64,000 nucleotides of DNA from Candidatus Omnitrophota bacterium (lineage in GTDB: Bacteria; Omnitrophota; Omnitrophia; Omnitrophales; Aquincolibacteriaceae): the NCBI GenBank assembly GCA_043803685.1, contig JAZDJU010000123.1, positions 14,673 through 78,672 on the forward strand, read 5' to 3'. A program made the position numbers and the translations under genes. The notes beneath the pieces are model-generated. The model saw only the letters and a list, made by a program, of their open reading frames with translations, was not told the origin of the DNA and searched no databases. Numbering within the stretch: the first letter of the stretch is position 1; each line of letters starts with the position of its first letter. Below, in pieces: positions 1-64,000 of this stretch.

Positions 1-421
1 CTACTAACGGGAATATTGAGGTCAGAAAAGCAGCTAACAGAGCTGTTGTGTCATCATAAAGAACTCTACCAATGCCATAGACGCTGAAAAGCAAAATAAA
101 CAGAAATATCGCGTTTGTTAGAAGTATCGTTAAGATCACATCCTCTTTCCCGACCCACTGCCAAATCTTCCAGGAAACAGCCTCAACAGCTTCATACAAT
201 CGCGGATGCGCCTGCCCCCAATCCAGCTCAAGAAGTTTATCAATGAAAACATCTATCCGCCCCATGGCTTTGAACAAATTGTAACCGGTAGCGATCCGAC
301 CGCTCTCATCATAGGCGTGAGCGATCTGGCTTTTTTGTAAAACATAGAAATTCATCCCAAGATGAAAACAAAAGATCACCGAGAGAATAAGATAGCTCCT
401 GAATTTTAAGGACAAGCACAC
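1..421 (-). CDS. ArnT/PMT-like (GT39) membrane glycosyltransferase, 5' part only (runs off the left edge); paralog of 850-2421
   Basis: Manual translation from GTG at 421 is open to base 1 (MCLSLKFRSYLILSVIFCFHLGMNFY...AYDESGRIA...ALLAAFLTSIFPLV). Near-identical to the N-terminus of the 850-2421 protein. AAGGAGG RBS at the start. Confidence 0.8.
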   Translation of the reverse strand, partial: MCLSLKFRSYLILSVIFCFHLGMNFYVLQKSQIAHAYDESGRIATGYNLFKAMGRIDVFIDKLLELDWGQAHPRLYEAVEAVSWKIWQWVGKEDVILTILLTNAIFLFILLFSVYGIGRVLYDDTTALLAAFLTSIFPLV

Positions 422-592
422 CTCCTTGAATCGATCCCTGCCACAGCGAAGCCTCCTGGGTTGTATGCTTTTTTTTGCGAGCCCTATAATTCAATAAGTT
501 AGGAATAACATCGACAGCACTTATGAACCATTAAGCACATTACGAGGACGGCCGCGACCGCGACAATCTCCACACAAATTACTTCGCTTGCG
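1..592. repeat. Copy 1 of a tandem duplication (offset exactly 2000 bp from 2001-2592)
   Basis: Bases 1-592 align without gaps to 2001-2592 with scattered substitutions, covering the gene 5' end and about 170 bp upstream. Confidence 0.95.
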
Positions 593-849
593 CTAGACAG
601 AACCCAATAGATGACTACTAAATGAAAAAAGAAAATCCCTGACAACATCAAGAAAATATTTCTTTCGACTCATTAATAAATGATTACTCATTGTTTTAGC
701 GAGCTAAACCTTTCTGAAAATCAACCCTATCAATTAGTCCGTTTTTGGAGCTGGGATCCAACCCTGAGGTCCTCGACCTTCTGATTTAAAGTGTGAGTAA
801 AAGCCTTCAAGCGCATGGGGTGTCGCAAGGAAGCTGGGATGATAAACAC

Positions 850-2421
850 TTATTTGATTTTTCTATACACATCAACACGCCTATGGGCGTCCACGGGAAC
901 CTGGGCTATCCTGACAAAACTCGGCCGATGCAGATCAAAACCAGCGATCCACTGTTGAGACAAATCATTCACCGGCCACGCATAGGACATTCTTTCATCA
1001 TCACCATTCTTCATATCAAGCACATAGTCATAGTGCAAAATCCTTAACGGAAATGCGTTTTTATTTTCTTCAGCGAGAATAGCGTCATCCCAAGCCAAAG
1101 GAGACTCTACAAAAAAAGGCAACACATTAAACCTAAACTTCAATCCCAATTCATCCTGTATCGTGTTATTAAACAACGCAACAACCCTCCCAACATCGCG
1201 CATGGAAAAAGGACCCGTTTCTCTTCTAAAAACCTCCGTTAATGCGGCCGCGACAGACACATTGCTATCTCGCTGGGGCGCCAAGATACCCCGTTCAAAC
1301 ACAGGCAGATCCCGACGCGAACAGAACCCCAAGTAATACGTCGCATATTGTACCAGCGCCAAACAAACCAACGATACCGTCATGATTCGCCGGTAAACCT
1401 GCCCCTTCAAACTTCTCAACTCATATGCCAATATCAAAGCAAAAGCAGGAGCAACAGGCATCACAAAGCGCAAGGTCTTGTTGCTGGAAAAAGAAAAAAA
1501 CAGTAACGGCGCAACCAACCAAGATAAAACGAAAAAATTCACCTGCCGGTAACAAGCAAAATATCGAGTCAAAAAGGGAACGCTAAAAACAGCCACAACA
1601 GGTCCGATCAAGTGCGGAAATTTTACGAAATAATAAAAAATCCCCGGGGAATTTCTCATTCCCGTCTTGATCGCATATGTGGCATATGCATGAAAATTTT
1701 CGGGGCGCAGATACACCACAGAAACCAACAGAAAAAAGCATGTCAACATCACGAAGGAATTAACAATCACTCGATGTTTGCATGGGCTATTCCGAAAAGA
1801 TTGAAACAGATAACAGGCCACCGGCGCTGCAAGAAAAAAAATGGCTGTTTCTTTGGTGAGTTCCGCCAAGGCGAAAAACACCCCGCACAACGCGCTATAT
1901 AAAACAGAAGAAAACTGCCTTGTTTTAAGCAAAAAAAGCAATCCGAGACTCACCATACTCATCAAGGGAAAATCCAGCATAGCTATTCTGGAATGACCGA
2001 CTACTAACGGGAATATTGATGTCAGAAAAGCGGCTAACAGAGCGGTTGTGTCATCATAAAGAACTCTACCAATGCCATAGACGCTGAAAAGCAAAATGAA
2101 CAGAAATATCGTGTTTGTTAGAAGTATCGTTAAGATCACATCCTCTTTCCCGACCCACTGCCAGACCTTCCAGGAAACGGCCTCAACAGCTTCACGCAGT
2201 CGTGGATGCGCCTGCCCCTTATCCAATCCAAGCAATGTTGGAACAAATAGATCGTTTTGTCCGATTTCTTTGAACAACCTATATCCCATGGCTATCCTGG
2301 CGCTTTCATCATAGGCGTGAGCGATCTGGCTTTGTTGTAAAACATAAAAATTCATCCCGAGATGAAAACAAAAAATCACCGAAAGGATCAAATAACTCCG
2401 GAATTTTAAGAACAAGCACAC
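850..2421 (-). CDS. ArnT/PMT-like (GT39, PMT_2) membrane glycosyltransferase
   Basis: 523 aa, many TM helices, early 'YDES' acidic motif, 'SRIAMLDFP', 'LTKETAIFF', 'KTLRFVMP'. The true start may be TTG at 2415, given RBS spacing. Confidence 0.8.
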   Translation of the reverse strand: MCLFLKFRSYLILSVIFCFHLGMNFYVLQQSQIAHAYDESARIAMGYRLFKEIGQNDLFVPTLLGLDKGQAHPRLREAVEAVSWKVWQWVGKEDVILTILLTNTIFLFILLFSVYGIGRVLYDDTTALLAAFLTSIFPLVVGHSRIAMLDFPLMSMVSLGLLFLLKTRQFSSVLYSALCGVFFALAELTKETAIFFLAAPVACYLFQSFRNSPCKHRVIVNSFVMLTCFFLLVSVVYLRPENFHAYATYAIKTGMRNSPGIFYYFVKFPHLIGPVVAVFSVPFLTRYFACYRQVNFFVLSWLVAPLLFFSFSSNKTLRFVMPVAPAFALILAYELRSLKGQVYRRIMTVSLVCLALVQYATYYLGFCSRRDLPVFERGILAPQRDSNVSVAAALTEVFRRETGPFSMRDVGRVVALFNNTIQDELGLKFRFNVLPFFVESPLAWDDAILAEENKNAFPLRILHYDYVLDMKNGDDERMSYAWPVNDLSQQWIAGFDLHRPSFVRIAQVPVDAHRRVDVYRKIK

Positions 2422-2646
2422 CTCCTTGAATCGATCCCTGCCTCAGCGAAGCCTCTTGGGTTGTATGCCGCTTTTGGGGAGACCTTGTAATCAATAAGTT
2501 AGAAATAACATCGACAGCATTGATGAACCATTAAGCACATTACGAGGACGGCCGCGACCGCGACAATCTCCGCACAGATTGCTTCGTTTCGCCTGTCGTT
2601 AATTCGTCAGAGCTTTTGCCGTTTTTATGATATAAAGGACATTCTT

Positions 2647-3486
2647 ATGGCCCGTCGCAAATTCTTTAAATTCAAACTAACGAATAAGCAGAAAAGAAGG
2701 CTCGTGTCTTTTCTGGCCGTGGGGCTTTGCGCGTGGATCGGCTATTGGCTTTTCTTTCATCCCACCCGCCAGGCCGAACACAAACCTTCTCAAAAGGTCT
2801 CTCATCGCCACGCCAGCCGCCCCAAGATCGTTTTCGTGATCGATGACGTCGGCAATCACAACCGTTGCGACGCCCAGATCAAAGCGCTAGGCGACAAAAT
2901 CACTTACGCCATTTTGCCATTACTGCCCTACTCCCGTTACTACGGGAATCTGAGCCAACGGACAGGCGCGGAAGTCATCCTCCATCTCCCCCTCGACACG
3001 ATGCAGGACAAGGTCCCGGGACGCGGTCTTATTGTTGATACCATGAGCCCCGAAGACATCCTCGACATGCTTTCCCGCGACCTCGACTCGGTGCCCCATC
3101 ACGTCGGCGTGAACAACCACATGGGTTCACGCGGCACCGCGAGCCGGGAGATGATGACCATTATCTTGAAGGAATTAAAACGTCGGGGACTTTTCTTTCT
3201 GGACAGCTACACGACTTCGGAATCCGTGGTCCCTTCGGTGGGACGAGCCATTGGACTTCCGATCCTGGCGCGTGGTGTTTTTCTGGACAACGAAGATTCA
3301 AAACCTGCCATCCTCACTCAACTCAACCAACTGAGAAACGTCGCGCGCGAGAAAGGTAACGCCATCGCCATCGGCCATTACCGCGCGAATACGCTTGAAG
3401 TCCTGGCCAAAGAGATCCCCCGTTTTGAAAAAGAGGGTTTTGAGATCATCACGCTGAAGAAAATGCTGAAAGTTCAGCAGGACTGA
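2647..3486 (+). CDS. Divergent polysaccharide deacetylase family protein (YibQ-like), N-terminal membrane anchor
   Basis: Motifs VIDDVG, LHLPLD, GVNNHMGS, FLDSYT, RGVFLDN, AIAIGH. Confidence 0.9.
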   Translation: MARRKFFKFKLTNKQKRRLVSFLAVGLCAWIGYWLFFHPTRQAEHKPSQKVSHRHASRPKIVFVIDDVGNHNRCDAQIKALGDKITYAILPLLPYSRYYGNLSQRTGAEVILHLPLDTMQDKVPGRGLIVDTMSPEDILDMLSRDLDSVPHHVGVNNHMGSRGTASREMMTIILKELKRRGLFFLDSYTTSESVVPSVGRAIGLPILARGVFLDNEDSKPAILTQLNQLRNVAREKGNAIAIGHYRANTLEVLAKEIPRFEKEGFEIITLKKMLKVQQD

Positions 3487-5096
3487 ACCACTTTAGCGCG
3501 GAAAGTTTCGTGGTGCAGGCCGGTCAATTCCAACCGGACGAATTGTCCCGCGTAGTCCTTACCCGCTTCAAAGATCACCCGCCGGTCCTGGTCCAGACGT
3601 CCCACCTGCTCCTTGGGATTATCGCCAATACGCCCTTCCACAAAAACCGTGCGCTCTTTGCCGAGCATCGCACGGCTGTTCTCATCCGTGATCTTTTTCT
3701 GGACCGCCAGAAGCTCCTGATTTCTGAGGGACTTGATACCCGCGGGCACGTCATCCGGAAGTTGGGCCGCCGGAGTTCCGGGCCGCACGGAGTACTTGTA
3801 GATAAAAGCACCGTCGAACCGTATCTCCTCAAGCGCTCGCCGTGTCGCGAGGTGATCGTCTTCCGTCTCTCCCGAGAAACCGACAATGATGTCGGTCGTG
3901 ATCGAGATCTCGGGCACAAGTTCCCGGAGCCGGTCGATCTTCGCCTTGAAATCCGCGTAAGTGTGGAGCCTTTTCATCCGTTTGAGCATACGGTCGGAGC
4001 CCGACTGCAAGGGCAAATGAAAACGCCGGCCGATCTTGGGATTCTTCGCGACCACCTGAAAAAGCTCCTCCGTCGCGTCCTGCGGGTGCGACGTCGTGAA
4101 CGAGAGACGCTCCAGCCCCTCTATTCCACAGAGAGTCTCTAATAACTTGGGAAAAACACTTTCAGTTTGGAGTTCGGAGTTTGGAGTTCGGAGAACCCCT
4201 TTTTTTGTCTCCAGACTCCCAACTCCCGGCTCCGAACTTACGTAGCTATTCACATTCTGTCCCAGGAGCGTGATCCACTTGACACCGTCCGCGACAAGGC
4301 GCTCAGCCTCTCGATAGACCTTCTTGGCCGGCATCGAAACTTCGCTTCCCCGCGTCAGAGGCACAATGCAGAACGTGCAGGCTTTGTTACAACCGGTCAT
4401 GATGGGAAGCCAGGCGTGGAAACCGCTCGCGCGTTTGGTGTATTCACTATACTCGATCGAGATACCGTCTTGCTTGATACGGGCGATCCTCGTAGCGGGT
4501 TTTCCCTGGACCCGCACGCTGTCGTCCTCGCGCAAGGATGCAAGGGTAGCCTGCTTGCGGGTCTCGTACACCTGACGGATCATTTCCGGAAGTTCCTTCA
4601 CGTGGCGCGTCCCGACCATCAAATCCAGGTACGGGAACCTCTTGAAAAGTTTTTCCCGGTGTTCCTCGACCATGCAACCCATGAGACCGATGACAAGCTC
4701 CGGCCGCTCCTTCTTTTCGACACCCAGCATTCCGAGCCGTCCCCAAACGCGCTCCTCGGCGTGGTCCCGCACCGAGCAGGTGTTCATAAGGACAATATCG
4801 GGTCGTAGCGGTTTGTCCAAAACCTCACGACCCGTACTTGGCTCACTGAGAGACAAGCGCGGCTGTAGAGATCCATCCGACACCTCACATCCGGGGCCGG
4901 GCTCGTTGGCCAACACATTCGCCGGCCGTTTTTTGGTCCAGACGTCCGTGTCGTCGTTGTCGAGGATTACCTCAAACCCAGCCTTTTCCAGTATCCCCGC
5001 CGCCACCTGAGAGTCGTAGGTGTTCATCTGACATCCGAAGGTCTTCAATAATATTTTCTTCACTTTGATCCAGGATGTTTTCAGTCCTGGCCTCAT
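3474..5096 (-). CDS. miaB: tRNA-2-methylthio-N6-dimethylallyladenosine synthase MiaB, with three in-frame insertions
   Basis: KTFGCQMN, NTCSVR, GCNKACTFC, FTTSHP, HLPLQSGS, TDIIVGF, YSVRPGT and a C-terminal TRAM domain. Start may be GTG at 5063. Confidence 0.93.
   Translation of the reverse strand: MRPGLKTSWIKVKKILLKTFGCQMNTYDSQVAAGILEKAGFEVILDNDDTDVWTKKRPANVLANEPGPGCEVSDGSLQPRLSLSEPSTGREVLDKPLRPDIVLMNTCSVRDHAEERVWGRLGMLGVEKKERPELVIGLMGCMVEEHREKLFKRFPYLDLMVGTRHVKELPEMIRQVYETRKQATLASLREDDSVRVQGKPATRIARIKQDGISIEYSEYTKRASGFHAWLPIMTGCNKACTFCIVPLTRGSEVSMPAKKVYREAERLVADGVKWITLLGQNVNSYVSSEPGVGSLETKKGVLRTPNSELQTESVFPKLLETLCGIEGLERLSFTTSHPQDATEELFQVVAKNPKIGRRFHLPLQSGSDRMLKRMKRLHTYADFKAKIDRLRELVPEISITTDIIVGFSGETEDDHLATRRALEEIRFDGAFIYKYSVRPGTPAAQLPDDVPAGIKSLRNQELLAVQKKITDENSRAMLGKERTVFVEGRIGDNPKEQVGRLDQDRRVIFEAGKDYAGQFVRLELTGLHHETFRAKVVQSC
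4164..4238. repeat. Heptamer-periodic hairpin element inserted in-frame in miaB
   Basis: (ggagtt[c/t])n arm ... (ctcc-act-like)n arm; translates as SSEPGVGSLETKKGVLRTPNSELQT directly after GQNVNSY. Confidence 0.75.
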
Positions 5097-5164
5097 CTAA
5101 AAAGTCGCTACCGTTCCCTTTTAAAGACATTCGAAAAGGTCGTAGAGTTTTTTTCTGACCATCC

Positions 5165-6394
5165 TCAGCGACCGCTCTTATATTCCCTAAAATGCCGATA
5201 CGGCGCAACCAGAAACCGGTAAAGTTGAACGAGCCACGTCCAAGATATAAATTTCATCTTCAAGAAAAAAATAACGAACCTTAAACGCACGCCAAATCCA
5301 ATATCTTTCTTGAAGAAAGGCAGCATTTCGACGTATTGTAAATTATTGTTATTCGCCTCGATCAACAGACGGACAAGATGTTCTTTTTTACGAAGACGAT
5401 AATCATCAACATCAAACACTTCTCGATATTTTTCCAAACACCCCAAAAGGTCTAGCGACAAAAGAGTTCGTGAACATTTTTCGCAACGCCCACAATTTTT
5501 TGAGGACTTATAACACACGTTCAAATACCGATACGATGGCGCGTACTCAACAATTTCCCGGGTCTTTTCAAGCCTCGTGAGCGCTGCGCCTTCTGAATAG
5601 ATCTTTAGGGTAGTTGTGGAGAACGTATCAAGCAACAAAAGATCATAGTAAGATGTGTCCTTATTTTCATTCTCTTCGAGTGAGAATTCTAAAAATGTAT
5701 GACACGACGCGTAAAAATACGTGCGCCACAACTTCTGAAGCGCGTAAACGGCAAAGCACTGCGCGTAGGTGTTTCTGAAGAGATGCCTTTGGGGGAAAAT
5801 ATCCGCGAAGTTTGAATCTGATACGACCAAATTGTACCCAGCCTCCTGGCAAAAACGCTCTATTCTTTTCCTGTGCTCCAAGAAAAAATCCTTTGGATCA
5901 GGCACGGGGTGCGGTGCGAGATGAGGCATGATGTGGTGAGAACCCATATTAGTAAATGCGAGATGGGTTAAATTCAGATTTTCATAAGGTGATCTTGTCT
6001 GGCGTACGACAACATGAAGACTGTCGATGCCGCACGAAATACCCGCACCCACCGCGCCGGCATTTTGAATTTTTTCGGGATTCGCTTCTGCAATGATCTT
6101 CGACGCATACAAAACATGACTTCCCTTGACGACAGAAGGGATCAAATAAGTTCTGATTTGATAGAGCAACTCTTCGCTTACAGGGGCTTCGCACGCGATA
6201 TCATGTTTTTCGCGCATCGCCCAGCTAAGTAGCCCTATGAGAAATCCGTCTGAGCGTTCATAGCAAAGATAGGGACCGAACCTTTCTTCAACCTCGAACC
6301 AAACGGTCCGAACATTGTTCTCCACAACAATATCCGCCAAAAGCCTCGCCCTACCGTTTTGAACGGTAACAACAGGACGCTTAATCGTTATCAT
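5165..6394 (-). CDS. Hypothetical protein with PP-loop-like (adenine nucleotide alpha-hydrolase) motif and a Cys cluster
   Basis: 409 aa; SCGIDS (SGGxDS-like) and LNVC...NCGRCEKCSRT; visibly AT-richer than miaB. Confidence 0.6.
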   Translation of the reverse strand: MITIKRPVVTVQNGRARLLADIVVENNVRTVWFEVEERFGPYLCYERSDGFLIGLLSWAMREKHDIACEAPVSEELLYQIRTYLIPSVVKGSHVLYASKIIAEANPEKIQNAGAVGAGISCGIDSLHVVVRQTRSPYENLNLTHLAFTNMGSHHIMPHLAPHPVPDPKDFFLEHRKRIERFCQEAGYNLVVSDSNFADIFPQRHLFRNTYAQCFAVYALQKLWRTYFYASCHTFLEFSLEENENKDTSYYDLLLLDTFSTTTLKIYSEGAALTRLEKTREIVEYAPSYRYLNVCYKSSKNCGRCEKCSRTLLSLDLLGCLEKYREVFDVDDYRLRKKEHLVRLLIEANNNNLQYVEMLPFFKKDIGFGVRLRFVIFFLKMKFISWTWLVQLYRFLVAPYRHFREYKSGR

Positions 6395-6420
6395 GTTTAT
6401 GATCTCCCTGATCGCGCGCG

Positions 6421-6575
6421 CTACTCATCATGCGCCCTAGCCGCCATCGCGCAGCCCAAAGTCATCCCTAGTATTTTCATCACTTTGATCCAGGACTTTT
6501 GCAGCACTGACCTCCTAGAAACATTGAGAAAAAGTCCGGACATCCGAATATCATAAATACAATTTTTTGTCTCAT
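6421..6575 (-). pseudogene. Decayed copies of the miaB 5' region
   Basis: 6472-6495 matches 5052-5075 at 23/24 nt and reads SWIKVMKILGMTLGCAM (miaB: SWIKVKKILLKTFGCQM). 6536-6575 reads MRQKIVFMIFGCP. Confidence 0.7.
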
Positions 6576-6720
6576 GGGAATTTTCTCAATCCCTGATTTA
6601 GGTTGGAAGGTATTATTTCATACACTATGGTCAGCCAAACAATCTGAGGACAAAGTGACCGTTCTCACCCTCGCGACAACCGCTCTGCTTAACTTAAGGG
6701 GTGACCGAGACCATCGGGCA

Positions 6721-7710
6721 CTATGAAGGAGGCAGGTTCTTTTTCAGCTCTTCCAGAAAAACAGGGTCTACGATAGCGCCAAGCTCCTGGGCTTTCTGGA
6801 CTTCAGCCCATGCCCGGTCATACTCTTTGCGAGCGGCACAAACCTTGGCACGTACTGCGTATGCATCCCCAAAAACCGGATCGATCTGAAAGGCGCGGTC
6901 GCAGTCAATCTCGGCCCGGGCGATATCACCCTTTTTCAGATAACATGTAGCTCGTTGGATTAATGCCCATTTCAATGGCGACTTGGCCTGTGCCAACGCA
7001 ATGACCTTCGAAAAATCGCTGATCGCGCTATCGTAGTCCCCCTTGGCATTATAAGCTGCTCCTCGTTCACTATAAGCACCAGACGAATGAGGATTGAACG
7101 CTATAGCCTTCTCGCAATCAACGATCGTCTCATCAGGCCGACCCAGTTTTCGCAAAACTCTTGCACGCAGAACCCAACCAGACGCACTAGAAGGCGCAAG
7201 CCTTACCGCCTCATTAGCATCCTTCAGGGCCTCCAAATACACCGCCTTTGGGTCTTCGTTTTTCGTGCCCCCCATCAACCGAGCCCTGCCTCTCCCATCA
7301 TACGCATTTGTATTTTGGGGATCATATCGGATCGCGTCGTCAAAAAATTTGATAGCTCTGTCAGATTCACCCTTTAAGAGGGCTGTATTTCCTAACATGC
7401 AACATGCGTCCGTCGACGTGCACACATTGCTTGTTTGGCCATCCACACTCGCTTGCTCCGCTTGTTTTTGGGCCGGAATGGGGTTCGAGAGCTCCGCTTT
7501 AACAATTCTTACGATTTCGCCGGCAGGATGCACCTTCAACACACCGTTAGTATACAAAACAACATAGTCTAGAGTTTTTTCAACAATTCGACCTTCCTCT
7601 TCCTGACCCGATTTCAAAAAGACCTTATCGGCGGAGCATTCCAAGGGCCGCGCAAAAAAACACAGCAACACCACCGCCGCAATCTTCCCAAATCTCCTGT
7701 TGAAGATCAT
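6721..7710 (-). CDS. Secreted tetratricopeptide-repeat protein
   Basis: ATG at 7710 follows AAGGAGG; signal peptide ending ...LECSA|DKVFLKSGQ; about six TPR units. Confidence 0.85.
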   Translation of the reverse strand: MIFNRRFGKIAAVVLLCFFARPLECSADKVFLKSGQEEEGRIVEKTLDYVVLYTNGVLKVHPAGEIVRIVKAELSNPIPAQKQAEQASVDGQTSNVCTSTDACCMLGNTALLKGESDRAIKFFDDAIRYDPQNTNAYDGRGRARLMGGTKNEDPKAVYLEALKDANEAVRLAPSSASGWVLRARVLRKLGRPDETIVDCEKAIAFNPHSSGAYSERGAAYNAKGDYDSAISDFSKVIALAQAKSPLKWALIQRATCYLKKGDIARAEIDCDRAFQIDPVFGDAYAVRAKVCAARKEYDRAWAEVQKAQELGAIVDPVFLEELKKNLPPS

Positions 7711-8152
7711 TGGAACCTCCTTGATTTCTTCTGCCATGATTGACTCCCCTGCGCTATCAACCAGCATTCCGCCCTGTTTTCTTTGACAACAGCTCAAATT
7801 CTGCTTATCATCGATTCGTCCAAAAGATCACGAACACCATACACTTAAAGGATCCAATATTTCATCGCATCATTATCAGAATGCTCAGCCTCATTGTCAA
7901 TCTTTATACACGCAACCGATGAAATAGCACCCAACAGGCTTTTTCAAATGCTTCCACCTCGACACAATACGAAATATCGATCTTGTTCCCGCATTGCTTG
8001 CGGTTTTTCGCTCCCGCCCCAATTAACGCGCTACATAAAGCGCGGAGTATCAACCGAAAAACAACCCCCGAAGCTCATCGCAAAAACATTCTTCAAGGTT
8101 TTAGCGTAATGGCTTTCTTCATAAAAACTCACCTCACTTTAGCCGGGGTGGG

Positions 8153-8419
8153 ATGATGCGCTTTGTTTTAGGTATCGCTGCCTACCAGTTCGATCCCGCC
8201 GCCTCGCTCGTGTGCAACGGAGAACTTGTGGCCGTATGCGAAGAAGAAAAACAGCTTCAAGACAGGCGAGCGCAGGCGTTCCCTGCTCGCTCCATTCGCG
8301 CATGTCTTGCAATGCGCGGTCTTTCACCACATGACATCGATGCGTTCGTCATCAATCACGATCCGCGCACGACCTTCAGCACATTCTATATCATGGATTC
8401 GTATGTGGCCTTTCAATAA
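8153..8419 (+). pseudogene. Truncated N-terminal fragment of a NodU/CmcH-type carbamoyltransferase
   Basis: VLGIAAYQFDPAASLVCNGELVAVCEEEK...FPARSIRACL resembles the family N-terminus (ILGISAYYHDSAAAL..DG..VAA.QEER...FP..AI.YCL). Only 88 aa, and the HD motif is altered to FD. Confidence 0.7.
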
Positions 8420-9881
8420 ACATTCAAGCACGTTCCTCTCCAACGCCACAGGCAACCTCCTTTCATCGATCCTTGCCAAAGCCCTGATCCTGGCGGCTCT
8501 TTTCGTATCAGCCAGGGTCCTCGGTCCCGCCCAATATGGCGTATGGGCCATGTGTTCGCTCATCATCTATTGGAGTGTTTTTATCAACCTTGGGACCCAT
8601 GCGATCATGCTGCAGGAGATCGCCGCGCATCCTGGAGACACAGACCGGCACTATGCTGAAGGAGTAAGAAACAAAACCCTCACGCTAACGCTCCTACTCA
8701 TTGGAATCAGCATCGCGGCTTTGTACGCGATCTTGCTAACATCCGCTGGCGCACGCAGCCCCGGAGTGCGCTTGAACGTACACGGCGTTGCGGCCATTAT
8801 CGTTCTCCTGCAACTCTTTCTCTATCTCCTCAGTTACTGGTCGGGGATGCACCTCTTTAGGGCTGTCAGCGCCTTACGCTCGCTCTACGCGGGGATCACA
8901 TGCGCTTGCATTTTGGTCATGGTTTTTTCCTGGGGGATCCAGGCACTGATATGGGGAACCTTGTGCGGATACCTGTACGCCATCGTATCTGTTTTTCTGA
9001 GATACCCGTTCAAAGTACGACTGGAGATCGATATCGCGTTCTTTAAATGGATACTCAAAGCAGGATTTCCTTTCCTGTGCATCGGGATCGCACGCGTATC
9101 CCTGCATACTATGGACCGCGCTTTCGTATACACCCACATGGGCATGCGGGCCATGGGATGGTACAGCCTTGCCTACGCCGTTTCCGACCTATTATTGATC
9201 ATCTCCTTCGCGGTCACGCAGGTCCTTTACGCTAAAATGGTGACGGAATATCGCGCGAAAAAGAACGCGGAACAGGTCCAACAATTATTCTTTTCATCGA
9301 TCGATCTTTGCTTCTCCGGGATGACCCTTTTATTCGTATGGGTCTGGTACTTTGCACCGATCCTGCTTCCCCGTCTCCTGCCACAGTATGTCGAAGGGTT
9401 GCTCCCCTCCATCCTGCTCAGCCAGGCGGCTATTTTTCTCTCTCTCACGGTGCTCTGCGGGAATTTTCTTCTCGCCATAGGCCATCCCCGCCGGTACCTT
9501 GCGGTTCTGATCCTGGGATGCCTGCTCAAAGTAGCGCTTGTGGAATCCGTGCTTCGCCACGGAGGCGGGCTGACCGAAGTTGCCATTGTCAATCTTGCGG
9601 TGTATGCGATCTTATTCCTGGCAGCATGGCACCTATGCGGCATGAACAAGGGAAGCGTTCAAGGCAGACTGAGGACCCATGTTCTCTTTCCTTTCGGATT
9701 GTGCCTCGCAACCGCAGGCCTTTACCTTCTCGACTATCTCCCCTGCTGTATCGCCGTAACGAAAATTTGCTGCATGATACTGTTTTCTTCGGTATTGTTG
9801 TGGCGGGTGCGCGCCGGATTGAAAAAAGTGAACCTGAAAGCGAATGAAAGTTACGCCTATGAAACGTGTACTGATACTTGA
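8403..9881 (+). CDS. Wzx-type oligosaccharide flippase
   Basis: About 12-14 TM helices; ARVLGPAQYG, MDRAFV...MGWYSLAY. Start reassigned to ATG 8403 (MWPFNK). Confidence 0.85.
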   Translation: MWPFNKHSSTFLSNATGNLLSSILAKALILAALFVSARVLGPAQYGVWAMCSLIIYWSVFINLGTHAIMLQEIAAHPGDTDRHYAEGVRNKTLTLTLLLIGISIAALYAILLTSAGARSPGVRLNVHGVAAIIVLLQLFLYLLSYWSGMHLFRAVSALRSLYAGITCACILVMVFSWGIQALIWGTLCGYLYAIVSVFLRYPFKVRLEIDIAFFKWILKAGFPFLCIGIARVSLHTMDRAFVYTHMGMRAMGWYSLAYAVSDLLLIISFAVTQVLYAKMVTEYRAKKNAEQVQQLFFSSIDLCFSGMTLLFVWVWYFAPILLPRLLPQYVEGLLPSILLSQAAIFLSLTVLCGNFLLAIGHPRRYLAVLILGCLLKVALVESVLRHGGGLTEVAIVNLAVYAILFLAAWHLCGMNKGSVQGRLRTHVLFPFGLCLATAGLYLLDYLPCCIAVTKICCMILFSSVLLWRVRAGLKKVNLKANESYAYETCTDT

Positions 9882-11019
9882 TGGAGAACACAGGATCGCC
9901 CTTGCGCTGGCAAAGGCGTTTCATCGACGAGGATATGGCGTTGATCTGGCAAGCACCAAGCCTCTTCCTCGAGGTTTTTTCTCCCGGTATTGCCACCGGA
10001 AAATACGCTACCGCCCGGATGATCTTTCCTCGTTAATTCTCGCCATCCATGAGCAGCCTTATAGCCTCATCGTGCCGGTACTCGATGCCAGTTACTCCGT
10101 TGCTTACGAGCTGATCGACCGGGGGATCCAAGGCATGATGCCGTTACCGCCAAAAACTCTGTTCGATGCGATGCAGGATAAGGCTTCAGCTCTCTCCATG
10201 TTGCAGGCCTACGGTCAGGCCATCCCTGCCACATACCGGATCGAAGAATTTATGGCGCTGCGCAATAACCACGGGATCAAAAACGAGTCACAACGTTTTC
10301 TGATCAAGCCTAGGATATCGAGTTCCGCCAGAGGGATCGTCGTTTTCGAGGGAACCCTGGGGTTCGACGCGGCCTACGAGCAATACCAGAAACAGACTCA
10401 GGACCTCTCCGGGAAGTTTGACGGATGCGTTCTCCGGGATCCCATTGTGCAGGAATATGTGGATGGAGAAAATTTTTCGCTCAACATGATCTTTCGAAAT
10501 GGAAAACTGTATTTCCGGCAGCTCGTTCATCATATGCGCTATTATCCCAACACATTCGGCTCCCCCATTCGTAGCCGCACGTTCTCAGACAACTCCTCCC
10601 TGTTAGAAAGCCTTGCCCGTTTTTTTGAAACGATCGGGTGGCACGGAGTGGTCCATTGCGATCTTATCCGCACGCACCACGAGGGAGAATATCGAGTCAA
10701 TGAAGTCAATCCGCGCTTCTGGGGAACGATGAGCAATACCCTCCAAAGCGGCGCGGATATCGTCACCGCGTTGGAGGCCTTATCACAAGACACCGTATCG
10801 CCGCCCATGATCTCTCCAACGGATTATGGCTACGAGTACCGGCATCTGTTCTTCGGAGAGATCGCTTATCTGTATCGATCAAAACATAAATGCGCCGCCT
10901 TCAGGGAATTAGTCACACGGCCGGGTGATAGAAAAATATTCTGGGGATTCGACCCCACGGACCCCGGCCCCTTAGCCGCGCAACTCATCAACCTGTTCAC
11001 GCACAAAGAAGTGATCTAG
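9844..11019 (+). CDS. ATP-grasp domain carboxylate-amine ligase
   Basis: FLIKPR.SSSARGI, IVQEYVDG, VNEVNPRFWG. Start may be 9859. Confidence 0.85.
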   Translation: MKVTPMKRVLILDGEHRIALALAKAFHRRGYGVDLASTKPLPRGFFSRYCHRKIRYRPDDLSSLILAIHEQPYSLIVPVLDASYSVAYELIDRGIQGMMPLPPKTLFDAMQDKASALSMLQAYGQAIPATYRIEEFMALRNNHGIKNESQRFLIKPRISSSARGIVVFEGTLGFDAAYEQYQKQTQDLSGKFDGCVLRDPIVQEYVDGENFSLNMIFRNGKLYFRQLVHHMRYYPNTFGSPIRSRTFSDNSSLLESLARFFETIGWHGVVHCDLIRTHHEGEYRVNEVNPRFWGTMSNTLQSGADIVTALEALSQDTVSPPMISPTDYGYEYRHLFFGEIAYLYRSKHKCAAFRELVTRPGDRKIFWGFDPTDPGPLAAQLINLFTHKEVI

Positions 11020-11041
11020 CTCATGAAGGGATGGTATTTTG

Positions 11042-12292
11042 ATGCGAAATAATCGTTTGGCGAACATGGCTCGTTTCCTATGGAAAGAGGCCCTCCAGAC
11101 CCTAACAAAACATTGGTCTGCGACTGCGGCACGTGCGTTCAGCAGGCAACGCCTTCAACTCAAACATGCGGTAGCAGCCTCTTACACGACCCCCTATTTC
11201 GACTACACGCGCATGAACGCGTTATTTTTCAAGGAATTCAGAGAAAAATTTGACGAGATCCTTTCATTGTCGAGCGATGAAGCTCTTGATCGTTATCTTT
11301 CCGGCGTGGATGAGGCCTTCCGCGCGTATTGCAAAAGCGGCTTTGCCCTCGGCACTTCTTCCTGCACCGCGGCGCTCAGCTTCTCGCTCCGGGCACTCGG
11401 CGTAGGCCCCGGCGATGAAGTCGTCACGGTACCCAACTCTTACTGCGCGACGGCGCTGGCCATTCTTGACGTGGGAGCCAAACCCGTATTTGCGGATGTG
11501 ACGGATGATTTCCTTATCGACTGCGGCGAGATCGAGCGCCATATCACCCCAAGAACAAAGGCGATCCTGCCGGTCCATCTGTACGGCCATCCCTGCGATA
11601 TGGAACAGATCACTACGATCGCACACCGACACCGTCTCAAGGTTGTTGAAGACGGCGCCCAGGCGCTCGGAGCATCCTTCCGAGGAAGGAAGATAGGCGC
11701 CTGGGGGGACACGGGATGTTTTAGTCTGCATTCTTCGAAGCTGGTAAGTGGCTACGGCAACGGAGGCATGCTGGTGACCCATGACCGGCGCGTATGGGAC
11801 ATGGCGAAAAATTTCCAGACCCCTTGCACGAACAATGAAAGCGTGCTGGATTCTCACCGTACCCCCGACCAGCTCAATCCGTTCGTCGCCGCGTTCGCGA
11901 GGGTGAAACTGAATCATCTGGATGCATTGATCGCCCGCCGAGGACAGATCACCGCACTTTACAACAGAGAATTAGAAAGCATCGCGAACATCAAACTCCC
12001 GAGGATCGCAGCGGATGGTGTAAGCGCTTTCAGAAACTATACCGTGCGATGTGAACACCGGGACGCATTGCAACAGGCTTTGGCCAAGGAGGGCATCGAA
12101 GCAAAGATCTTCTATCAGATCCCGCTTCACCTGATGAGCATTTTCCGAACGCTCGGTTACCGCAAGGGAGACTTCCCCGTTTGCGAACGCTTACAGGGAT
12201 CGATCTTGTCGTTGCCGAATGCGCCTTACCTTTCAGACGATGAAGTCATCCACATTGCGCGGCAGGTCAAGGCCTTCTACAACCATCACTAA
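11042..12292 (+). CDS. DegT/DnrJ/EryC1/StrS family PLP-dependent sugar aminotransferase
   Basis: GVGPGDEV, TKAILPVHLYGHP, VVEDGAQALGA, FSLHSSKL (PLP lysine), GNGGML, LSLP. Confidence 0.92.
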   Translation: MRNNRLANMARFLWKEALQTLTKHWSATAARAFSRQRLQLKHAVAASYTTPYFDYTRMNALFFKEFREKFDEILSLSSDEALDRYLSGVDEAFRAYCKSGFALGTSSCTAALSFSLRALGVGPGDEVVTVPNSYCATALAILDVGAKPVFADVTDDFLIDCGEIERHITPRTKAILPVHLYGHPCDMEQITTIAHRHRLKVVEDGAQALGASFRGRKIGAWGDTGCFSLHSSKLVSGYGNGGMLVTHDRRVWDMAKNFQTPCTNNESVLDSHRTPDQLNPFVAAFARVKLNHLDALIARRGQITALYNRELESIANIKLPRIAADGVSAFRNYTVRCEHRDALQQALAKEGIEAKIFYQIPLHLMSIFRTLGYRKGDFPVCERLQGSILSLPNAPYLSDDEVIHIARQVKAFYNHH

Positions 12293-12315
12293 AAAAACCC
12301 GGATAATACCGACCG

Positions 12316-13380
12316 TTATAACGCCTGGGACGGAACCGTCTCACAGCCACACACCAGAGGGATCTTGCCCTGAGGCGTGGAGATAACATACCGGGGCATT
12401 CCGAGTCCCGTCATCGAAGACCCAATCGTTCTCATGATCGCCTTTCCCGAAGCCACAGACGCCTGAAAATGGACTCCCCCTTTGACCCCATGGCCCTGAA
12501 ACAAATAGTAAGGCCGGATCCGTGCCTTTAAAAGATCGCGGATCAAGGATTTCATCACGGAGGCGCTATCATTCACCCCCTTCAATAGAACGCTCTGGTT
12601 ATTCAGGGGAAATCCTCCCTCCAGAAGCAACACGATCGCCCGACGCACCTCGGGTGTCAATTCGGAGGGATGGTTGAAATGCGTATTGATCCAGACCGGA
12701 TGGTACCGCTTCATCATACGTACTAGCGCCGGAGTGATCCTCTGGGGAAGAGTCGAAAGAACCCGGGTGCCGATGCGGATCATTTCCACATGCCGGATAC
12801 GGCGTAACGCGCGCAAGATCTTTTCGATGAACGCATCGTCTTCCATCAAGGGATCCCCTCCCGTCAAAAGGACGTCACGGATATTCTTGTGGCGGACGAT
12901 ATAGTCGATCGCGCGGGAAAATGTCGATCGGTCGATGCGATGGTCACGGCGCGTCACGGAGTGCTTTCGAAAGCAAAACCTGCACATACTGGCGCACCGG
13001 CCGGTCAACAAAAAGGCAACCCGGTCCGGATAGATCCGGCATAAGGACTCGGCCGGCATATGTGCCCGCTCGTTCTTGGGATCACAAACGCCTTCCTGGT
13101 TTCGAATTTCCTCTAGAGACGGCAGGAATTGCCTGCGAAACGCAGAGGCATGACCCTTTTCAGCGATGAGACGCGCGCAATAAGGCGTGATCTTCATCCG
13201 GTAAAACCGGGTTACCGCATCGATCGACTTCTGTTGCGCTTTCGTCAGAGGGATCCACGCGGCAAGAGAGGCGCTGTCGCAGAGAGAGTGGGCCACCTGC
13301 CATCGCCAATCTTTCCATAGCCGCCGCGGGATCCTTTTCACGATCTCACATCTCCTTTTTTCAAAAACTTTCGCCTTCAA
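12316..13380 (-). CDS. Lysine 2,3-aminomutase (KamA/EpmB family) radical SAM enzyme
   Basis: DWRWQ, YPDRV, CASMCRFCFRK, VLLTGGDPL, RIGTR, THFNHPSE, NQSVLLKGVND, PYYL, GKIPL. Confidence 0.9.
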   Translation of the reverse strand: MKAKVFEKRRCEIVKRIPRRLWKDWRWQVAHSLCDSASLAAWIPLTKAQQKSIDAVTRFYRMKITPYCARLIAEKGHASAFRRQFLPSLEEIRNQEGVCDPKNERAHMPAESLCRIYPDRVAFLLTGRCASMCRFCFRKHSVTRRDHRIDRSTFSRAIDYIVRHKNIRDVLLTGGDPLMEDDAFIEKILRALRRIRHVEMIRIGTRVLSTLPQRITPALVRMMKRYHPVWINTHFNHPSELTPEVRRAIVLLLEGGFPLNNQSVLLKGVNDSASVMKSLIRDLLKARIRPYYLFQGHGVKGGVHFQASVASGKAIMRTIGSSMTGLGMPRYVISTPQGKIPLVCGCETVPSQAL

Positions 13381-13399
13381 GATTTTATTCGAAATTCTA

Positions 13400-14440
13400 T
13401 TATAAAAAATAGTTCCAGAAAGAAAAACAGCCGCGCCTCGGCATAGGGCACTCCCCGCTTTCCTTCACACGCTCAGCCAGAACTTTCTCGAGTTTCTTCC
13501 CCCCAAGTTCATCCACGCGGCACCGACAAGGTACGTACCGGCAACTGGCGATAAAACCTTCCGGTGAGATCATCGCAAAGTTGCCCGGTGCGGGACAGCA
13601 AAAAGACGGGGGCTGCTGAGAACGCGTAGCACGGACCATTCGATGAATATACAGCTTATCGAAAAAAGAAATATATCTGCTCCGGCCGTGTTTTCCGATG
13701 AAATCGGTCAACCCTTTCGCCAGACTCTCTTTCTGTGACGACGTATAATCCAAGAGAAATGAAGGGCTCGTAAATTTATAAGCAAGAGAAGAAGGGACGG
13801 GATTCGTATATGAAACCGCATGCTCCAGGAATTTGATATGAAACCGGCACCCATGGGCCACCGCAAACGCAAAAGCATTCTCCAACTCCTCGGCGTCAAA
13901 ATACCCAATGACCGTTTTTAGGGCCCGCGGCACCGATGGAAATTCTCCGGCAAGCATTTCCAGGGTGCGTTCGATCCCTTCCCGATGCTCCGACGAGGCG
14001 CCACTTGCCAAAGCGCCATTAAGGCTTACGCTGATCGAAATTTGTTTACATGGACCCCACAGGCGCAGCAAGTCGCGAATCTTTTCTGTCTGCGTGCCAT
14101 TGGTAGTGATGATCAGCTTGCTTGTGGGATAGCGTGCATGCAAGAACTCAAGAATACTGTGAAGCTCCGGCGCTAAAAATGGCTCTCCCCCTGTTATCTG
14201 CACGCTTGTCGGCGCCTGAAGGACCTCATCACACACGCGGCTCACTGTTTCCTTCGAAAGCCATGTCTCCTGGGACATGCGCCAAAGATCGCAATACGAA
14301 CAGGAAAGATTACACTTATAACCCACCATAAAGCAAAGATGCCTTATGCGAGGGAAGCGTTTTATAAACATTCGCCGCCCCCCCATGGCACTATCGACCG
14401 CAAAAGAGGAAAGATCCAAAAAACGATCAGCCCGCGACAT
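13400..14440 (-). CDS. Radical SAM protein with C-terminal SPASM/Twitch-like cysteines
   Basis: CNLSCSYC, ITGGEPF, TTNG, CPAP...ISPEG.IASC. Confidence 0.85.
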   Translation of the reverse strand: MSRADRFLDLSSFAVDSAMGGRRMFIKRFPRIRHLCFMVGYKCNLSCSYCDLWRMSQETWLSKETVSRVCDEVLQAPTSVQITGGEPFLAPELHSILEFLHARYPTSKLIITTNGTQTEKIRDLLRLWGPCKQISISVSLNGALASGASSEHREGIERTLEMLAGEFPSVPRALKTVIGYFDAEELENAFAFAVAHGCRFHIKFLEHAVSYTNPVPSSLAYKFTSPSFLLDYTSSQKESLAKGLTDFIGKHGRSRYISFFDKLYIHRMVRATRSQQPPSFCCPAPGNFAMISPEGFIASCRYVPCRCRVDELGGKKLEKVLAERVKESGECPMPRRGCFSFWNYFL

Positions 14441-16235
14441 TTTCTATATCCGTTTTGTCCTTAGTTTCATATAGCTCCAGCAACACACCATCGATCCACC
14501 GGGAATCGACTAGAACGGCATTTTCTTTCATCCACCGTTGCACTTCGAGCGTATTATTCCCGAAGTGCGGACGTCTCCCCCAATAAGAATGGACCAACCA
14601 TATCCGGCGCGCCGCAATAAGTGAAAAAAGATCATCGTCCAAGAATAAAGGAACTATAGGAGTGCCTTTTCTCTTCGGCCCGTGAAGCTGCGGCACCTTC
14701 CCGCCCCGGGTGTCACCGGACAAAGAAGCGAGCGCATCCTTCTCGGCATCCGTCAAAGTCACCCCAAGGTATGGCTTCAGGATTTCAGCCTCTTTCAAAA
14801 AAGGCATGCGTTTGTTTCGCAGGAATCTTTCCGACAACGCACCGTAACGCAAGAAAACGGTCCTCATCTCTCGAAGATTGTGCCAAAACATATTCAGAAC
14901 CCTCATTTTCTCAAAATCATCCCTGAGAAGCACGCGGAGCGAATAAACATGATAGTGAGGAATGTCCCATCGCATCAGGGAAAGATAATGAGCCAGCACA
15001 TATTCCATGTCCGTATTCGAATAGAGGAGCGCATCCCCCGGCATCGCACGCGCGCGAACATAGCGCAAGAGAGGTTGGCTGGGATATTTATAAAAAACCC
15101 CTCGATGATATAGATGGGATTGATAGGCCTCCTCATAATTCGAAGGCCCGCGATAATAGATCACGAGCGACTGCGCAATAAGAATAATCAGCCCCACTGC
15201 CGCAAGCCGCGCGACGAGATGCTTTTTCAAGTTAAAAAATGCGGCCGCGACAAGGAGATACCACACCCCAGAAACAATCATAAGTTTCCTTCCAAGGAAT
15301 GCGGGGAAAAAAAGATACGAAAAAAGAAGCATCCCGGCAAGAGGCGCGAGCACAATTAAAAAAAGAGACATCTGTTTCCTTTGTACAAGCAGAGGCACGC
15401 ACAATCCCGCAACAACAAACATAGCCGCTATGGCCCATTGATTGCCTGACTGAGTAAAAAAATACCCCGTCAAAAGACTCGCGATCCCTCCATAAACTGC
15501 GTTCATATCCGGCTTTGGGATCCAACCAACGGAAGACAGGTCTTTTGACAGGACTCCGGCACCCCACAGGCACAACCCTGCGGCAGCTACCGTGATCACG
15601 CTCAGACACGCAAGACGACCGGGCAACGAAAAACGTCGATAGAGACACCCCACAAGGTACGCCGCCAGCGGGACGGTCACACATAAAGACAGATAATCGA
15701 TCCCGGCTGCCAGCACAGCCGCTAATAAAAAAGTCACGGCAAATCGTATTTGCCGGTGAGCACGCCAGGAAAAGAATAAATAGAGGGCGGCAAGTACTGC
15801 GCAGGAACTCATTGCATAGACGGTTGCATCCTGAGAGTACCACACGTGCATGGGAGATACCGCAAACAACCAAGCCGCACCCCAAGTGATTTTTTTTTCG
15901 GGAAACAACAATCTCCCCAGCTTATAAAGAATCCCAAGCGCAGCGACATCAAATAACACGGAGGGCAACCGCAAAGAAAACACGGAGACACCAAAACACG
16001 ACGTCCAAAAATTCATGAAGCCGTAATAAAGATACGGAAACCCTGGCACCCCTGGAAGATCCCTTTGGATCACTCGACATGTGATGGCCTCGTCAAACCA
16101 TAGATCAAGCCGCGTCAAATGAAAGAAACGCAAAAAAAGGGCAATGCCCACGATCACTAAAAAATGAACATCCCATACGCCTTTTCGTGACATACCCGCA
16201 TCGCCCCCGTAAACCATAGATTTGATCGTGCTCAT
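14427..16235 (-). CDS. GT39/PMT_2 family membrane glycosyltransferase
   Basis: LWFDEA, LRLPSVLF, AVSPMHVWYSQDA.VY; many TM helices plus a soluble C-terminal domain. Confidence 0.85.
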   Translation of the reverse strand: MSTIKSMVYGGDAGMSRKGVWDVHFLVIVGIALFLRFFHLTRLDLWFDEAITCRVIQRDLPGVPGFPYLYYGFMNFWTSCFGVSVFSLRLPSVLFDVAALGILYKLGRLLFPEKKITWGAAWLFAVSPMHVWYSQDATVYAMSSCAVLAALYLFFSWRAHRQIRFAVTFLLAAVLAAGIDYLSLCVTVPLAAYLVGCLYRRFSLPGRLACLSVITVAAAGLCLWGAGVLSKDLSSVGWIPKPDMNAVYGGIASLLTGYFFTQSGNQWAIAAMFVVAGLCVPLLVQRKQMSLFLIVLAPLAGMLLFSYLFFPAFLGRKLMIVSGVWYLLVAAAFFNLKKHLVARLAAVGLIILIAQSLVIYYRGPSNYEEAYQSHLYHRGVFYKYPSQPLLRYVRARAMPGDALLYSNTDMEYVLAHYLSLMRWDIPHYHVYSLRVLLRDDFEKMRVLNMFWHNLREMRTVFLRYGALSERFLRNKRMPFLKEAEILKPYLGVTLTDAEKDALASLSGDTRGGKVPQLHGPKRKGTPIVPLFLDDDLFSLIAARRIWLVHSYWGRRPHFGNNTLEVQRWMKENAVLVDSRWIDGVLLELYETKDKTDIENVAG

Positions 16236-16531
16236 ATTAGAATCGCGGCGGTTACCAACGCTCCAAAAACTCTCGTCGCCTTCTTATCACCATGAATGCA
16301 TTCAACGTTTTTACTCTGAAAACTTTCTTTTTTTGTCCCACTATGCGGAACAGCCCCGCGGGAATGAGGATGATAGGCTATCGCGCTCGCAAGATGAAAG
16401 AAAAATCGTCCCCAACCCCCTGAGTCAGAAGAAATCGAATGGAACCTCGCGCTTTCCCCAAGGAAATACACGAGATCAAACTCGAACAAAGCGCGCGGGC
16501 AGGCGCTACTTACGATGCCTATGTTTTTCAT
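16232..16531 (-). CDS. Small hypothetical protein or gene remnant, translationally coupled on both sides
   Basis: 99 aa; ATGA overlaps with both neighbours; N-terminus loosely resembles a methylthiotransferase N-terminus. Confidence 0.4.
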   Translation of the reverse strand: MKNIGIVSSACPRALFEFDLVYFLGESARFHSISSDSGGWGRFFFHLASAIAYHPHSRGAVPHSGTKKESFQSKNVECIHGDKKATRVFGALVTAAILI

Positions 16532-17892
16532 ATGGAGCTGTCCACAATATGCACAAAATTGAACTTACCTTTTTCCTTTCTGGCAATTCCTTCAACCATC
16601 CGGATACTCCACTTCACCCGGTTGGCAAAAAGCCCCGAGAGTCGTTTCTGAAGCCGCGACATATCGACAGCCCCCCCCGAAACAATTTCAAGAACGATTT
16701 CTTTCCGAGGATAGTACACGTATCGGCTCTCTTTGATTCCCTTGAGATTCCTCAGCACCCAAGAAAGAACTCTAAAATCATAGGTTGAACCGTCTTCAAG
16801 CCTGATCAATGCCCCAGACCTGCCTGTGATATTCTCGACCAGAGTATCCGTCCTGCCACAGGGACATGGCTTCTGCGACAGCGAAGCAATGTCTCCTGTG
16901 TCGTAGCGTATCAATGGCATCGTTTGATTGATCAGAGTCGTAGTGATCAGCTTAACCTGGGATGTTTCCGGACCCTCAACGGGAAGCAATTCTACGATAC
17001 TACTGTTTGAATCAATATGAAACCCCTCATGGAAAGGACAATCAACCCCCCACACAGTCGCCTCGTTCATGCCGTAGAAATTAAATACCGGACATCCAAA
17101 AGTCTCAGACAACGAACGCCGGTCATTTTGGGAAAGATATTCATACCCTGTAATGACCGCACGCAACGATGAAAGGCGGGCTTTTCGCGCCCGCAATTCC
17201 AGGGCAATTAATTTTAAAAATGAGGGCATCCCTCTCACAAAACCATATCGTTTCTGCTCAAGGAGGAAATGAGCGATCTCCTGAACGGATCGCGTATCGA
17301 AACGCAGTGTATTAAAATAAAGGCATCCACGGCGCCGTTCCATCAGCAGCGTGCGCTTCAACGCCTTCGCAATAACAATATGAGGATCCCGGGGATCGAC
17401 CCCCGCGAGACGGTATTGTCTTCGGACAAGAGCTCCTTGGGCGGCGATCTCTCCTGCGCTGAAATAGACGTTCAAAGGAGTCCCTGTCGAACCGGAGGTA
17501 GACCGCGCGGTGAGCTTTTCGCGTTTCACACCATCCGTGAGGAATAATTCCGGATGGCGCTGGACCGTTTCCCTCTGCAAAATGGGGATCTTGCCGAGAT
17601 CCGAAAGCGAACGGATCGTCCCGGCATCAAAGTTGATCTGCCGGAACAGCGAACGGTAATAAGGAACATAGCGCTGGGCGTGGAGAGCGATACGCTTGAA
17701 ACGGATCAGTTGATTTTGCTGTTTGAGATCCCAAGGCGTGTGATCGGACCGTTCGATCTCCAAGCAAAAATTAATGTATTTGAGCGGAGGAAAAACGTGC
17801 TCAAAGGAACTCCGTAAGGCTTCCGGCAGAAGAGAAAATAAACGATCAGCGATTTTCATCGCTTTCGCATCCGTCTCAAACCAAGAATGCAT
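16528..17892 (-). CDS. Phenylacetate-CoA ligase-like (PaaK/CapK) adenylate-forming enzyme
   Basis: STSGSTGTP, ITGYEYL, NFYGMNE, MPLIRYDTGD, CPCGR, ITGRS, GKF. Start reassigned to ATG 17892. Confidence 0.88.
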   Translation of the reverse strand: MHSWFETDAKAMKIADRLFSLLPEALRSSFEHVFPPLKYINFCLEIERSDHTPWDLKQQNQLIRFKRIALHAQRYVPYYRSLFRQINFDAGTIRSLSDLGKIPILQRETVQRHPELFLTDGVKREKLTARSTSGSTGTPLNVYFSAGEIAAQGALVRRQYRLAGVDPRDPHIVIAKALKRTLLMERRRGCLYFNTLRFDTRSVQEIAHFLLEQKRYGFVRGMPSFLKLIALELRARKARLSSLRAVITGYEYLSQNDRRSLSETFGCPVFNFYGMNEATVWGVDCPFHEGFHIDSNSSIVELLPVEGPETSQVKLITTTLINQTMPLIRYDTGDIASLSQKPCPCGRTDTLVENITGRSGALIRLEDGSTYDFRVLSWVLRNLKGIKESRYVYYPRKEIVLEIVSGGAVDMSRLQKRLSGLFANRVKWSIRMVEGIARKEKGKFNFVHIVDSSI

Positions 17893-17983
17893 CCCTTTTC
17901 CGGCCCTCAACTTGACTTCTATTATTGCGGCGATTAGTATAGCACACTCTCGACAAAGCAACGAACCCTGCTAAGCGAAACGA

Positions 17984-19438
17984 ATGAAGATCATCTTTGT
18001 CGCCCGTTCCCATTTTTACCAGCAACTCGGCATCATGTACCTCTCCTCCATCATTGACACTCTGCCCATCCAAAAGAAACTTTGTCTTGCCCGAATGGAT
18101 GATGTACTGAGCGAGATCGATTCAGCTCAGGGGAAAGTAGTTCTGGCATACTCCGTAATGTCCTATGACTCCCAGTTCTATATCGATTTCAACCGGGCTC
18201 TCAAACGTATACGACCGGAAATATTCAGTATTATGGGTGGCCCCCATCCGACTTTTCACCCTCAATGCCTTGAAGAAGAGGGCATCGATGCCATCTGCCT
18301 CGGCGAAGGAGAATGGGCATTTCTGGAACTATGCGAAAAGCTTCTGGCCGGAGAAGACTATACGAGCGTGAGAAACTTTTGGTTTAAACGCAATGCCTCC
18401 ATGATTCGCAACTCCGTCCGCCCCCTGGATCCTGACATTTCAAAGATCCCCTTCCCCGATCAAAACATGTTCTTTTCCATGGGAGTCGAACACCTCACAC
18501 TTCCAGTCTTCGCAAGCCGCGGATGCCCTTTCTCTTGTTCGTTCTGCTTCAATCACCAGGCCAAAGAACTCTATCGCGATAAAGGCCCTTATCTCCGTTT
18601 CAGAGACCCTCAAAATGTGATCGATGAAATACAGACGGCTGAGCGAAAACTCACTTTAAAGATCAGACGCGTCTTCTTCATGGACAGCACTTTTATCTAT
18701 AATAAACCATGGCTACATGACCTGTGCGCTCTTTACAAGAAAGAAATCAAAATACCCTTCAGCTGTACTGCGCGCGCAGATCTCGTCGATGAAGAAACCA
18801 TCGCGCTCTTGAAAGATTCCGGCTGTTGCCGGGTAGGTTTCGGCGCGGAAGTCGGGAACGAGGCCTATCGCATGAAGACACTGAAAAAAAACATCACCAA
18901 CGACCAACTCTTGCGGACCGCCGCTCTATTGAGAAAACACAAACTTAAATTCAAAGTCTTTAACATGCTTGGACTGCCTCATCGCAGCCTTGCGAATGAT
19001 ATCGAAACGTTGAAATTCAACTGGCGTCTCGCGCCAGACTGCGCCCACGCATCACTCTTCACCCCCCTGCCGGGCACTCTTTTCCACGAAGAACTGGTAT
19101 CCAATAATCTCCTAACCAAACAGTTCGGCGAAGAAAACAACTTTTCACTTCTCAAGAAAGAGTCGAATATTAAATTCGAAGGAAAAGCGGAGAAACGCCA
19201 GATCGAGAATTTCTATAAATTCTTCACCTTCTGCGCGCGCTTTCCGATCTTTTATCCCCTGGTGCGTCTTTTGATCACACTTCCTTTCGACAACGTCTAT
19301 CATGCTTTCCACCGTTGCTTCTTTTATTTCTTCAACGCCTGTATTTTTGAGAACCCAACGGATATTTTTCGCGTGGTCCTTAAACATAACCCGCTTAAGC
19401 TCATTAGAATCTTCTTTTCACAAGCCAAGGAATATTAA
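17984..19438 (+). CDS. Cobalamin-binding radical SAM protein (class B methyltransferase-like)
   Basis: LGIMYLS, GGPHPT, LGEGE, ASRGCPFSCSFC, FFMDSTF, MLGLP, PLPGT. Confidence 0.9.
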   Translation: MKIIFVARSHFYQQLGIMYLSSIIDTLPIQKKLCLARMDDVLSEIDSAQGKVVLAYSVMSYDSQFYIDFNRALKRIRPEIFSIMGGPHPTFHPQCLEEEGIDAICLGEGEWAFLELCEKLLAGEDYTSVRNFWFKRNASMIRNSVRPLDPDISKIPFPDQNMFFSMGVEHLTLPVFASRGCPFSCSFCFNHQAKELYRDKGPYLRFRDPQNVIDEIQTAERKLTLKIRRVFFMDSTFIYNKPWLHDLCALYKKEIKIPFSCTARADLVDEETIALLKDSGCCRVGFGAEVGNEAYRMKTLKKNITNDQLLRTAALLRKHKLKFKVFNMLGLPHRSLANDIETLKFNWRLAPDCAHASLFTPLPGTLFHEELVSNNLLTKQFGEENNFSLLKKESNIKFEGKAEKRQIENFYKFFTFCARFPIFYPLVRLLITLPFDNVYHAFHRCFFYFFNACIFENPTDIFRVVLKHNPLKLIRIFFSQAKEY

Positions 19439-20355
19439 TGGTGACCAGCGCACCCCCTGTCTTTTCCGTAGTTCTCTCGACTCGCAACAGGCCGAATCAA
19501 CTTACAACCTGCCTTTGGGCCCTCATCGCCCAAGATTTCCCTGCTGATGCATTTGAGATCATCGTCGTGAACGATGATTCAAACGACGCCACGCCATCCG
19601 TTCTGTCCGGTCTAAAAACCGCATCCGGCAGAGCCATCACTGTCATAACCAATCCTCACAGGCAAGGCCATGCAGCATCCCGAAATAAAGGGTTCTCTAA
19701 AGCCCGAGGCGAGTTCATCGCATCCACCGATGATGATTGTGTAGCCCCCCGCACCTGGCTTAAGGCGCTTCATAACCATTTCATCCAAGACGGTTCACTC
19801 GCCGCGGTAGGCGGAAGCGTGATGACCCCATCATCGAACAGATACAGCCAGGCAGAATATCTACTGAACTTTTCATCATGGTTCCCCCAGGGAAGAATCC
19901 GTTTCGTCACGAACATCCCGACCTGCAACATTGCCTACCGACGCAAAGCCATCACAGACCACCGCTTTGATGAAGACTCTATCGATATCGGCTACCGGGA
20001 CTCCCTTTTCAATTACCGGCTCCACAGCGAAGGGAAAAAAATCCTCTTTGATCCGCGCATCTGCATGACACACAATGGCGTCACGTCAGCGCGCGCTTTT
20101 TTTAGAAAGCAAAAACGGTTTGGAAAAGGTTTCGCGTCAAGAGGCCACTCGGTGCATGGAAGATCGGGGAAAACACTGCTCCAGTACCCACGCCTTCACT
20201 ATCTTCATCTTTTGTTCGTCTTTCTTCGCTGCATTCACAACCGATTCAATTTCTACAATTTCTGGTCCGTCGCTAATCTGTTATATGCGGGAGAGCGATT
20301 CCGGGTAAGAACGATCCTGGCCTCAAAACATTCACGGACCAAGTGCGCCCCATGA
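19438..20355 (+). CDS. Glycosyltransferase family 2
   Basis: SVVLSTRNR, IIVVNDDS, ASRNKG, STDDDC. Confidence 0.9.
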   Translation: MVTSAPPVFSVVLSTRNRPNQLTTCLWALIAQDFPADAFEIIVVNDDSNDATPSVLSGLKTASGRAITVITNPHRQGHAASRNKGFSKARGEFIASTDDDCVAPRTWLKALHNHFIQDGSLAAVGGSVMTPSSNRYSQAEYLLNFSSWFPQGRIRFVTNIPTCNIAYRRKAITDHRFDEDSIDIGYRDSLFNYRLHSEGKKILFDPRICMTHNGVTSARAFFRKQKRFGKGFASRGHSVHGRSGKTLLQYPRLHYLHLLFVFLRCIHNRFNFYNFWSVANLLYAGERFRVRTILASKHSRTKCAP

Positions 20356-21452
20356 TCGGCCAGCTTCCCTCGCACAAGAATTACTACCTCAAGAGGTTTT
20401 TCCATCGCCCGGTCGTTCCACACCACATCATTTTCGATATCACCGAACATTGCAATTTAAAATGCGCGCATTGCGCCGACCGCACTTTTCAAACCACCGA
20501 ATCCGAATTGTCCACCTCTGAGGTCTGCGCTTGTTTCGATTCTCTTCTGAGCCTCGGAAAGGAACGGCTACCCTATATCGCTCTCAACGGAGGAGAACCG
20601 TTCCTGAAAAAAGGGCTGGATGAAGTGATCTCTTTTCTGGAAGGCCATAGCTTCCCCTGGGGGATCATCACGAACGGAACTTGTGAGGCTCCCGCGGTCA
20701 TGCAGAAGATCACCTCGAGCCGTCATTTGAGAATGTTCCGCGTCTCCCTGGACGGCCTCGAAAAGAACCACAACGCGCTTCGTGGTTCTCCGGACTGTTT
20801 TGAAAAAACGATTGCGTTCATCAAACAAACACGCGAAAGCAATCTCAAAATACGCTTGGTTTTCACGGTGACCGCCCTCAACATAGACGACATTCTTCCC
20901 ACAGCTCGCTTGGCCGCCCGTCTGGGTTGCCATGAAATTCATTTCTCGCTCATTGCATTCAGCCGATCACCGGAAAAATTGGCCCATGAAACAGAATTGC
21001 AAAATCTTTTTCAGAAAAAAGAGCGGAACTGCAGGATCTCCCTCAAAAACGAGCGCTTACTAACGCCGGATACAAGCAAACTTTGGAATGCTCTCAACCA
21101 TGCGAAAAAAATCAGGTCTATTAAGGTCATCGTGACGCCCGATCTTTCAGCCTCTAAACTCTCTGATTATTTCAGTTCGCAAGGGATCCGACGAAACGAC
21201 AAGTGCGTCTTCCCATGGTTTGGAATGCGCATCGACGCGGCGGGCAATGTCTACCCTTGCCGTTCGATCAACATCATCCTCGGCAATGTTCGCACAACGC
21301 CACTTATAGACCTATTCAACGGAACCGCCTTCGAAGAGTTCCGGTCCCGTTTTGACGGCCAAACCCTTTCCATATGTCAGCGCTGTTCTTACCGTAACGG
21401 CAGGCTTAACTGGAGAACCCTTCTCACAAGACTACGCGACGGTTACCACTAA
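20352..21452 (+). CDS. Radical SAM/SPASM domain protein
   Basis: CNLKCAHC, GGEPF, TNG, SLDG, CVFPW...GNVYPC...LGNV...CQRC. ATG 20352 overlaps the upstream stop. Confidence 0.9.
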   Translation: MIGQLPSHKNYYLKRFFHRPVVPHHIIFDITEHCNLKCAHCADRTFQTTESELSTSEVCACFDSLLSLGKERLPYIALNGGEPFLKKGLDEVISFLEGHSFPWGIITNGTCEAPAVMQKITSSRHLRMFRVSLDGLEKNHNALRGSPDCFEKTIAFIKQTRESNLKIRLVFTVTALNIDDILPTARLAARLGCHEIHFSLIAFSRSPEKLAHETELQNLFQKKERNCRISLKNERLLTPDTSKLWNALNHAKKIRSIKVIVTPDLSASKLSDYFSSQGIRRNDKCVFPWFGMRIDAAGNVYPCRSINIILGNVRTTPLIDLFNGTAFEEFRSRFDGQTLSICQRCSYRNGRLNWRTLLTRLRDGYH

Positions 21453-21459
21453 TTTTTTT

Positions 21460-22494
21460 ATGACATTGACCATTATCATTATCTACTACCACCAGACGGA
21501 ATTACTTAAGCGCTGCCTTCTCAGCATTGCGAGATCCTGCCTTCCCGAGAGCTACGAGATCCTCCTTGTGGTCAACCGCGCCGACCCCCTTCTTGAGCAA
21601 TTCATTAAAAGCACCGGACTTCAGATCCGGACGGTCCAAGGGGAAAAACAACGGCCTGGGGCATTGCGTAACCAGGCATTACGACTCGCTTCAGGCAAGA
21701 TCATTTATTTTTTGGATGACGATGTGATCGTGGAGCGAAATACACTGGTCAACCTCTGCGAAGGCTTTGCGCGGCATCAAGATTGCAACGTGATCGGTGG
21801 CCCCAACCTTACCCCGGACGCAAGTACGTTATTTCAGAAATGCTCGGGGGAGGTACTCGCGTCTTTTTTCGGCTCCGCGGGCGTATCCGCGAGGTATCGC
21901 CTCCCACGCCAAGAGAGCCCCGCGGATGATCGACATTTGATCTTATGCAATCTCGCCATACGACGCGACGCGCTGCAGAAAGAAAATTTTGAATTCAATG
22001 AATCGGTCGTATCGAACGAAGAGAATCTGCTTCTCCAGCAACTCGCGCGGACTGGCCACCGGATGCTCCTGATGCCTTCCGTTGCCGTATATCACGAACG
22101 CAGAAAAACATGGTCTGGATTTGCGGCACAGATATTCAAGTACGGGACGGGTCGAGGACAAATGACACGACTTATGCCGAGAACCTTATCCTTGACGCAT
22201 CTCCTTCCGGCCTTCTTCTTGGGATATCTGCTCCTGGTTGTTTTACTTCACCGCCCGGAATTTTTTATTCCCCTTGCCGTATATACCTCGCTAGCCTTAG
22301 TCGTTTCGCTCAGGATCGCTTTAAAAAACAGGAATGCGCTTTTTTTTCCTTCATCAATGATCTTATTCCCCACATGCCATATCGCGTACGCAACCGGCTT
22401 CTTGAAGGGAATTCTAGAAAAACAGAGAGGCAGAAACACTTCAGGATCGTCCCAAAAAAACTCCCAGGTGCGTCCTGCGGAAGCGAAGCCATAA
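21460..22494 (+). CDS. Glycosyltransferase family 2 with C-terminal TM helices
   Basis: LRNQA, FLDDD, IGGPN, CNLAIRR, NEEN, VYHERR, KYGTGRG. Start reassigned to ATG 21460. Confidence 0.88.
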   Translation: MTLTIIIIYYHQTELLKRCLLSIARSCLPESYEILLVVNRADPLLEQFIKSTGLQIRTVQGEKQRPGALRNQALRLASGKIIYFLDDDVIVERNTLVNLCEGFARHQDCNVIGGPNLTPDASTLFQKCSGEVLASFFGSAGVSARYRLPRQESPADDRHLILCNLAIRRDALQKENFEFNESVVSNEENLLLQQLARTGHRMLLMPSVAVYHERRKTWSGFAAQIFKYGTGRGQMTRLMPRTLSLTHLLPAFFLGYLLLVVLLHRPEFFIPLAVYTSLALVVSLRIALKNRNALFFPSSMILFPTCHIAYATGFLKGILEKQRGRNTSGSSQKNSQVRPAEAKP

Positions 22495-22596
22495 ACAATT
22501 CCCACTCTCCCCAACATCCATACCCCTTAAGGCATCGCGGACGTTCTCATCTGAAAGCCGAATGTTTTCAGCAACGTCTTTTTCATGTCACCTTTA
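22495..22596 (-). pseudogene. Decayed copy of the miaB 5' end
   Basis: ATG at 22586 reads MKKTLLKTFGFQMRTSAMP* versus MiaB VKKILLKTFGCQMNTYDS. Confidence 0.75.
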
Positions 22597-22600
22597 ATCG

Positions 22601-24172
22601 CTATTGGCTGAAGGCTTCTTTTAATAGAGTCTTGGCGATATTCTCAGCCAATAGGCGGTTCCCCTTCTCAGTGCAGTGGCCAAAATCGCCGAACATTTTG
22701 TCGATAAAATATTCTCTGTAACTATCCCGGCTCACTCCCGCCTTAAACGTTTTTCCGTTATCCACAAAAAGGATCCCCCGCTTCCCCTTAAATATCTCTC
22801 GAAGCGGGGCGCTGTCACGCATGGGGTACGAAACGCAAACGAATCGTATTTTCTTTTCGCTTAAAATTTCCTCCATTTTGATATAGTTTTTCGCGGTCAC
22901 ATTCCCAAAGCACTCCCTTGCGACCTCTACCGCTTTTTCACTCTGCCCCTTTTTCTCAAGCCATCGGATTAAATCCTGCTGGATCCTGTCGTTTTCGGGG
23001 TACTTCATTTGAAATTCATTGAACAACGCCTCAGCCGCCTGAAACTTGCCTTGTTTTATATAGGTTCGCCCGAGTTCCCTGTAGGCAACATATTTCTCAT
23101 CCATCAGATCCAGAGCCTTCTTAAAACACTCTTCGGCTAAAGCGTCCTTATTGACCTGATCTCGATAATAGAAACCTCGGAAAAAATGATACTCTGCATT
23201 ATAAGGATCCAGCTCGATAGCTTTTTTAAAAGACTCTTCGGCCTGGGGATACTTGTGTTCTCCTTGTTCCCGGCTGGCATCGGCTAACCCAAAATAAGCG
23301 TTTGCTTCGCCGGGATGGATCTGGATCGCTTGCTTGAAAGATTCTTCAGCTTGCGGAAAAGCCCCCTGTTTCTGATGCAGCCAACCCAGTTTAAGCCAGG
23401 CATACCCATTATCAGCATTGTTAGATAACGCCTTCTTGAAACTTTTTTCAGCAAGAGCATAGTGACCTTGATCCTGATAATTCAACCCCTCCTTCACCAG
23501 AGGATCCTCTTCACACGAAGGAACGGAAGCTCCTTGTCGCGCATTCTTTTCCTCCTCGTGACCCCGTTGTGTCCGGAGTTCCTCTGCCGCCGGCGATACG
23601 CGCTGAGCCTCACGGATCTTTTCCGGCATCGCCTTGGCCGGTCGGATCGTTTCCATTTTTTTTATAACCCGGCACCCCATAAGCTTCAGAAAGTTATAGA
23701 CTCTGAAATGCGTCCAAAAAAATTCGGGCCCGGACGACGGCCTTACCTTATAGCTGAAAAAACCGCAATCGTTAATGCCCATCATCGCAATAACCATATC
23801 GGGTTTATAGACTTCTATGTTTTTTTCAAGGTTCGCCACGATATCGGACGTTCCGGTCCCGACAACACCTTTATTGATAACGCTGAATCGCAACCCCACA
23901 GAAGCCTGATTCAATATCTCTTCAAGAAAAACGGGGTACGGTGTTTTAACTCGAAAGTAAGCCGTCGTGGACTCTCCGAGGCACAGGATCCTGTACACAC
24001 CCTTTTGTTTCATGGAAAGATGATTTCGGCGCTCCTGAAAGGCTCCGTACACTGCGCCGCCGACGCGTAAGCCCGCTTCGAGGATCAGCAGTGTCATCAC
24101 TGCCGACAAGATCAGAAGCGACACTTTTTGCCCCCAAGAGACCCAGGGGCCTGTTCGTTTATTGATCATCAT
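22601..24172 (-). CDS. Membrane-anchored SGNH/GDSL hydrolase-like protein with inserted TPR block
   Basis: LCLGESTT, NKGVVG, MGIND, DFGHCT.KGN; TPRs lie between the GIND and DxxH blocks. Confidence 0.8.
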   Translation of the reverse strand: MMINKRTGPWVSWGQKVSLLILSAVMTLLILEAGLRVGGAVYGAFQERRNHLSMKQKGVYRILCLGESTTAYFRVKTPYPVFLEEILNQASVGLRFSVINKGVVGTGTSDIVANLEKNIEVYKPDMVIAMMGINDCGFFSYKVRPSSGPEFFWTHFRVYNFLKLMGCRVIKKMETIRPAKAMPEKIREAQRVSPAAEELRTQRGHEEEKNARQGASVPSCEEDPLVKEGLNYQDQGHYALAEKSFKKALSNNADNGYAWLKLGWLHQKQGAFPQAEESFKQAIQIHPGEANAYFGLADASREQGEHKYPQAEESFKKAIELDPYNAEYHFFRGFYYRDQVNKDALAEECFKKALDLMDEKYVAYRELGRTYIKQGKFQAAEALFNEFQMKYPENDRIQQDLIRWLEKKGQSEKAVEVARECFGNVTAKNYIKMEEILSEKKIRFVCVSYPMRDSAPLREIFKGKRGILFVDNGKTFKAGVSRDSYREYFIDKMFGDFGHCTEKGNRLLAENIAKTLLKEAFSQ

Positions 24173-24238
24173 GTAGGAATTCGATCCCTTCCGCGTTCAT
24201 GTCACTTTTAGGCCTATCCGGCTATCAAATTCAGCATT

Positions 24239-24336
24239 CCTTGCGAGCCGCGAAGACGACGCCCTACCTGTCGAAAGGCAGCAATCTGTTTTGAAGCGAG
24301 AGATTGCCGCGCCCCACAAAACGGGGCTCGCAAAGA
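24239..24336. repeat. Palindromic intergenic element (cttgcgagc...gcaatct...agattgc...gctcgcaaag)
   Basis: Nested inverted repeats; related decayed elements at 538-592, 2538-2592 and 37405-37445 (gtcattgcg...cgcaatgac). Confidence 0.65.
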
Positions 24337-24405
24337 CGCTCGAGGATTTGCTATCAGGATAGGCTCTAAGCCGAGCTCTATAAATTTCAGTCTGCCATGC
24401 AAATA

Positions 24406-25221
24406 TCACTTCAAATCAAAGTCGGGATGACATTTCTTTTGGATCCAATCAGAGTTTAACTTTCTTTCAAGTATCCGATCGAACATGTATTCGAAAATTA
24501 AAACCCGGTCGAATTGAGATTTATCAAGCATCGAATTAACCACCGCAAATTTATTTAATTCCTCAATGTTAGGAAGCCCCATGGCTTGAGACATTTCATG
24601 CCCGCTAACAATCATTAACCAAACTTCACCGAATTGAGCGCGATCAAACGAGGTCACGATCTTTGATCCAATCGCCGCCTTCAGTTCTTCTTCCGTAAGC
24701 CCCACGCCCGCTGCGCTATGGTTCCAATTCCATTCGATATAGTTGCAGCTCGTTTTCGAAGCAATTATTTTTGAAACATATTTTGTTAAAAGCTTACTTT
24801 TAAAACTGCCTGAGTATTCTTTAAATTCGCGGGCCAATTCACCTCCTTTATCGGCTAAAAATGACATCATGTCTGTCCCGAACTGGACATGATCTTTTTT
24901 ACCTGGGAGATCCAACCCTTTAAAACAAATGACGCAGGAAACACAATTTAAGACTGGATGAGCCTTTCTTATTTCGCGAATTTCTCTTAACAGGCCATCC
25001 CATGTTTCTTCAATTGCACGCCGTGGCTTCCCCGAAGAGCCTGTTACGCTTGAATGAAACTCCGTCAATTCAATCGCGATTTTAGAAGCCGATGAATCTT
25101 GCGAGACCAAAACTACGTCGGGAGGATCATCGCCCTTAGTAACCATAAGATTAGAAACGCCTAGCAGATTAAGATATTGGGTTACATAAAATCGTTCACG
25201 CTCTTCGTGTGTCGTTTTCAT
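24406..25221 (-). CDS. Hypothetical protein, possible PD-(D/E)xK nuclease fold
   Basis: 271 aa, AT-rich; E...DPPDVVL...IAIELTE pattern. Confidence 0.55.
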   Translation of the reverse strand: MKTTHEERERFYVTQYLNLLGVSNLMVTKGDDPPDVVLVSQDSSASKIAIELTEFHSSVTGSSGKPRRAIEETWDGLLREIREIRKAHPVLNCVSCVICFKGLDLPGKKDHVQFGTDMMSFLADKGGELAREFKEYSGSFKSKLLTKYVSKIIASKTSCNYIEWNWNHSAAGVGLTEEELKAAIGSKIVTSFDRAQFGEVWLMIVSGHEMSQAMGLPNIEELNKFAVVNSMLDKSQFDRVLIFEYMFDRILERKLNSDWIQKKCHPDFDLK

Positions 25222-25363
25222 ATTAATTAGTTTGTATCAGGAAAAGATCGCCTCGTTATTTTATCAAACAACTGTTTCATTATTCTATTTAGCATATCCT
25301 ATTCGTTAACCCGAACAGCACTTGTACCTCATGTACAAGTACGGCAGAGTCAGAGCCATAAGG

Positions 25364-26509
25364 TCAGCTCTGCACTCTGGCCGCAAGTCCTTCGTCGAGC
25401 AAGGATTGGTTTACATAAACAAAATCAGACTGCGGACTGCTGACTTCAGACTGGCTGTGGTCTGCGGTCTGAGGTCTACAGTCTATAAAGACATCGGCGA
25501 GATAGCGGTCGTACTTGTCGGACTTGACGGTACGGACAAGAACCGGAGAAGCAGAGAGGCCAGAGGCAAGGTACAGAGATTTTTCTTGTTTCTCTGCTTC
25601 TGTGCTTCTTAGCATCTTCTCAAGAAACGCCTTAGCCTCTTTCCCCTCGGCGCTTTGGATCTCCGGAGCGTCCAGCCCGCGCAGGCGTAATTTCTGGACG
25701 ATCGTGAATCCGAATCCGAGCGGGATCGAGACCTTGAGCGTATCGCCGTCGATCACTTGCACAACATCGGCCCGATAAGTGTAAAGCACTTCCACGCCCA
25801 GCTTGGATTTTTTCAGCTTTCCTTTTTCTAGCATCACAATATCGCCTTCCCGGAATTTGTATTTTTTATCCGGCCTGAAATAGCAGGAAAATCCGAGGTC
25901 CAGTACGAGCTCGCCCTTGTGCTCCCCGACCGTGGCTTTGAGAACGCGGTACGTCCCCGGAATTCCCGGCTTGGCTTCAAGCGGAGCCTCGACCGGAAGA
26001 CCGGCGGCATCTCCGGCTTTCAGTTTTTTGATCTCCTGACGCATTTCCTTGACCGTCCACTTCTCTTTGGCCGCACGCTCCGTAAGGACGTTCCGCGCCT
26101 CAGCTTCATTGACACCCAGAAGATCCCGGTACTGCGCCCAACTCAATTCGCCCGATGTCGGTCGAATCGGATAGGCCCGCGCGAATTGGAGCGTGTACCG
26201 GAGTTCCGTCACGCTGGAACCGAGGTCCGCCGCCAACCTTTCTAAAACCTGTTCCCCGTAATCCGCACGCTCTTTGAATTGAAGCACATGTTCGTCGATC
26301 AACTTGCCGGTCTCCCACGCCTCGCGGACCTTCTCCTGACGCACGGCCTGCTCGACCCGTTCCCGGCTTTCGGTCCGGACCTCGCGGATCGCGTGCACCA
26401 ATTGATCATAAGTTCCAACTTGGGCGGGAGCCGCGGTAGCCAGGGTGGAAAGCTGAAGGAATAAAAAAGCGGCAAACGTGAAGGGCCTGACTGCGTGGCG
26501 GATCAGCAT
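25364..26509 (-). CDS. DUF1016/YhcG N-terminal-like domain fused to a thermonuclease (SNase-like) domain
   Basis: AWETGKLI...RADYGEQVLERLAADL...LSWAQY; VIDGDT, LRLRGLDAPE, DKYDRYLADV, VNQSLLDEGLA. ATG 26509 has a GGAG RBS. Confidence 0.8.
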   Translation of the reverse strand: MLIRHAVRPFTFAAFLFLQLSTLATAAPAQVGTYDQLVHAIREVRTESRERVEQAVRQEKVREAWETGKLIDEHVLQFKERADYGEQVLERLAADLGSSVTELRYTLQFARAYPIRPTSGELSWAQYRDLLGVNEAEARNVLTERAAKEKWTVKEMRQEIKKLKAGDAAGLPVEAPLEAKPGIPGTYRVLKATVGEHKGELVLDLGFSCYFRPDKKYKFREGDIVMLEKGKLKKSKLGVEVLYTYRADVVQVIDGDTLKVSIPLGFGFTIVQKLRLRGLDAPEIQSAEGKEAKAFLEKMLRSTEAEKQEKSLYLASGLSASPVLVRTVKSDKYDRYLADVFIDCRPQTADHSQSEVSSPQSDFVYVNQSLLDEGLAARVQS

Positions 26510-26552
26510 AAAAGAGTCTCCGGATTTTCGCCGCTCGTGAAAGTATTTATAC

Positions 26553-27317
26553 TCATTCCCGGACATGAAAGGAAGGGAAAAGCGATTGGAGCGTTGAACG
26601 AAGATTGGCAGAAATACCGGCTCCGGGAACGGCGCTTTCGCGGAGTTCCTTGTCGGGACAATGGCCGGAGCGAAAAGACTGGATCACATAATTTTTGACG
26701 CCGAGGGCCGAAAGCTCGCCTGCCATTTCCAGAATATCAGGCTCCGAAAGAAGTTCGGGATGAAAGGTGGTACGAAATTCACAGGCCACACCGCTCGCGA
26801 GCAACTGAGCCACGCTCCGGCGAGCAACTTCCCCGCTCTGTGGGATCCGCGTCACTTTTTCGTAGAGCCGGAACGGGGCCTTGATATCGAAACCGACCCA
26901 ACTGCAAAGCGGCAGAACTTCCGCGAGACGTCCGGGAAACATACCGCCGCTATGAAGGCCGATCTCAAAACCCATGTCCCTGACCGCTTTCATCCAGACC
27001 GGCAAACGTTCGTGAACGGTCGGCTCCCCGCCGGAGAACACGATCCCGTCAAGCTGGCCCTTCCGGGAATCAAGGAATTGAAGGATCTTTTCTTGGGAGA
27101 TGAGCTGCCCCGCCGGGGGCATAGACCAGAACTCGGCATTGTAGCAATAGCGGCATCGCCACGGACATCCCTGAAGATAAAAAACCCCGGCCAGACGGCC
27201 GGGGAAATCTATCGTCGTAAAGGGCGTGATGCCCGCGACGCAAATATCACTTAAACTTCCTTGATCAGCAGCAACCACACCCGGCTTCTTTGGGTTCGGC
27301 GAAGTTTTTCCGTTCAT
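26553..27317 (-). CDS. nrdG: Anaerobic ribonucleoside-triphosphate reductase activating enzyme
   Basis: TTIDFPG, GCPWRCRYCYN, FSGGEPT, FDIKAP, EFRTT; adjacent to nrdD. Start position uncertain. Confidence 0.9.
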   Translation of the reverse strand: MNGKTSPNPKKPGVVAADQGSLSDICVAGITPFTTIDFPGRLAGVFYLQGCPWRCRYCYNAEFWSMPPAGQLISQEKILQFLDSRKGQLDGIVFSGGEPTVHERLPVWMKAVRDMGFEIGLHSGGMFPGRLAEVLPLCSWVGFDIKAPFRLYEKVTRIPQSGEVARRSVAQLLASGVACEFRTTFHPELLSEPDILEMAGELSALGVKNYVIQSFRSGHCPDKELRESAVPGAGISANLRSTLQSLFPSFHVRE

Positions 27318-27438
27318 AGAATTCGCCTTTTTTCCCGACGTTAAAGCCTGCAACCGGGCGGTGGTATCCCATCACACGTGTCCAAACCTCGCAGCGCGTG
27401 CGTTCTTCGTCTTTCAATACGACTTGGTCCTGGGTCAT
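27265..27438 (-). CDS. Stand-alone glycyl-radical domain of class III RNR (57 aa, absent from the ORF track)
   Basis: Manual translation MTQDQVVLKDEERTRCEVWTRVMGYHRPVAGFNVGKKGEFYERKNFAEPKEAGCGCC*; RVMGY motif; GAGGAGG RBS. Confidence 0.92.
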   Translation of the reverse strand: MTQDQVVLKDEERTRCEVWTRVMGYHRPVAGFNVGKKGEFYERKNFAEPKEAGCGCC

Positions 27439-27455
27439 AAGTGCCTCCTCTTGTA

Positions 27456-29522
27456 TTAGACTTTCGCTTCGGTAGCCGCCGCGGCAGACTCGGTTCCCGC
27501 GGCGTCCTGACTCTGAAGTATTTTCTGGTTAATAAGTTCCTGATCACACTTGGTACAAAATTCGTGCTCGCCGGCAAGATAACCGTGCGTCGGACAGATC
27601 GAGAAGGTCGGCGTGATCGTGATGTAAGGGATCCGGTAACCCTCGAGCGCCCGTTTGACGAGTCGTTTGCACGCTTCCGCGCTGGACATACGTTCTCCCA
27701 TGTAAAGATGAAGCACGGTCCCTCCGGTATAGCGGCGTTGCAACGCTTCCTGGCGGCCCAACGCCTCGAACGGATCGTCCGTAAACGTCGCAGGCAACTG
27801 GGAGGAATTCGTGTAATAAGGCCGCTCGTCCGTACCCGCGTGGAGAATATCGGGAAAACGTTTGATGTCCTCTCTCGCGAAACGGTAAGTGGCACCCTCC
27901 GCAGGCGTCGCCTCAAGATTATAGAGATGGCCCGTTTCCTCCTGGATCTCCACGATACGCTTCCGGATATGGTCGAGCGTCCGGAGAGCAAGATCAAAAC
28001 CCGCCTCGGTCGTGATGTTCTCTTTTCCGTTCGTGAAGTTACGAATACATTCGTTGATCCCGTTGACGCCGATCGTCGAGAAGTGACTTCGCAGAGTCCC
28101 GAGATAGCGTTTGGTGTACGGAAAAAGTCCGGCATCCATATGCCGCTGAATGATCTTCCGTTTAAGTTCGAGGCTTGTCTTCGCGATCTGAAGGAGAGTG
28201 TCGATCCGGTTAAAGAACGCCGACTCGTCCCCTTTCGAGAGATAACCGATCCTGGCGCAATTCAGAGTTACGACACCGAGTGACCCCGTCTGTTCGGCGG
28301 AGCCGAAAAGCCCGTTCCCGCGCTTGAGAAGCTCGCGCAGATCGAGTTGCAGACGACAGCACATCGAACGAATCTGGTTGGGTTTCAGGTCGGAATTGAG
28401 GAAGTTCTGGAAATACGGAAGTCCGTACTTGGCGGTCATCTCGAAAAGCGGCACGCAGTTCGGATGGTCCCAGTTGAAATCCGGCGTGATATTGTAGGTC
28501 GGGATCGGAAACGTAAAGACGCGGCCTTTGGCGTCGCCTCTCATCATGACTTCGATGTAAGCTTTATTGATCATCGCCATTTCCTCGCCGAGGTCGCCGT
28601 AGACAAAATCAACTTCCTTACCGCCGATCACCGGATGCTCGTTCTTGAGATCGTCAGGACAGACCCAGTCGAAAGTCACGTTCGTGAAAGGCGTCTGCGT
28701 CCCCCACCGGGACGGAACATTCAAGTTATAGATGAACTCCTGAATGCTCTGCTTCACTTCTTCATAAGGAAGCTTGTCGACGCGGATGAAAGGAGCCAGA
28801 TAGGTGTCGAAGGAAGAGAACGCCTGAGCGCCCGCCCATTCGTTCTGAAGCGTGCCGAGAAAATTAACCATCTGCCCGACCGCGGAGCTCAGATGTTTTG
28901 GCGGCGCGGATTCCACTTTGTCCGGAACTCCGTTAAAACCTTCGCGAATGAGCGTCTTCAGGGACCAACCGGCGCAATAGCCGGAAAGCATATCGAGATC
29001 GTGGATGTGGATGTCGCCATGCCGGTGGGCATTGGACACTTCCTCGGGATAAACATGAGAAAGCCAGTAGTTGGCGATGACCTTCCCGGAAATGTTGAGG
29101 ATCATACCGCCAAGGGAATAGCCCTGATTCGCGTTCGCGTTCACGCGCCAGTCCAGCTTGTAAAGGTATTCGTTGACCGAGGAAGTGACGTCCACCACGG
29201 TCTTCTTGTCCCGGCGTAATTTCTTATGTTGTTCGCGGTAGACGATGTAGGAGCGGGCGGTCTTGAGATGGTTGGAGGAGATGAGCACCTGCTCGACAAT
29301 GTCCTGGATCTTTTCGATGTCGAGGAAACCTGGAGAGTAGCGGTTATCAATAACTTTTATAACTTCCAAAGTTAGAATTTGAGCTTCCGCGCCATCATAT
29401 TCCCCTGTCGCCTGCCCCGCCTTCACGATCGCGTTGTAGATCTTAGTGCCATCGAAAGGAACGATGGAACCATCACGCTTGCGGATGCTAGTGATCTTCT
29501 TTGAAAGGAATTGATCGGCCAT
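27456..29522 (-). CDS. nrdD: Class III (anaerobic) ribonucleoside-triphosphate reductase, ATP-cone plus catalytic barrel, lacking the glycyl-radical tail
   Basis: IRKRDG ATP cone, HIHDL, GYCAGWS, NEWAGAQA, RSMCCRL, EATPAEG, YTNS, YTGGT, CPTHG...CTKC. Start 29522 after a GGGAG RBS. Confidence 0.95.
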   Translation of the reverse strand: MADQFLSKKITSIRKRDGSIVPFDGTKIYNAIVKAGQATGEYDGAEAQILTLEVIKVIDNRYSPGFLDIEKIQDIVEQVLISSNHLKTARSYIVYREQHKKLRRDKKTVVDVTSSVNEYLYKLDWRVNANANQGYSLGGMILNISGKVIANYWLSHVYPEEVSNAHRHGDIHIHDLDMLSGYCAGWSLKTLIREGFNGVPDKVESAPPKHLSSAVGQMVNFLGTLQNEWAGAQAFSSFDTYLAPFIRVDKLPYEEVKQSIQEFIYNLNVPSRWGTQTPFTNVTFDWVCPDDLKNEHPVIGGKEVDFVYGDLGEEMAMINKAYIEVMMRGDAKGRVFTFPIPTYNITPDFNWDHPNCVPLFEMTAKYGLPYFQNFLNSDLKPNQIRSMCCRLQLDLRELLKRGNGLFGSAEQTGSLGVVTLNCARIGYLSKGDESAFFNRIDTLLQIAKTSLELKRKIIQRHMDAGLFPYTKRYLGTLRSHFSTIGVNGINECIRNFTNGKENITTEAGFDLALRTLDHIRKRIVEIQEETGHLYNLEATPAEGATYRFAREDIKRFPDILHAGTDERPYYTNSSQLPATFTDDPFEALGRQEALQRRYTGGTVLHLYMGERMSSAEACKRLVKRALEGYRIPYITITPTFSICPTHGYLAGEHEFCTKCDQELINQKILQSQDAAGTESAAAATEAKV

Positions 29523-29560
29523 AGAGTCTCCCTTTATTTGCTTTTCATATATCGGCACTC

Positions 29561-29608
29561 TGTCAACATATTGTAGTCTTTTTTCATCACGCCCCCCACC
29601 TGTAGTGC
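29561..29608 (-). promoter_or_regulatory. Tandem NrdR boxes
   Basis: Minus-strand ctaCaAtATgTtGaca (29561-29576) fits acaCwAtATaTwGtgt; weaker gcaCtAcAggTgGggg (29593-29608) offset by 32 bp; directly upstream of nrdD. Confidence 0.65.
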
Positions 29609-29921
29609 GATAGGCGGTCAGAAGGCTGAAAAAGATTGGCCATTTGATTTAAGATCGGGTCAGAAACAACTTCTCGCGTGCGGCGCAAAAAAAATTCAGC
29701 GCCCAAAAAGATCCTCCGCTTTCACTCATGAAGGCAATGTTTTTCAAAACAAAGCGGATCACCGTCGCAAAAAAAACAGCGATCACGACAGCACGGATAA
29801 TATTCGCATCACAAAAAAGTTTCAAGAAATAATTATGGTTTTTTTCCGGAGAACTTTGAGGCGGGAATATTTTTTCTAAAAAAGTGCTTGAAAATCCAGG
29901 ATCTCTGTGAAAAAAAACGGG

Positions 29922-30635
29922 TCAGCAGGTCCCGGACGCTTTATCACGGATCATTTCGATCAAAAGTTTTGCGATCTCCCCGATCGGAACGCGCTCCGTA
30001 TTCCAAACCATATCGTAAAGAAGCGGGTCGCGGATGTCCTTATGAAAAAAAGTTTTTACGAGCTCGGCCTTCGCCTTATCTTTTTCATCGATCGTTTCAC
30101 GCGCCGCTTTTTCAGACAGGCCGAACGCGCTCATCATCCGTTTCACCCGCGATTCCATCGGCGCCTCGAGCCGGACATGGATGCCAAGAGGGAGATCGCG
30201 TGTTAAAAAGGAGCATCCCCGTCCCACCAGGATCACTTTTCCGTGAATGGCAAAAGTCCGCATCAACTGGAACATCTTTTTAACCACAAGGTCCTGCGAT
30301 GCGGTCCCGTGAATAAACTGGGTCAGAATGTCCTCCGCGTGGGAATGATATTCGGTCCGACGGAGAGACTCGACCAGGTCCTTGAGCTTGGGGTCCTGGG
30401 CGATCGTGTGGCAGAGCTCCTGATCGCAAAACTGCCAGTCCCGGAATAGAGGCTCCCCGTGAAGGGCTTGTATCTTTTCGGAAAGAAGCGTGGCGAGTAC
30501 CTGCCCGCCAGCTCCGGCCTGCCGGGAAATAGCGACGAAAGGAAAGCGACCTTTTTGAGGATCGATCTCAGGACCGTTCTTTTCGTGGTAATGAAGACTG
30601 TCGATGAATGACGCCAGTTTTTGGATCTCGGTCAT
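29922..30635 (-). CDS. Cytidylate kinase-like family protein
   Basis: VAISRQAGAGG, VILVGRG, HVRLEAP...R, D..R/K...DP..YD...NT. ATG 30635 after AGGAGG. Confidence 0.85.
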   Translation of the reverse strand: MTEIQKLASFIDSLHYHEKNGPEIDPQKGRFPFVAISRQAGAGGQVLATLLSEKIQALHGEPLFRDWQFCDQELCHTIAQDPKLKDLVESLRRTEYHSHAEDILTQFIHGTASQDLVVKKMFQLMRTFAIHGKVILVGRGCSFLTRDLPLGIHVRLEAPMESRVKRMMSAFGLSEKAARETIDEKDKAKAELVKTFFHKDIRDPLLYDMVWNTERVPIGEIAKLLIEMIRDKASGTC

Positions 30636-30674
30636 AAGTCCTCCTGAATTCATGTCATCCCCGAATGCTTTACT

Positions 30675-30757
30675 CGGCACTGGCTCTCATTAAAACTTTT
30701 ATTGAAAGCGAGTGCCGCACTAAACTTCCTATATGCTTCATAGGTTGTTCAGTGCGG
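30675..30757. repeat. 83-bp double-hairpin dispersed element, copy 1 (inverted copy at 63623-63705)
   Basis: Its reverse complement matches 63623-63705 in all stems (ccgcactgaac/gtttagtgcgg; cggcact/agtgccg); differences are concentrated in and next to the loops. Confidence 0.9.
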
Positions 30758-30831
30758 GGACCCAGCATACCGCTCTTTATGGATCCCCGCTTCGAACTTA
30801 CGGGGATGACGCCCTTAAAGAAACACGGGCG

Positions 30832-32976
30832 TCACTTCAAAATAATACGCGCGTCGATGACGCCGGCGCCCTTCCCCTCACCATAGACCATGAGCGGGTT
30901 AATATCGATCTCGTCAATCTCCGGATGGTCACAAGAAAGCTGGGACAAGCGCTTTAGACAATCGGCGATCGCCTCCAGATCCGCGGGAGGTTCGCCTCGC
31001 ACGCCTTCGAGCAGCTTGAACGCGCGGATGTTCCTCAACATATCGTGAGCGCTCAGTTCCCGGATCGGCGCCACGCGGAATGTCACGTCCTTCAGCGCTT
31101 CAACATAAATACCACCCAGACCGAACATCAGGATCGGCCCGAAATGAGGATCGCGTTTCATACCGAGAATAACTTCTCGTCCCTTGGGCGCCATGCGTTG
31201 CATGAACACGCCGTCGATCTTGGCCTTGAGCCGTTCGCCCACCGCCATAATGTCCCGGAAAGCGTGCTGAACATCATCCGCGGAATTCAAGTTGAGACGG
31301 ACACCGCCCACGTCGACCTTGTGGATGATCTGCTGAGAAACAACTTTCATGACGACCGGAAATCCGATCTTTACGGCCTGCTCCCAGGCGTCTTCAGCAG
31401 TCCGGACAAATGCCCACGGGATTACCGGAAACTCGTAAGCGCTGAAGATCTCCATCGATTGATGAATGGGAAGAAATTTCTGATTGTCTTTCAAGGCTTT
31501 TTCAATGACCGCGTCCGCGGATTGACGATCCACCTGGTAATGCTTCACCCCGGTCCGGGAACGACCTAGCCACTGTTGGTACTTGTTCATGGCCGCCAAC
31601 GTGCGCGCCGAATCTTCCGGGAAAGAACATTGAGGGATCATGTTCTCTTTAAGGACTTTGACTCCGGCCTCGACGTCGGCGTGTCCCATAAAACAAGCCA
31701 CGATCGTCTTATGAGACTCCTTGTCTACGTCGACGATCACCTTGGCCGTCGCTTCGGCCTCGGTCATCGCCTGGGGCGTCAAAAGCACCATCACGCCATC
31801 CACGTTCGGCTCCGCGATCACAGAGCGGAGCGCGTGCTCGTAGCGATCGTGCTGGGCATCCCCGATCACATCGACTGGATTTGAAAAATTCGAGGTGGGA
31901 GGAAGTTTTTCCTTAAGCTTCGCCACCGTCGCGGGGCTCATCTCCGCCATCTGAAGCCCGAACTTCACGCACGCGTCCGTCGCCATGATCCCAGGACCGC
32001 CCGCGTTCGTCACGATCGCCACGCGGTTCCCCTTCATCAAGGGTTGGTTCGCGAACACGATCGCAAGATTGAACATTTCCTGGGCCGATTCCATACGCAT
32101 CACGCCCGACTGGGCAAATACCGCATCGTAAACTTCATCGGCGCCCATAAGAGACCCCGTGTGGGAACTCGCGGCTTTGGCGCCTTGCGCCGTGCGACCG
32201 GACTTGATCACGAGGATCGGCTTGGGTTTGGCAATGTCCCCAGTGATCTCCCGGGCGAGTTCGATGAACTCCTGCCCTTTTCCGATATCCTCAAGATACA
32301 TCATGATCACGTCGGTATTCGGGTCGTCTTTCAGGTACTGAAGGATCTCAAGCTCCGTCACGTCCACCTTGTTGCCAAGGCTGATAAGTTTGGAAAGACC
32401 GATATTCTCACCGCGCGCGTAATCCAGAAGCGCCGTCGCGAGAGCACCGCTCTGCGAAATAAATGCGATATTCCCATTCTTTGGAATGTTCCCGGAAAAG
32501 CTCGCGTTCAGGCAAAGGCTCGGATCATTATTGATAAGCCCGAGGCAATTGGGCCCCAGCATGGCAATGCCGTACTTATCCGCGATACTCTTGATCGCCT
32601 TTTCAAGCTTGACCCCTTCGCCCCCGATCTCACGAAATCCGGCCGAGATCACGATCGCGGCCTTGGCGCCTTTCAGAGCGCAGGCCTCGAGTTCCGCGGG
32701 CACCGCGGCTCCAGGGATGATAAAAATGGCGAGATCCACGTTCTCCGGAAGATCCCCAGCGTTCGGCACACACTTCACGCCAAGCACGTCTGTGGCCTTG
32801 GGGTTGACGGGAAACACTTTTCCTTTATACCCGCCCTCCACGAGGTTCTTCATGATTGCGTACCCCACAGCCTCAGGACGCCGGGAGGCCCCGACCACCG
32901 CGATCGCCTTGGGTTCGAAAAGGGCCTTGAGATCTTTTTTCCTGGACGCTTCCACGGTTTCTAGGCTCATGGTCAT
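30832..32976 (-). CDS. Acetate--CoA ligase (ADP-forming), fused alpha/beta subunits
   Basis: AVVGAS, LGPNCLG, ISQSGA, SHTGS (phospho-His), TNAGGPG, NPVDVIGD, HKVDVGGV, EIDINPL. Confidence 0.93.
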   Translation of the reverse strand: MTMSLETVEASRKKDLKALFEPKAIAVVGASRRPEAVGYAIMKNLVEGGYKGKVFPVNPKATDVLGVKCVPNAGDLPENVDLAIFIIPGAAVPAELEACALKGAKAAIVISAGFREIGGEGVKLEKAIKSIADKYGIAMLGPNCLGLINNDPSLCLNASFSGNIPKNGNIAFISQSGALATALLDYARGENIGLSKLISLGNKVDVTELEILQYLKDDPNTDVIMMYLEDIGKGQEFIELAREITGDIAKPKPILVIKSGRTAQGAKAASSHTGSLMGADEVYDAVFAQSGVMRMESAQEMFNLAIVFANQPLMKGNRVAIVTNAGGPGIMATDACVKFGLQMAEMSPATVAKLKEKLPPTSNFSNPVDVIGDAQHDRYEHALRSVIAEPNVDGVMVLLTPQAMTEAEATAKVIVDVDKESHKTIVACFMGHADVEAGVKVLKENMIPQCSFPEDSARTLAAMNKYQQWLGRSRTGVKHYQVDRQSADAVIEKALKDNQKFLPIHQSMEIFSAYEFPVIPWAFVRTAEDAWEQAVKIGFPVVMKVVSQQIIHKVDVGGVRLNLNSADDVQHAFRDIMAVGERLKAKIDGVFMQRMAPKGREVILGMKRDPHFGPILMFGLGGIYVEALKDVTFRVAPIRELSAHDMLRNIRAFKLLEGVRGEPPADLEAIADCLKRLSQLSCDHPEIDEIDINPLMVYGEGKGAGVIDARIILK

Positions 32977-32983
32977 ATCCTCC

Positions 32984-35900
32984 TTACGCCGCTACCGGGT
33001 TCGGAGCATCCGTCCCGGGCTTCGATTGGGCCAAATACTCGAAGCGTTTCCACCGCGCCGTAACTTCCTTTTGCGCGATCGCGTAAAGCCGCTTGGCCTC
33101 TTCAGGGTTGCTCTTCATGATCATCTTGAACCGGTTCTCCAGCATCAAATACTGCTCGAGCGGGATCGTCGGAGCCTTCGAATCGATCATGAGCGGGTTC
33201 TCCCCCTTCTCAAGACGCCGGGGATCAAAGCGATAAAGGATCCACTGCCCGGATGCCACAGCGGCTTTCTGGTCCTGCAGCCCGTTGATCATGTTGATGC
33301 CATGCGCGATGCAATGACTATAGTCGATAATGAGCGACGGCCCGTCATAGGACTCGGCCTCCTGGATCGCCTTGAGAGTCTGCTGATCATTGGCCCCCAT
33401 GGCAATGGTCGCCACATAAATGTTCCCGTACGTCATGGCGATCATCCCGAGATCTTTCTTGCCGCCAGGTTTTCCACCCATCGCGAACTTCGCGGTAGCA
33501 CCGCGCGGTGTCGACTTCGACGCCTGTCCGCCCGTATTGGAATAAACCTCTGTATCGAGCACGAAAACATTTACATTTTTGCCCGATGCAAGCACATGGT
33601 CCAGGCCGCCATACCCGATGTCATAGGCCCATCCGTCACCGCCAAAGATCCAGACGCTCTTTTTGACAAGCGTATCCGCCAGGCTCAAGAGCTGGGCCGC
33701 ATCGGCGTCCCCGCTAAGCCCCGCCAGTTTCTTCTTAAGCGCCGCCACGCGTTCCCGCTGATCATAGATCTCAGCCTCGGTCTGCTGCGCGGCGCCGAGG
33801 ATCGGCTGAACGAGATCCGCTCCGAGCTTGTCCTGAAGCTTCACGAGAAGTTCGGAAGCATATTCCTTTTGTTTGTCGATCGCCATCCGGAATCCGAAGC
33901 CGAATTCCGCGTTGTCCTCGAAAAGCGAGTTCGACCACGCCGGCCCGCGTCCGTTGGCATCCTTGGCCCAAGGCGTCGTCGGCAGATTGCCTCCATAGAT
34001 GGAAGAACAACCTGTCGCGTTCGCGATCACGGCACGATCGCCGAAAAGCTGTGAGACGATCTTGATGTACGGTGTTTCCCCGCACCCCCCGCAAGCGCCC
34101 GAAAACTCAAAGAGCGGACGCATGGCTTGCTGCTGATTGATCATGCCGGTCTTCAGTTTCCGGCGATCATATTCGGGGATATCGAGAAAGAATTCCCATT
34201 TGGGAACTTCAACGCAACGAAGCGGGATCTGAGGCGCCATGTTGATGGCTTTTTTCTTGGGATCCGTCTTGCTCTTGGCCGGACAGGTATCCACGCAAAG
34301 CCCGCAACCCGTGCAATCCTCGGGAGCGACCTGGATCGTAAACTTCTGGCCCTTGAAATCCGGCATCTTCGCGTCCGCGGACTTAAATCCTTCCGGGGCT
34401 TTCTCAAGATATTTCGGATCATAGACTTTCATACGAATGACGGCGTGCGGACACACAAAGTTACACTTGCCGCACTGGATGCATATGTCCTGCTCCCATA
34501 CGGGGATCTCAAGCGCGATATTACGCTTTTCATATTGTGTCGTCGCGGTCGGGAACGTGCCGTCCACCGGCATCGCGCTCACGGGGATCGAATCGCCGCG
34601 GCCTTCGATGATCGCGCCCAGAACAGTCTTCACGAACGCCGGGGCGTTTGCCGTCACAGGGGCCAATCTCTTGAGTTTGCTATCCACAACCGCGGGAACC
34701 TTGACCTCATGGAGATGCGCAAGCGTCGTGTCCACAGCTTGAAGGTTCTGCTGAACCACATCCTCGCCCTTCTTGCCATAGGTCTTCTTGATGGATTTCT
34801 TGATCTCGTCGATCGCCTGCTCACGCGGCAACACGCCGGAGATCGCGAAAAAGCAGACCTGCATGATCGTATTGATCCTCATGCCCATACCACTTTCCGC
34901 GGCAACCTTGTAGGCATCGATCACATGGAACTTCAGTTTCTTTTCAAGGATCTGTTTCTGAACTTCGATCGGCAGGTTCGGCCAAACTTCCTCGGAGCTC
35001 CAGGGAGCGTTCAAAAGGAACGTGCCTCCGGGCACGATGTTACGAAGCATGTCGTACTTTTCAAGAAAAACGGTCTGGTGACACGCCACAAAATGCGCCT
35101 TACTAATAAGGTAGGGCGAATGGATGGGCTCAGGGCCGAAACGAAGATGCGACACCGTGATCGCGCCGGATTTCTTGGAGTCATAGACAAAATACCCCTG
35201 GGCGTAATTCTCCGTGTTCTCGCCGATGATCTTGATGGAATTCTTGTTCGCGCCCACCGTTCCGTCCGCGCCTAACCCATAGAAAAGAGCGCGCACGACC
35301 TTGTCGGATTCAATGGAATACTCAGGATCAAAAGGAAGGCTTGCCTGAGTGACATCGTCATTAATACCGACCGTAAAACCGTGTTTGGTCTTACCCGAGG
35401 CGAAGAAATCAAAGATCCCCTTCACCATCGCCGGCGTGAATTCCTTGGAGGAAAGACCGTAGCGACCCCCGTAAATCTTGGGCGCCTGCGTGAACTTCGA
35501 CCAGCCGTTCTGAGAAGCTTCCTGGAGTGCGGCCACGCAATCGAGATAAAGCGGCTCGCCGATCGCTCCCGGCTCTTTGGTACGGTCAAGCACGATCAGA
35601 TTTTTTGTGGTTTGCGGCAAGAGACTTACGAAACGTTTCACATCGAACGGACGATAAAGAGAAACTTTGAGACAGCCGACCTTCGCGCCTTTGGCGGTGA
35701 GGGCCTTCACGGTCTCCGCGGCCACTTCCACGCCGGACCCCATGATCACGATGACCTGCTCCGCGTCCTTGGCGCCAAGGTACTCGAAAAGCTGATACTT
35801 CCGTCCGGTGATACTTGCGAACTTGTCCATCGCCTGCTGAACCATGTCCGGGCACGCGGTGTAGAACTTGTTGACCGTTTCACGGCCCTGGAAATAAACG

Positions 35901-36607
35901 TCCGGATTCTGCGCGGTGCCGCGAAGCACGGGACTGTCCGGCGAAAGCGCGCGGGCACGATGCTCCATCACTTTGGCCATGTTGATCATGCCTCGAATAT
36001 TGTCCTCAGATAGAAGGCTGATCTTCTGAACTTCGTGCGAAGTACGGAAACCGTCAAAGAAATGAAGAAAAGGAATGCGGGACTCCAGGCTTGCGGCCTG
36101 AGCGATGAGCGCGAAATCCATCGCCTCCTGAACCGAATTGGAAGCCAGCATCGCGTAACCGGTCTGGCGTACCGACATGACGTCCGAGTGATCACCGAAG
36201 ATCGAAAGCGCCTGGTAAGCGAGTGAGCGAGCGGAAACGTGCATGACCATGGAGGTAAGTTCCCCCGCGATCTTGTACATATTCGGGATCATGAGAAGAA
36301 GTCCCTGCGACGCCGTAAAGGTCGTCGTCAAAGCGCCGCGCTGAAGCGCGCCGTGCACCGCGCCGGCAGCTCCGCCTTCGCTCTGCATTTCGGCCACGGA
36401 CGGAACCGTTCCCCAAATATTCTTTTTACCCTGGGATGCCCATTCATCGGCCCATTCCCCCATGTTGGAGGATGGCGTGATGGGATAAATGGCGATACAC
36501 TCGTTGACGCGGTACGCGACATAAGCGACCGCCTCGCCGGCGTCCATGGTAACGAATTTTTTGCTGACGGATTTCGCTTCGGATTTTTCCAGGGTCTGTT
36601 CAGGCAT
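32984..36607 (-). CDS. nifJ: Pyruvate:ferredoxin (flavodoxin) oxidoreductase, homodimeric type
   Basis: YPITPSS, MQSEGGAAG, FDGFRTSHE, GADGTVGANK, two CxxCxxCxxxCP clusters, GACGGCGETPY, GGDGWAYDIG, DTEVYSNTGGQ. Confidence 0.97.
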   Translation of the reverse strand: MPEQTLEKSEAKSVSKKFVTMDAGEAVAYVAYRVNECIAIYPITPSSNMGEWADEWASQGKKNIWGTVPSVAEMQSEGGAAGAVHGALQRGALTTTFTASQGLLLMIPNMYKIAGELTSMVMHVSARSLAYQALSIFGDHSDVMSVRQTGYAMLASNSVQEAMDFALIAQAASLESRIPFLHFFDGFRTSHEVQKISLLSEDNIRGMINMAKVMEHRARALSPDSPVLRGTAQNPDVYFQGRETVNKFYTACPDMVQQAMDKFASITGRKYQLFEYLGAKDAEQVIVIMGSGVEVAAETVKALTAKGAKVGCLKVSLYRPFDVKRFVSLLPQTTKNLIVLDRTKEPGAIGEPLYLDCVAALQEASQNGWSKFTQAPKIYGGRYGLSSKEFTPAMVKGIFDFFASGKTKHGFTVGINDDVTQASLPFDPEYSIESDKVVRALFYGLGADGTVGANKNSIKIIGENTENYAQGYFVYDSKKSGAITVSHLRFGPEPIHSPYLISKAHFVACHQTVFLEKYDMLRNIVPGGTFLLNAPWSSEEVWPNLPIEVQKQILEKKLKFHVIDAYKVAAESGMGMRINTIMQVCFFAISGVLPREQAIDEIKKSIKKTYGKKGEDVVQQNLQAVDTTLAHLHEVKVPAVVDSKLKRLAPVTANAPAFVKTVLGAIIEGRGDSIPVSAMPVDGTFPTATTQYEKRNIALEIPVWEQDICIQCGKCNFVCPHAVIRMKVYDPKYLEKAPEGFKSADAKMPDFKGQKFTIQVAPEDCTGCGLCVDTCPAKSKTDPKKKAINMAPQIPLRCVEVPKWEFFLDIPEYDRRKLKTGMINQQQAMRPLFEFSGACGGCGETPYIKIVSQLFGDRAVIANATGCSSIYGGNLPTTPWAKDANGRGPAWSNSLFEDNAEFGFGFRMAIDKQKEYASELLVKLQDKLGADLVQPILGAAQQTEAEIYDQRERVAALKKKLAGLSGDADAAQLLSLADTLVKKSVWIFGGDGWAYDIGYGGLDHVLASGKNVNVFVLDTEVYSNTGGQASKSTPRGATAKFAMGGKPGGKKDLGMIAMTYGNIYVATIAMGANDQQTLKAIQEAESYDGPSLIIDYSHCIAHGINMINGLQDQKAAVASGQWILYRFDPRRLEKGENPLMIDSKAPTIPLEQYLMLENRFKMIMKSNPEEAKRLYAIAQKEVTARWKRFEYLAQSKPGTDAPNPVAA

Positions 36608-36821
36608 GTGATGATCCTTTGGTTTCGAGGTTTAGGATGTCATTTTTAAGATATCAAAAAATCGCGTCCACGCAAAACACACGAATCGCTTACAGCTTCC
36701 GACTTACCGTCCTCCGGATATTCCAAAAATGAGGCCTGGAACGAGGGACTTTGAAAGGCTTTCTATGTCGTTCGGGGGCACGCTGACGGGCCTTTCACCA
36801 AATTCACGACTCGTGTGGGGC

Positions 36822-36850
36822 ATTGTATGATTTTACGGAGTTATTTTCAA
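36822..36850 (-). promoter_or_regulatory. Sigma70-type promoter upstream of the PFOR operon
   Basis: Minus strand TTGAAA-17 nt-TACAAT. Confidence 0.55.
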
Positions 36851-36859
36851 GGGAAAAGG

Positions 36860-36932
36860 CGCGGAACGAGAAACGTGGAACGTAAAAGTCTTTTTCTTTT
36901 TATTTTCGCGTTCAGCGTGCCCCGTTACCCGC
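36860..36932. repeat. Heptamer-periodic hairpin element (g.gaacg)n/(cgtt.c)n
   Basis: Same family as 39440-39505, in opposite orientation. Confidence 0.7.
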
Positions 36933-36987
36933 CTTTCAGACTCGTTCAATCCTTGCATTAAAAGACCGTATTGATTAGTATCCGTTC

Positions 36988-37380
36988 ATGTCCCACGACA
37001 CGATCAGCCTTCTTCAATTCATGGTCTGCAAGGATTTCGAGCCCGGCGAACAGGACTGCTATACCGCCAACCTCGTCCGGAGCAATCTTCACGTGCCTTC
37101 CTTCCCCTACCATTTCGACCAGCTGTACGCGGTCACCTGCTGGCGCAAAGACAAGATGTTCCACAAGGAAGTGATCGAGTATGCCACCGAGGACGGACAG
37201 GTCCTCAAAACACCCCCCATGGACATTGAGCCCGTCACCTCAAGCGTACTCTTCCGTTGGCACAAACATGCTTTTCCGGCAGACCTTGAGATCCAGAAAG
37301 ACGGCCTGCTTCACATTCGTGTCATCCTGGATTGGAAAGTCCATTTCGAGTCGTATCTCATGATCGAGAAGCGACCCTAG
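36988..37380 (+). CDS. Hypothetical beta-rich protein (130 aa)
   Basis: Clean ORF filling the gap between two intergenic repeats; codon usage like neighbouring core genes. Confidence 0.7.
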   Translation: MSHDTISLLQFMVCKDFEPGEQDCYTANLVRSNLHVPSFPYHFDQLYAVTCWRKDKMFHKEVIEYATEDGQVLKTPPMDIEPVTSSVLFRWHKHAFPADLEIQKDGLLHIRVILDWKVHFESYLMIEKRP

Positions 37381-37462
37381 TGACTGGCATGATACTTGCA
37401 ATTGGTCATTGCGGACAAGATGTCCCTACGCTCCTTCGCAATGACAAACTAAGGACTCAAAC

Positions 37463-38707
37463 ATGACCCATCACGACTGGTTGCCACAATTCTGGATGAC
37501 ACTCCCCTTCATAGGGCTTCTTCTTTCGATCGCACTCCTCCCGCTCACTGCGCCCAAATTCTGGCACTCGCTCAAAAATCAAACCCTTGTGGCGCTCTTC
37601 TTTTCTCTACCGGTCGTTTATTTATGCCTTGTTCACAACCCCCATCTGCTTTTTACCGGCTTGGAACATTACCTTTCGTTCGTGATCCTGCTGGGCTCCC
37701 TCTTCATCGTCTCGGGGGGCGTTTGTATCACCGGCGATCTGGTCAGCACGCCACTCGCCAATACTCTGATGCTCGCAACAGGCGCCGTCCTCGCGAACTT
37801 CATCGGCACGACCGGAGCTAGCATGGTTTTGATCCGGCCACTTCTTTTTGCGAACAATTACCGCAAACACCATATTCATATCCCGATCTTTTTTATCATG
37901 ATCGTCAGCAACATCGGCGGTCTGCTTACGCCTCTCGGGGACCCCCCTTTGTTCCTGGGATTCTTATTGGGCGTCCCTTTTTTCTGGACCTTAAGCCTTT
38001 TCCCGTTCTGGGTTCTTGCGGTCGGGATCCTTCTTGCTGTATTTTTCGTGATCGATTATCGGGCCTTCGACCATGAGACAAAAAAACTGCAACGTGAAGC
38101 CCGCTCGGATAAACCGGTCCACATCAAAGGACTCCGGAATGTGGCCTGCTTAGGGATCATCATCGCTTCAACGCTCTGGGCCCCGCAACCTTACCGGGAA
38201 ATATGGATGGTGGCGGCCGCGCTCATCTCTCTTAAGATAACACCCAAGACCTACCATCAGGCCAATGGCTTCACCTTTGACCCGATCACAGAAGTAGCCG
38301 TTTTATTCCTCGCCATCTTCATTACCATGGAACCCGCGCTCGAGATCCTTTATTTGCGGGGAGCGGAGCTTGGCATCACACAGCCGTGGCAATTTTTTTG
38401 GGCCACCGGCGGATTCTCTTCCTTTTTGGATAATGCACCGACCTATTTGACGTTCATTTCCTTGGGACAAGGTCTGAAATTAGCGGGCCCCCATCTCAAT
38501 CTACCGGAAAACATTCTCACGGCCATAAGCGTGGGAGCCGTGTTCTTTGGCGCTATGACCTACATTGGAAACGCACCCAACTTTATGGTGCGCTCGATCG
38601 CCCAACATCGCGGTTGGAAAATGCCGAGTTTCTTTGGGTATATGCTTTGGTCGGGGCTCATTTTATTACCCCTCTTTGGTTTGATCACTTTTGTTTTTTT
38701 TCGGTGA
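37463..38707 (+). CDS. IT-superfamily membrane transporter (putative sodium:proton antiporter)
   Basis: GTTGASM, SNIGGLLTPLGDPPLFLG, SSFLDNAPTY, GAMTYIGNAPNFMV, MPSFFGY. Confidence 0.88.
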   Translation: MTHHDWLPQFWMTLPFIGLLLSIALLPLTAPKFWHSLKNQTLVALFFSLPVVYLCLVHNPHLLFTGLEHYLSFVILLGSLFIVSGGVCITGDLVSTPLANTLMLATGAVLANFIGTTGASMVLIRPLLFANNYRKHHIHIPIFFIMIVSNIGGLLTPLGDPPLFLGFLLGVPFFWTLSLFPFWVLAVGILLAVFFVIDYRAFDHETKKLQREARSDKPVHIKGLRNVACLGIIIASTLWAPQPYREIWMVAAALISLKITPKTYHQANGFTFDPITEVAVLFLAIFITMEPALEILYLRGAELGITQPWQFFWATGGFSSFLDNAPTYLTFISLGQGLKLAGPHLNLPENILTAISVGAVFFGAMTYIGNAPNFMVRSIAQHRGWKMPSFFGYMLWSGLILLPLFGLITFVFFR

Positions 38708-38728
38708 CCTAAAATCTACTTTCCACGC

Positions 38729-38838
38729 CAGACGACAGACCACAGACTGTAGACCAGAGTAAAAACAAAAACTTAAACGAGGATTTCGCCTCTGGGTTTT
38801 TGAACTGCAGGCTTTAGTCTTAGGTCTGCAGTCTACGC
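38729..38838. repeat. Heptamer-periodic hairpin element (cagac..)n/(gtct..)n
   Basis: cagacgacagaccacagactgtagac ... gtcttaggtctgcagtct; same unit as the in-frame copies at 25426-25484 and 60361-60470. Confidence 0.7.
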
Positions 38839-38840
38839 TG

Positions 38841-39107
38841 CTACTGCCCGTAAATCTCCCGCCGGTGGCCAATACGAAGAATGGTGAGTACCGTTCCGTG
38901 GATCTTGTAAATAACACGCCAGTCCCCGACCCGAAGTTTCCAATAACCTTTCAAGGTATGCCGAAGAGGCGCTCCGAACTCATGAGGGAAAAAGGCTAGC
39001 TTTTGCTCGATGGCCCTGCGGATCCTGTGTTTCTCCGTAGCGCCGATCCTGGGCAGGTCATTCCGGACAACGTCGGGATGGTAGAAGATCTCGAACCGTG
39101 GCTCCAT
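38841..39107 (-). CDS. RelE/ParE family toxin
   Basis: DLPRI...RIRRAIEQKL...P...G.PLR..LKGYWKLRVGDWRVIY.I...IGHRREIY. Confidence 0.9.
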   Translation of the reverse strand: MEPRFEIFYHPDVVRNDLPRIGATEKHRIRRAIEQKLAFFPHEFGAPLRHTLKGYWKLRVGDWRVIYKIHGTVLTILRIGHRREIYGQ

Positions 39108-39118
39108 AGGCAGGATAC

Positions 39119-39349
39119 TTACGAACCCCAAACGTCCCGGTGACGGACCGGCTTCTTTTTAGAAAGAGACTTCTCCCGTTCCGCCGCACTCTTGGCCCAA
39201 TACGTATCTTCATGAATAACCAATGCCTCACGCAGAAGATCGCGGGCAACGAGCGACATGGACAAGCCTTCCTTTTTGGACATTTTATAAAGAGTTTCGT
39301 AGATCGAAGGCTCTAGGACAACATTAAGCCGCGGTTGTTTTGTAGACAT
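39119..39349 (-). CDS. Ribbon-helix-helix antitoxin
   Basis: MSTKQPRLNVVLEP...SMSLVARDLLREAL..HED...AAERE...RHRDVW; AAGGAG RBS; directly upstream of the toxin; palindrome atcac-aa-gtgat at 39380-39391 is a possible operator. Confidence 0.85.
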   Translation of the reverse strand: MSTKQPRLNVVLEPSIYETLYKMSKKEGLSMSLVARDLLREALVIHEDTYWAKSAAEREKSLSKKKPVRHRDVWGS

Positions 39350-39523
39350 GAGGGGCTCTCCTTTTTCTAAGCGAAGTGTATCACAAGTGATGAACCCTGG
39401 CAAGCCTCTCCCTCAAACTAAAAGCCAGAGGCTGCAGAACCCGGGGAACGGTTAACGGGAAACGGTGAAAGCAAATCTTTTACGTTACCCGCTCCACGTT
39501 CCCCGGCCGATCAAAGAACGGCG

Positions 39524-42500
39524 TTACGCTGCCTTCTCCACCGCCCGGCTAGCGGCGAATTCCTGAGTAAGCATTTCCATATCCATGGTAAGGACCCCGT
39601 TTTTCGCCGAAAGAGCCAAGAGGTCGATGCCTTTTTCTTTTAATTTCGAGATCAGCATCGAGGGATCCACCTTCATGAGTTCCTGATCCATCGGTGATGC
39701 CGCGGCATAGATTCTGTTGATCAGAGCTACCGCTGCACAAACAAGCTTCTTCAGCTCAGGATTATCTTTACTCTTAAAATCCGCCAGGATCGACAGAATG
39801 CCATGAGGCTCGACGCCGAGCTCTCTCGTAAAAAACGCCATGAACGGCTCACTCTCACTCGCCTTGACGACATCTCTCACGAGAACATTCGCAGGCTTCC
39901 GCTCGCTTATTCTGATTTTCATGACAACATTGGAAACATCATCCCAACCTCTTCCCACCGGATTATTTTTGTCGTAGAGAACGACCAAACGCGGAATTTT
40001 TTCCATCTTCCTCAAAGCATCAAGCTCGAGATTCGAATCCGGCCCCTGTTCAACGATCATCGAAACACCGGAGCCGGGCATTTTGCTGATCAAATCATCA
40101 ATGAAGCTTGTGAACCCCTGGGTTTTCTTGATATCAATTTTTCTAACCTCCGACCGTCTAACATCCCCAGACTTCATCAATGCCGGCGATGCCTCTGCTC
40201 CGCCTATCAGTGCCTTCATCGATATCTCAGCCGCGATTGCGTCCGTCATACCATACGGCTCAAAAAGTTTCACAAGAAGTTGCGTCAATCCTGTCGAAAC
40301 AAATTCCGTAAGCGCGGCGACGTCCTTGTAGCCTTGCAGCTGCGCCATCAGCGCAGTCTCTTGATCGCCAAACTTCGTTTTCTCGCTATCGATCCCCGCC
40401 TGTCCTTGTCTCAGCAGCAACGCCTGAACCGCGTCAGGATTACTGTCCTGCGTCATTTGAGTAATTTGAACTGCCGGCGTCCCCGTAAGCACTTCCAACG
40501 GATTCTGATCGATCCGCACCTCAGAACGGCGAGACCCAAAAAAATCACGGAGATGCTCGAACTTTGGATCGAGAGGGTCATCTAATATATCGATCGCAAA
40601 TTTATGTATATTGGGGTTATTCTTAAGTTCATGTATGCTTGGCTTAACTGTGAGCATTCCTGCCTCCACACGCGGCTCAAGAAATTCGACATAGAAGCGT
40701 CTGGCATCAGCGGGAAAACTCAAAGAGATCTGCTTCATGTCTTTCATGAACATATCGCTCAACGCAGCGTCAAAGGTGATCGTTCCATTCCCTCGTATTT
40801 TATCCCTGGCGCTTATGAGTAGAGTCACTTTAGCAAGAGCGATATTAGCAACCACAACCCCTCCGATAGCACCCAGAGGCTTAGGCTTCATAAGCACATA
40901 CACGAGCGTATTCTGATCCTGAAGCGTTTTCTCCCACCGAGATCTACCTTCCGCATTGCTATCGTCAGAAAAGCCTCTTGATAGCTCAAGATTGAAAAGT
41001 CTCGCCGCCAGGGACTTGAGCTGATCCGGATTTTCTTCCAGCGATTTCCTCGCGTTGACGACTGTCCCAAGAATTTCATGTTCCGAAATGATGGCCTCCG
41101 ACCTCGCCTCAGCACGCTCTGGGGTGGAGGTCGCCGGCGACTGAGGAATGCCCACAGCAACAGGACCCAAACCCGCCTCAGAACGCTGAGCACCCCAAAA
41201 CTTGCGGAGACCAACAAACTTCGAATCAAGTGGGTTCGCAAGCAATTTGATTTCGATGTCAGGTCGTGGGTCCTCCAAGCCCTTACGCGCAGATGAAATA
41301 ATCTTAAGAACCTCCATTTCTTGACGGGGGTTCAAGAACCCCTTCTCTTCGTCGGTATAGAATCCCTCTGAAAGTCCTGTAAAGTTCCACGAAATTAGCA
41401 TTTTTTGTTTTTTAGACATTTCACTCAAAAAGGTATCGAGAAGGAATGATCCCCTTCCCCGGACTTTATCTGGCGAGCTCATGAGTCGGGCAAGGCGCAC
41501 AGTTTCACCTTCCAGATAACCACGAACCACCCCAGCAATGTCCTCTGAAGGATCAAAAAGCACGTACACATAATGGCTGGGATCGCGCAAGCTTGCCTCC
41601 AATTCGCGCACGCTTCTTTCAAACTCCTCTACATCCATTTTAGAAATATAACTTTCCGTTTCAACTTCACGAATCCTTCTTGCTAATTGTTCGAATTTTG
41701 AGGGGTCAAAACGCTTCGCATCAACCGTTTTGCCAAGACCAGGGTATTCCGCAATAACAGCTTCTTTCGGGATCTCGAACCGGGCTTCCGAGCGCTGAGT
41801 GCCCCCAGACTCGCCAAGGGGATTCTTTAGCAAATTAACTTCGTAAGAACGGCCCTCGTGCTTGAACGTCAATAGCCCCTTCTCCTGGCGCGCATTCAAA
41901 ATATCCAGTTCGCGATCATCCGATGAATACCACCCGATCCTTTCGACGCCCTCTTTGCTCATCAGATTCAAAAATAGCTCCATAAAGGGTGCCAGGGTTC
42001 CATTATCGAGACTTAAGAGCGAATCCAGCCACATCTCTTTTTTTCCTTTCAACACGGGACCGCGAGGCACGGCAGCTCCTGAAATTTCCCCGTTCTTGTC
42101 GACAAATACCCACATGGCCTGATCGGGGTCTTCCAGCATCGCCTCCCAAAACCCTGTATCCATTTCCCATTTTCCCAGCACAAAGCTCGGACGATCGAGA
42201 TAATAAAGCCTTGAAGCCAACGGCTTGAGTTGATCCGGGGCGAGCTTCAGCCATTCTCTCGCATCCACTATTTTCCCAAGGGGATACTCCGCAACCACGG
42301 GGACATTGGACGGGAGGTCAAACTTCGTATCATGCCTGCGTAATGCGTAAAGAGGAGCGAACTCGGGAGCCAAGGGATCTTTGAGCAGGGTCACGTTGTA
42401 AACAGAGCCGGCAGTTCCGGTATACGTCAAGATCCCGTTCTCCTGAAGAGGTTTCAATACACTTTCATAGAAATTTCCGTCTGAAGTGTCTCGCCACAAA

Positions 42501-45500
42501 ATTCCCATGATCCCTTTCTTGAACATCTCGCTAAAAAATGCGCCCAAAACCATTCTTCCCTTCCCCCGGATCCCGTCATCAAGACTCGCCAGCCGACCCA
42601 GCGACGCTTTTTTTCCGCCTTCGAGATCAACCTCAGCAACCGCGGATATATCCCCGTGGTCATTAACGAAAAAGAAGAAATCTTTGCGACTGTCTTGCAG
42701 TTCCTTCTCCAAAGGCTTGAGCTGATCCGGTGCGAGGGCTAGCCAATCCCGGGCGTTCACGACTTCCCCGAAACCCTCAGCCTTAGCGACCACTCGCACA
42801 CCCTTGGGAAGTTGTAGCCGGACCTCGGAACGACCTTCAACATATCTCACGGGACGCCTTCCGGTTGTGACCATTCTAGGGAATTCAGGTAATGGATAAA
42901 GCGGTCTGAGTAACAGAAGGGGATCGATTGCTTGCAGATCTCTCACACCAAAACCCGTATACAACTCGCCGTTGACCTTATGAACCTCCAAGTGCAAATG
43001 ATCATAAGTCCGTCCATATTGCTTCTCAACCTTCGGCGATAACGGGTACTCTCTTCTAACGGCTTCTTTTTTATGCCAGGCATTGACTCTTCCGAGCCTT
43101 TCTCCCTTTTTGACCCCCAAATCGCTTTTAGAATCAAACCAGGTATGTTTTAAAATATGTTCGGGAATGCTATCTCTCTGCAAATGTACATATTGCCAGA
43201 GCAGATCAGAAGCAGGAGAATAGACCCAAACATCCGCGAACGAGGCCGCAGCCGAGTCACCTCTACCATCGAACCTTTGCACATAGACGACAAAGCCATC
43301 CTCAACAGGGTATACAGAAGTGCCAGGTTCGGCTTGAAGATCGATGCCATCATGTTTTTCGTCTCGATCTGTTGTTGGCCAGTTGGTCGTTCCAAAAAAA
43401 TTAGCGATGTGTCTTGTCGCCACCGACATATCCACAGGCCATTCAAACGAGTGAGAAAGTGGCTTCAAACTATCAGGCAAGCTTCCCATCCTGACGTGCC
43501 GGAGATAAGCTTCGCGCTCAACCCCCAAAGGATCCACATCGTTTTGTCGCAAAGGCTGGAAGTTTCTCATCTCCGAGCGCTTGTACCCCACAAAGTCGCG
43601 GAGATCATCAAATTCGGAAGCAAGCGGACTCTTAAACAAACGAACCTTGTATTTAAAACCATCCTTCTCAAATGTCAAAATACCTCTTGCTTCGCGATCC
43701 GCTAAAAATTTATCGTAGAATGCTTCCGAACCAGACGATGCTGTCCATTCAAATTCCGTCTCGAGTCCGCCATACATCCGGTCCAGAAAAGCATCCAGCA
43801 GAAGCGTCCCTCTTCCACGCACTCCGTCGTCGAAGCTCATAAGTCGATCCAGGCCTATAGTATTCCCCTCCAGCGGCCGAAAGTGACCGCTCACAGCACC
43901 GACAAGATTCCCTGAACGATCTCTCAGGACATAGATATATTGTTCAGGATCCCCAAGCTTGCTTTTCCAAAAAGCAATATCCGTCTGCCATGTTTGGGCC
44001 AAGGAGCGTAATAGCTCCCATTCCATCTCGTAGAGCCCTTTTGCCAAAGTCTCTATTTCTTCCTGACCTGGATCCCCCCCATGGAAATCCTTCACGTCCA
44101 GAACTTCGCCAACACCAATGTCCGGCACGATCACGCGAAAACCTTCAGGGATCTCGAATCGCGCCTCGGAGCGTTTTGTCCCTACAAATTTTCGGAGATC
44201 ATCGAATTCAGGATCAAGTGGATTTTTCAACAATGTGATCTTGTACGAATCGCCATCCAGTTTAAATTGAAGAATTCCCTTCGAACTTCTGGCATTCAGA
44301 AAATGATCATAGAAATCCTTGGCATCACTGAGGGAGTGCCATTCAATCTTTTTGAGATCCCGCTTGAACATTTCGCTCAAAAAAACATCCAGAAGATACG
44401 TCCCCTTCCCCTTCATTCCGTCCTCAACGCTGATGATCTGCACCAGCTGCGCGCCACCTACGTGAGGCAGGGGAGAAATACTCAAGGCAACACCAACAAC
44501 ATCCCCAGCCCGTACAAGCAGTTGCACATGCTGCAACGAATCTCCGAGTGTTTCCTTCCATTCACGTACGCCGTCCTCCGTTTTCTCCCAAGAGAAATGC
44601 TTCACTTCGAACGCATCAAGGAACTTGGCCAAGGGCTCGAGTTGGGTCGGATCAGCCTTAAGCACATCCCTCGCATCCACCACTTCCCCAACGCCAATAT
44701 CCGGTGCGATAGCCTTAACACCCTCAGGGATCTCGTATCTAACTTCCGAGCGCTTCGACCCAACAAACTTGCGGAGATCATCGAATTCTGGAGCGAGCGG
44801 ATCCGCAAGCAATTTGATCTCGACATCGGCTTCAGGCGTTACGCTGCGAGACGGATCATGCTTTAATCGTTCCAGCATCCCGGCGTCCTGCCGAGGCTTT
44901 AAATATCCTTTTTCTTCGTTAAGATAGAAATTCTCTGAGAATCGGCTAACATTCCATCTGAATATCGTGACGCCGAGGCGGGACATCTGACTTAGAAAAA
45001 CATCCAAAAGAAAAGTGCCTTTCCCTTGGACGTTGTCATTAACGCTCATGAGCCGGTCCAACCAGACACCTTCCTCACCCTTCAAAGTGAACTTGCTCCC
45101 TCTGACGGCCGCCCCAACGATCTCTCCGGAAAGATCTCGAAGGATGAACACAGACTCAGGATCTTCCAGGATATCCAGCCATTCCAACACACTCGGGACT
45201 TTCTGTCCTTCCTGGATGTAGCAGCGACTAGAGAGCTCATAGAGCCTTTTCGCCAAGAGTCCTGCATCCAACCCAAGCTGATTTGCATTGAACACTTCCC
45301 CGACAAGAGCATGCTCCGCGATTGCAGGAACACCTTCGGGGATCTCGATACGAACTCCAGCTTTCTTTGGAGACGGCTTCGCCGACGGAACCGGGCGCCC
45401 TTCCGCAGACTTCTTCTCACTCCAGCGGAGAGCGACTTCGCGCAGGGCGAGCGAAAAACTGTTTAACTCTAACTGTATCGCGGGCCAATCAGGCAGAGAC

Positions 45501-48500
45501 TGAAGACTCTTCAAATACCACCCAGAGGGACGCGCATAACCAATGTAGTGGCTCAATTCCCCATTTAAGTGGTCCACGAATCCCTGAAAGAATTGTTTTC
45601 CGGTCAGATTTAGCAACGCAAGATCGTTGATCGGAACAACACGACCCAATCCTGGGATTTCAAATAAGAAAAGGCCTTTGATCTCATCCCCGAGTTCTGC
45701 CAAACTCATCTTTGAAAGCTTTTCAGCCTGGGCCTCGTCTTTTTCAGAGATACTCCATATTCGCGGGTCCTGCAGGGGCTCACCTAAGCTGTCCTTACTG
45801 GCCCGCTCAAAAACCACGTCGAAACTCTCGCCACGGCTAACTATTTCCCCACCACCTCGCACTTCAGAACGGCTTGCCCCCATGGCAACCTCCGAAGTGA
45901 CGGAACGGGAAGGAATGAGATAGGCTTCTGCCTTATCGGCCGAATCAAGATAGTAGGGCTCCTCGCCCCAGGTTCCCCCGAGCTTTTTCTTCGCAAAGGG
46001 CACCTTCCGCCCCCCCAGTTTTCCGATCACCACTTGTTCGATAAAATCATCGTTGGAAACATATTTCCCATGCCCCGGTATTCCAAGATAAAGGTCTTTC
46101 GCAGAGATCTTCTGCTGAACATACCCCGCGTAATTGATCGTCTGCTCCCCGATCCAGAACATCAGCGCCTGACTGCGCTCATACGCGGCATGGATCTCCA
46201 GATTCTGGATCACGAGACTCCCGTCCTCGTCCAGATAGAGCCACGCCGCCGCCATCGTCTCGCCCGTCTTGTCATCCACTACTTCCATCACACTCATCCC
46301 CTCATCCACCAACCGCTCCACCATCGCGTGCGGGAATTGCCCCGACCCCATTCCGAGGCAGCAAGTGACCTTATCCCCGATGAATAAGTCCTGACCCGGC
46401 TGGCGGCCATAAAGACGAAATTGAAAATACGTGCGCATCGCCAGGATCTTCTGGTTCTCACGATCCAGGAGCCTCAGCTTGAGCGTCACAAGCTTTTCAT
46501 AAAAATGCGTAGCCGCTTCAAGGGCTTTTCGGTCTTGAGGCCCTTGAAGTTTTTGGATCATATTTCGAACCGCGCTTAAAAGCGTCCCGGGATTTTCATC
46601 AGCTCCCAGAAGTTTTACGTTCGTCAGGATCTTCACCGCATCGTTTTTCTTGGGACCTTCCTGACTCACCTGAAACTCGACTTTGCCTTCCTTCTCCGCA
46701 ACCTTCAATCCTGCTTTTCCAAGGATCCCGACCCAACCCGCGGACGCGTTGTTTGCCGCCGCGTAAGTTTTTCCCGCGTCTTCCAATACCTGATCCACAT
46801 CCGCATCCGGACTCCACGCCCGGTCCTGCCCCTGCCCGGAATAAAGCAACTCTCGCGGCTCGACTTTGGAGTTCTTGCCAAGCCAGGCGTCCATATCGTC
46901 CCCGTTTTGCTTCCCCAGGTCCCGGACACGCTTATTGTGCAACGCCAATGGCCGTCCAATCGCGTCCGTCTGGTCCGTGTTTTCAATAAAATCCATGAAC
47001 CGTCCCCCAAAAAAAGAGGTCAGTGTGGCGCGCATCAGACCGCCTCGCTCCTCGGCTCCTTGTTCCCCAGATTCTATCGTCTTCAGCCCTTTCACAAGCA
47101 GATGCGCCCGGTTCCAGTCCAGAAGAGCATGCACCTGTTCCGGCAATCCGTTCCCGCTGATTTCGATCCCAAGATCTTGGGCCAGAAACAAGACGAGTTG
47201 GCGTTTCAAGTTTTTCGCAAGCGGAGTGGGTGGCAGGGCTTTCATTCCCGCGAACTGCAACTCTTCTTCCAGCGCTCGTTCGCGGCCCATGGCTCCGAAG
47301 ATCGAAGCGACGTTCATCAACTCCAAGAGTCCGGTCACGTCTGGGGAGTACTTTTGACCACTTCGATCCTTCAGGCGTTCCTGATAATTCAGAAGGGCCT
47401 TCGCCAACCGTGGATTCTCCAAGACCCCCTGTTTGTCGGTGATCCATTTCCGGAGCATGTTCGCGCTAAAGATCTTCTGACTACGGATAAGCCCTTCCAA
47501 ATTCTTCATGGCTCCCGGCACCAGCACTTCCACTGCCACAGTCATGGAAAGCATCCGTGATATCTCGCCTTCCACAAGCCTTCGATTTAAGGATAACTCG
47601 GAATTTCTCTCCGCGAGCACAACCCCGAGAGAGTCCCTTCCCTGGTCCAGGGCATCAAGCCAGGGTTTATCCTGACCGAATAGAATTTCACCCAATGCGC
47701 GATTATCAATCGCATAGGTTAGGTGATATTTCCTGACCCACTGCCGCGATCGTTGCAATGCATCCTCCAGATCCCCCTCCGGCATGGATTGCTTCACAAA
47801 GGACAATAAACCGGAACTTTCAGCGACCAGAAGCTTTCCGGCCGCATCTTCTAATCCATTCTCCCTAAGCGTTTGAAACCACTTGTTCGCCATCAAAACT
47901 GACGCCGCGTCCTTCTCCATCAATCCGGACGATACGGCCGCGATTACAAGCTCACTGGCCTGGCTTTCAAACCCGTTTTTTTTCAGGGTCGCTTGAAAAC
48001 ATTCGTCCACCCTGGCGATCGACGCCTCACCCTTCTCCATCAATCCGAACCTTACGGCCTCGACCACAAGCGGACCTGCCCAGTACTCCAACCCATTCTT
48101 CTTGAGCGTTTGAAACCATTCGTCGACCTTCGCGATCGACGCAACGTTCTTCTCCAGCAACCCGGACTTTACGGCCTCGACCACAAGCTCACCGGACAGT
48201 TTCCCCAATCCCTTCTCCATGAGCACCTTAAACCATTCATCAACTTTGCCAATCGACGCCACGCCGCGTCCCATCACCCCGGACTTTACAGCTTCGATCG
48301 CAAGGTGACCGGCTAAGTCAGCACGCCCCATCGTTATGTGCATTTGAAACCATTGGTCCAATTCGGCGAGCGATGCCTTGCTTTCCTCCATCAATCCGGA
48401 CTTGACGGCCTCGAGCAAAAGCAGACCGGCCACATCCCACCTCTGCGCATCCTTGAGCAACTGGAGACATTCGTTCAGCCGGGTGATCGCTACGCTCTCC

Positions 48501-51500
48501 TCCATCAACCCGGATTTTACGGCCGCAATCACAAGCAGACCGGCAAAGTCCACCCACCTTGCCTCTTTTAGCGCGTAAAACCATTCGTCCACTTTGGCGA
48601 TCGAAGCCGCGTTCTTCTCCACCAGTCCGGACCTTAGGAACGCAATCATAAGCTCACCGGCCGAATACCTTCTCGCACTCTTTATTAACACGTAAAAATG
48701 TTTGTCCAACCAAGTGATCGCTGCGCTCTTCTCCATCAACCCGGCCTCAGTGGCCGCGAGCACAAGCTGACCGGCCCATTCTTCCAACCTCACTCTCATT
48801 AGCGCTTGAACCCATTCGTTCACCTTGGCGATCGACACGGGGTTCGTCTCAATAAACCCGGCCTTTACGATCCCGGTCACAAAGTCCCCCGAAAAATACG
48901 ACCGAGGCTCAGCAACGAGCACGCGGAACAACTCATCCACCTTAGCGATCGACGCCGAATTCTTCTTCATCAATCCGGACTTGATTGCCTCGAGCATCAC
49001 CTGCCCGGCCTGTCCCGCTTTGTTGTCGTCAGTAAGCAATCGTTCAATCAAGGTCATGACCTGTTCCCTTTTCATGATCAGTTGCTTGGCTTCCGTGCGA
49101 ACAGCGTCAGGGAACAACGCCACCAGTTGCTTCCCGTCCTCCACATCCGGCAAAGAATCTCCATCAGCTCGCATTTCAGAACGTTGATCTTCGGACCTGG
49201 TTGAAGAGTCAGGACTCGAGCCCACTTCCGGGGGGCGGGGTTCTTTGCCGCGGGGCGGAACAGCGGCCTTCCCAAACAGCGATTTCCACACCCCGATTCT
49301 CACACCAACAAGAAAGAGCCCTAAGGCTAAGACCACGCCTCCTAAAGTCATCCATGACGATGCCGGAACGATCTCCGCGGGCTTTGGCTCTGAAACATCC
49401 TCGGACGCCACTTCTGCTACGATCTCTTCTTCGATTATCCCTTCGCCCTCATTCTCATCAACAATCGCCATGTCCTCACTGGAGTCTCTCCAACTCGTTG
49501 AAATGGCCTTATAGGTTTCTTCTAAATTTCCCAAAGCCTTACCCGTGTACTTCGGGACCCCTATGTAATGGCTAGCATAAAGCGTCGAAAGATCCTTGTT
49601 ATTTGTATTCTTAGCATCCTTGTCAGGATCATACACAAAGTCAGAAAGAGTTTTATTGGGAGGCACACCTTGTAATAGCTTCACCATCGCCACGAACTGA
49701 AACAATGAAAAAGCTTTGGAGGAATGACCGGAACGCATGAGTAAATAAACCAGATTTCTCTGCAAGGTAGGCTTGTTCTGCGGTTTTTTGTAAAAGGCCT
49801 TAAGATCCGGGAGAAGCTCCATCAACTCTTCGGATGAAGAAAACCCGAAGCACCCCGCCACAAAAGCCAGCTCTTTTTGGAGAGTCGCATGATCAGGATC
49901 ACCCGGCTGAACCTCACGCGTTAAATAATTCAGCAGGAAATTCGCCATCGTTCGATAGTTGACCTGACCAAACCCCAATCCACCGACGAACGCCGGTTTT
50001 CCTTTTGAATTGCGCTGGATCATGGATCGAAATTCGCTTTCGATCATAAAAAGATGCATCAAAATATTATGCAAAGCATCCTGATCTTTCGCGGAGAGAT
50101 CGTCTCGAACATCACGGATCATCCTGACTAACTCCTCTGAAACCACTTCCTTGATTTTTTCCGGCCCAAGCTCCCCAAGCTCCTTTTCGATCTCTTTTGC
50201 CTGCTCTACGATCATCCGGGAAGAAACGCGTTTGCGGGTCAAAGATTCCTTTACCTGCTCCGGGCGCTGCCCCGAAGACACTATCAGCGAATCACTCTGT
50301 TCGGTGGTCGCGGACATCGCAAGCGACGTTACAGAATCGTACAAATTCCACGCCCCGGACAAACACAACGTTACAAGCGCGACCCTCACCCATTGCCGCC
50401 ATATCCCTAAATTTGGCTGATCATGCCCCATTTGACGCATTTCAGAACGACGCGCTGCCTCTTCGGTTTCTGAACCGTCTTGAACTTCGGAACGTAGCAT
50501 CTCGGAATAGGTTACGAATGTGCCGTTCAATTCTTCCTTCAACGTCGCTAGCGCTGTTTTTTCCTGCGATTCGCGATACCGCTTGAGAAGCATTTTTGCC
50601 TTTTCGGGGTTAAAGGTCACGACCACGCTATGGGTTCCCCAATCGACATCCACGATCTCCTCAAGTTCCGCTTTCTTTTTGACATTCACGGCTTTGATCG
50701 CATCACGGAACCATTCATACTCTAAAAAGCTCATCACATCCTGCGCGTTCAAGAGAGAATCAAAGGGCGAATCTGTCTCCCCATTGAGCAATTTCAGTTT
50801 TTCATTTTCGATCCGTGTGAGCATGATCATAGGCGGCGTCTGATAGGTAACACCGCGCCCCGCCAGAGTATCCTTAAGCGCCAGTGCCATGACGTCCAGC
50901 TCCGTGGTCGAAACCGGTGGCCCGCGATTTGCCAGAGCCTCTTTCGTAAAAGCGATCCATATCTTGTCCGGAGCCTCACGGAAAGGAATGATCCCCTGCT
51001 CCCAAGCCTCCCTGGTAGACTCTGTGGGTTTGATCCCAAAAGCTTCCCGGGTGAGCTTTCCCAAACTTTTGATCACCTGATCGCCTCCGCTATCGCCGAC
51101 CAGGCTTTTGAGTCGATGAAACGCCCGGGTTCTGGGCCTCCGCCCCCCCTCATCCTCCCCGTAACTCGGCACGCTCACCTCTTCGATCACTTCGATCTCC
51201 TTTTCCGGCGGCATTCCGCTGCGGCCCGCCGTGAGCGCTGTTCGCCCTGCGGTTTCATTCAATACTTCTGTGAGCGGATCCTGATCTCCCCAACTTTCGA
51301 TTTTGGGAGAATTTCTTCGTGCAAGGATTTTCTGAAACTTCTTTTCGATCTTTTCGGCAGTGACCGGTTGCTTAACATAGGTGTTGCGATTTTGGGAGAT
51401 CGCCAAAGACGGAAGCACAACAGCGCGGTTCCGCCCGGTGTCTTTGGCAAATGAAAGGGCGTCATTCGCAAGCCGCGACGCCCAGAACGCAAAAAGCTCC

Positions 51501-54500
51501 ACGCGGTCATGACGTATAAATTCCTTCTCTTGGGAAATACCTTGCGAATCCCGGACTTTCCGTTTCTCGATCCAATAGGAACGTCCTGCCTCCGCCCCCA
51601 ATTTCTCGCTCATCATGGCGATCAAATATTCCAGGGCATTGTCCGCCGAAACACTGCCGATCGAGATGCTGAAGAAACCTCGCGCCGTGGTTTCAAATTC
51701 GACAATTCCATACTCATTTCCCTCAAGACCCAACCTCCAGCCCAAATGCTTTAGGAACTCCGGAACTCTTTGTCCACCCAATCGTCGGCGATCGACAAGG
51801 ATATTGACGCCATGCCCAAAGTTCATGGCAGCAAGCATCTGATCTTCGTTTTTAAGGTAATCGACTTGATGAGGCTCAAGATACCGGTTGATCCGGACAA
51901 CCAGATAGCGATCCCTGAAGGCTTGTGTAAGCTCATGCACAACACTATCGAGATTTCTTGGATCAAATCCCTTCCTCGCAAGAAACGTGATCTCATCTCC
52001 GCCGGCTCCTCGATAGATCTTTAGCGCATATTTTTCGAGGATCGTCTTCCCCTCGTGCTCTCCTCGCTCCCTGAACCACTCCTTCCAGAATTCAAGGAAT
52101 GGAGATCCCTTGGGCGGAAAACGAAGATCCAGCGACTTCGCTTCTCCGATCACCCCGACAAGGGGCTTTCCGGATACAAGGTTCAGGGCACCACCCTTGT
52201 CAATATCGCCAACAATACTGTGCAGCTTGGACAGCTCAGAGACGGGACACATCTTTAAATCATTGATGAAATCGGTCTGACTAGCAAACTGCGTTCCCAA
52301 TTGATCCAATTTGATTTCAGAAACTGAAGAAGCCTCTTCAGAACGCATTTCGGACCGACGTGCTGCCGATTCTTTTCCCGAGTCGTCTCGAACTTCCGAG
52401 CGACGTTTGGGATCGCCCTTCTTGACGGGGGATACTCTCTGATTTTCAAGGCCCGTGTACCCTTTCCGCGAAAAACCTATGGCCTCGCTCAAGCTCCGTA
52501 TCGCACGGCTCACAAAATTCGTCTCCGCTGAAGCTCTTCTCCTTTTTGTGGAAAGCTCAGTTCTTAACACAATAGCACCGGCGATGAGCGGCCCCACAAA
52601 GAACAACCACATAACCGAGAATCCCGTCTTGGTGGAAGGATCAGACGCTTCGACCTTCGCTGGCGCCGTAGCCGCTTCTTGCTGGGGAATTTTCCCTTTT
52701 ACAACTACCTTCTTCTGAGCTTTCAGCACAACCTTTTCCGTTGCTGGCGCTGGCTCGACTTGGGGTGACGAAGCTACCTCAGCCGGAGATTTTCCCTCTT
52801 CTCCTCTGCCACTCTCAGACACAACAGGTTTCCGAAGCTCTTCAACATCCCGCTCCGCTAAAAGCAATCGCCGCACCGGCGTCTCGTGCTTCGATCCGCG
52901 ATAGAGTTTATAAAAGTTGAACGGGGAATCACGAAATTGAGAGAATTTCGTTTCCCCCTCCGCAGATTTTCTTCTTCCGGATTCGAGGTCGATCCGAAGC
53001 CGGTCCATTTTGATTAAAACCATCATCAGCGAAATATCGTTATCAAGCATGAGGCGAGCCAGCGCCAGACGAAGCATTTCGGGGTCCGCTTTTTGAGAAA
53101 CACTAATGAGCTGATCAAGGGTAATATTCACAGAATCTCTAAGACACCGATCCACAAAGGCTTTTTCTGCCTCATGGATATTGTTAAGAAAATGATCTTT
53201 TTTGAAATCGTACTTCAGATAATGAAATAGCGTCTCTTTGAATGTCTCAACCTCCACTTGCCCGAACCCGAGCCCCACAATAACCTTACCGCTTTTGGTC
53301 CTTTGGACCACATTCTCGAATCCCGATTCGATCTGCATGATGTACATGGCCAGATTGTGCATGGCCTTCCGCTCATTCTCTGGAAGCTCCGCATAGACCT
53401 TGTCAATGATCCTCGACAGATCCGCCGAAACTCTTTTCATGGTCACTTCTTTTCCCTCGCGATCCAGCTGAGCTTCCCTCTTCTCGGCCTTTTCAAGAAC
53501 AGCGCCCCGATCAAGAACCTTCAGCAAAAAAGTCCTTACATCCTTAGGCAGAGACGCCATCATCTCGATTTTTACCGAGCCCTTCGTAGCAGCGCCCATC
53601 GCGCCTGCATTGGCCGCATCAATCGAAACAAGCGATGCCGAAACAAGCAGCATGCCCGCCGCGATGAGCGCCCGAACCTTCGCCCCCATCCGCACCTCGG
53701 AACGACCGGCTGTTTCCGCTACCGCAACGGATTCTTCAATGCGGGTTTCTGGACGTAATGCCTGCGGAGTTTGGTAGAGGCTCAGGGATTCTTTTGCAAC
53801 ATCCCGCCCAAAGGGATCGGGATCATTCAGCTGTTCGGAGCGAAAAACTCCGGATTGAATAATCGCCTCTATTACTTTCAACGGATTCAGGAACTTTGTA
53901 AATGCCTGTTGAGTGTTGACATCTTGCTCTACACGACCATCCGTAACACCCAAACCGTGTCCCACGAACCATTCAGTATTGTGGAAATACAACGCAGCAA
54001 GAAACGCACGCTCAAAACCATGCATTTCAGAAACAGTCGGAAGATACTTTGCTGATTCCGTCTTCAGTGCGGATCCCCATGTTTCTCCTTCTCGATCAAT
54101 CGAATCCGGTTTTACCAATCTCTCTCCATTCAACGCCTTTCTCCTTTGATCTTCCACAAACTGAATCATATGTTCCCAAAACGCAGCTGCCGCCTCCACA
54201 GCATATCCGGGATCGGTTAAACGCCATGCGACCTCGGCATCGGACATATTGCCGGCATTCTTCCATCCCGTCGCTCTTCGTATCCACGCATCACGCATTC
54301 GAAAAGGACCCGACGTCGAATTCAGACCCAGCGCCATTCCGAAAAATGCGGCTATCTTCGCTGGAAATCTTTGCCGTCCTGCCCAGCCAGACAGCTGCCA
54401 CTTGGGAAGCCAATCTGCTCGTTTGCCTGCAATGCTCATCGCTTCTCGAAGGGTATATTTTCTCTCGAAGGCGCTCGCCAGAATGAGGCTGTAAACGAGA

Positions 54501-57500
54501 AGTTCCTTGGGTATCCCGTGGGCCTTTGCGCTTTTCACGACAGAGCCCAGGATCTCAGGCGACAATTTCCTGATTTCATCCATCATCGGCCGAAACTTTC
54601 CATCGAACTTCCCTGTCTTTGCTTGACGGACATCCTCTAACATCCTTTCAAAATCTCCGAGACTGTAAAAAACTTCGCGAAAGCGCCTGTAAACAACGTA
54701 TTGATTTTCGATTTCATTGTTCGCTTTTTCCATTTCCTCCTTAACTTCCGGACGCGGAGAATATATTTTTTGGCACCTATGATAAAATTCCCATTTATTC
54801 AACCTTGGAATATCGATGTCGGGAAAATATTTCCTGGCCAACAGGGTCTCAGCCTCAGAAAGTTGAACGTTTTTTCCCATGATCCCGTCAATAATTCCAC
54901 TGACCTGCCCCTTGACTTTCTTCGCATCCTCTTCTTCGCCGGATTCCGTCATACTTAAAACAATCCGGAGCGCTTGATATATAATCGGATAAATCGAGTA
55001 CAACTCTTTCTCTTCATATCGCGTGTTGCCGCTCATATCCAGGCCCTTCACCATGTTCAATAATTCTTCCCTGACAGCCGCCAGTTGCGACTCTTTTTGA
55101 TCGTTCTTCTCCAACCCGTAAGACTCTTCTATTTCCTCGATCTTCTTTCTAGCTTCACGAATCGTCTTTTCCAATTTTCGAATGAGTTCGGAATCCCGCT
55201 GAGGATTGAAACCGTACAGGCCGTAGGCCATCGCCATTTCGCCATCGACCCCAAGAATATCTTTCATGTTGTATTGAAACTGATCCTCAACCCGCTTCGC
55301 AACAAACGCCATGCCAATTGAACCCGATACCGCTGCACACCCTGCGAATATTGCAGCGCGTTTCAAAAATATTCTCCTCGAAGAATCGAAAGGACCATTC
55401 GCGACTATTCCTTTTACGACAGCCTTAATCCACCCGCCAAAGGCCTTAGCCCTCGAGACATCGTCCGGCAAACGCACCTCCGAACGAGTCATGGGACGTT
55501 GAGCCGCTCCAACTTCCGGCGCCGCTTCACTTTTAATCATCTGCAGAGCGGCGGCATAGATAAAGCTCATATCGTCCTGTGGGAATCCATATTTTTCTAT
55601 GCTCCGCGGCATGTGTGGCCTGATAAAATCCTTCACATCCTTCCAACTGCCCCAGGCCGATTCGGAGCCCAGATATTCAAGCAAATAATAAAGGACCGGG
55701 TTGGTTTCTGCCGCCTGCCCCGTTCCCGTGATTGCCATGGGGGCATTCTGAGGATTGGCCATGATAAGGGTATCCACATTATCGATCGAGCGGCAATGAC
55801 TGACAAGACGCATGCCTCCCACAACGCCTGGATAGTCCGTATTCCCTTTTTCACCCGCATGCCCTCGGCTGATCGTGATCGGAAAAGGGCTTTTCTTGAT
55901 ATTCTCAAGGTCCGAAAATAAATAAATTTCCACCCTCCGGCCTGTTGCCGGGAACTTTTTCACCAGCACTCCTCTCGCCCCCAGCTTTTTCAATGTCGCC
56001 GGATATTCCCCTGTTCCAGAAAGGTCCTCATAGCCGGAGAAATTCATGTAAAAACTGTTCACTTTCTTGCCATCCATGAAAATGCCAGGGAACTGCTGAT
56101 AGTGTGCCGCTTCACCGTCCTTACTCGTTGACCAGTAAAGCCCGACCCTCAGGCTGCCGTCAGGCCCAAGCCAATCCCGTTGAGGCCCCCGCCAGACCGG
56201 ATTGAGTGGCGGCAAAACAACATCTCGAACGACATCTGCGATCCTCGGATCTAATCCCTTGAGCAGACCATAATCCACCATGAGTCTCACCAGCAATTTC
56301 AACTGTTTGCTATCTTTCAGGTACTGTTCGACCTGCCTGAAAAAGGCATTTTTAAAATCGGCGTTTTTAAAATCAGACACAGCCGTGACCACCTTAGCGA
56401 ACAAGGCCGGCTTCTTCAGAAAAGCCTGCACATTTTCTTGCAAAAACACCTGATCTGCGAGCTGGGCCGGACTGTAAGCCAAGCCGTTCAACTCGCCCTC
56501 CAGCTTGCCGAAGATCGTCAACACAAATAAATAATTAGCTAAAAAACTCCTTCCAAACCGTTCACGGCTGAATCGGAAGACATCGGCAGCACCGTACTTG
56601 CGTATCAGATCATTCCGAAAGGCAGCCTGCAAAAGAGGAAAGCTGTGACTTGTCACCTCCTGGCTGAGAGCTAAAATGGGATAGAGCGCCTCCGGACTAC
56701 TGCGCAACCGGCTTGCGTACTTCGCCAGATACGCTTCGCCTCTGTTGAGATCCCGTTCAACTTCCAAATTCAGCACACGCAATATAAAAGAATCGATTTC
56801 GTAAACGCCGCTTCTGAGAACATTCTCCCATTTTGCGACGCTATCTCCGGAAGACGCGCCCAGCCGCTGACTGGCGATCTCGAAAAACCGGTAACCCGAC
56901 ATTTTAAAGAAATTTTCTGTGATCGTTCTGGCTATGGATGGCCTCTCTATGGATGGACTCTCCTGTTCAACGCGGGATGAGAACCATGCCAACGTGTCAA
57001 GCGATGGATGTTCTGCCAATGCAGGAATGATGTCGTAAAGGATCAAATCTGTGTCGCCGGCTTTCTTGGCCGAATCGTGCCACTCCATTAATCGGTCCCT
57101 GGCAGATCCAGTCCCAAGATTCCTGAGCCCTTGAACGACAAAATGCATCACGGTGCTTGTCTCATAGGGATCTCGACTCCATTCCAACAACCGTTCTTCG
57201 GCTTTATGGGAACCAAGGTCCGCAAGTCCATAAGCGGCCAGCTTTCTCACGTCCGGGCGAGGATCACGGCTTAATTCCATCAACCGTATCTCTGCTTCCG
57301 GTGTTTTTGTCTTGCCCAGCATTCGGGCAAATTCGCCCAGGACTTCAGGAGAACTCTCGCTATGACTCCATTCTATAAGCCTGGCAACAGCCTTGGCTGT
57401 TCTTTGCTGGACCAACCCATCAATGAGAGCTTTTTTCATATCAGGCGTTAATTTTTCATCATAACTCATTGTTAAAAGCCTTGCTTCCGCAGTAGGGCTC

Positions 57501-60500
57501 ACGAATCCACCCAGTGCTCGGATCGGTAAGAGGAGCGCTGCGCCTCGCTTTTCCTGGGTCCATTGGATCAGCACCCGTTCCGCCTGAGCGGTTCCCGCTT
57601 TGGCAAGCGCAGAGGGTAATTCGTACATAAAGTTCGGATTCGTGATCTTTCTGCACATTTCCAGCAAGAGATCATGGGCAGCCGGATTCTTCCTGGCCAA
57701 TATTCCTATAGCTGGGGCAACAATGGAGTGAGGTATGTTTTGATAAGCAAAATTTCTCTCATCCCGGGCGCCTGTCATGACCTCTTCCACAATACTTGGA
57801 GGTATCACCTTGGCGTTCTCCAAAGCCTTCGAGAAAGCTTCCATGGTGGAGTAGTTTAAATTCCATTCTGTCTTTATGATCTCCCTCAGGTACAGAAGGA
57901 TCGCTTCCGTTGGATTCTCGGCTATGGCGTCGTAGATCGCGCGAAGAATTACTTCGTCAGGAACACTTGCGGCCAAGGCTTTCGCTTCCTCAAAATTGAC
58001 CCATCCGTGCCGGATCAAGATCTTGACAGCCTGAGCCCTGGTCCAGACAAAGTGGGACTCCCTGAACACCTTTTGAAGGAACACCTGCACCTCTGTCCCG
58101 GAGACGCTCTTCTCACGAAGGCGTTTGTTCAAGCTTTCAAAATAAACCTCGGCTTCTTTCCTGCTCAAACCTTCAAGACGATCGAGCTCAAATTCGTTCG
58201 GTCCCAATGAACCGCCCGTTTGGGCTAAGACTGCCCTGGCGGGAGCAAAAACTCCCATCAGGGTGCCCCCCACAATCGACGCGAGCGTAAGGCCTAGAAA
58301 GGTTCTCCTGTTCATCTCCATGGCCGGATGGGTGTCGGCGGACATACCGGCCAGATTTCCAGCCGAAGCCGGGAACGCCGCAGGATCTTTTTTGGTGGGG
58401 ACTTCCAAAACAGGCTCTTCGTCCCGCACTTCGGAGCGTTGGATCGGACTGGACATTTCAGCAGTGGGAGCGACCGGAGCAACAACAGGTACCGCTGTCG
58501 GCGGTGCCGTCACGGCCGCCGGTGATTCCATACCAGGCAACACAGGAGGTGTCATCACGCGAATGTTGGGATCCAGACTCTGAATGAGAGCGACAAAGGA
58601 CGGCTTTGATTGACTCGCGCGGTCGAGCAGAGATGAGACGCTTTGGGCATTGAGGTCTTTCCTGGAAATGAGCTGCTTGAGGCCGTCGGTAAAAATATCG
58701 AGCTGGAATTCAAAGGTCTTCCAGATGCGCTCGAATGAATCTTTCTTAAACTTCTCGAGTTCCTTGCGGACAACGTCGAGGATCTCTTCCTTGGTGCGTA
58801 ACGGGGTCAGACCCCCTGCAGCATTTAAGGGGTCTGACCCCATTTTTTGAAGAACTTCATCGATGTAAGGCAGGTACTTCCCGACATCGGCGATCCTTCC
58901 CTGCGCGGCGAATTCACGGACCACGTTGTCGCGCCAAACCTTCAGGGTCATGACCCTATCCTGGATCGGCAGAGCCTCAACCATTTTTCTTGCCGCATCG
59001 CGCATCAAAGCATCAAAATAGGTGGTCTTTAAGCCCTCTTTGAATGAGACATCGCCTTTCATGACCTTGGCATAGTTTTCCTGGCCCGCAAGCGAAGCGA
59101 TCTTCGGCGCCACTACGGCATAAGCGACGCCTTTTTCCTTGAGAAGACGTTCGAGGCCCTGGGTATGAAATCCTCCGGCGACAACCGCAACAGTTCGGGG
59201 TCCCGAGTTCGGAGTTCGGGAGGGTTCTTTGTTTATTAAGAGCATGATATTTTTGAAGAAGGCCTGGTCACGTTCGAGAGCCACCTTGTAGAATTCCAAC
59301 GCGGAGGCAAGGTCCCGCTTGAACTCAGGGTCTGCGATAAGACCCAGATAAGAGTCCGGCTCTTTCTGATAGCTCGCGAAATCCTCGTGGATGAGCTCGA
59401 GTGAGATCATTTCTTTCAGGAGAAAGAGCTTCCGGTATTTTTCCGCGATTTCCCGCTCGGCCGGCGTCTTGATGAGGCTCGATTCCACCTGGGAGAGAAA
59501 GCCCTGAAGCTCATCGCCCAGCCGACTGCCCTTGATCTCGGAAAGAAGCTCCGCATGCCCAAGCATCCTTTTGAGAGCCGGGGAAAGTTTTACGGCCTTG
59601 CCGCTCTCATCCCCCAGCTGAACCAGATATTGGAGCATTTGTCCGGGCGTGATCTGACCGGTCATAAAAGCCTGATAGCGGTTGTAAAAGTTCATTTCGG
59701 TCTTCACGCCGAGCCCGCGCAAATACTTCGCCTTGAATTCGTCGGCGATCTTGCGAACAAGAGACGCTAGAGCTCCCGACTTCCCCGACCCTTCATATCC
59801 GATCGATTCCAACAGCTTGGGAAGCTCTTGATATTTCGGGGTTGTCTTCAAAAGATCTTTGAACTTGGAGAGATAGATCAAAAGATCGAGAAGCGATGCG
59901 CGCTCGACGAGAAAATTCTCCCGTATCTCCTCAAATTCGTTCAGCGCGGGGGCATAGACCTTGGCACGTTCGCCGTCGAGCGTTTGCTTGAATGTGTTCC
60001 ATCGGGCAAGTAGTGAAGGCTTCTTTTCTTGCGCCCGCAGATACGCGAAGTAATTCTTTTCATAGAGCCCCCAGTCTTCCATGCCGCGATATTCTCCAGC
60101 CTTTTCCTCCAACACAGCGGCCATCTCGGGCCCGGTGAGCTCCGCCTTTTTTTCATAACCCGCCAGGATCTTTCGCTTCACGCTAGGTTCCGGGAATGTT
60201 CTGAGCAGAACGGGCTCGAGCCGCCCCTTGGCGCCTTCAAGCGCTGTGAGGCGGACGTCATAATTTGTACGGAGATGTCCGAGGATCTTTGCGATATTCT
60301 GCTGAGCATCGATCACCGCGTGGGCATCTTGAATGAGAATAACCAGCCGGTCTGGGCCGGCTGAAGACTGAAGACTGGAGACCGAAGACTGAAGACTCTT
60401 TTCACCATCATTTTGTTGAGACGTGTTTTGGCTTTCAAGTCTCTGGTCTGTAGTCTGCTGTCTGTGGTCTTTCAGCGGAAACGAAGTTTCCGTGATCGTT

Positions 60501-60847
60501 CCCATCTCCGACGGAATGGCAAACGTGTCGATCGAAAAAACAACCGGCGCTCTAACCTCGGCGGGCGCGGCGGCGGCAGGCGTAGTCCAGGAAACGCTCG
60601 TCACTGTGAATACGAACGCCATCCCAATACTTATCAATTTCCTCGAAACGGTCCCAATACAAATCGATCGAAGCGTAGCTGAGATTGGGGCCGCCCAAAC
60701 TACCATTTTGGAAAAGAAATGAAAAGTTTGGGCGGAAATTGGGGTGGTCCAAATTACCTTTTTGGAAAAAAAAGAAAAAATTTGGGCCACGGCAAGCGCC
60801 GTGAGCTTTATGCCCCGCCCGTGAGTTTCTTCACTTTTTACATTCAT
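39524..60847 (-). CDS. Giant (7107 aa) modular protein with RSE[VMA]R-delimited enzyme modules
   Basis: Uninterrupted 21.3-kb ORF. Contains an N-terminal hydrophobic signal, a QDAH/ALEG/ERD/GGFH domain, HEAT repeats, SLT-like domains, GGDEF-like domains, 39-aa repeats, an M23 peptidase and seven GNAT-like repeats. Exact start uncertain. Confidence 0.93.
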   Translation of the reverse strand: MNVKSEETHGRGIKLTALAVAQIFSFFSKKVIWTTPISAQTFHFFSKMVVWAAPISATLRSICIGTVSRKLISIGMAFVFTVTSVSWTTPAAAAPAEVRAPVVFSIDTFAIPSEMGTITETSFPLKDHRQQTTDQRLESQNTSQQNDGEKSLQSSVSSLQSSAGPDRLVILIQDAHAVIDAQQNIAKILGHLRTNYDVRLTALEGAKGRLEPVLLRTFPEPSVKRKILAGYEKKAELTGPEMAAVLEEKAGEYRGMEDWGLYEKNYFAYLRAQEKKPSLLARWNTFKQTLDGERAKVYAPALNEFEEIRENFLVERASLLDLLIYLSKFKDLLKTTPKYQELPKLLESIGYEGSGKSGALASLVRKIADEFKAKYLRGLGVKTEMNFYNRYQAFMTGQITPGQMLQYLVQLGDESGKAVKLSPALKRMLGHAELLSEIKGSRLGDELQGFLSQVESSLIKTPAEREIAEKYRKLFLLKEMISLELIHEDFASYQKEPDSYLGLIADPEFKRDLASALEFYKVALERDQAFFKNIMLLINKEPSRTPNSGPRTVAVVAGGFHTQGLERLLKEKGVAYAVVAPKIASLAGQENYAKVMKGDVSFKEGLKTTYFDALMRDAARKMVEALPIQDRVMTLKVWRDNVVREFAAQGRIADVGKYLPYIDEVLQKMGSDPLNAAGGLTPLRTKEEILDVVRKELEKFKKDSFERIWKTFEFQLDIFTDGLKQLISRKDLNAQSVSSLLDRASQSKPSFVALIQSLDPNIRVMTPPVLPGMESPAAVTAPPTAVPVVAPVAPTAEMSSPIQRSEVRDEEPVLEVPTKKDPAAFPASAGNLAGMSADTHPAMEMNRRTFLGLTLASIVGGTLMGVFAPARAVLAQTGGSLGPNEFELDRLEGLSRKEAEVYFESLNKRLREKSVSGTEVQVFLQKVFRESHFVWTRAQAVKILIRHGWVNFEEAKALAASVPDEVILRAIYDAIAENPTEAILLYLREIIKTEWNLNYSTMEAFSKALENAKVIPPSIVEEVMTGARDERNFAYQNIPHSIVAPAIGILARKNPAAHDLLLEMCRKITNPNFMYELPSALAKAGTAQAERVLIQWTQEKRGAALLLPIRALGGFVSPTAEARLLTMSYDEKLTPDMKKALIDGLVQQRTAKAVARLIEWSHSESSPEVLGEFARMLGKTKTPEAEIRLMELSRDPRPDVRKLAAYGLADLGSHKAEERLLEWSRDPYETSTVMHFVVQGLRNLGTGSARDRLMEWHDSAKKAGDTDLILYDIIPALAEHPSLDTLAWFSSRVEQESPSIERPSIARTITENFFKMSGYRFFEIASQRLGASSGDSVAKWENVLRSGVYEIDSFILRVLNLEVERDLNRGEAYLAKYASRLRSSPEALYPILALSQEVTSHSFPLLQAAFRNDLIRKYGAADVFRFSRERFGRSFLANYLFVLTIFGKLEGELNGLAYSPAQLADQVFLQENVQAFLKKPALFAKVVTAVSDFKNADFKNAFFRQVEQYLKDSKQLKLLVRLMVDYGLLKGLDPRIADVVRDVVLPPLNPVWRGPQRDWLGPDGSLRVGLYWSTSKDGEAAHYQQFPGIFMDGKKVNSFYMNFSGYEDLSGTGEYPATLKKLGARGVLVKKFPATGRRVEIYLFSDLENIKKSPFPITISRGHAGEKGNTDYPGVVGGMRLVSHCRSIDNVDTLIMANPQNAPMAITGTGQAAETNPVLYYLLEYLGSESAWGSWKDVKDFIRPHMPRSIEKYGFPQDDMSFIYAAALQMIKSEAAPEVGAAQRPMTRSEVRLPDDVSRAKAFGGWIKAVVKGIVANGPFDSSRRIFLKRAAIFAGCAAVSGSIGMAFVAKRVEDQFQYNMKDILGVDGEMAMAYGLYGFNPQRDSELIRKLEKTIREARKKIEEIEESYGLEKNDQKESQLAAVREELLNMVKGLDMSGNTRYEEKELYSIYPIIYQALRIVLSMTESGEEEDAKKVKGQVSGIIDGIMGKNVQLSEAETLLARKYFPDIDIPRLNKWEFYHRCQKIYSPRPEVKEEMEKANNEIENQYVVYRRFREVFYSLGDFERMLEDVRQAKTGKFDGKFRPMMDEIRKLSPEILGSVVKSAKAHGIPKELLVYSLILASAFERKYTLREAMSIAGKRADWLPKWQLSGWAGRQRFPAKIAAFFGMALGLNSTSGPFRMRDAWIRRATGWKNAGNMSDAEVAWRLTDPGYAVEAAAAFWEHMIQFVEDQRRKALNGERLVKPDSIDREGETWGSALKTESAKYLPTVSEMHGFERAFLAALYFHNTEWFVGHGLGVTDGRVEQDVNTQQAFTKFLNPLKVIEAIIQSGVFRSEQLNDPDPFGRDVAKESLSLYQTPQALRPETRIEESVAVAETAGRSEVRMGAKVRALIAAGMLLVSASLVSIDAANAGAMGAATKGSVKIEMMASLPKDVRTFLLKVLDRGAVLEKAEKREAQLDREGKEVTMKRVSADLSRIIDKVYAELPENERKAMHNLAMYIMQIESGFENVVQRTKSGKVIVGLGFGQVEVETFKETLFHYLKYDFKKDHFLNNIHEAEKAFVDRCLRDSVNITLDQLISVSQKADPEMLRLALARLMLDNDISLMMVLIKMDRLRIDLESGRRKSAEGETKFSQFRDSPFNFYKLYRGSKHETPVRRLLLAERDVEELRKPVVSESGRGEEGKSPAEVASSPQVEPAPATEKVVLKAQKKVVVKGKIPQQEAATAPAKVEASDPSTKTGFSVMWLFFVGPLIAGAIVLRTELSTKRRRASAETNFVSRAIRSLSEAIGFSRKGYTGLENQRVSPVKKGDPKRRSEVRDDSGKESAARRSEMRSEEASSVSEIKLDQLGTQFASQTDFINDLKMCPVSELSKLHSIVGDIDKGGALNLVSGKPLVGVIGEAKSLDLRFPPKGSPFLEFWKEWFRERGEHEGKTILEKYALKIYRGAGGDEITFLARKGFDPRNLDSVVHELTQAFRDRYLVVRINRYLEPHQVDYLKNEDQMLAAMNFGHGVNILVDRRRLGGQRVPEFLKHLGWRLGLEGNEYGIVEFETTARGFFSISIGSVSADNALEYLIAMMSEKLGAEAGRSYWIEKRKVRDSQGISQEKEFIRHDRVELFAFWASRLANDALSFAKDTGRNRAVVLPSLAISQNRNTYVKQPVTAEKIEKKFQKILARRNSPKIESWGDQDPLTEVLNETAGRTALTAGRSGMPPEKEIEVIEEVSVPSYGEDEGGRRPRTRAFHRLKSLVGDSGGDQVIKSLGKLTREAFGIKPTESTREAWEQGIIPFREAPDKIWIAFTKEALANRGPPVSTTELDVMALALKDTLAGRGVTYQTPPMIMLTRIENEKLKLLNGETDSPFDSLLNAQDVMSFLEYEWFRDAIKAVNVKKKAELEEIVDVDWGTHSVVVTFNPEKAKMLLKRYRESQEKTALATLKEELNGTFVTYSEMLRSEVQDGSETEEAARRSEMRQMGHDQPNLGIWRQWVRVALVTLCLSGAWNLYDSVTSLAMSATTEQSDSLIVSSGQRPEQVKESLTRKRVSSRMIVEQAKEIEKELGELGPEKIKEVVSEELVRMIRDVRDDLSAKDQDALHNILMHLFMIESEFRSMIQRNSKGKPAFVGGLGFGQVNYRTMANFLLNYLTREVQPGDPDHATLQKELAFVAGCFGFSSSEELMELLPDLKAFYKKPQNKPTLQRNLVYLLMRSGHSSKAFSLFQFVAMVKLLQGVPPNKTLSDFVYDPDKDAKNTNNKDLSTLYASHYIGVPKYTGKALGNLEETYKAISTSWRDSSEDMAIVDENEGEGIIEEEIVAEVASEDVSEPKPAEIVPASSWMTLGGVVLALGLFLVGVRIGVWKSLFGKAAVPPRGKEPRPPEVGSSPDSSTRSEDQRSEMRADGDSLPDVEDGKQLVALFPDAVRTEAKQLIMKREQVMTLIERLLTDDNKAGQAGQVMLEAIKSGLMKKNSASIAKVDELFRVLVAEPRSYFSGDFVTGIVKAGFIETNPVSIAKVNEWVQALMRVRLEEWAGQLVLAATEAGLMEKSAAITWLDKHFYVLIKSARRYSAGELMIAFLRSGLVEKNAASIAKVDEWFYALKEARWVDFAGLLVIAAVKSGLMEESVAITRLNECLQLLKDAQRWDVAGLLLLEAVKSGLMEESKASLAELDQWFQMHITMGRADLAGHLAIEAVKSGVMGRGVASIGKVDEWFKVLMEKGLGKLSGELVVEAVKSGLLEKNVASIAKVDEWFQTLKKNGLEYWAGPLVVEAVRFGLMEKGEASIARVDECFQATLKKNGFESQASELVIAAVSSGLMEKDAASVLMANKWFQTLRENGLEDAAGKLLVAESSGLLSFVKQSMPEGDLEDALQRSRQWVRKYHLTYAIDNRALGEILFGQDKPWLDALDQGRDSLGVVLAERNSELSLNRRLVEGEISRMLSMTVAVEVLVPGAMKNLEGLIRSQKIFSANMLRKWITDKQGVLENPRLAKALLNYQERLKDRSGQKYSPDVTGLLELMNVASIFGAMGRERALEEELQFAGMKALPPTPLAKNLKRQLVLFLAQDLGIEISGNGLPEQVHALLDWNRAHLLVKGLKTIESGEQGAEERGGLMRATLTSFFGGRFMDFIENTDQTDAIGRPLALHNKRVRDLGKQNGDDMDAWLGKNSKVEPRELLYSGQGQDRAWSPDADVDQVLEDAGKTYAAANNASAGWVGILGKAGLKVAEKEGKVEFQVSQEGPKKNDAVKILTNVKLLGADENPGTLLSAVRNMIQKLQGPQDRKALEAATHFYEKLVTLKLRLLDRENQKILAMRTYFQFRLYGRQPGQDLFIGDKVTCCLGMGSGQFPHAMVERLVDEGMSVMEVVDDKTGETMAAAWLYLDEDGSLVIQNLEIHAAYERSQALMFWIGEQTINYAGYVQQKISAKDLYLGIPGHGKYVSNDDFIEQVVIGKLGGRKVPFAKKKLGGTWGEEPYYLDSADKAEAYLIPSRSVTSEVAMGASRSEVRGGGEIVSRGESFDVVFERASKDSLGEPLQDPRIWSISEKDEAQAEKLSKMSLAELGDEIKGLFLFEIPGLGRVVPINDLALLNLTGKQFFQGFVDHLNGELSHYIGYARPSGWYLKSLQSLPDWPAIQLELNSFSLALREVALRWSEKKSAEGRPVPSAKPSPKKAGVRIEIPEGVPAIAEHALVGEVFNANQLGLDAGLLAKRLYELSSRCYIQEGQKVPSVLEWLDILEDPESVFILRDLSGEIVGAAVRGSKFTLKGEEGVWLDRLMSVNDNVQGKGTFLLDVFLSQMSRLGVTIFRWNVSRFSENFYLNEEKGYLKPRQDAGMLERLKHDPSRSVTPEADVEIKLLADPLAPEFDDLRKFVGSKRSEVRYEIPEGVKAIAPDIGVGEVVDARDVLKADPTQLEPLAKFLDAFEVKHFSWEKTEDGVREWKETLGDSLQHVQLLVRAGDVVGVALSISPLPHVGGAQLVQIISVEDGMKGKGTYLLDVFLSEMFKRDLKKIEWHSLSDAKDFYDHFLNARSSKGILQFKLDGDSYKITLLKNPLDPEFDDLRKFVGTKRSEARFEIPEGFRVIVPDIGVGEVLDVKDFHGGDPGQEEIETLAKGLYEMEWELLRSLAQTWQTDIAFWKSKLGDPEQYIYVLRDRSGNLVGAVSGHFRPLEGNTIGLDRLMSFDDGVRGRGTLLLDAFLDRMYGGLETEFEWTASSGSEAFYDKFLADREARGILTFEKDGFKYKVRLFKSPLASEFDDLRDFVGYKRSEMRNFQPLRQNDVDPLGVEREAYLRHVRMGSLPDSLKPLSHSFEWPVDMSVATRHIANFFGTTNWPTTDRDEKHDGIDLQAEPGTSVYPVEDGFVVYVQRFDGRGDSAAASFADVWVYSPASDLLWQYVHLQRDSIPEHILKHTWFDSKSDLGVKKGERLGRVNAWHKKEAVRREYPLSPKVEKQYGRTYDHLHLEVHKVNGELYTGFGVRDLQAIDPLLLLRPLYPLPEFPRMVTTGRRPVRYVEGRSEVRLQLPKGVRVVAKAEGFGEVVNARDWLALAPDQLKPLEKELQDSRKDFFFFVNDHGDISAVAEVDLEGGKKASLGRLASLDDGIRGKGRMVLGAFFSEMFKKGIMGILWRDTSDGNFYESVLKPLQENGILTYTGTAGSVYNVTLLKDPLAPEFAPLYALRRHDTKFDLPSNVPVVAEYPLGKIVDAREWLKLAPDQLKPLASRLYYLDRPSFVLGKWEMDTGFWEAMLEDPDQAMWVFVDKNGEISGAAVPRGPVLKGKKEMWLDSLLSLDNGTLAPFMELFLNLMSKEGVERIGWYSSDDRELDILNARQEKGLLTFKHEGRSYEVNLLKNPLGESGGTQRSEARFEIPKEAVIAEYPGLGKTVDAKRFDPSKFEQLARRIREVETESYISKMDVEEFERSVRELEASLRDPSHYVYVLFDPSEDIAGVVRGYLEGETVRLARLMSSPDKVRGRGSFLLDTFLSEMSKKQKMLISWNFTGLSEGFYTDEEKGFLNPRQEMEVLKIISSARKGLEDPRPDIEIKLLANPLDSKFVGLRKFWGAQRSEAGLGPVAVGIPQSPATSTPERAEARSEAIISEHEILGTVVNARKSLEENPDQLKSLAARLFNLELSRGFSDDSNAEGRSRWEKTLQDQNTLVYVLMKPKPLGAIGGVVVANIALAKVTLLISARDKIRGNGTITFDAALSDMFMKDMKQISLSFPADARRFYVEFLEPRVEAGMLTVKPSIHELKNNPNIHKFAIDILDDPLDPKFEHLRDFFGSRRSEVRIDQNPLEVLTGTPAVQITQMTQDSNPDAVQALLLRQGQAGIDSEKTKFGDQETALMAQLQGYKDVAALTEFVSTGLTQLLVKLFEPYGMTDAIAAEISMKALIGGAEASPALMKSGDVRRSEVRKIDIKKTQGFTSFIDDLISKMPGSGVSMIVEQGPDSNLELDALRKMEKIPRLVVLYDKNNPVGRGWDDVSNVVMKIRISERKPANVLVRDVVKASESEPFMAFFTRELGVEPHGILSILADFKSKDNPELKKLVCAAVALINRIYAAASPMDQELMKVDPSMLISKLKEKGIDLLALSAKNGVLTMDMEMLTQEFAASRAVEKAA
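47790..49020 (-). repeat. About ten tandem 39-aa (about 117 bp) coding repeats in the giant protein
   Basis: Consensus AGxLVxEAVKSGLMEKxxASIAKVDEWFxxL; DNA core tccatcaatccggac recurs with about 117-bp period. Confidence 0.9.
58803..58841. repeat. REP-like palindrome pair GGGGTCAGACCCC / GGGGTCTGACCCC inside the giant gene
   Basis: Two inverted 13-mers at 58803-58815 and 58829-58841; read in frame as MGSDPLNAAGGLTP. Confidence 0.8.
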
Positions 60848-61249
60848 AACTTATGTGCCTTTTTTTACTTCTGGCATTCGAATCATAATCTCTCCCCAAA
60901 AGGCTCTAACCCCTTACTTCAATGCGAATTCCAATCAATCCTATTGGACTGTTTCCCTATTGAAAATATGCCTAACAATCATAGTTATTACAAGGTCTTA
61001 AAAGCTTTTATTTGCTCAATATTGGCTATATTTTACTATATTTAGCTATATTTGCTATTCAATGCTATTTTCAAAGGAAAGCCAGATCCCTATTGGGAAA
61101 TATTGCGCGGTATCAGAAAATCTCGATGAATCGCTGGAAGATACGCTTCGGGGAGTGAAAACTCGAAAGCAGTACAGTTTTCTATTTGATTTTAGGAGTT
61201 AACAGTACTGCGCCGCATACCCCTAATTTCAAATATGATGCGGCACTAG

Positions 61250-61345
61250 TTATTTCTTACGCAGAACAATCACGAACGAGGTGATCATAAGACCCAGAAT
61301 AAACACCCAGCTGAGCACGAGAAAGATCCAGCCGCCTAGTTTCAC
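61250..61345 (-). CDS. Small single-TM partner subunit of the NSS transporter (MetS-like), 31 aa
   Basis: Manual translation MKLGGWIFLVLSWVFILGLMITSFVIVLRKK*; its GTG overlaps the transporter stop (GTGA). Confidence 0.75.
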   Translation of the reverse strand: MKLGGWIFLVLSWVFILGLMITSFVIVLRKK

Positions 61346-62916
61346 TTGGGGATCCTTTGCTGGATGATATGTTTTTTCTGCCAGGCGATACGCACCAGAA
61401 GGATCATCCCGATGCCGATCCCGGCCAGCATAAACCGCGCGAACCAGATATAAGGGTAATCAACGGCGGGAACCCCTTTCATGGTGAGCACTCCCCAACC
61501 GTCTTGAATGAACCAAAACACCAAAAGGACTACGAGGTATGAGAGTGTCACGTATTTCATGACCGGGAGAACGAACTTCGGCAGGCGGATATCCGCGCCT
61601 GAATGGATCTCCTTCCAGGCGTTCTTCCCGCCAAAGACCCAGATGAACAGAATGACCTCAATGATCGCGAAGACCACCAGACCGAACGTCCCGATCCAGA
61701 AATCGATCTCATTCAGAAAACCATGCTTCAGAAAAAAGATCACTGGTAGTGTAAAAAAGAACGTGAGCGTCCCCACGATCCAGGCCGCGGTTTTCCGCGT
61801 CATTTTGAATTCCTCCTGCAAGAACGCCATGATCGGCTGGGCCATCGCCACCGAAGATGTAACTCCCGCCAGGAAAAGAAGAAAGAACCAGATCGTTCCA
61901 AAAAGACTCCCGAAGGCCATCTTTTGAAAAATAACCGGCATCGCGAAAAAACCAAGATCGAACGCCCCGCCCGCCGCGATCGTTTGCGTTTGCGCCAGAC
62001 CAAAGAAAGCCACCATTACCGGGATCGCGATCGACCCTCCGAGGATCACCTCGCAAAATCCATTGGTCGCGCTTGTGGCAAGCCCCGAAAGCACCACATC
62101 ATCCTTGGGTTTCAGATAACTCGCGTAGGTCTGGATCGCTCCAAATCCAACGCTCAGCGTAAAAAAGATCTGCCCCGTCGCCGCGAGCCAAACCTTGCTT
62201 TGTTTGAGCATACTGAAATCGGGGTTCCAGATAAAACCGAAACCATTGGCGATATTATTGGCCGGAACCGCGGGATCAGGTGTACCGAGGAACAGCACCC
62301 GGATGACCAAAATGATCCCGAACACAAAAATGAGCGGCATCGCGATCTTGGCAAGGCGCTCGATCCCCCTTGAAACCCCGTGAGAGACGATCCACATCAT
62401 GCAGAAATGAGTGATACAGAAAAATAGGATCGCCGTCGCGATGTTCGGAAAATAGCCGTTCGAGACCTTCCCCTGGTAAGCCGCCAAAAAATCGGACATC
62501 CCCTGAAAATTCAGAATACCGCTGTATTTTCCGGTGAAGGAGAACACGCTGTAGGCAAGTGTCCAGGACACAATGTAGTTGTAGTAGATCACAAGCGCAA
62601 AGGGGACCATGAGACCGATCGCGCCGATATATTTCGCGAGGGGGTGCTTCCACAGATAGTGAAACATCCCCGGCGTGGTGCCATGCCCGTATTTGCCGCC
62701 AAACCGTCCGATCCCCCATTCGATCCACATAAGCGGGATTCCCAGCAGGATGAACGCGACAAAATATGGGATCATGAACGCGCCACCGCCATTATTGGCG
62801 CACTGGACCGGGAATCGAAGGAAATTACCCAGTCCCACGGCATTCGCGGCCATGGCAAGGATGAGCCCCATGCGGGTGCCCCATTGTTCGCGGGGCTTCG
62901 GATTGGATGGATTCAT
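61342..62916 (-). CDS. Sodium-dependent transporter, neurotransmitter:sodium symporter (SNF/LeuT) family
   Basis: REQW.TR.GLILAMAANAVGLGNFLRFP, GGGAFMIPY, GQIFFTLSVGFG, YASY, AGVTSS. Confidence 0.95.
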   Translation of the reverse strand: MNPSNPKPREQWGTRMGLILAMAANAVGLGNFLRFPVQCANNGGGAFMIPYFVAFILLGIPLMWIEWGIGRFGGKYGHGTTPGMFHYLWKHPLAKYIGAIGLMVPFALVIYYNYIVSWTLAYSVFSFTGKYSGILNFQGMSDFLAAYQGKVSNGYFPNIATAILFFCITHFCMMWIVSHGVSRGIERLAKIAMPLIFVFGIILVIRVLFLGTPDPAVPANNIANGFGFIWNPDFSMLKQSKVWLAATGQIFFTLSVGFGAIQTYASYLKPKDDVVLSGLATSATNGFCEVILGGSIAIPVMVAFFGLAQTQTIAAGGAFDLGFFAMPVIFQKMAFGSLFGTIWFFLLFLAGVTSSVAMAQPIMAFLQEEFKMTRKTAAWIVGTLTFFFTLPVIFFLKHGFLNEIDFWIGTFGLVVFAIIEVILFIWVFGGKNAWKEIHSGADIRLPKFVLPVMKYVTLSYLVVLLVFWFIQDGWGVLTMKGVPAVDYPYIWFARFMLAGIGIGMILLVRIAWQKKHIIQQRIPK

Positions 62917-62988
62917 GAGGGAAGGTTAACGAAAAACACTATGTGTTTCAATGGAAAAAAGGCGTGCCAAATGCAAAACGGCGGTCAA

Positions 62989-63201
62989 CTACCGAACCTT
63001 CCGGGCCTGGTATTTATTCTTGATGTTGGATTCAAAAAAACGCCCGTAGGAGGGAGCCGTCAGGAATTCCTGATAGACCATTTCAGGGACATTCTCGTAC
63101 TGGTAGATCGCGCCGACAATGAACTCCACCTGAAGCATATTGCGTTTATGTTCGTATCCGATCCATTCGATCTCGCGCGATAAGACCATATTGTTGATCA
63201 T
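62989..63201 (-). CDS. KTSC domain protein
   Basis: S..I..IGY....LQVEF..G.IYQYENVP..VY.EFL.APSYGRFF..NIK. ATG 63201 after an AAGGGG RBS. Confidence 0.88.
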   Translation of the reverse strand: MINNMVLSREIEWIGYEHKRNMLQVEFIVGAIYQYENVPEMVYQEFLTAPSYGRFFESNIKNKYQARKVR

Positions 63202-63333
63202 GATGTCCCCTTGGTTGATTCTATTAACGGACACCGCTCCAAAATCTTGAATTTTTTCAGAAAATTTCTCAAAAATTTCGCGCCAAGACACACCCCTCTT
63301 CTTGTGGCCATGGCGCTTGAAACAGGGCCGGGC

Positions 63334-63549
63334 TTACGAATTCGGGTGACGCCTGGGATCTTCGAGCAAAACGCGTATTTCTTCATCAAGCGCTCCGAAT
63401 TCTTTGGCGATCGCGATGAAGTCTGCGCAATGTTCGTAGCGCTCCGCGATCAAGGCCTCCCTGAGATAGATCAACGCGGTCAACTTGACCGGGTCCCGGG
63501 TCCTCCTCCTGTACCTTGCGATGCCGTTGGAATTCAATGTCGGGTTCAT
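63334..63549 (-). CDS. Small hypothetical helical protein (71 aa)
   Basis: AAAGGAG RBS before ATG 63549; hairpin gcaacttgcg...cgcaagttgc upstream (63577-63608). Confidence 0.6.
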   Translation of the reverse strand: MNPTLNSNGIARYRRRTRDPVKLTALIYLREALIAERYEHCADFIAIAKEFGALDEEIRVLLEDPRRHPNS

Positions 63550-63622
63550 CTTTGAGTCTCCTTTTTTAATGAGCACGCAACTTGCGAAACATCGTAAACG
63601 CAAGTTGCTGTGCGAATTAAAT

Positions 63623-63705
63623 CCGCACTGAACAACCCATGAAATTTCATAGGAAGTTTAGTGCGGCACTCGCTTTCCATTCATTCCGATGAAGAGCCAG
63701 TGCCG
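63623..63705. repeat. 83-bp double-hairpin dispersed element, copy 2
   Basis: Inverted copy of 30675-30757. Confidence 0.9.
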
Positions 63706-63832
63706 CCAATGCTTTGTGGCGGATCCTTTGCTAAAATCCCGTCTACGCACCATTGCGAAAACGGGTAACGCTCCGCCAAAAAACTCGGCGGATTCGTCCT
63801 ACGCACCCATCAAAAACAGGCCGCGTAGGCGA

Positions 63833-63872
63833 AAAAAAAGCCCATAACCGCTTTTGCGATCATGGGCTTTTG
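63833..63872 (-). terminator. Intrinsic terminator-like hairpin (possibly bidirectional)
   Basis: aaaaaaagcccat...atgggctttt stem flanked by A/T runs. Confidence 0.55.
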
Positions 63873-64000
63873 AATGATTCCGATTTTTACTACTTCCGGC
63901 TTACGCTAGATGATCCCCCTCGAGCGTCCTCAAAAGCCCACAACCGCGAACCGTATGGCGGCACTTCGTGGACAGAAACCACACCTGCGCCATGACGACC

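Follow-up and report, generated by a model that had tools for sequence, protein, structure and literature searches.

The window, the whole stretch of DNA analysed here (64,000 nucleotides), carries on its minus strand a giant ORF whose cargo modules are joined by 15 RSE[V/M/A]R motifs. Its features, from the N-terminal end of the protein, are as follows.

39524..60847, minus strand: the giant ORF, 7,107 aa, with signal, TIKI-fold head, cargo modules and conserved tail
60566..60643, minus strand: Sec-like N-terminal signal of the head, also on the complete heads of the other giants listed
59012..60355, minus strand: head of the TIKI-superfamily fold, with invariant H176, E204, R526 and H561 and near-invariant D174
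58424..58438, minus strand: junction RSEVR before module 1
58223..58315, minus strand: module 1 RR-type signal with AxA site, MNRRTFLG..ARAVLA, below the Tat HMM
55472..55486, minus strand: junction RSEVR before module 2
55304..55384, minus strand: module 2 Tat-like signal or anchor, SSRRIFLK..MAF, over the TIGR01409 cut-off
53690..53704, minus strand: junction RSEVR before module 3
53606..53689, minus strand: module 3 Sec-like signal, MGAKVR..DAANA, directly adjoining RSEVR
52565..52624, minus strand: late TM helix of module 3, then basic residues
52343..52402, minus strand: double junction RSEVR..RSEMR
51989..52003, minus strand: GGDEI motif of module 4, a module with no Pfam match and no signal
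50435..50449, minus strand: junction RSEMR before module 5
50318..50401, minus strand: module 5 weak Sec-like signal, WRQWVR..SLA, with the weakest h-region of the four (mean KD 1.51)
49298..49354, minus strand: late TM helix of module 5, then basic residues
49169..49183, minus strand: junction RSEMR after module 5
40529..45871, minus strand: run of GNAT-like paralogous modules, no signals
42833..43564, minus strand: M23 peptidase module without signal (Pfam E 2e-6; HxxxD and HxH present)
39527..40141, minus strand: tail module, ending in a helix and AA-COOH

Every giant with an assembled 5' end begins with a TIKI-fold hydrolase, and an [S/A]A tail ending is common to all 14 complete giants. 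The AF2 model of the head had a pLDDT of 93. Its top five VIA matches were EreC (Z 9.6, rmsd 3.8, 152 aligned), 2qgm (8.8), ChaN (8.8), BcR135 (8.6) and HopBA1 (8.6); Foldseek gave weak matches only, and PDB sequence searches with the head and with module 3 gave nothing. Compared at the level of sequence, 73 head sequences share an invariant His, Glu, Arg and His, and the Asp is present in at least 90%. The Glu falls 28 residues after the His, as in RRSP (PMC6254334), and RRSP and the head have in common the TIKI fold and the set of acid-x-His, Glu (+28), Arg and His. A compact TIKI protein of 739 aa lies on contig C114.

The junction motifs far exceed expectation, with 157 in 17 ORFs and 0.6 expected. 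The conserved motif sits at module borders, alignments of the GNAT-like modules mostly start and stop at it, and cassettes are gained and lost whole there. An orthologous giant (77% in the head) is without modules 1, 2, 5 and 6 and the M23 module, each missing as a whole unit. All giants of one genome use the same motif whatever the lineage of the head, and the motif changes between genomes (RSExR, AxSLG, GARLA). For the 90 heads, trees were built with FastTree, then with IQ-TREE on a 29-row subset; the three heads from AxSLG genomes were rejected as one clade (AU p 9e-8, an optimistic value because the subset was picked after the FastTree result had been viewed). The head phylogeny argues against each head setting its own cleavage site. 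Modelling a 32-aa RSEVR peptide in complex with the head gave no answer (score 0.01). A small sample of giants from f11, f14, f16, f19, f20 and f26 showed no clear junction motif, and our literature searches turned up neither the motif nor internal signals for Omnitrophota giants.

A pure DNA site was ruled out as the nature of the motif, since its third codon positions vary freely while its residues are fixed. Its codons are nonetheless biased (Ser is TCN in 154 of 156, the first Arg CGY in 134 of 156), so DNA-level copying contributes. That bias, the gain and loss of cassettes at the motif, and RR signals where Tat is missing (see below) would suit a reading of the motif as a recombination scar of cassette shuffling, with the signals as dead remains of captured genes or as starts of internally initiated proteins. 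We judge this quite improbable; residues that stay fixed while synonymous positions vary freely speak against it, as do three results on the signals themselves, given below.

The first-pass annotation of this DNA had described four signal-like segments after RSExR sites. All four were located on the minus strand of the giant ORF, and they belong to a non-random pattern. Signal calls here are heuristic, made with a hydrophobicity rule and the TIGR01409 and PF10518 HMMs, not SignalP. Of the 147 module starts in this genome, 36 have by this rule an uncharged hydrophobic 13-mer at most 50 aa after the motif, whereas 6.4% of cargo positions drawn at random do (p 2e-12); in relatives the count is 49 of 468 module starts (random, 5.9%). 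Order-wide, 36 of the 58 Tat-HMM matches in frames of at least 1,370 aa fall within 50 aa after a motif, against a background of 11.8%; about 11 more of the 58 sit, as judged by eye, behind variant or lineage motifs. AxA sites occur in 27 of the same 58 (against 18%) and lipoboxes in 4 (against 0.1%). Signals also avoid cytoplasmic enzyme families (2/26 vs 27/95, p 0.036), and the GGDEI module and GNAT-like repeats begin without one, as had been claimed.

Two of the four segments had been called twin-arginine signals, and here the annotation holds in part. Module 2 passes TIGR01409 narrowly (17.5 bits, cut-off 16.7); its segment has no AxA site and is followed by KR. The module 1 signal, which is followed by HEAT repeats, was absent from the 4 matches to TIGR01409 in the genome at E<=10 despite its RRxFL and h-region. 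Both RRs stand farther behind their RSEVR than is typical of Tat-type starts (38 aa in module 1 and 31 aa in module 2; median 7). By the heuristic Sec-type features (basic n-region, h-region, AxA or lipobox), module 3 is clear and module 5, its paralogue (33% over 122 aa), weak.

Starts of separate proteins inside the ORF were rejected as the source of these segments. ATG at +1..+6 after 524 motifs was at background. Among 36 Tat-type starts, Met lies between motif and RR in only 6, and 5 of the 36 motifs contain one. The Met of module 3 is Leu or Ile in homologues, and the joint codon table, inspected by eye, held no excess of GGAG coupling. This lack of a conserved start codon is the first of the three further results against dead or internally initiated genes.

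The second is conservation. In 33 of 35 module families the members agree on whether a signal is present (all have one in 8 families, none in 25); the other 2 are mixed, where shuffles give 14.6 mixed. A signal or anchor is present in 21 of 24 evaluable members of family A and 14 of 16 of family B, and family C retains RR in 4 of 4 full matches. Conservation of the RR motif, a check proposed with the annotation, proved not to be strict: homologous modules at 30–45% identity exchange Tat, Sec, lipoprotein and anchor types across families, so that signals are kept while their type is swapped. The module 3 signal is retained in 7 of 8 distinct homologues, with M, L or I as first residue in the close ones. 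Third, module 3 has 5 true relatives among 1.84 billion representatives, all of them in giants and none stand-alone. Modules 1 and 2 had no full-length homologue, with two weak partial matches in 251 genomes, and no homologue in 96 genomes or among proteins of similar length. We dropped P0006 (a repeat-like match without motif), the partial matches L191, L209–L211 and L216–L223, the stand-alone molybdoenzymes L145 and L146, and a module of 5,147 aa that exceeded the size limit for Pfam. Clustering behind the motif, maintenance within families and avoidance of cytoplasmic enzymes together bear out the annotation's view that the signals are evidence for a polyprotein independent of the motif count.

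Modules that start right behind a joint with their own export signal suggest that the giant is likely cut and its pieces sorted singly. Could the chain instead work uncut? Signal-anchors and stop-transfer helices would then thread one megaprotein through the membrane, with Sec handing over to Tat as it does for the Rieske proteins of actinobacteria, and RSExR would be a linker or binding tag. The late TM helices that the annotation had reported for modules 3 and 5 are present, giving each a signal plus a late helix as this arrangement would predict, and a topology survey, in the parts consulted, reads Omnitrophota giants as membrane-anchored (10.64898/2026.06.07.730766). The annotation's premise that signals work only near an N-terminus is moreover too strong: according to excerpts of PMC5449189 and PMC7317946, internal Tat signals function uncut in dual Sec-Tat proteins. 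We nevertheless find the uncut chain quite improbable. Of 29 signal-led modules, 17 lack a second hydrophobic stretch able to halt translocation; the module that follows would therefore be pulled across too unless it had already been cut off. AxA and lipobox sites exceed background, an RR segment directly behind an exported head would end up outside, and a linker needs no strict five-residue motif at 157 joints.

Modules 2, 3 and 5 share an invariant E-S and G-x-x-Q, and ESM look-alikes pointed to SLT at 0.90, a value based on just 132 features in common. None of the three had a Pfam match, and the module 3 model (pLDDT 62) had no Foldseek match. An SLT/lysozyme-like cargo in module 2 is a lead only. 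M23 enzymes act on the cell wall. The idea that the signal-led modules are wall-active is likewise a lead only; no fold match was obtained, and M23, the single unambiguous wall enzyme, starts without a signal. No redox-cofactor family was found in the cargo, and 15 segments covering the ORF contained no RTX/MARTX repeats or cysteine protease domain by Pfam at E<=0.05. The TIM and enolase copies of giants are divergent extras beside normal stand-alone genes. BLAST had found no stand-alone homologue, suggesting giants as the sole glycolytic genes; Pfam searches for enolase and TIM overturned this. PGK is stand-alone, and a weaker PGI-like gene was present in 4 of 5 genomes tested.

Export by the producer's own Tat machinery, as the annotation had it, is unlikely here, as no TatC or TatA was over cut-off in this genome, G000, which is 91% complete. 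TatC was found in 3 of 19 congeners and in 57 of 96 genomes of the order. Internal Tat matches number 0.42 per Mb in the 57 TatC-positive genomes and 0.16 per Mb in the 39 TatC-negative ones, though the per-genome difference is weak (Mann–Whitney p 0.06, and kin are not independent). All 11 carrier genomes of family C are TatC-positive. In families A and B the RR tracks TatC poorly, being intact in six TatC-negative genomes (G120, G126, G136, G006, G130, G046), and internal RR signals persist in 10 of the 39 TatC-negative genomes.

The annotation had also allowed for a host or prey cell. The whole chain would leave the producer, enter the cytoplasm of the host or prey and be cut by a co-delivered protease, its modules then using host Sec/Tat to reach the envelope. 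We consider this unlikely, although several observations fit. RR signals persist in TatC-less producers, and the over-cut-off Tat matches of this genome lie only in giants. The redundant, divergent TIM and enolase copies also fit effectors, and the turnover of cassettes is fast. The head combines an export signal with the same TIKI residue constellation as RRSP, an effector protease of MARTX, and the tail ending is common to all 14 complete giants. Conversely, the density of internal Tat signals is 2.6 times higher in TatC-positive producers, to which family C is restricted; passing polytopic membrane modules (e.g. Rce1-like) through Sec in one piece would be difficult; and no delivery machine was found. 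A fuller version, also unlikely, casts the giants as effector polyproteins aimed at prokaryotic hosts. They would be delivered whole into the host cytoplasm, where one TIKI-type protease would cut them at a five-residue code specific to the lineage, with host Sec, Tat and lipoprotein pathways sorting metabolism-rewiring enzymes and modules that attack the wall from inside.

The interpretation we favor, at somewhat better than even confidence, is cleavage at RSExR in the producer's cytoplasm followed by sorting of the pieces, with the RR signals of this species probably using Sec. The annotation's own interpretation is thereby partly supported. The gene would be a series of protein-sized cassettes joined by RSExR, and cutting the product at the motif would give each cassette a new N-terminus, whose Sec, Tat or lipoprotein signal would export it. 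Because all giants of a genome share the motif whatever the head's lineage, we infer one genome-wide trans-acting protease that reads it, which may be one TIKI paralogue or another protease. Cassettes without a signal would remain in the cytoplasm. In TatC-less species RR signals would have been carried over, and may be used by Sec, act as anchors or decay. Several points stand against this predicted cleavage in the cytoplasm. The head's own Sec-like signal means that the chain would follow the head in co-translational export unless cut quickly; and the signal-less M23 module and the RR signals of the TatC-negative genomes count against it, as do the biased motif codons and the divergent TIM and enolase copies.

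The field has yet to settle if Omnitrophota giants function intact or as fragments. Signals a few residues behind a strict motif, without start codons, provide exact predicted cut sites, N-termini and a destination for each piece. If cytoplasmic cleavage is correct, a bacterial lineage makes well over 100 of the ordinary proteins of each genome by way of polyproteins, as viruses do, topology predictions that take each giant for one membrane protein are in error, and a new protease with this site specificity awaits discovery.

Flavivirus-type viral polyproteins likewise come from one ORF, have short conserved junctions, and sort their products by means of internal signals and signal-peptidase sites. 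Unlike these, the Omnitrophota genes are cellular, number about 17 per genome and carry unrelated, fast-swapped cargo, and their motif is shared genome-wide, whereas viral polyproteins embed one protease each. In Bradyrhizobium, the cytochrome b-c1 precursor FbcH is also divided at a signal peptide within the chain; unlike the giants, it has two fixed subunits, no junction motif and no cassette exchange.

Published Omnitrophota giants, as described in the parts of two preprints consulted, are like the present one in that a single giant ORF combines a signal at the N-terminus with TM helices and with enzyme and cell-wall domains, and their cleavage has already been proposed (10.1101/2023.11.21.568195; 10.64898/2026.06.07.730766). 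In West-Roberts et al. 2023 the cleavage points are given as not known and C39/S8 peptidases are named; the second preprint discards signal peptides predicted on internal chunks. In the main texts of both, the words TIKI, TraB, linker and polyprotein are absent. MARTX (excerpts of PMC6254334) is similar in that conserved ends of a giant protein flank variable, effector-like cassettes; it differs in its RTX repeats and cysteine protease domain, neither seen here, while the present cassettes have their own Sec, Tat and lipoprotein signals. In dual Sec-Tat proteins (actinobacterial Rieske protein and polyferredoxin; excerpts of PMC5449189 and PMC7317946) a twin-arginine signal is also internal to a longer chain. 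In those proteins it comes after helices inserted by Sec, and cleavage plays no part in exposing it, whereas the Omnitrophota RR signal follows a soluble domain and a junction motif.

The finding lies wholly within one open reading frame of the window.

39524-60847, minus strand: giant ORF of 7,107 codons

This giant runs from a TIKI-fold head through cargo modules joined by the RSExR junction motif to a conserved tail. It holds 15 RSE[V/M/A]R motifs plus the variants RAEAR and RPETR, and lies among housekeeping genes (sodium symporter, citrate transporter, PFOR, anaerobic RNR). The assembly that contains the window, G000 (91% complete), has 157 such motifs in 17 ORFs versus 0.6 expected. Among its motif-bearing ORFs of at least 1,400 aa, 13 of 16 have the head domain and the three headless ones are all cut at the 5′ contig end; none of its 12 long motif-free ORFs has the head. 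All 14 complete G000 giants end in [S/A]A, versus 35 of 1,529 frames of at least 300 aa (2.3%). This ending closes a C-terminal amphipathic helix (39527-39580 in the window), also seen in L013, L014, L040, L048 and L077, and is possibly a secretion handle or degron. Codon usage in the motif is biased (Ser TCN in 154/156, first Arg CGY in 134/156; less strongly among relatives). Third positions nevertheless vary, and together this suggests that the junction was copied and its peptide kept under selection. At 40529-45871 the window holds seven to eight paralogous GNAT-like units, most of them duplicated from one motif to the next; an M23 peptidase sits inserted in the series.

The first-pass annotation had claimed that internal modules carry their own Tat/Sec-like signals after RSExR, unmasked by cleavage, and a sequence check located all four signal segments where it placed them. 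Module 1 carries RRTFL 38 aa behind its motif, together with an h-region and AxA, and was not matched by the Tat HMM; module 2 scored narrowly over the cut-off and lacks an AxA site. A clear Sec-like signal stands directly behind the motif in module 3, and a weak one is present in module 5; these two are paralogs, each with a late TM helix. The annotation had also assigned signals to wall enzymes and none to cytoplasmic ones. The GGDEI and GNAT-like modules are indeed signal-free, but so is the M23 peptidase module, zinc motifs and all, which speaks against a neat division into wall enzymes that are exported and enzymes that stay in the cytoplasm. That modules 2, 3 and 5 are wall-lytic is a lead only.

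In place of SignalP, signals were scored with the TIGR01409 HMM and with a hydrophobicity rule that requires a stretch of 13 uncharged residues of mean KD ≥1.5. In G000, 36/147 module starts had a passing segment no more than 50 aa behind the motif (6.4% at random cargo positions); the corresponding figures were 49/468 (5.9%) for relatives, across 51 giants, and 7/50 (4.2%) for another family, behind its GARL motif. Among G000 modules assigned to cytoplasmic Pfam families, 2 of 26 passed, one of them a Rossmann glycine loop, versus 27 of 95 others (p 0.036). Independently of this rule, the Tat HMM was scanned over 96 genomes of the order, and 58 of the 65 matches that lie in frames of at least 1,370 aa were examined for motif distance. 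Thirty-six of the 58 lay no more than 50 aa behind R[S/A/P]ExR, versus 11.8% background, at a median motif-to-RR distance of 7 residues and with Met in between in only six; about 11 more, judged by eye, sit behind variant or lineage-specific motifs. AxA followed in 27/58 (background 18%) and a lipobox in 4/58 (0.1%). Cargo behind internal Tat signals mostly lacks a Pfam match; that which is named (MdoG, GH2, TPR, HEAT) includes no cytoplasmic enzyme.

Signal state tends to be shared by homologous modules. Among 35 module families (<70% identity), all members had a signal in 8, none in 25, and only 2 were mixed, versus 14.6 mixed in shuffles. Three families were followed over the order, reading signal state by eye: a signal or anchor was kept in 21/24 evaluable members of family A (RR intact in only 7) and 14/16 of family B (RR in 10), and RR in 4/4 full matches of family C. 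Signal type within them changes among Tat, Sec, lipoprotein and anchor. Module 3 homologs have a signal at their start in 7 of 8 distinct cases, the exception being L083; all are in giants, with no stand-alone homolog among 1.84 billion representatives. In P0001, an orthologous giant (77% in the head), the head runs straight into module 3, with Leu where the window giant has Met, and modules 1, 2, 5, 6 and M23 are each absent as whole units. Full homologs of modules 1 and 2 were not found. A reading of the signals as dead relics fits worse, and we consider it very unlikely.

In the reading we lean toward, the giant would be cut in the producer's cytoplasm, and its modules would then be sorted one by one, each by its own signal. 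Seventeen of 29 signal-led modules lack a second hydrophobic segment, so their downstream neighbors would be dragged across the membrane unless cut first. Threading of an uncut chain through the membrane fits worse and seems improbable. The annotation's premise that signals work only near an N-terminus was too strong, as internal Tat signals work uncut in dual Sec-Tat membrane proteins according to the accessible parts of PMC5449189 and PMC7317946. Of two preprints on Omnitrophota giant proteins, likewise accessible in part, 10.1101/2023.11.21.568195 proposes cleavage and there names no sites, and 10.64898/2026.06.07.730766 discards internal signal calls. A literature search, with subscription papers largely outside its scope, gave nothing relevant on the junction motif or on bacterial polyproteins with internal signals. 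We know of no cellular system of this kind.

Export by the producer's Tat, one of the routes the annotation had suggested, is unlikely in G000, where neither TatC nor TatA was found (91% complete). Its only Tat HMM matches over the cut-off are two, both in giants, and RR signals in G000 need not use Tat. The two RR cassettes of this TatC-less species look like mobile insertions, and may serve via Sec or as anchors. TatC is present in 3/19 congeners and 57/96 genomes of the order; negative calls include assembly gaps, since L145 (G068 C67), a stand-alone molybdoenzyme, has a perfect Tat signal although TatC was not found in G068 (86% complete). Internal Tat matches numbered 53 in 126 Mb of TatC-positive versus 12 in 75 Mb of TatC-negative genomes (p 8e-4 in a binomial test, 0.06 in a per-genome MWU; related genomes are not independent). 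Family C was limited to TatC-positive genomes (11/11). Family A has a damaged RR in six TatC-negative members (KR, RK, RH, WR, RG, RG) with the h-region kept; intact RR persists in 10/39 TatC-negative genomes, and some of these signals belong to families A and B. This TatC link points to use of the producer's own translocases. Delivery of the giants to a host, where the modules would act, leaves it unexplained, along with polytopic cargo, and is unlikely in our estimate, though it accounts for RR without Tat, for redundant, divergent enzyme copies and for the common tail. In one congeneric pair, L169 and L182 (G102, G144), homologous lipoprotein-type signals keep a lipobox-like Cys; the RR is intact in the genome with TatC and reads RG in the other, which is TatC-negative and 84% complete.

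Of 151 sampled genomes of the phylum, 115 contain the head. By its nearest ESM Atlas clusters, the head assigns the window's organism to Omnitrophota. Four of its residues (His, Glu, Arg, His) are unchanged in all 73 sequences compared and an Asp is nearly invariant; they are spaced like the RRSP catalytic residues described in the available part of PMC6254334. The head was modeled with high confidence (pLDDT 93), and its top five structural matches all belong to the TIKI superfamily (Z 8.6–9.6); Foldseek and Pfam gave weak matches only, in the same clan. The fold is no proof of proteolysis, because members include esterases and a heme binder.

Junction motifs differ by lineage. RSExR occurs in four families, AxSLG in G076 (20 versus 0.64 expected; L035-L038) and GARL in G035 (46 versus 0.78; as GARL[A/S] in L051-L054); STSG in L056-L057 (G012) is another possible one. 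All four G076 giants use AxSLG and none RSExR, but in the tree their heads branch next to RSExR heads in separate old clades; a single clade of three G076 heads was rejected (AU p 9e-8; subset picked after a first tree). The motif thus follows the genome, a pattern that a single reader acting in trans would explain better than self-cleavage by each head, with concerted change through recombination as the alternative. Candidates for a trans-acting enzyme are two short TIKI-head ORFs of G000 without a junction motif: C114:46201-48417 (739 aa, signal and AA ending) and C115:6558-8459 (634 aa, perhaps truncated where the contig stops). Low-complexity in-frame inserts (QTTDQR..LQSSVSSLQS type) at loop positions in or near TIKI heads, at about 60365-60460 in the window and on G000 C10, C34, C47, C57, C59, C80 and C98, look like inverted-repeat DNA elements within coding sequence. 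Of two other G000 giants, L147 (C10) carries TIM-, PGM-, PGI- and enolase-like modules in series (normal TIM, enolase and PGK are encoded by separate stand-alone genes of G000), and L162 (C12) has a SecA-like module after an RSEVR motif.
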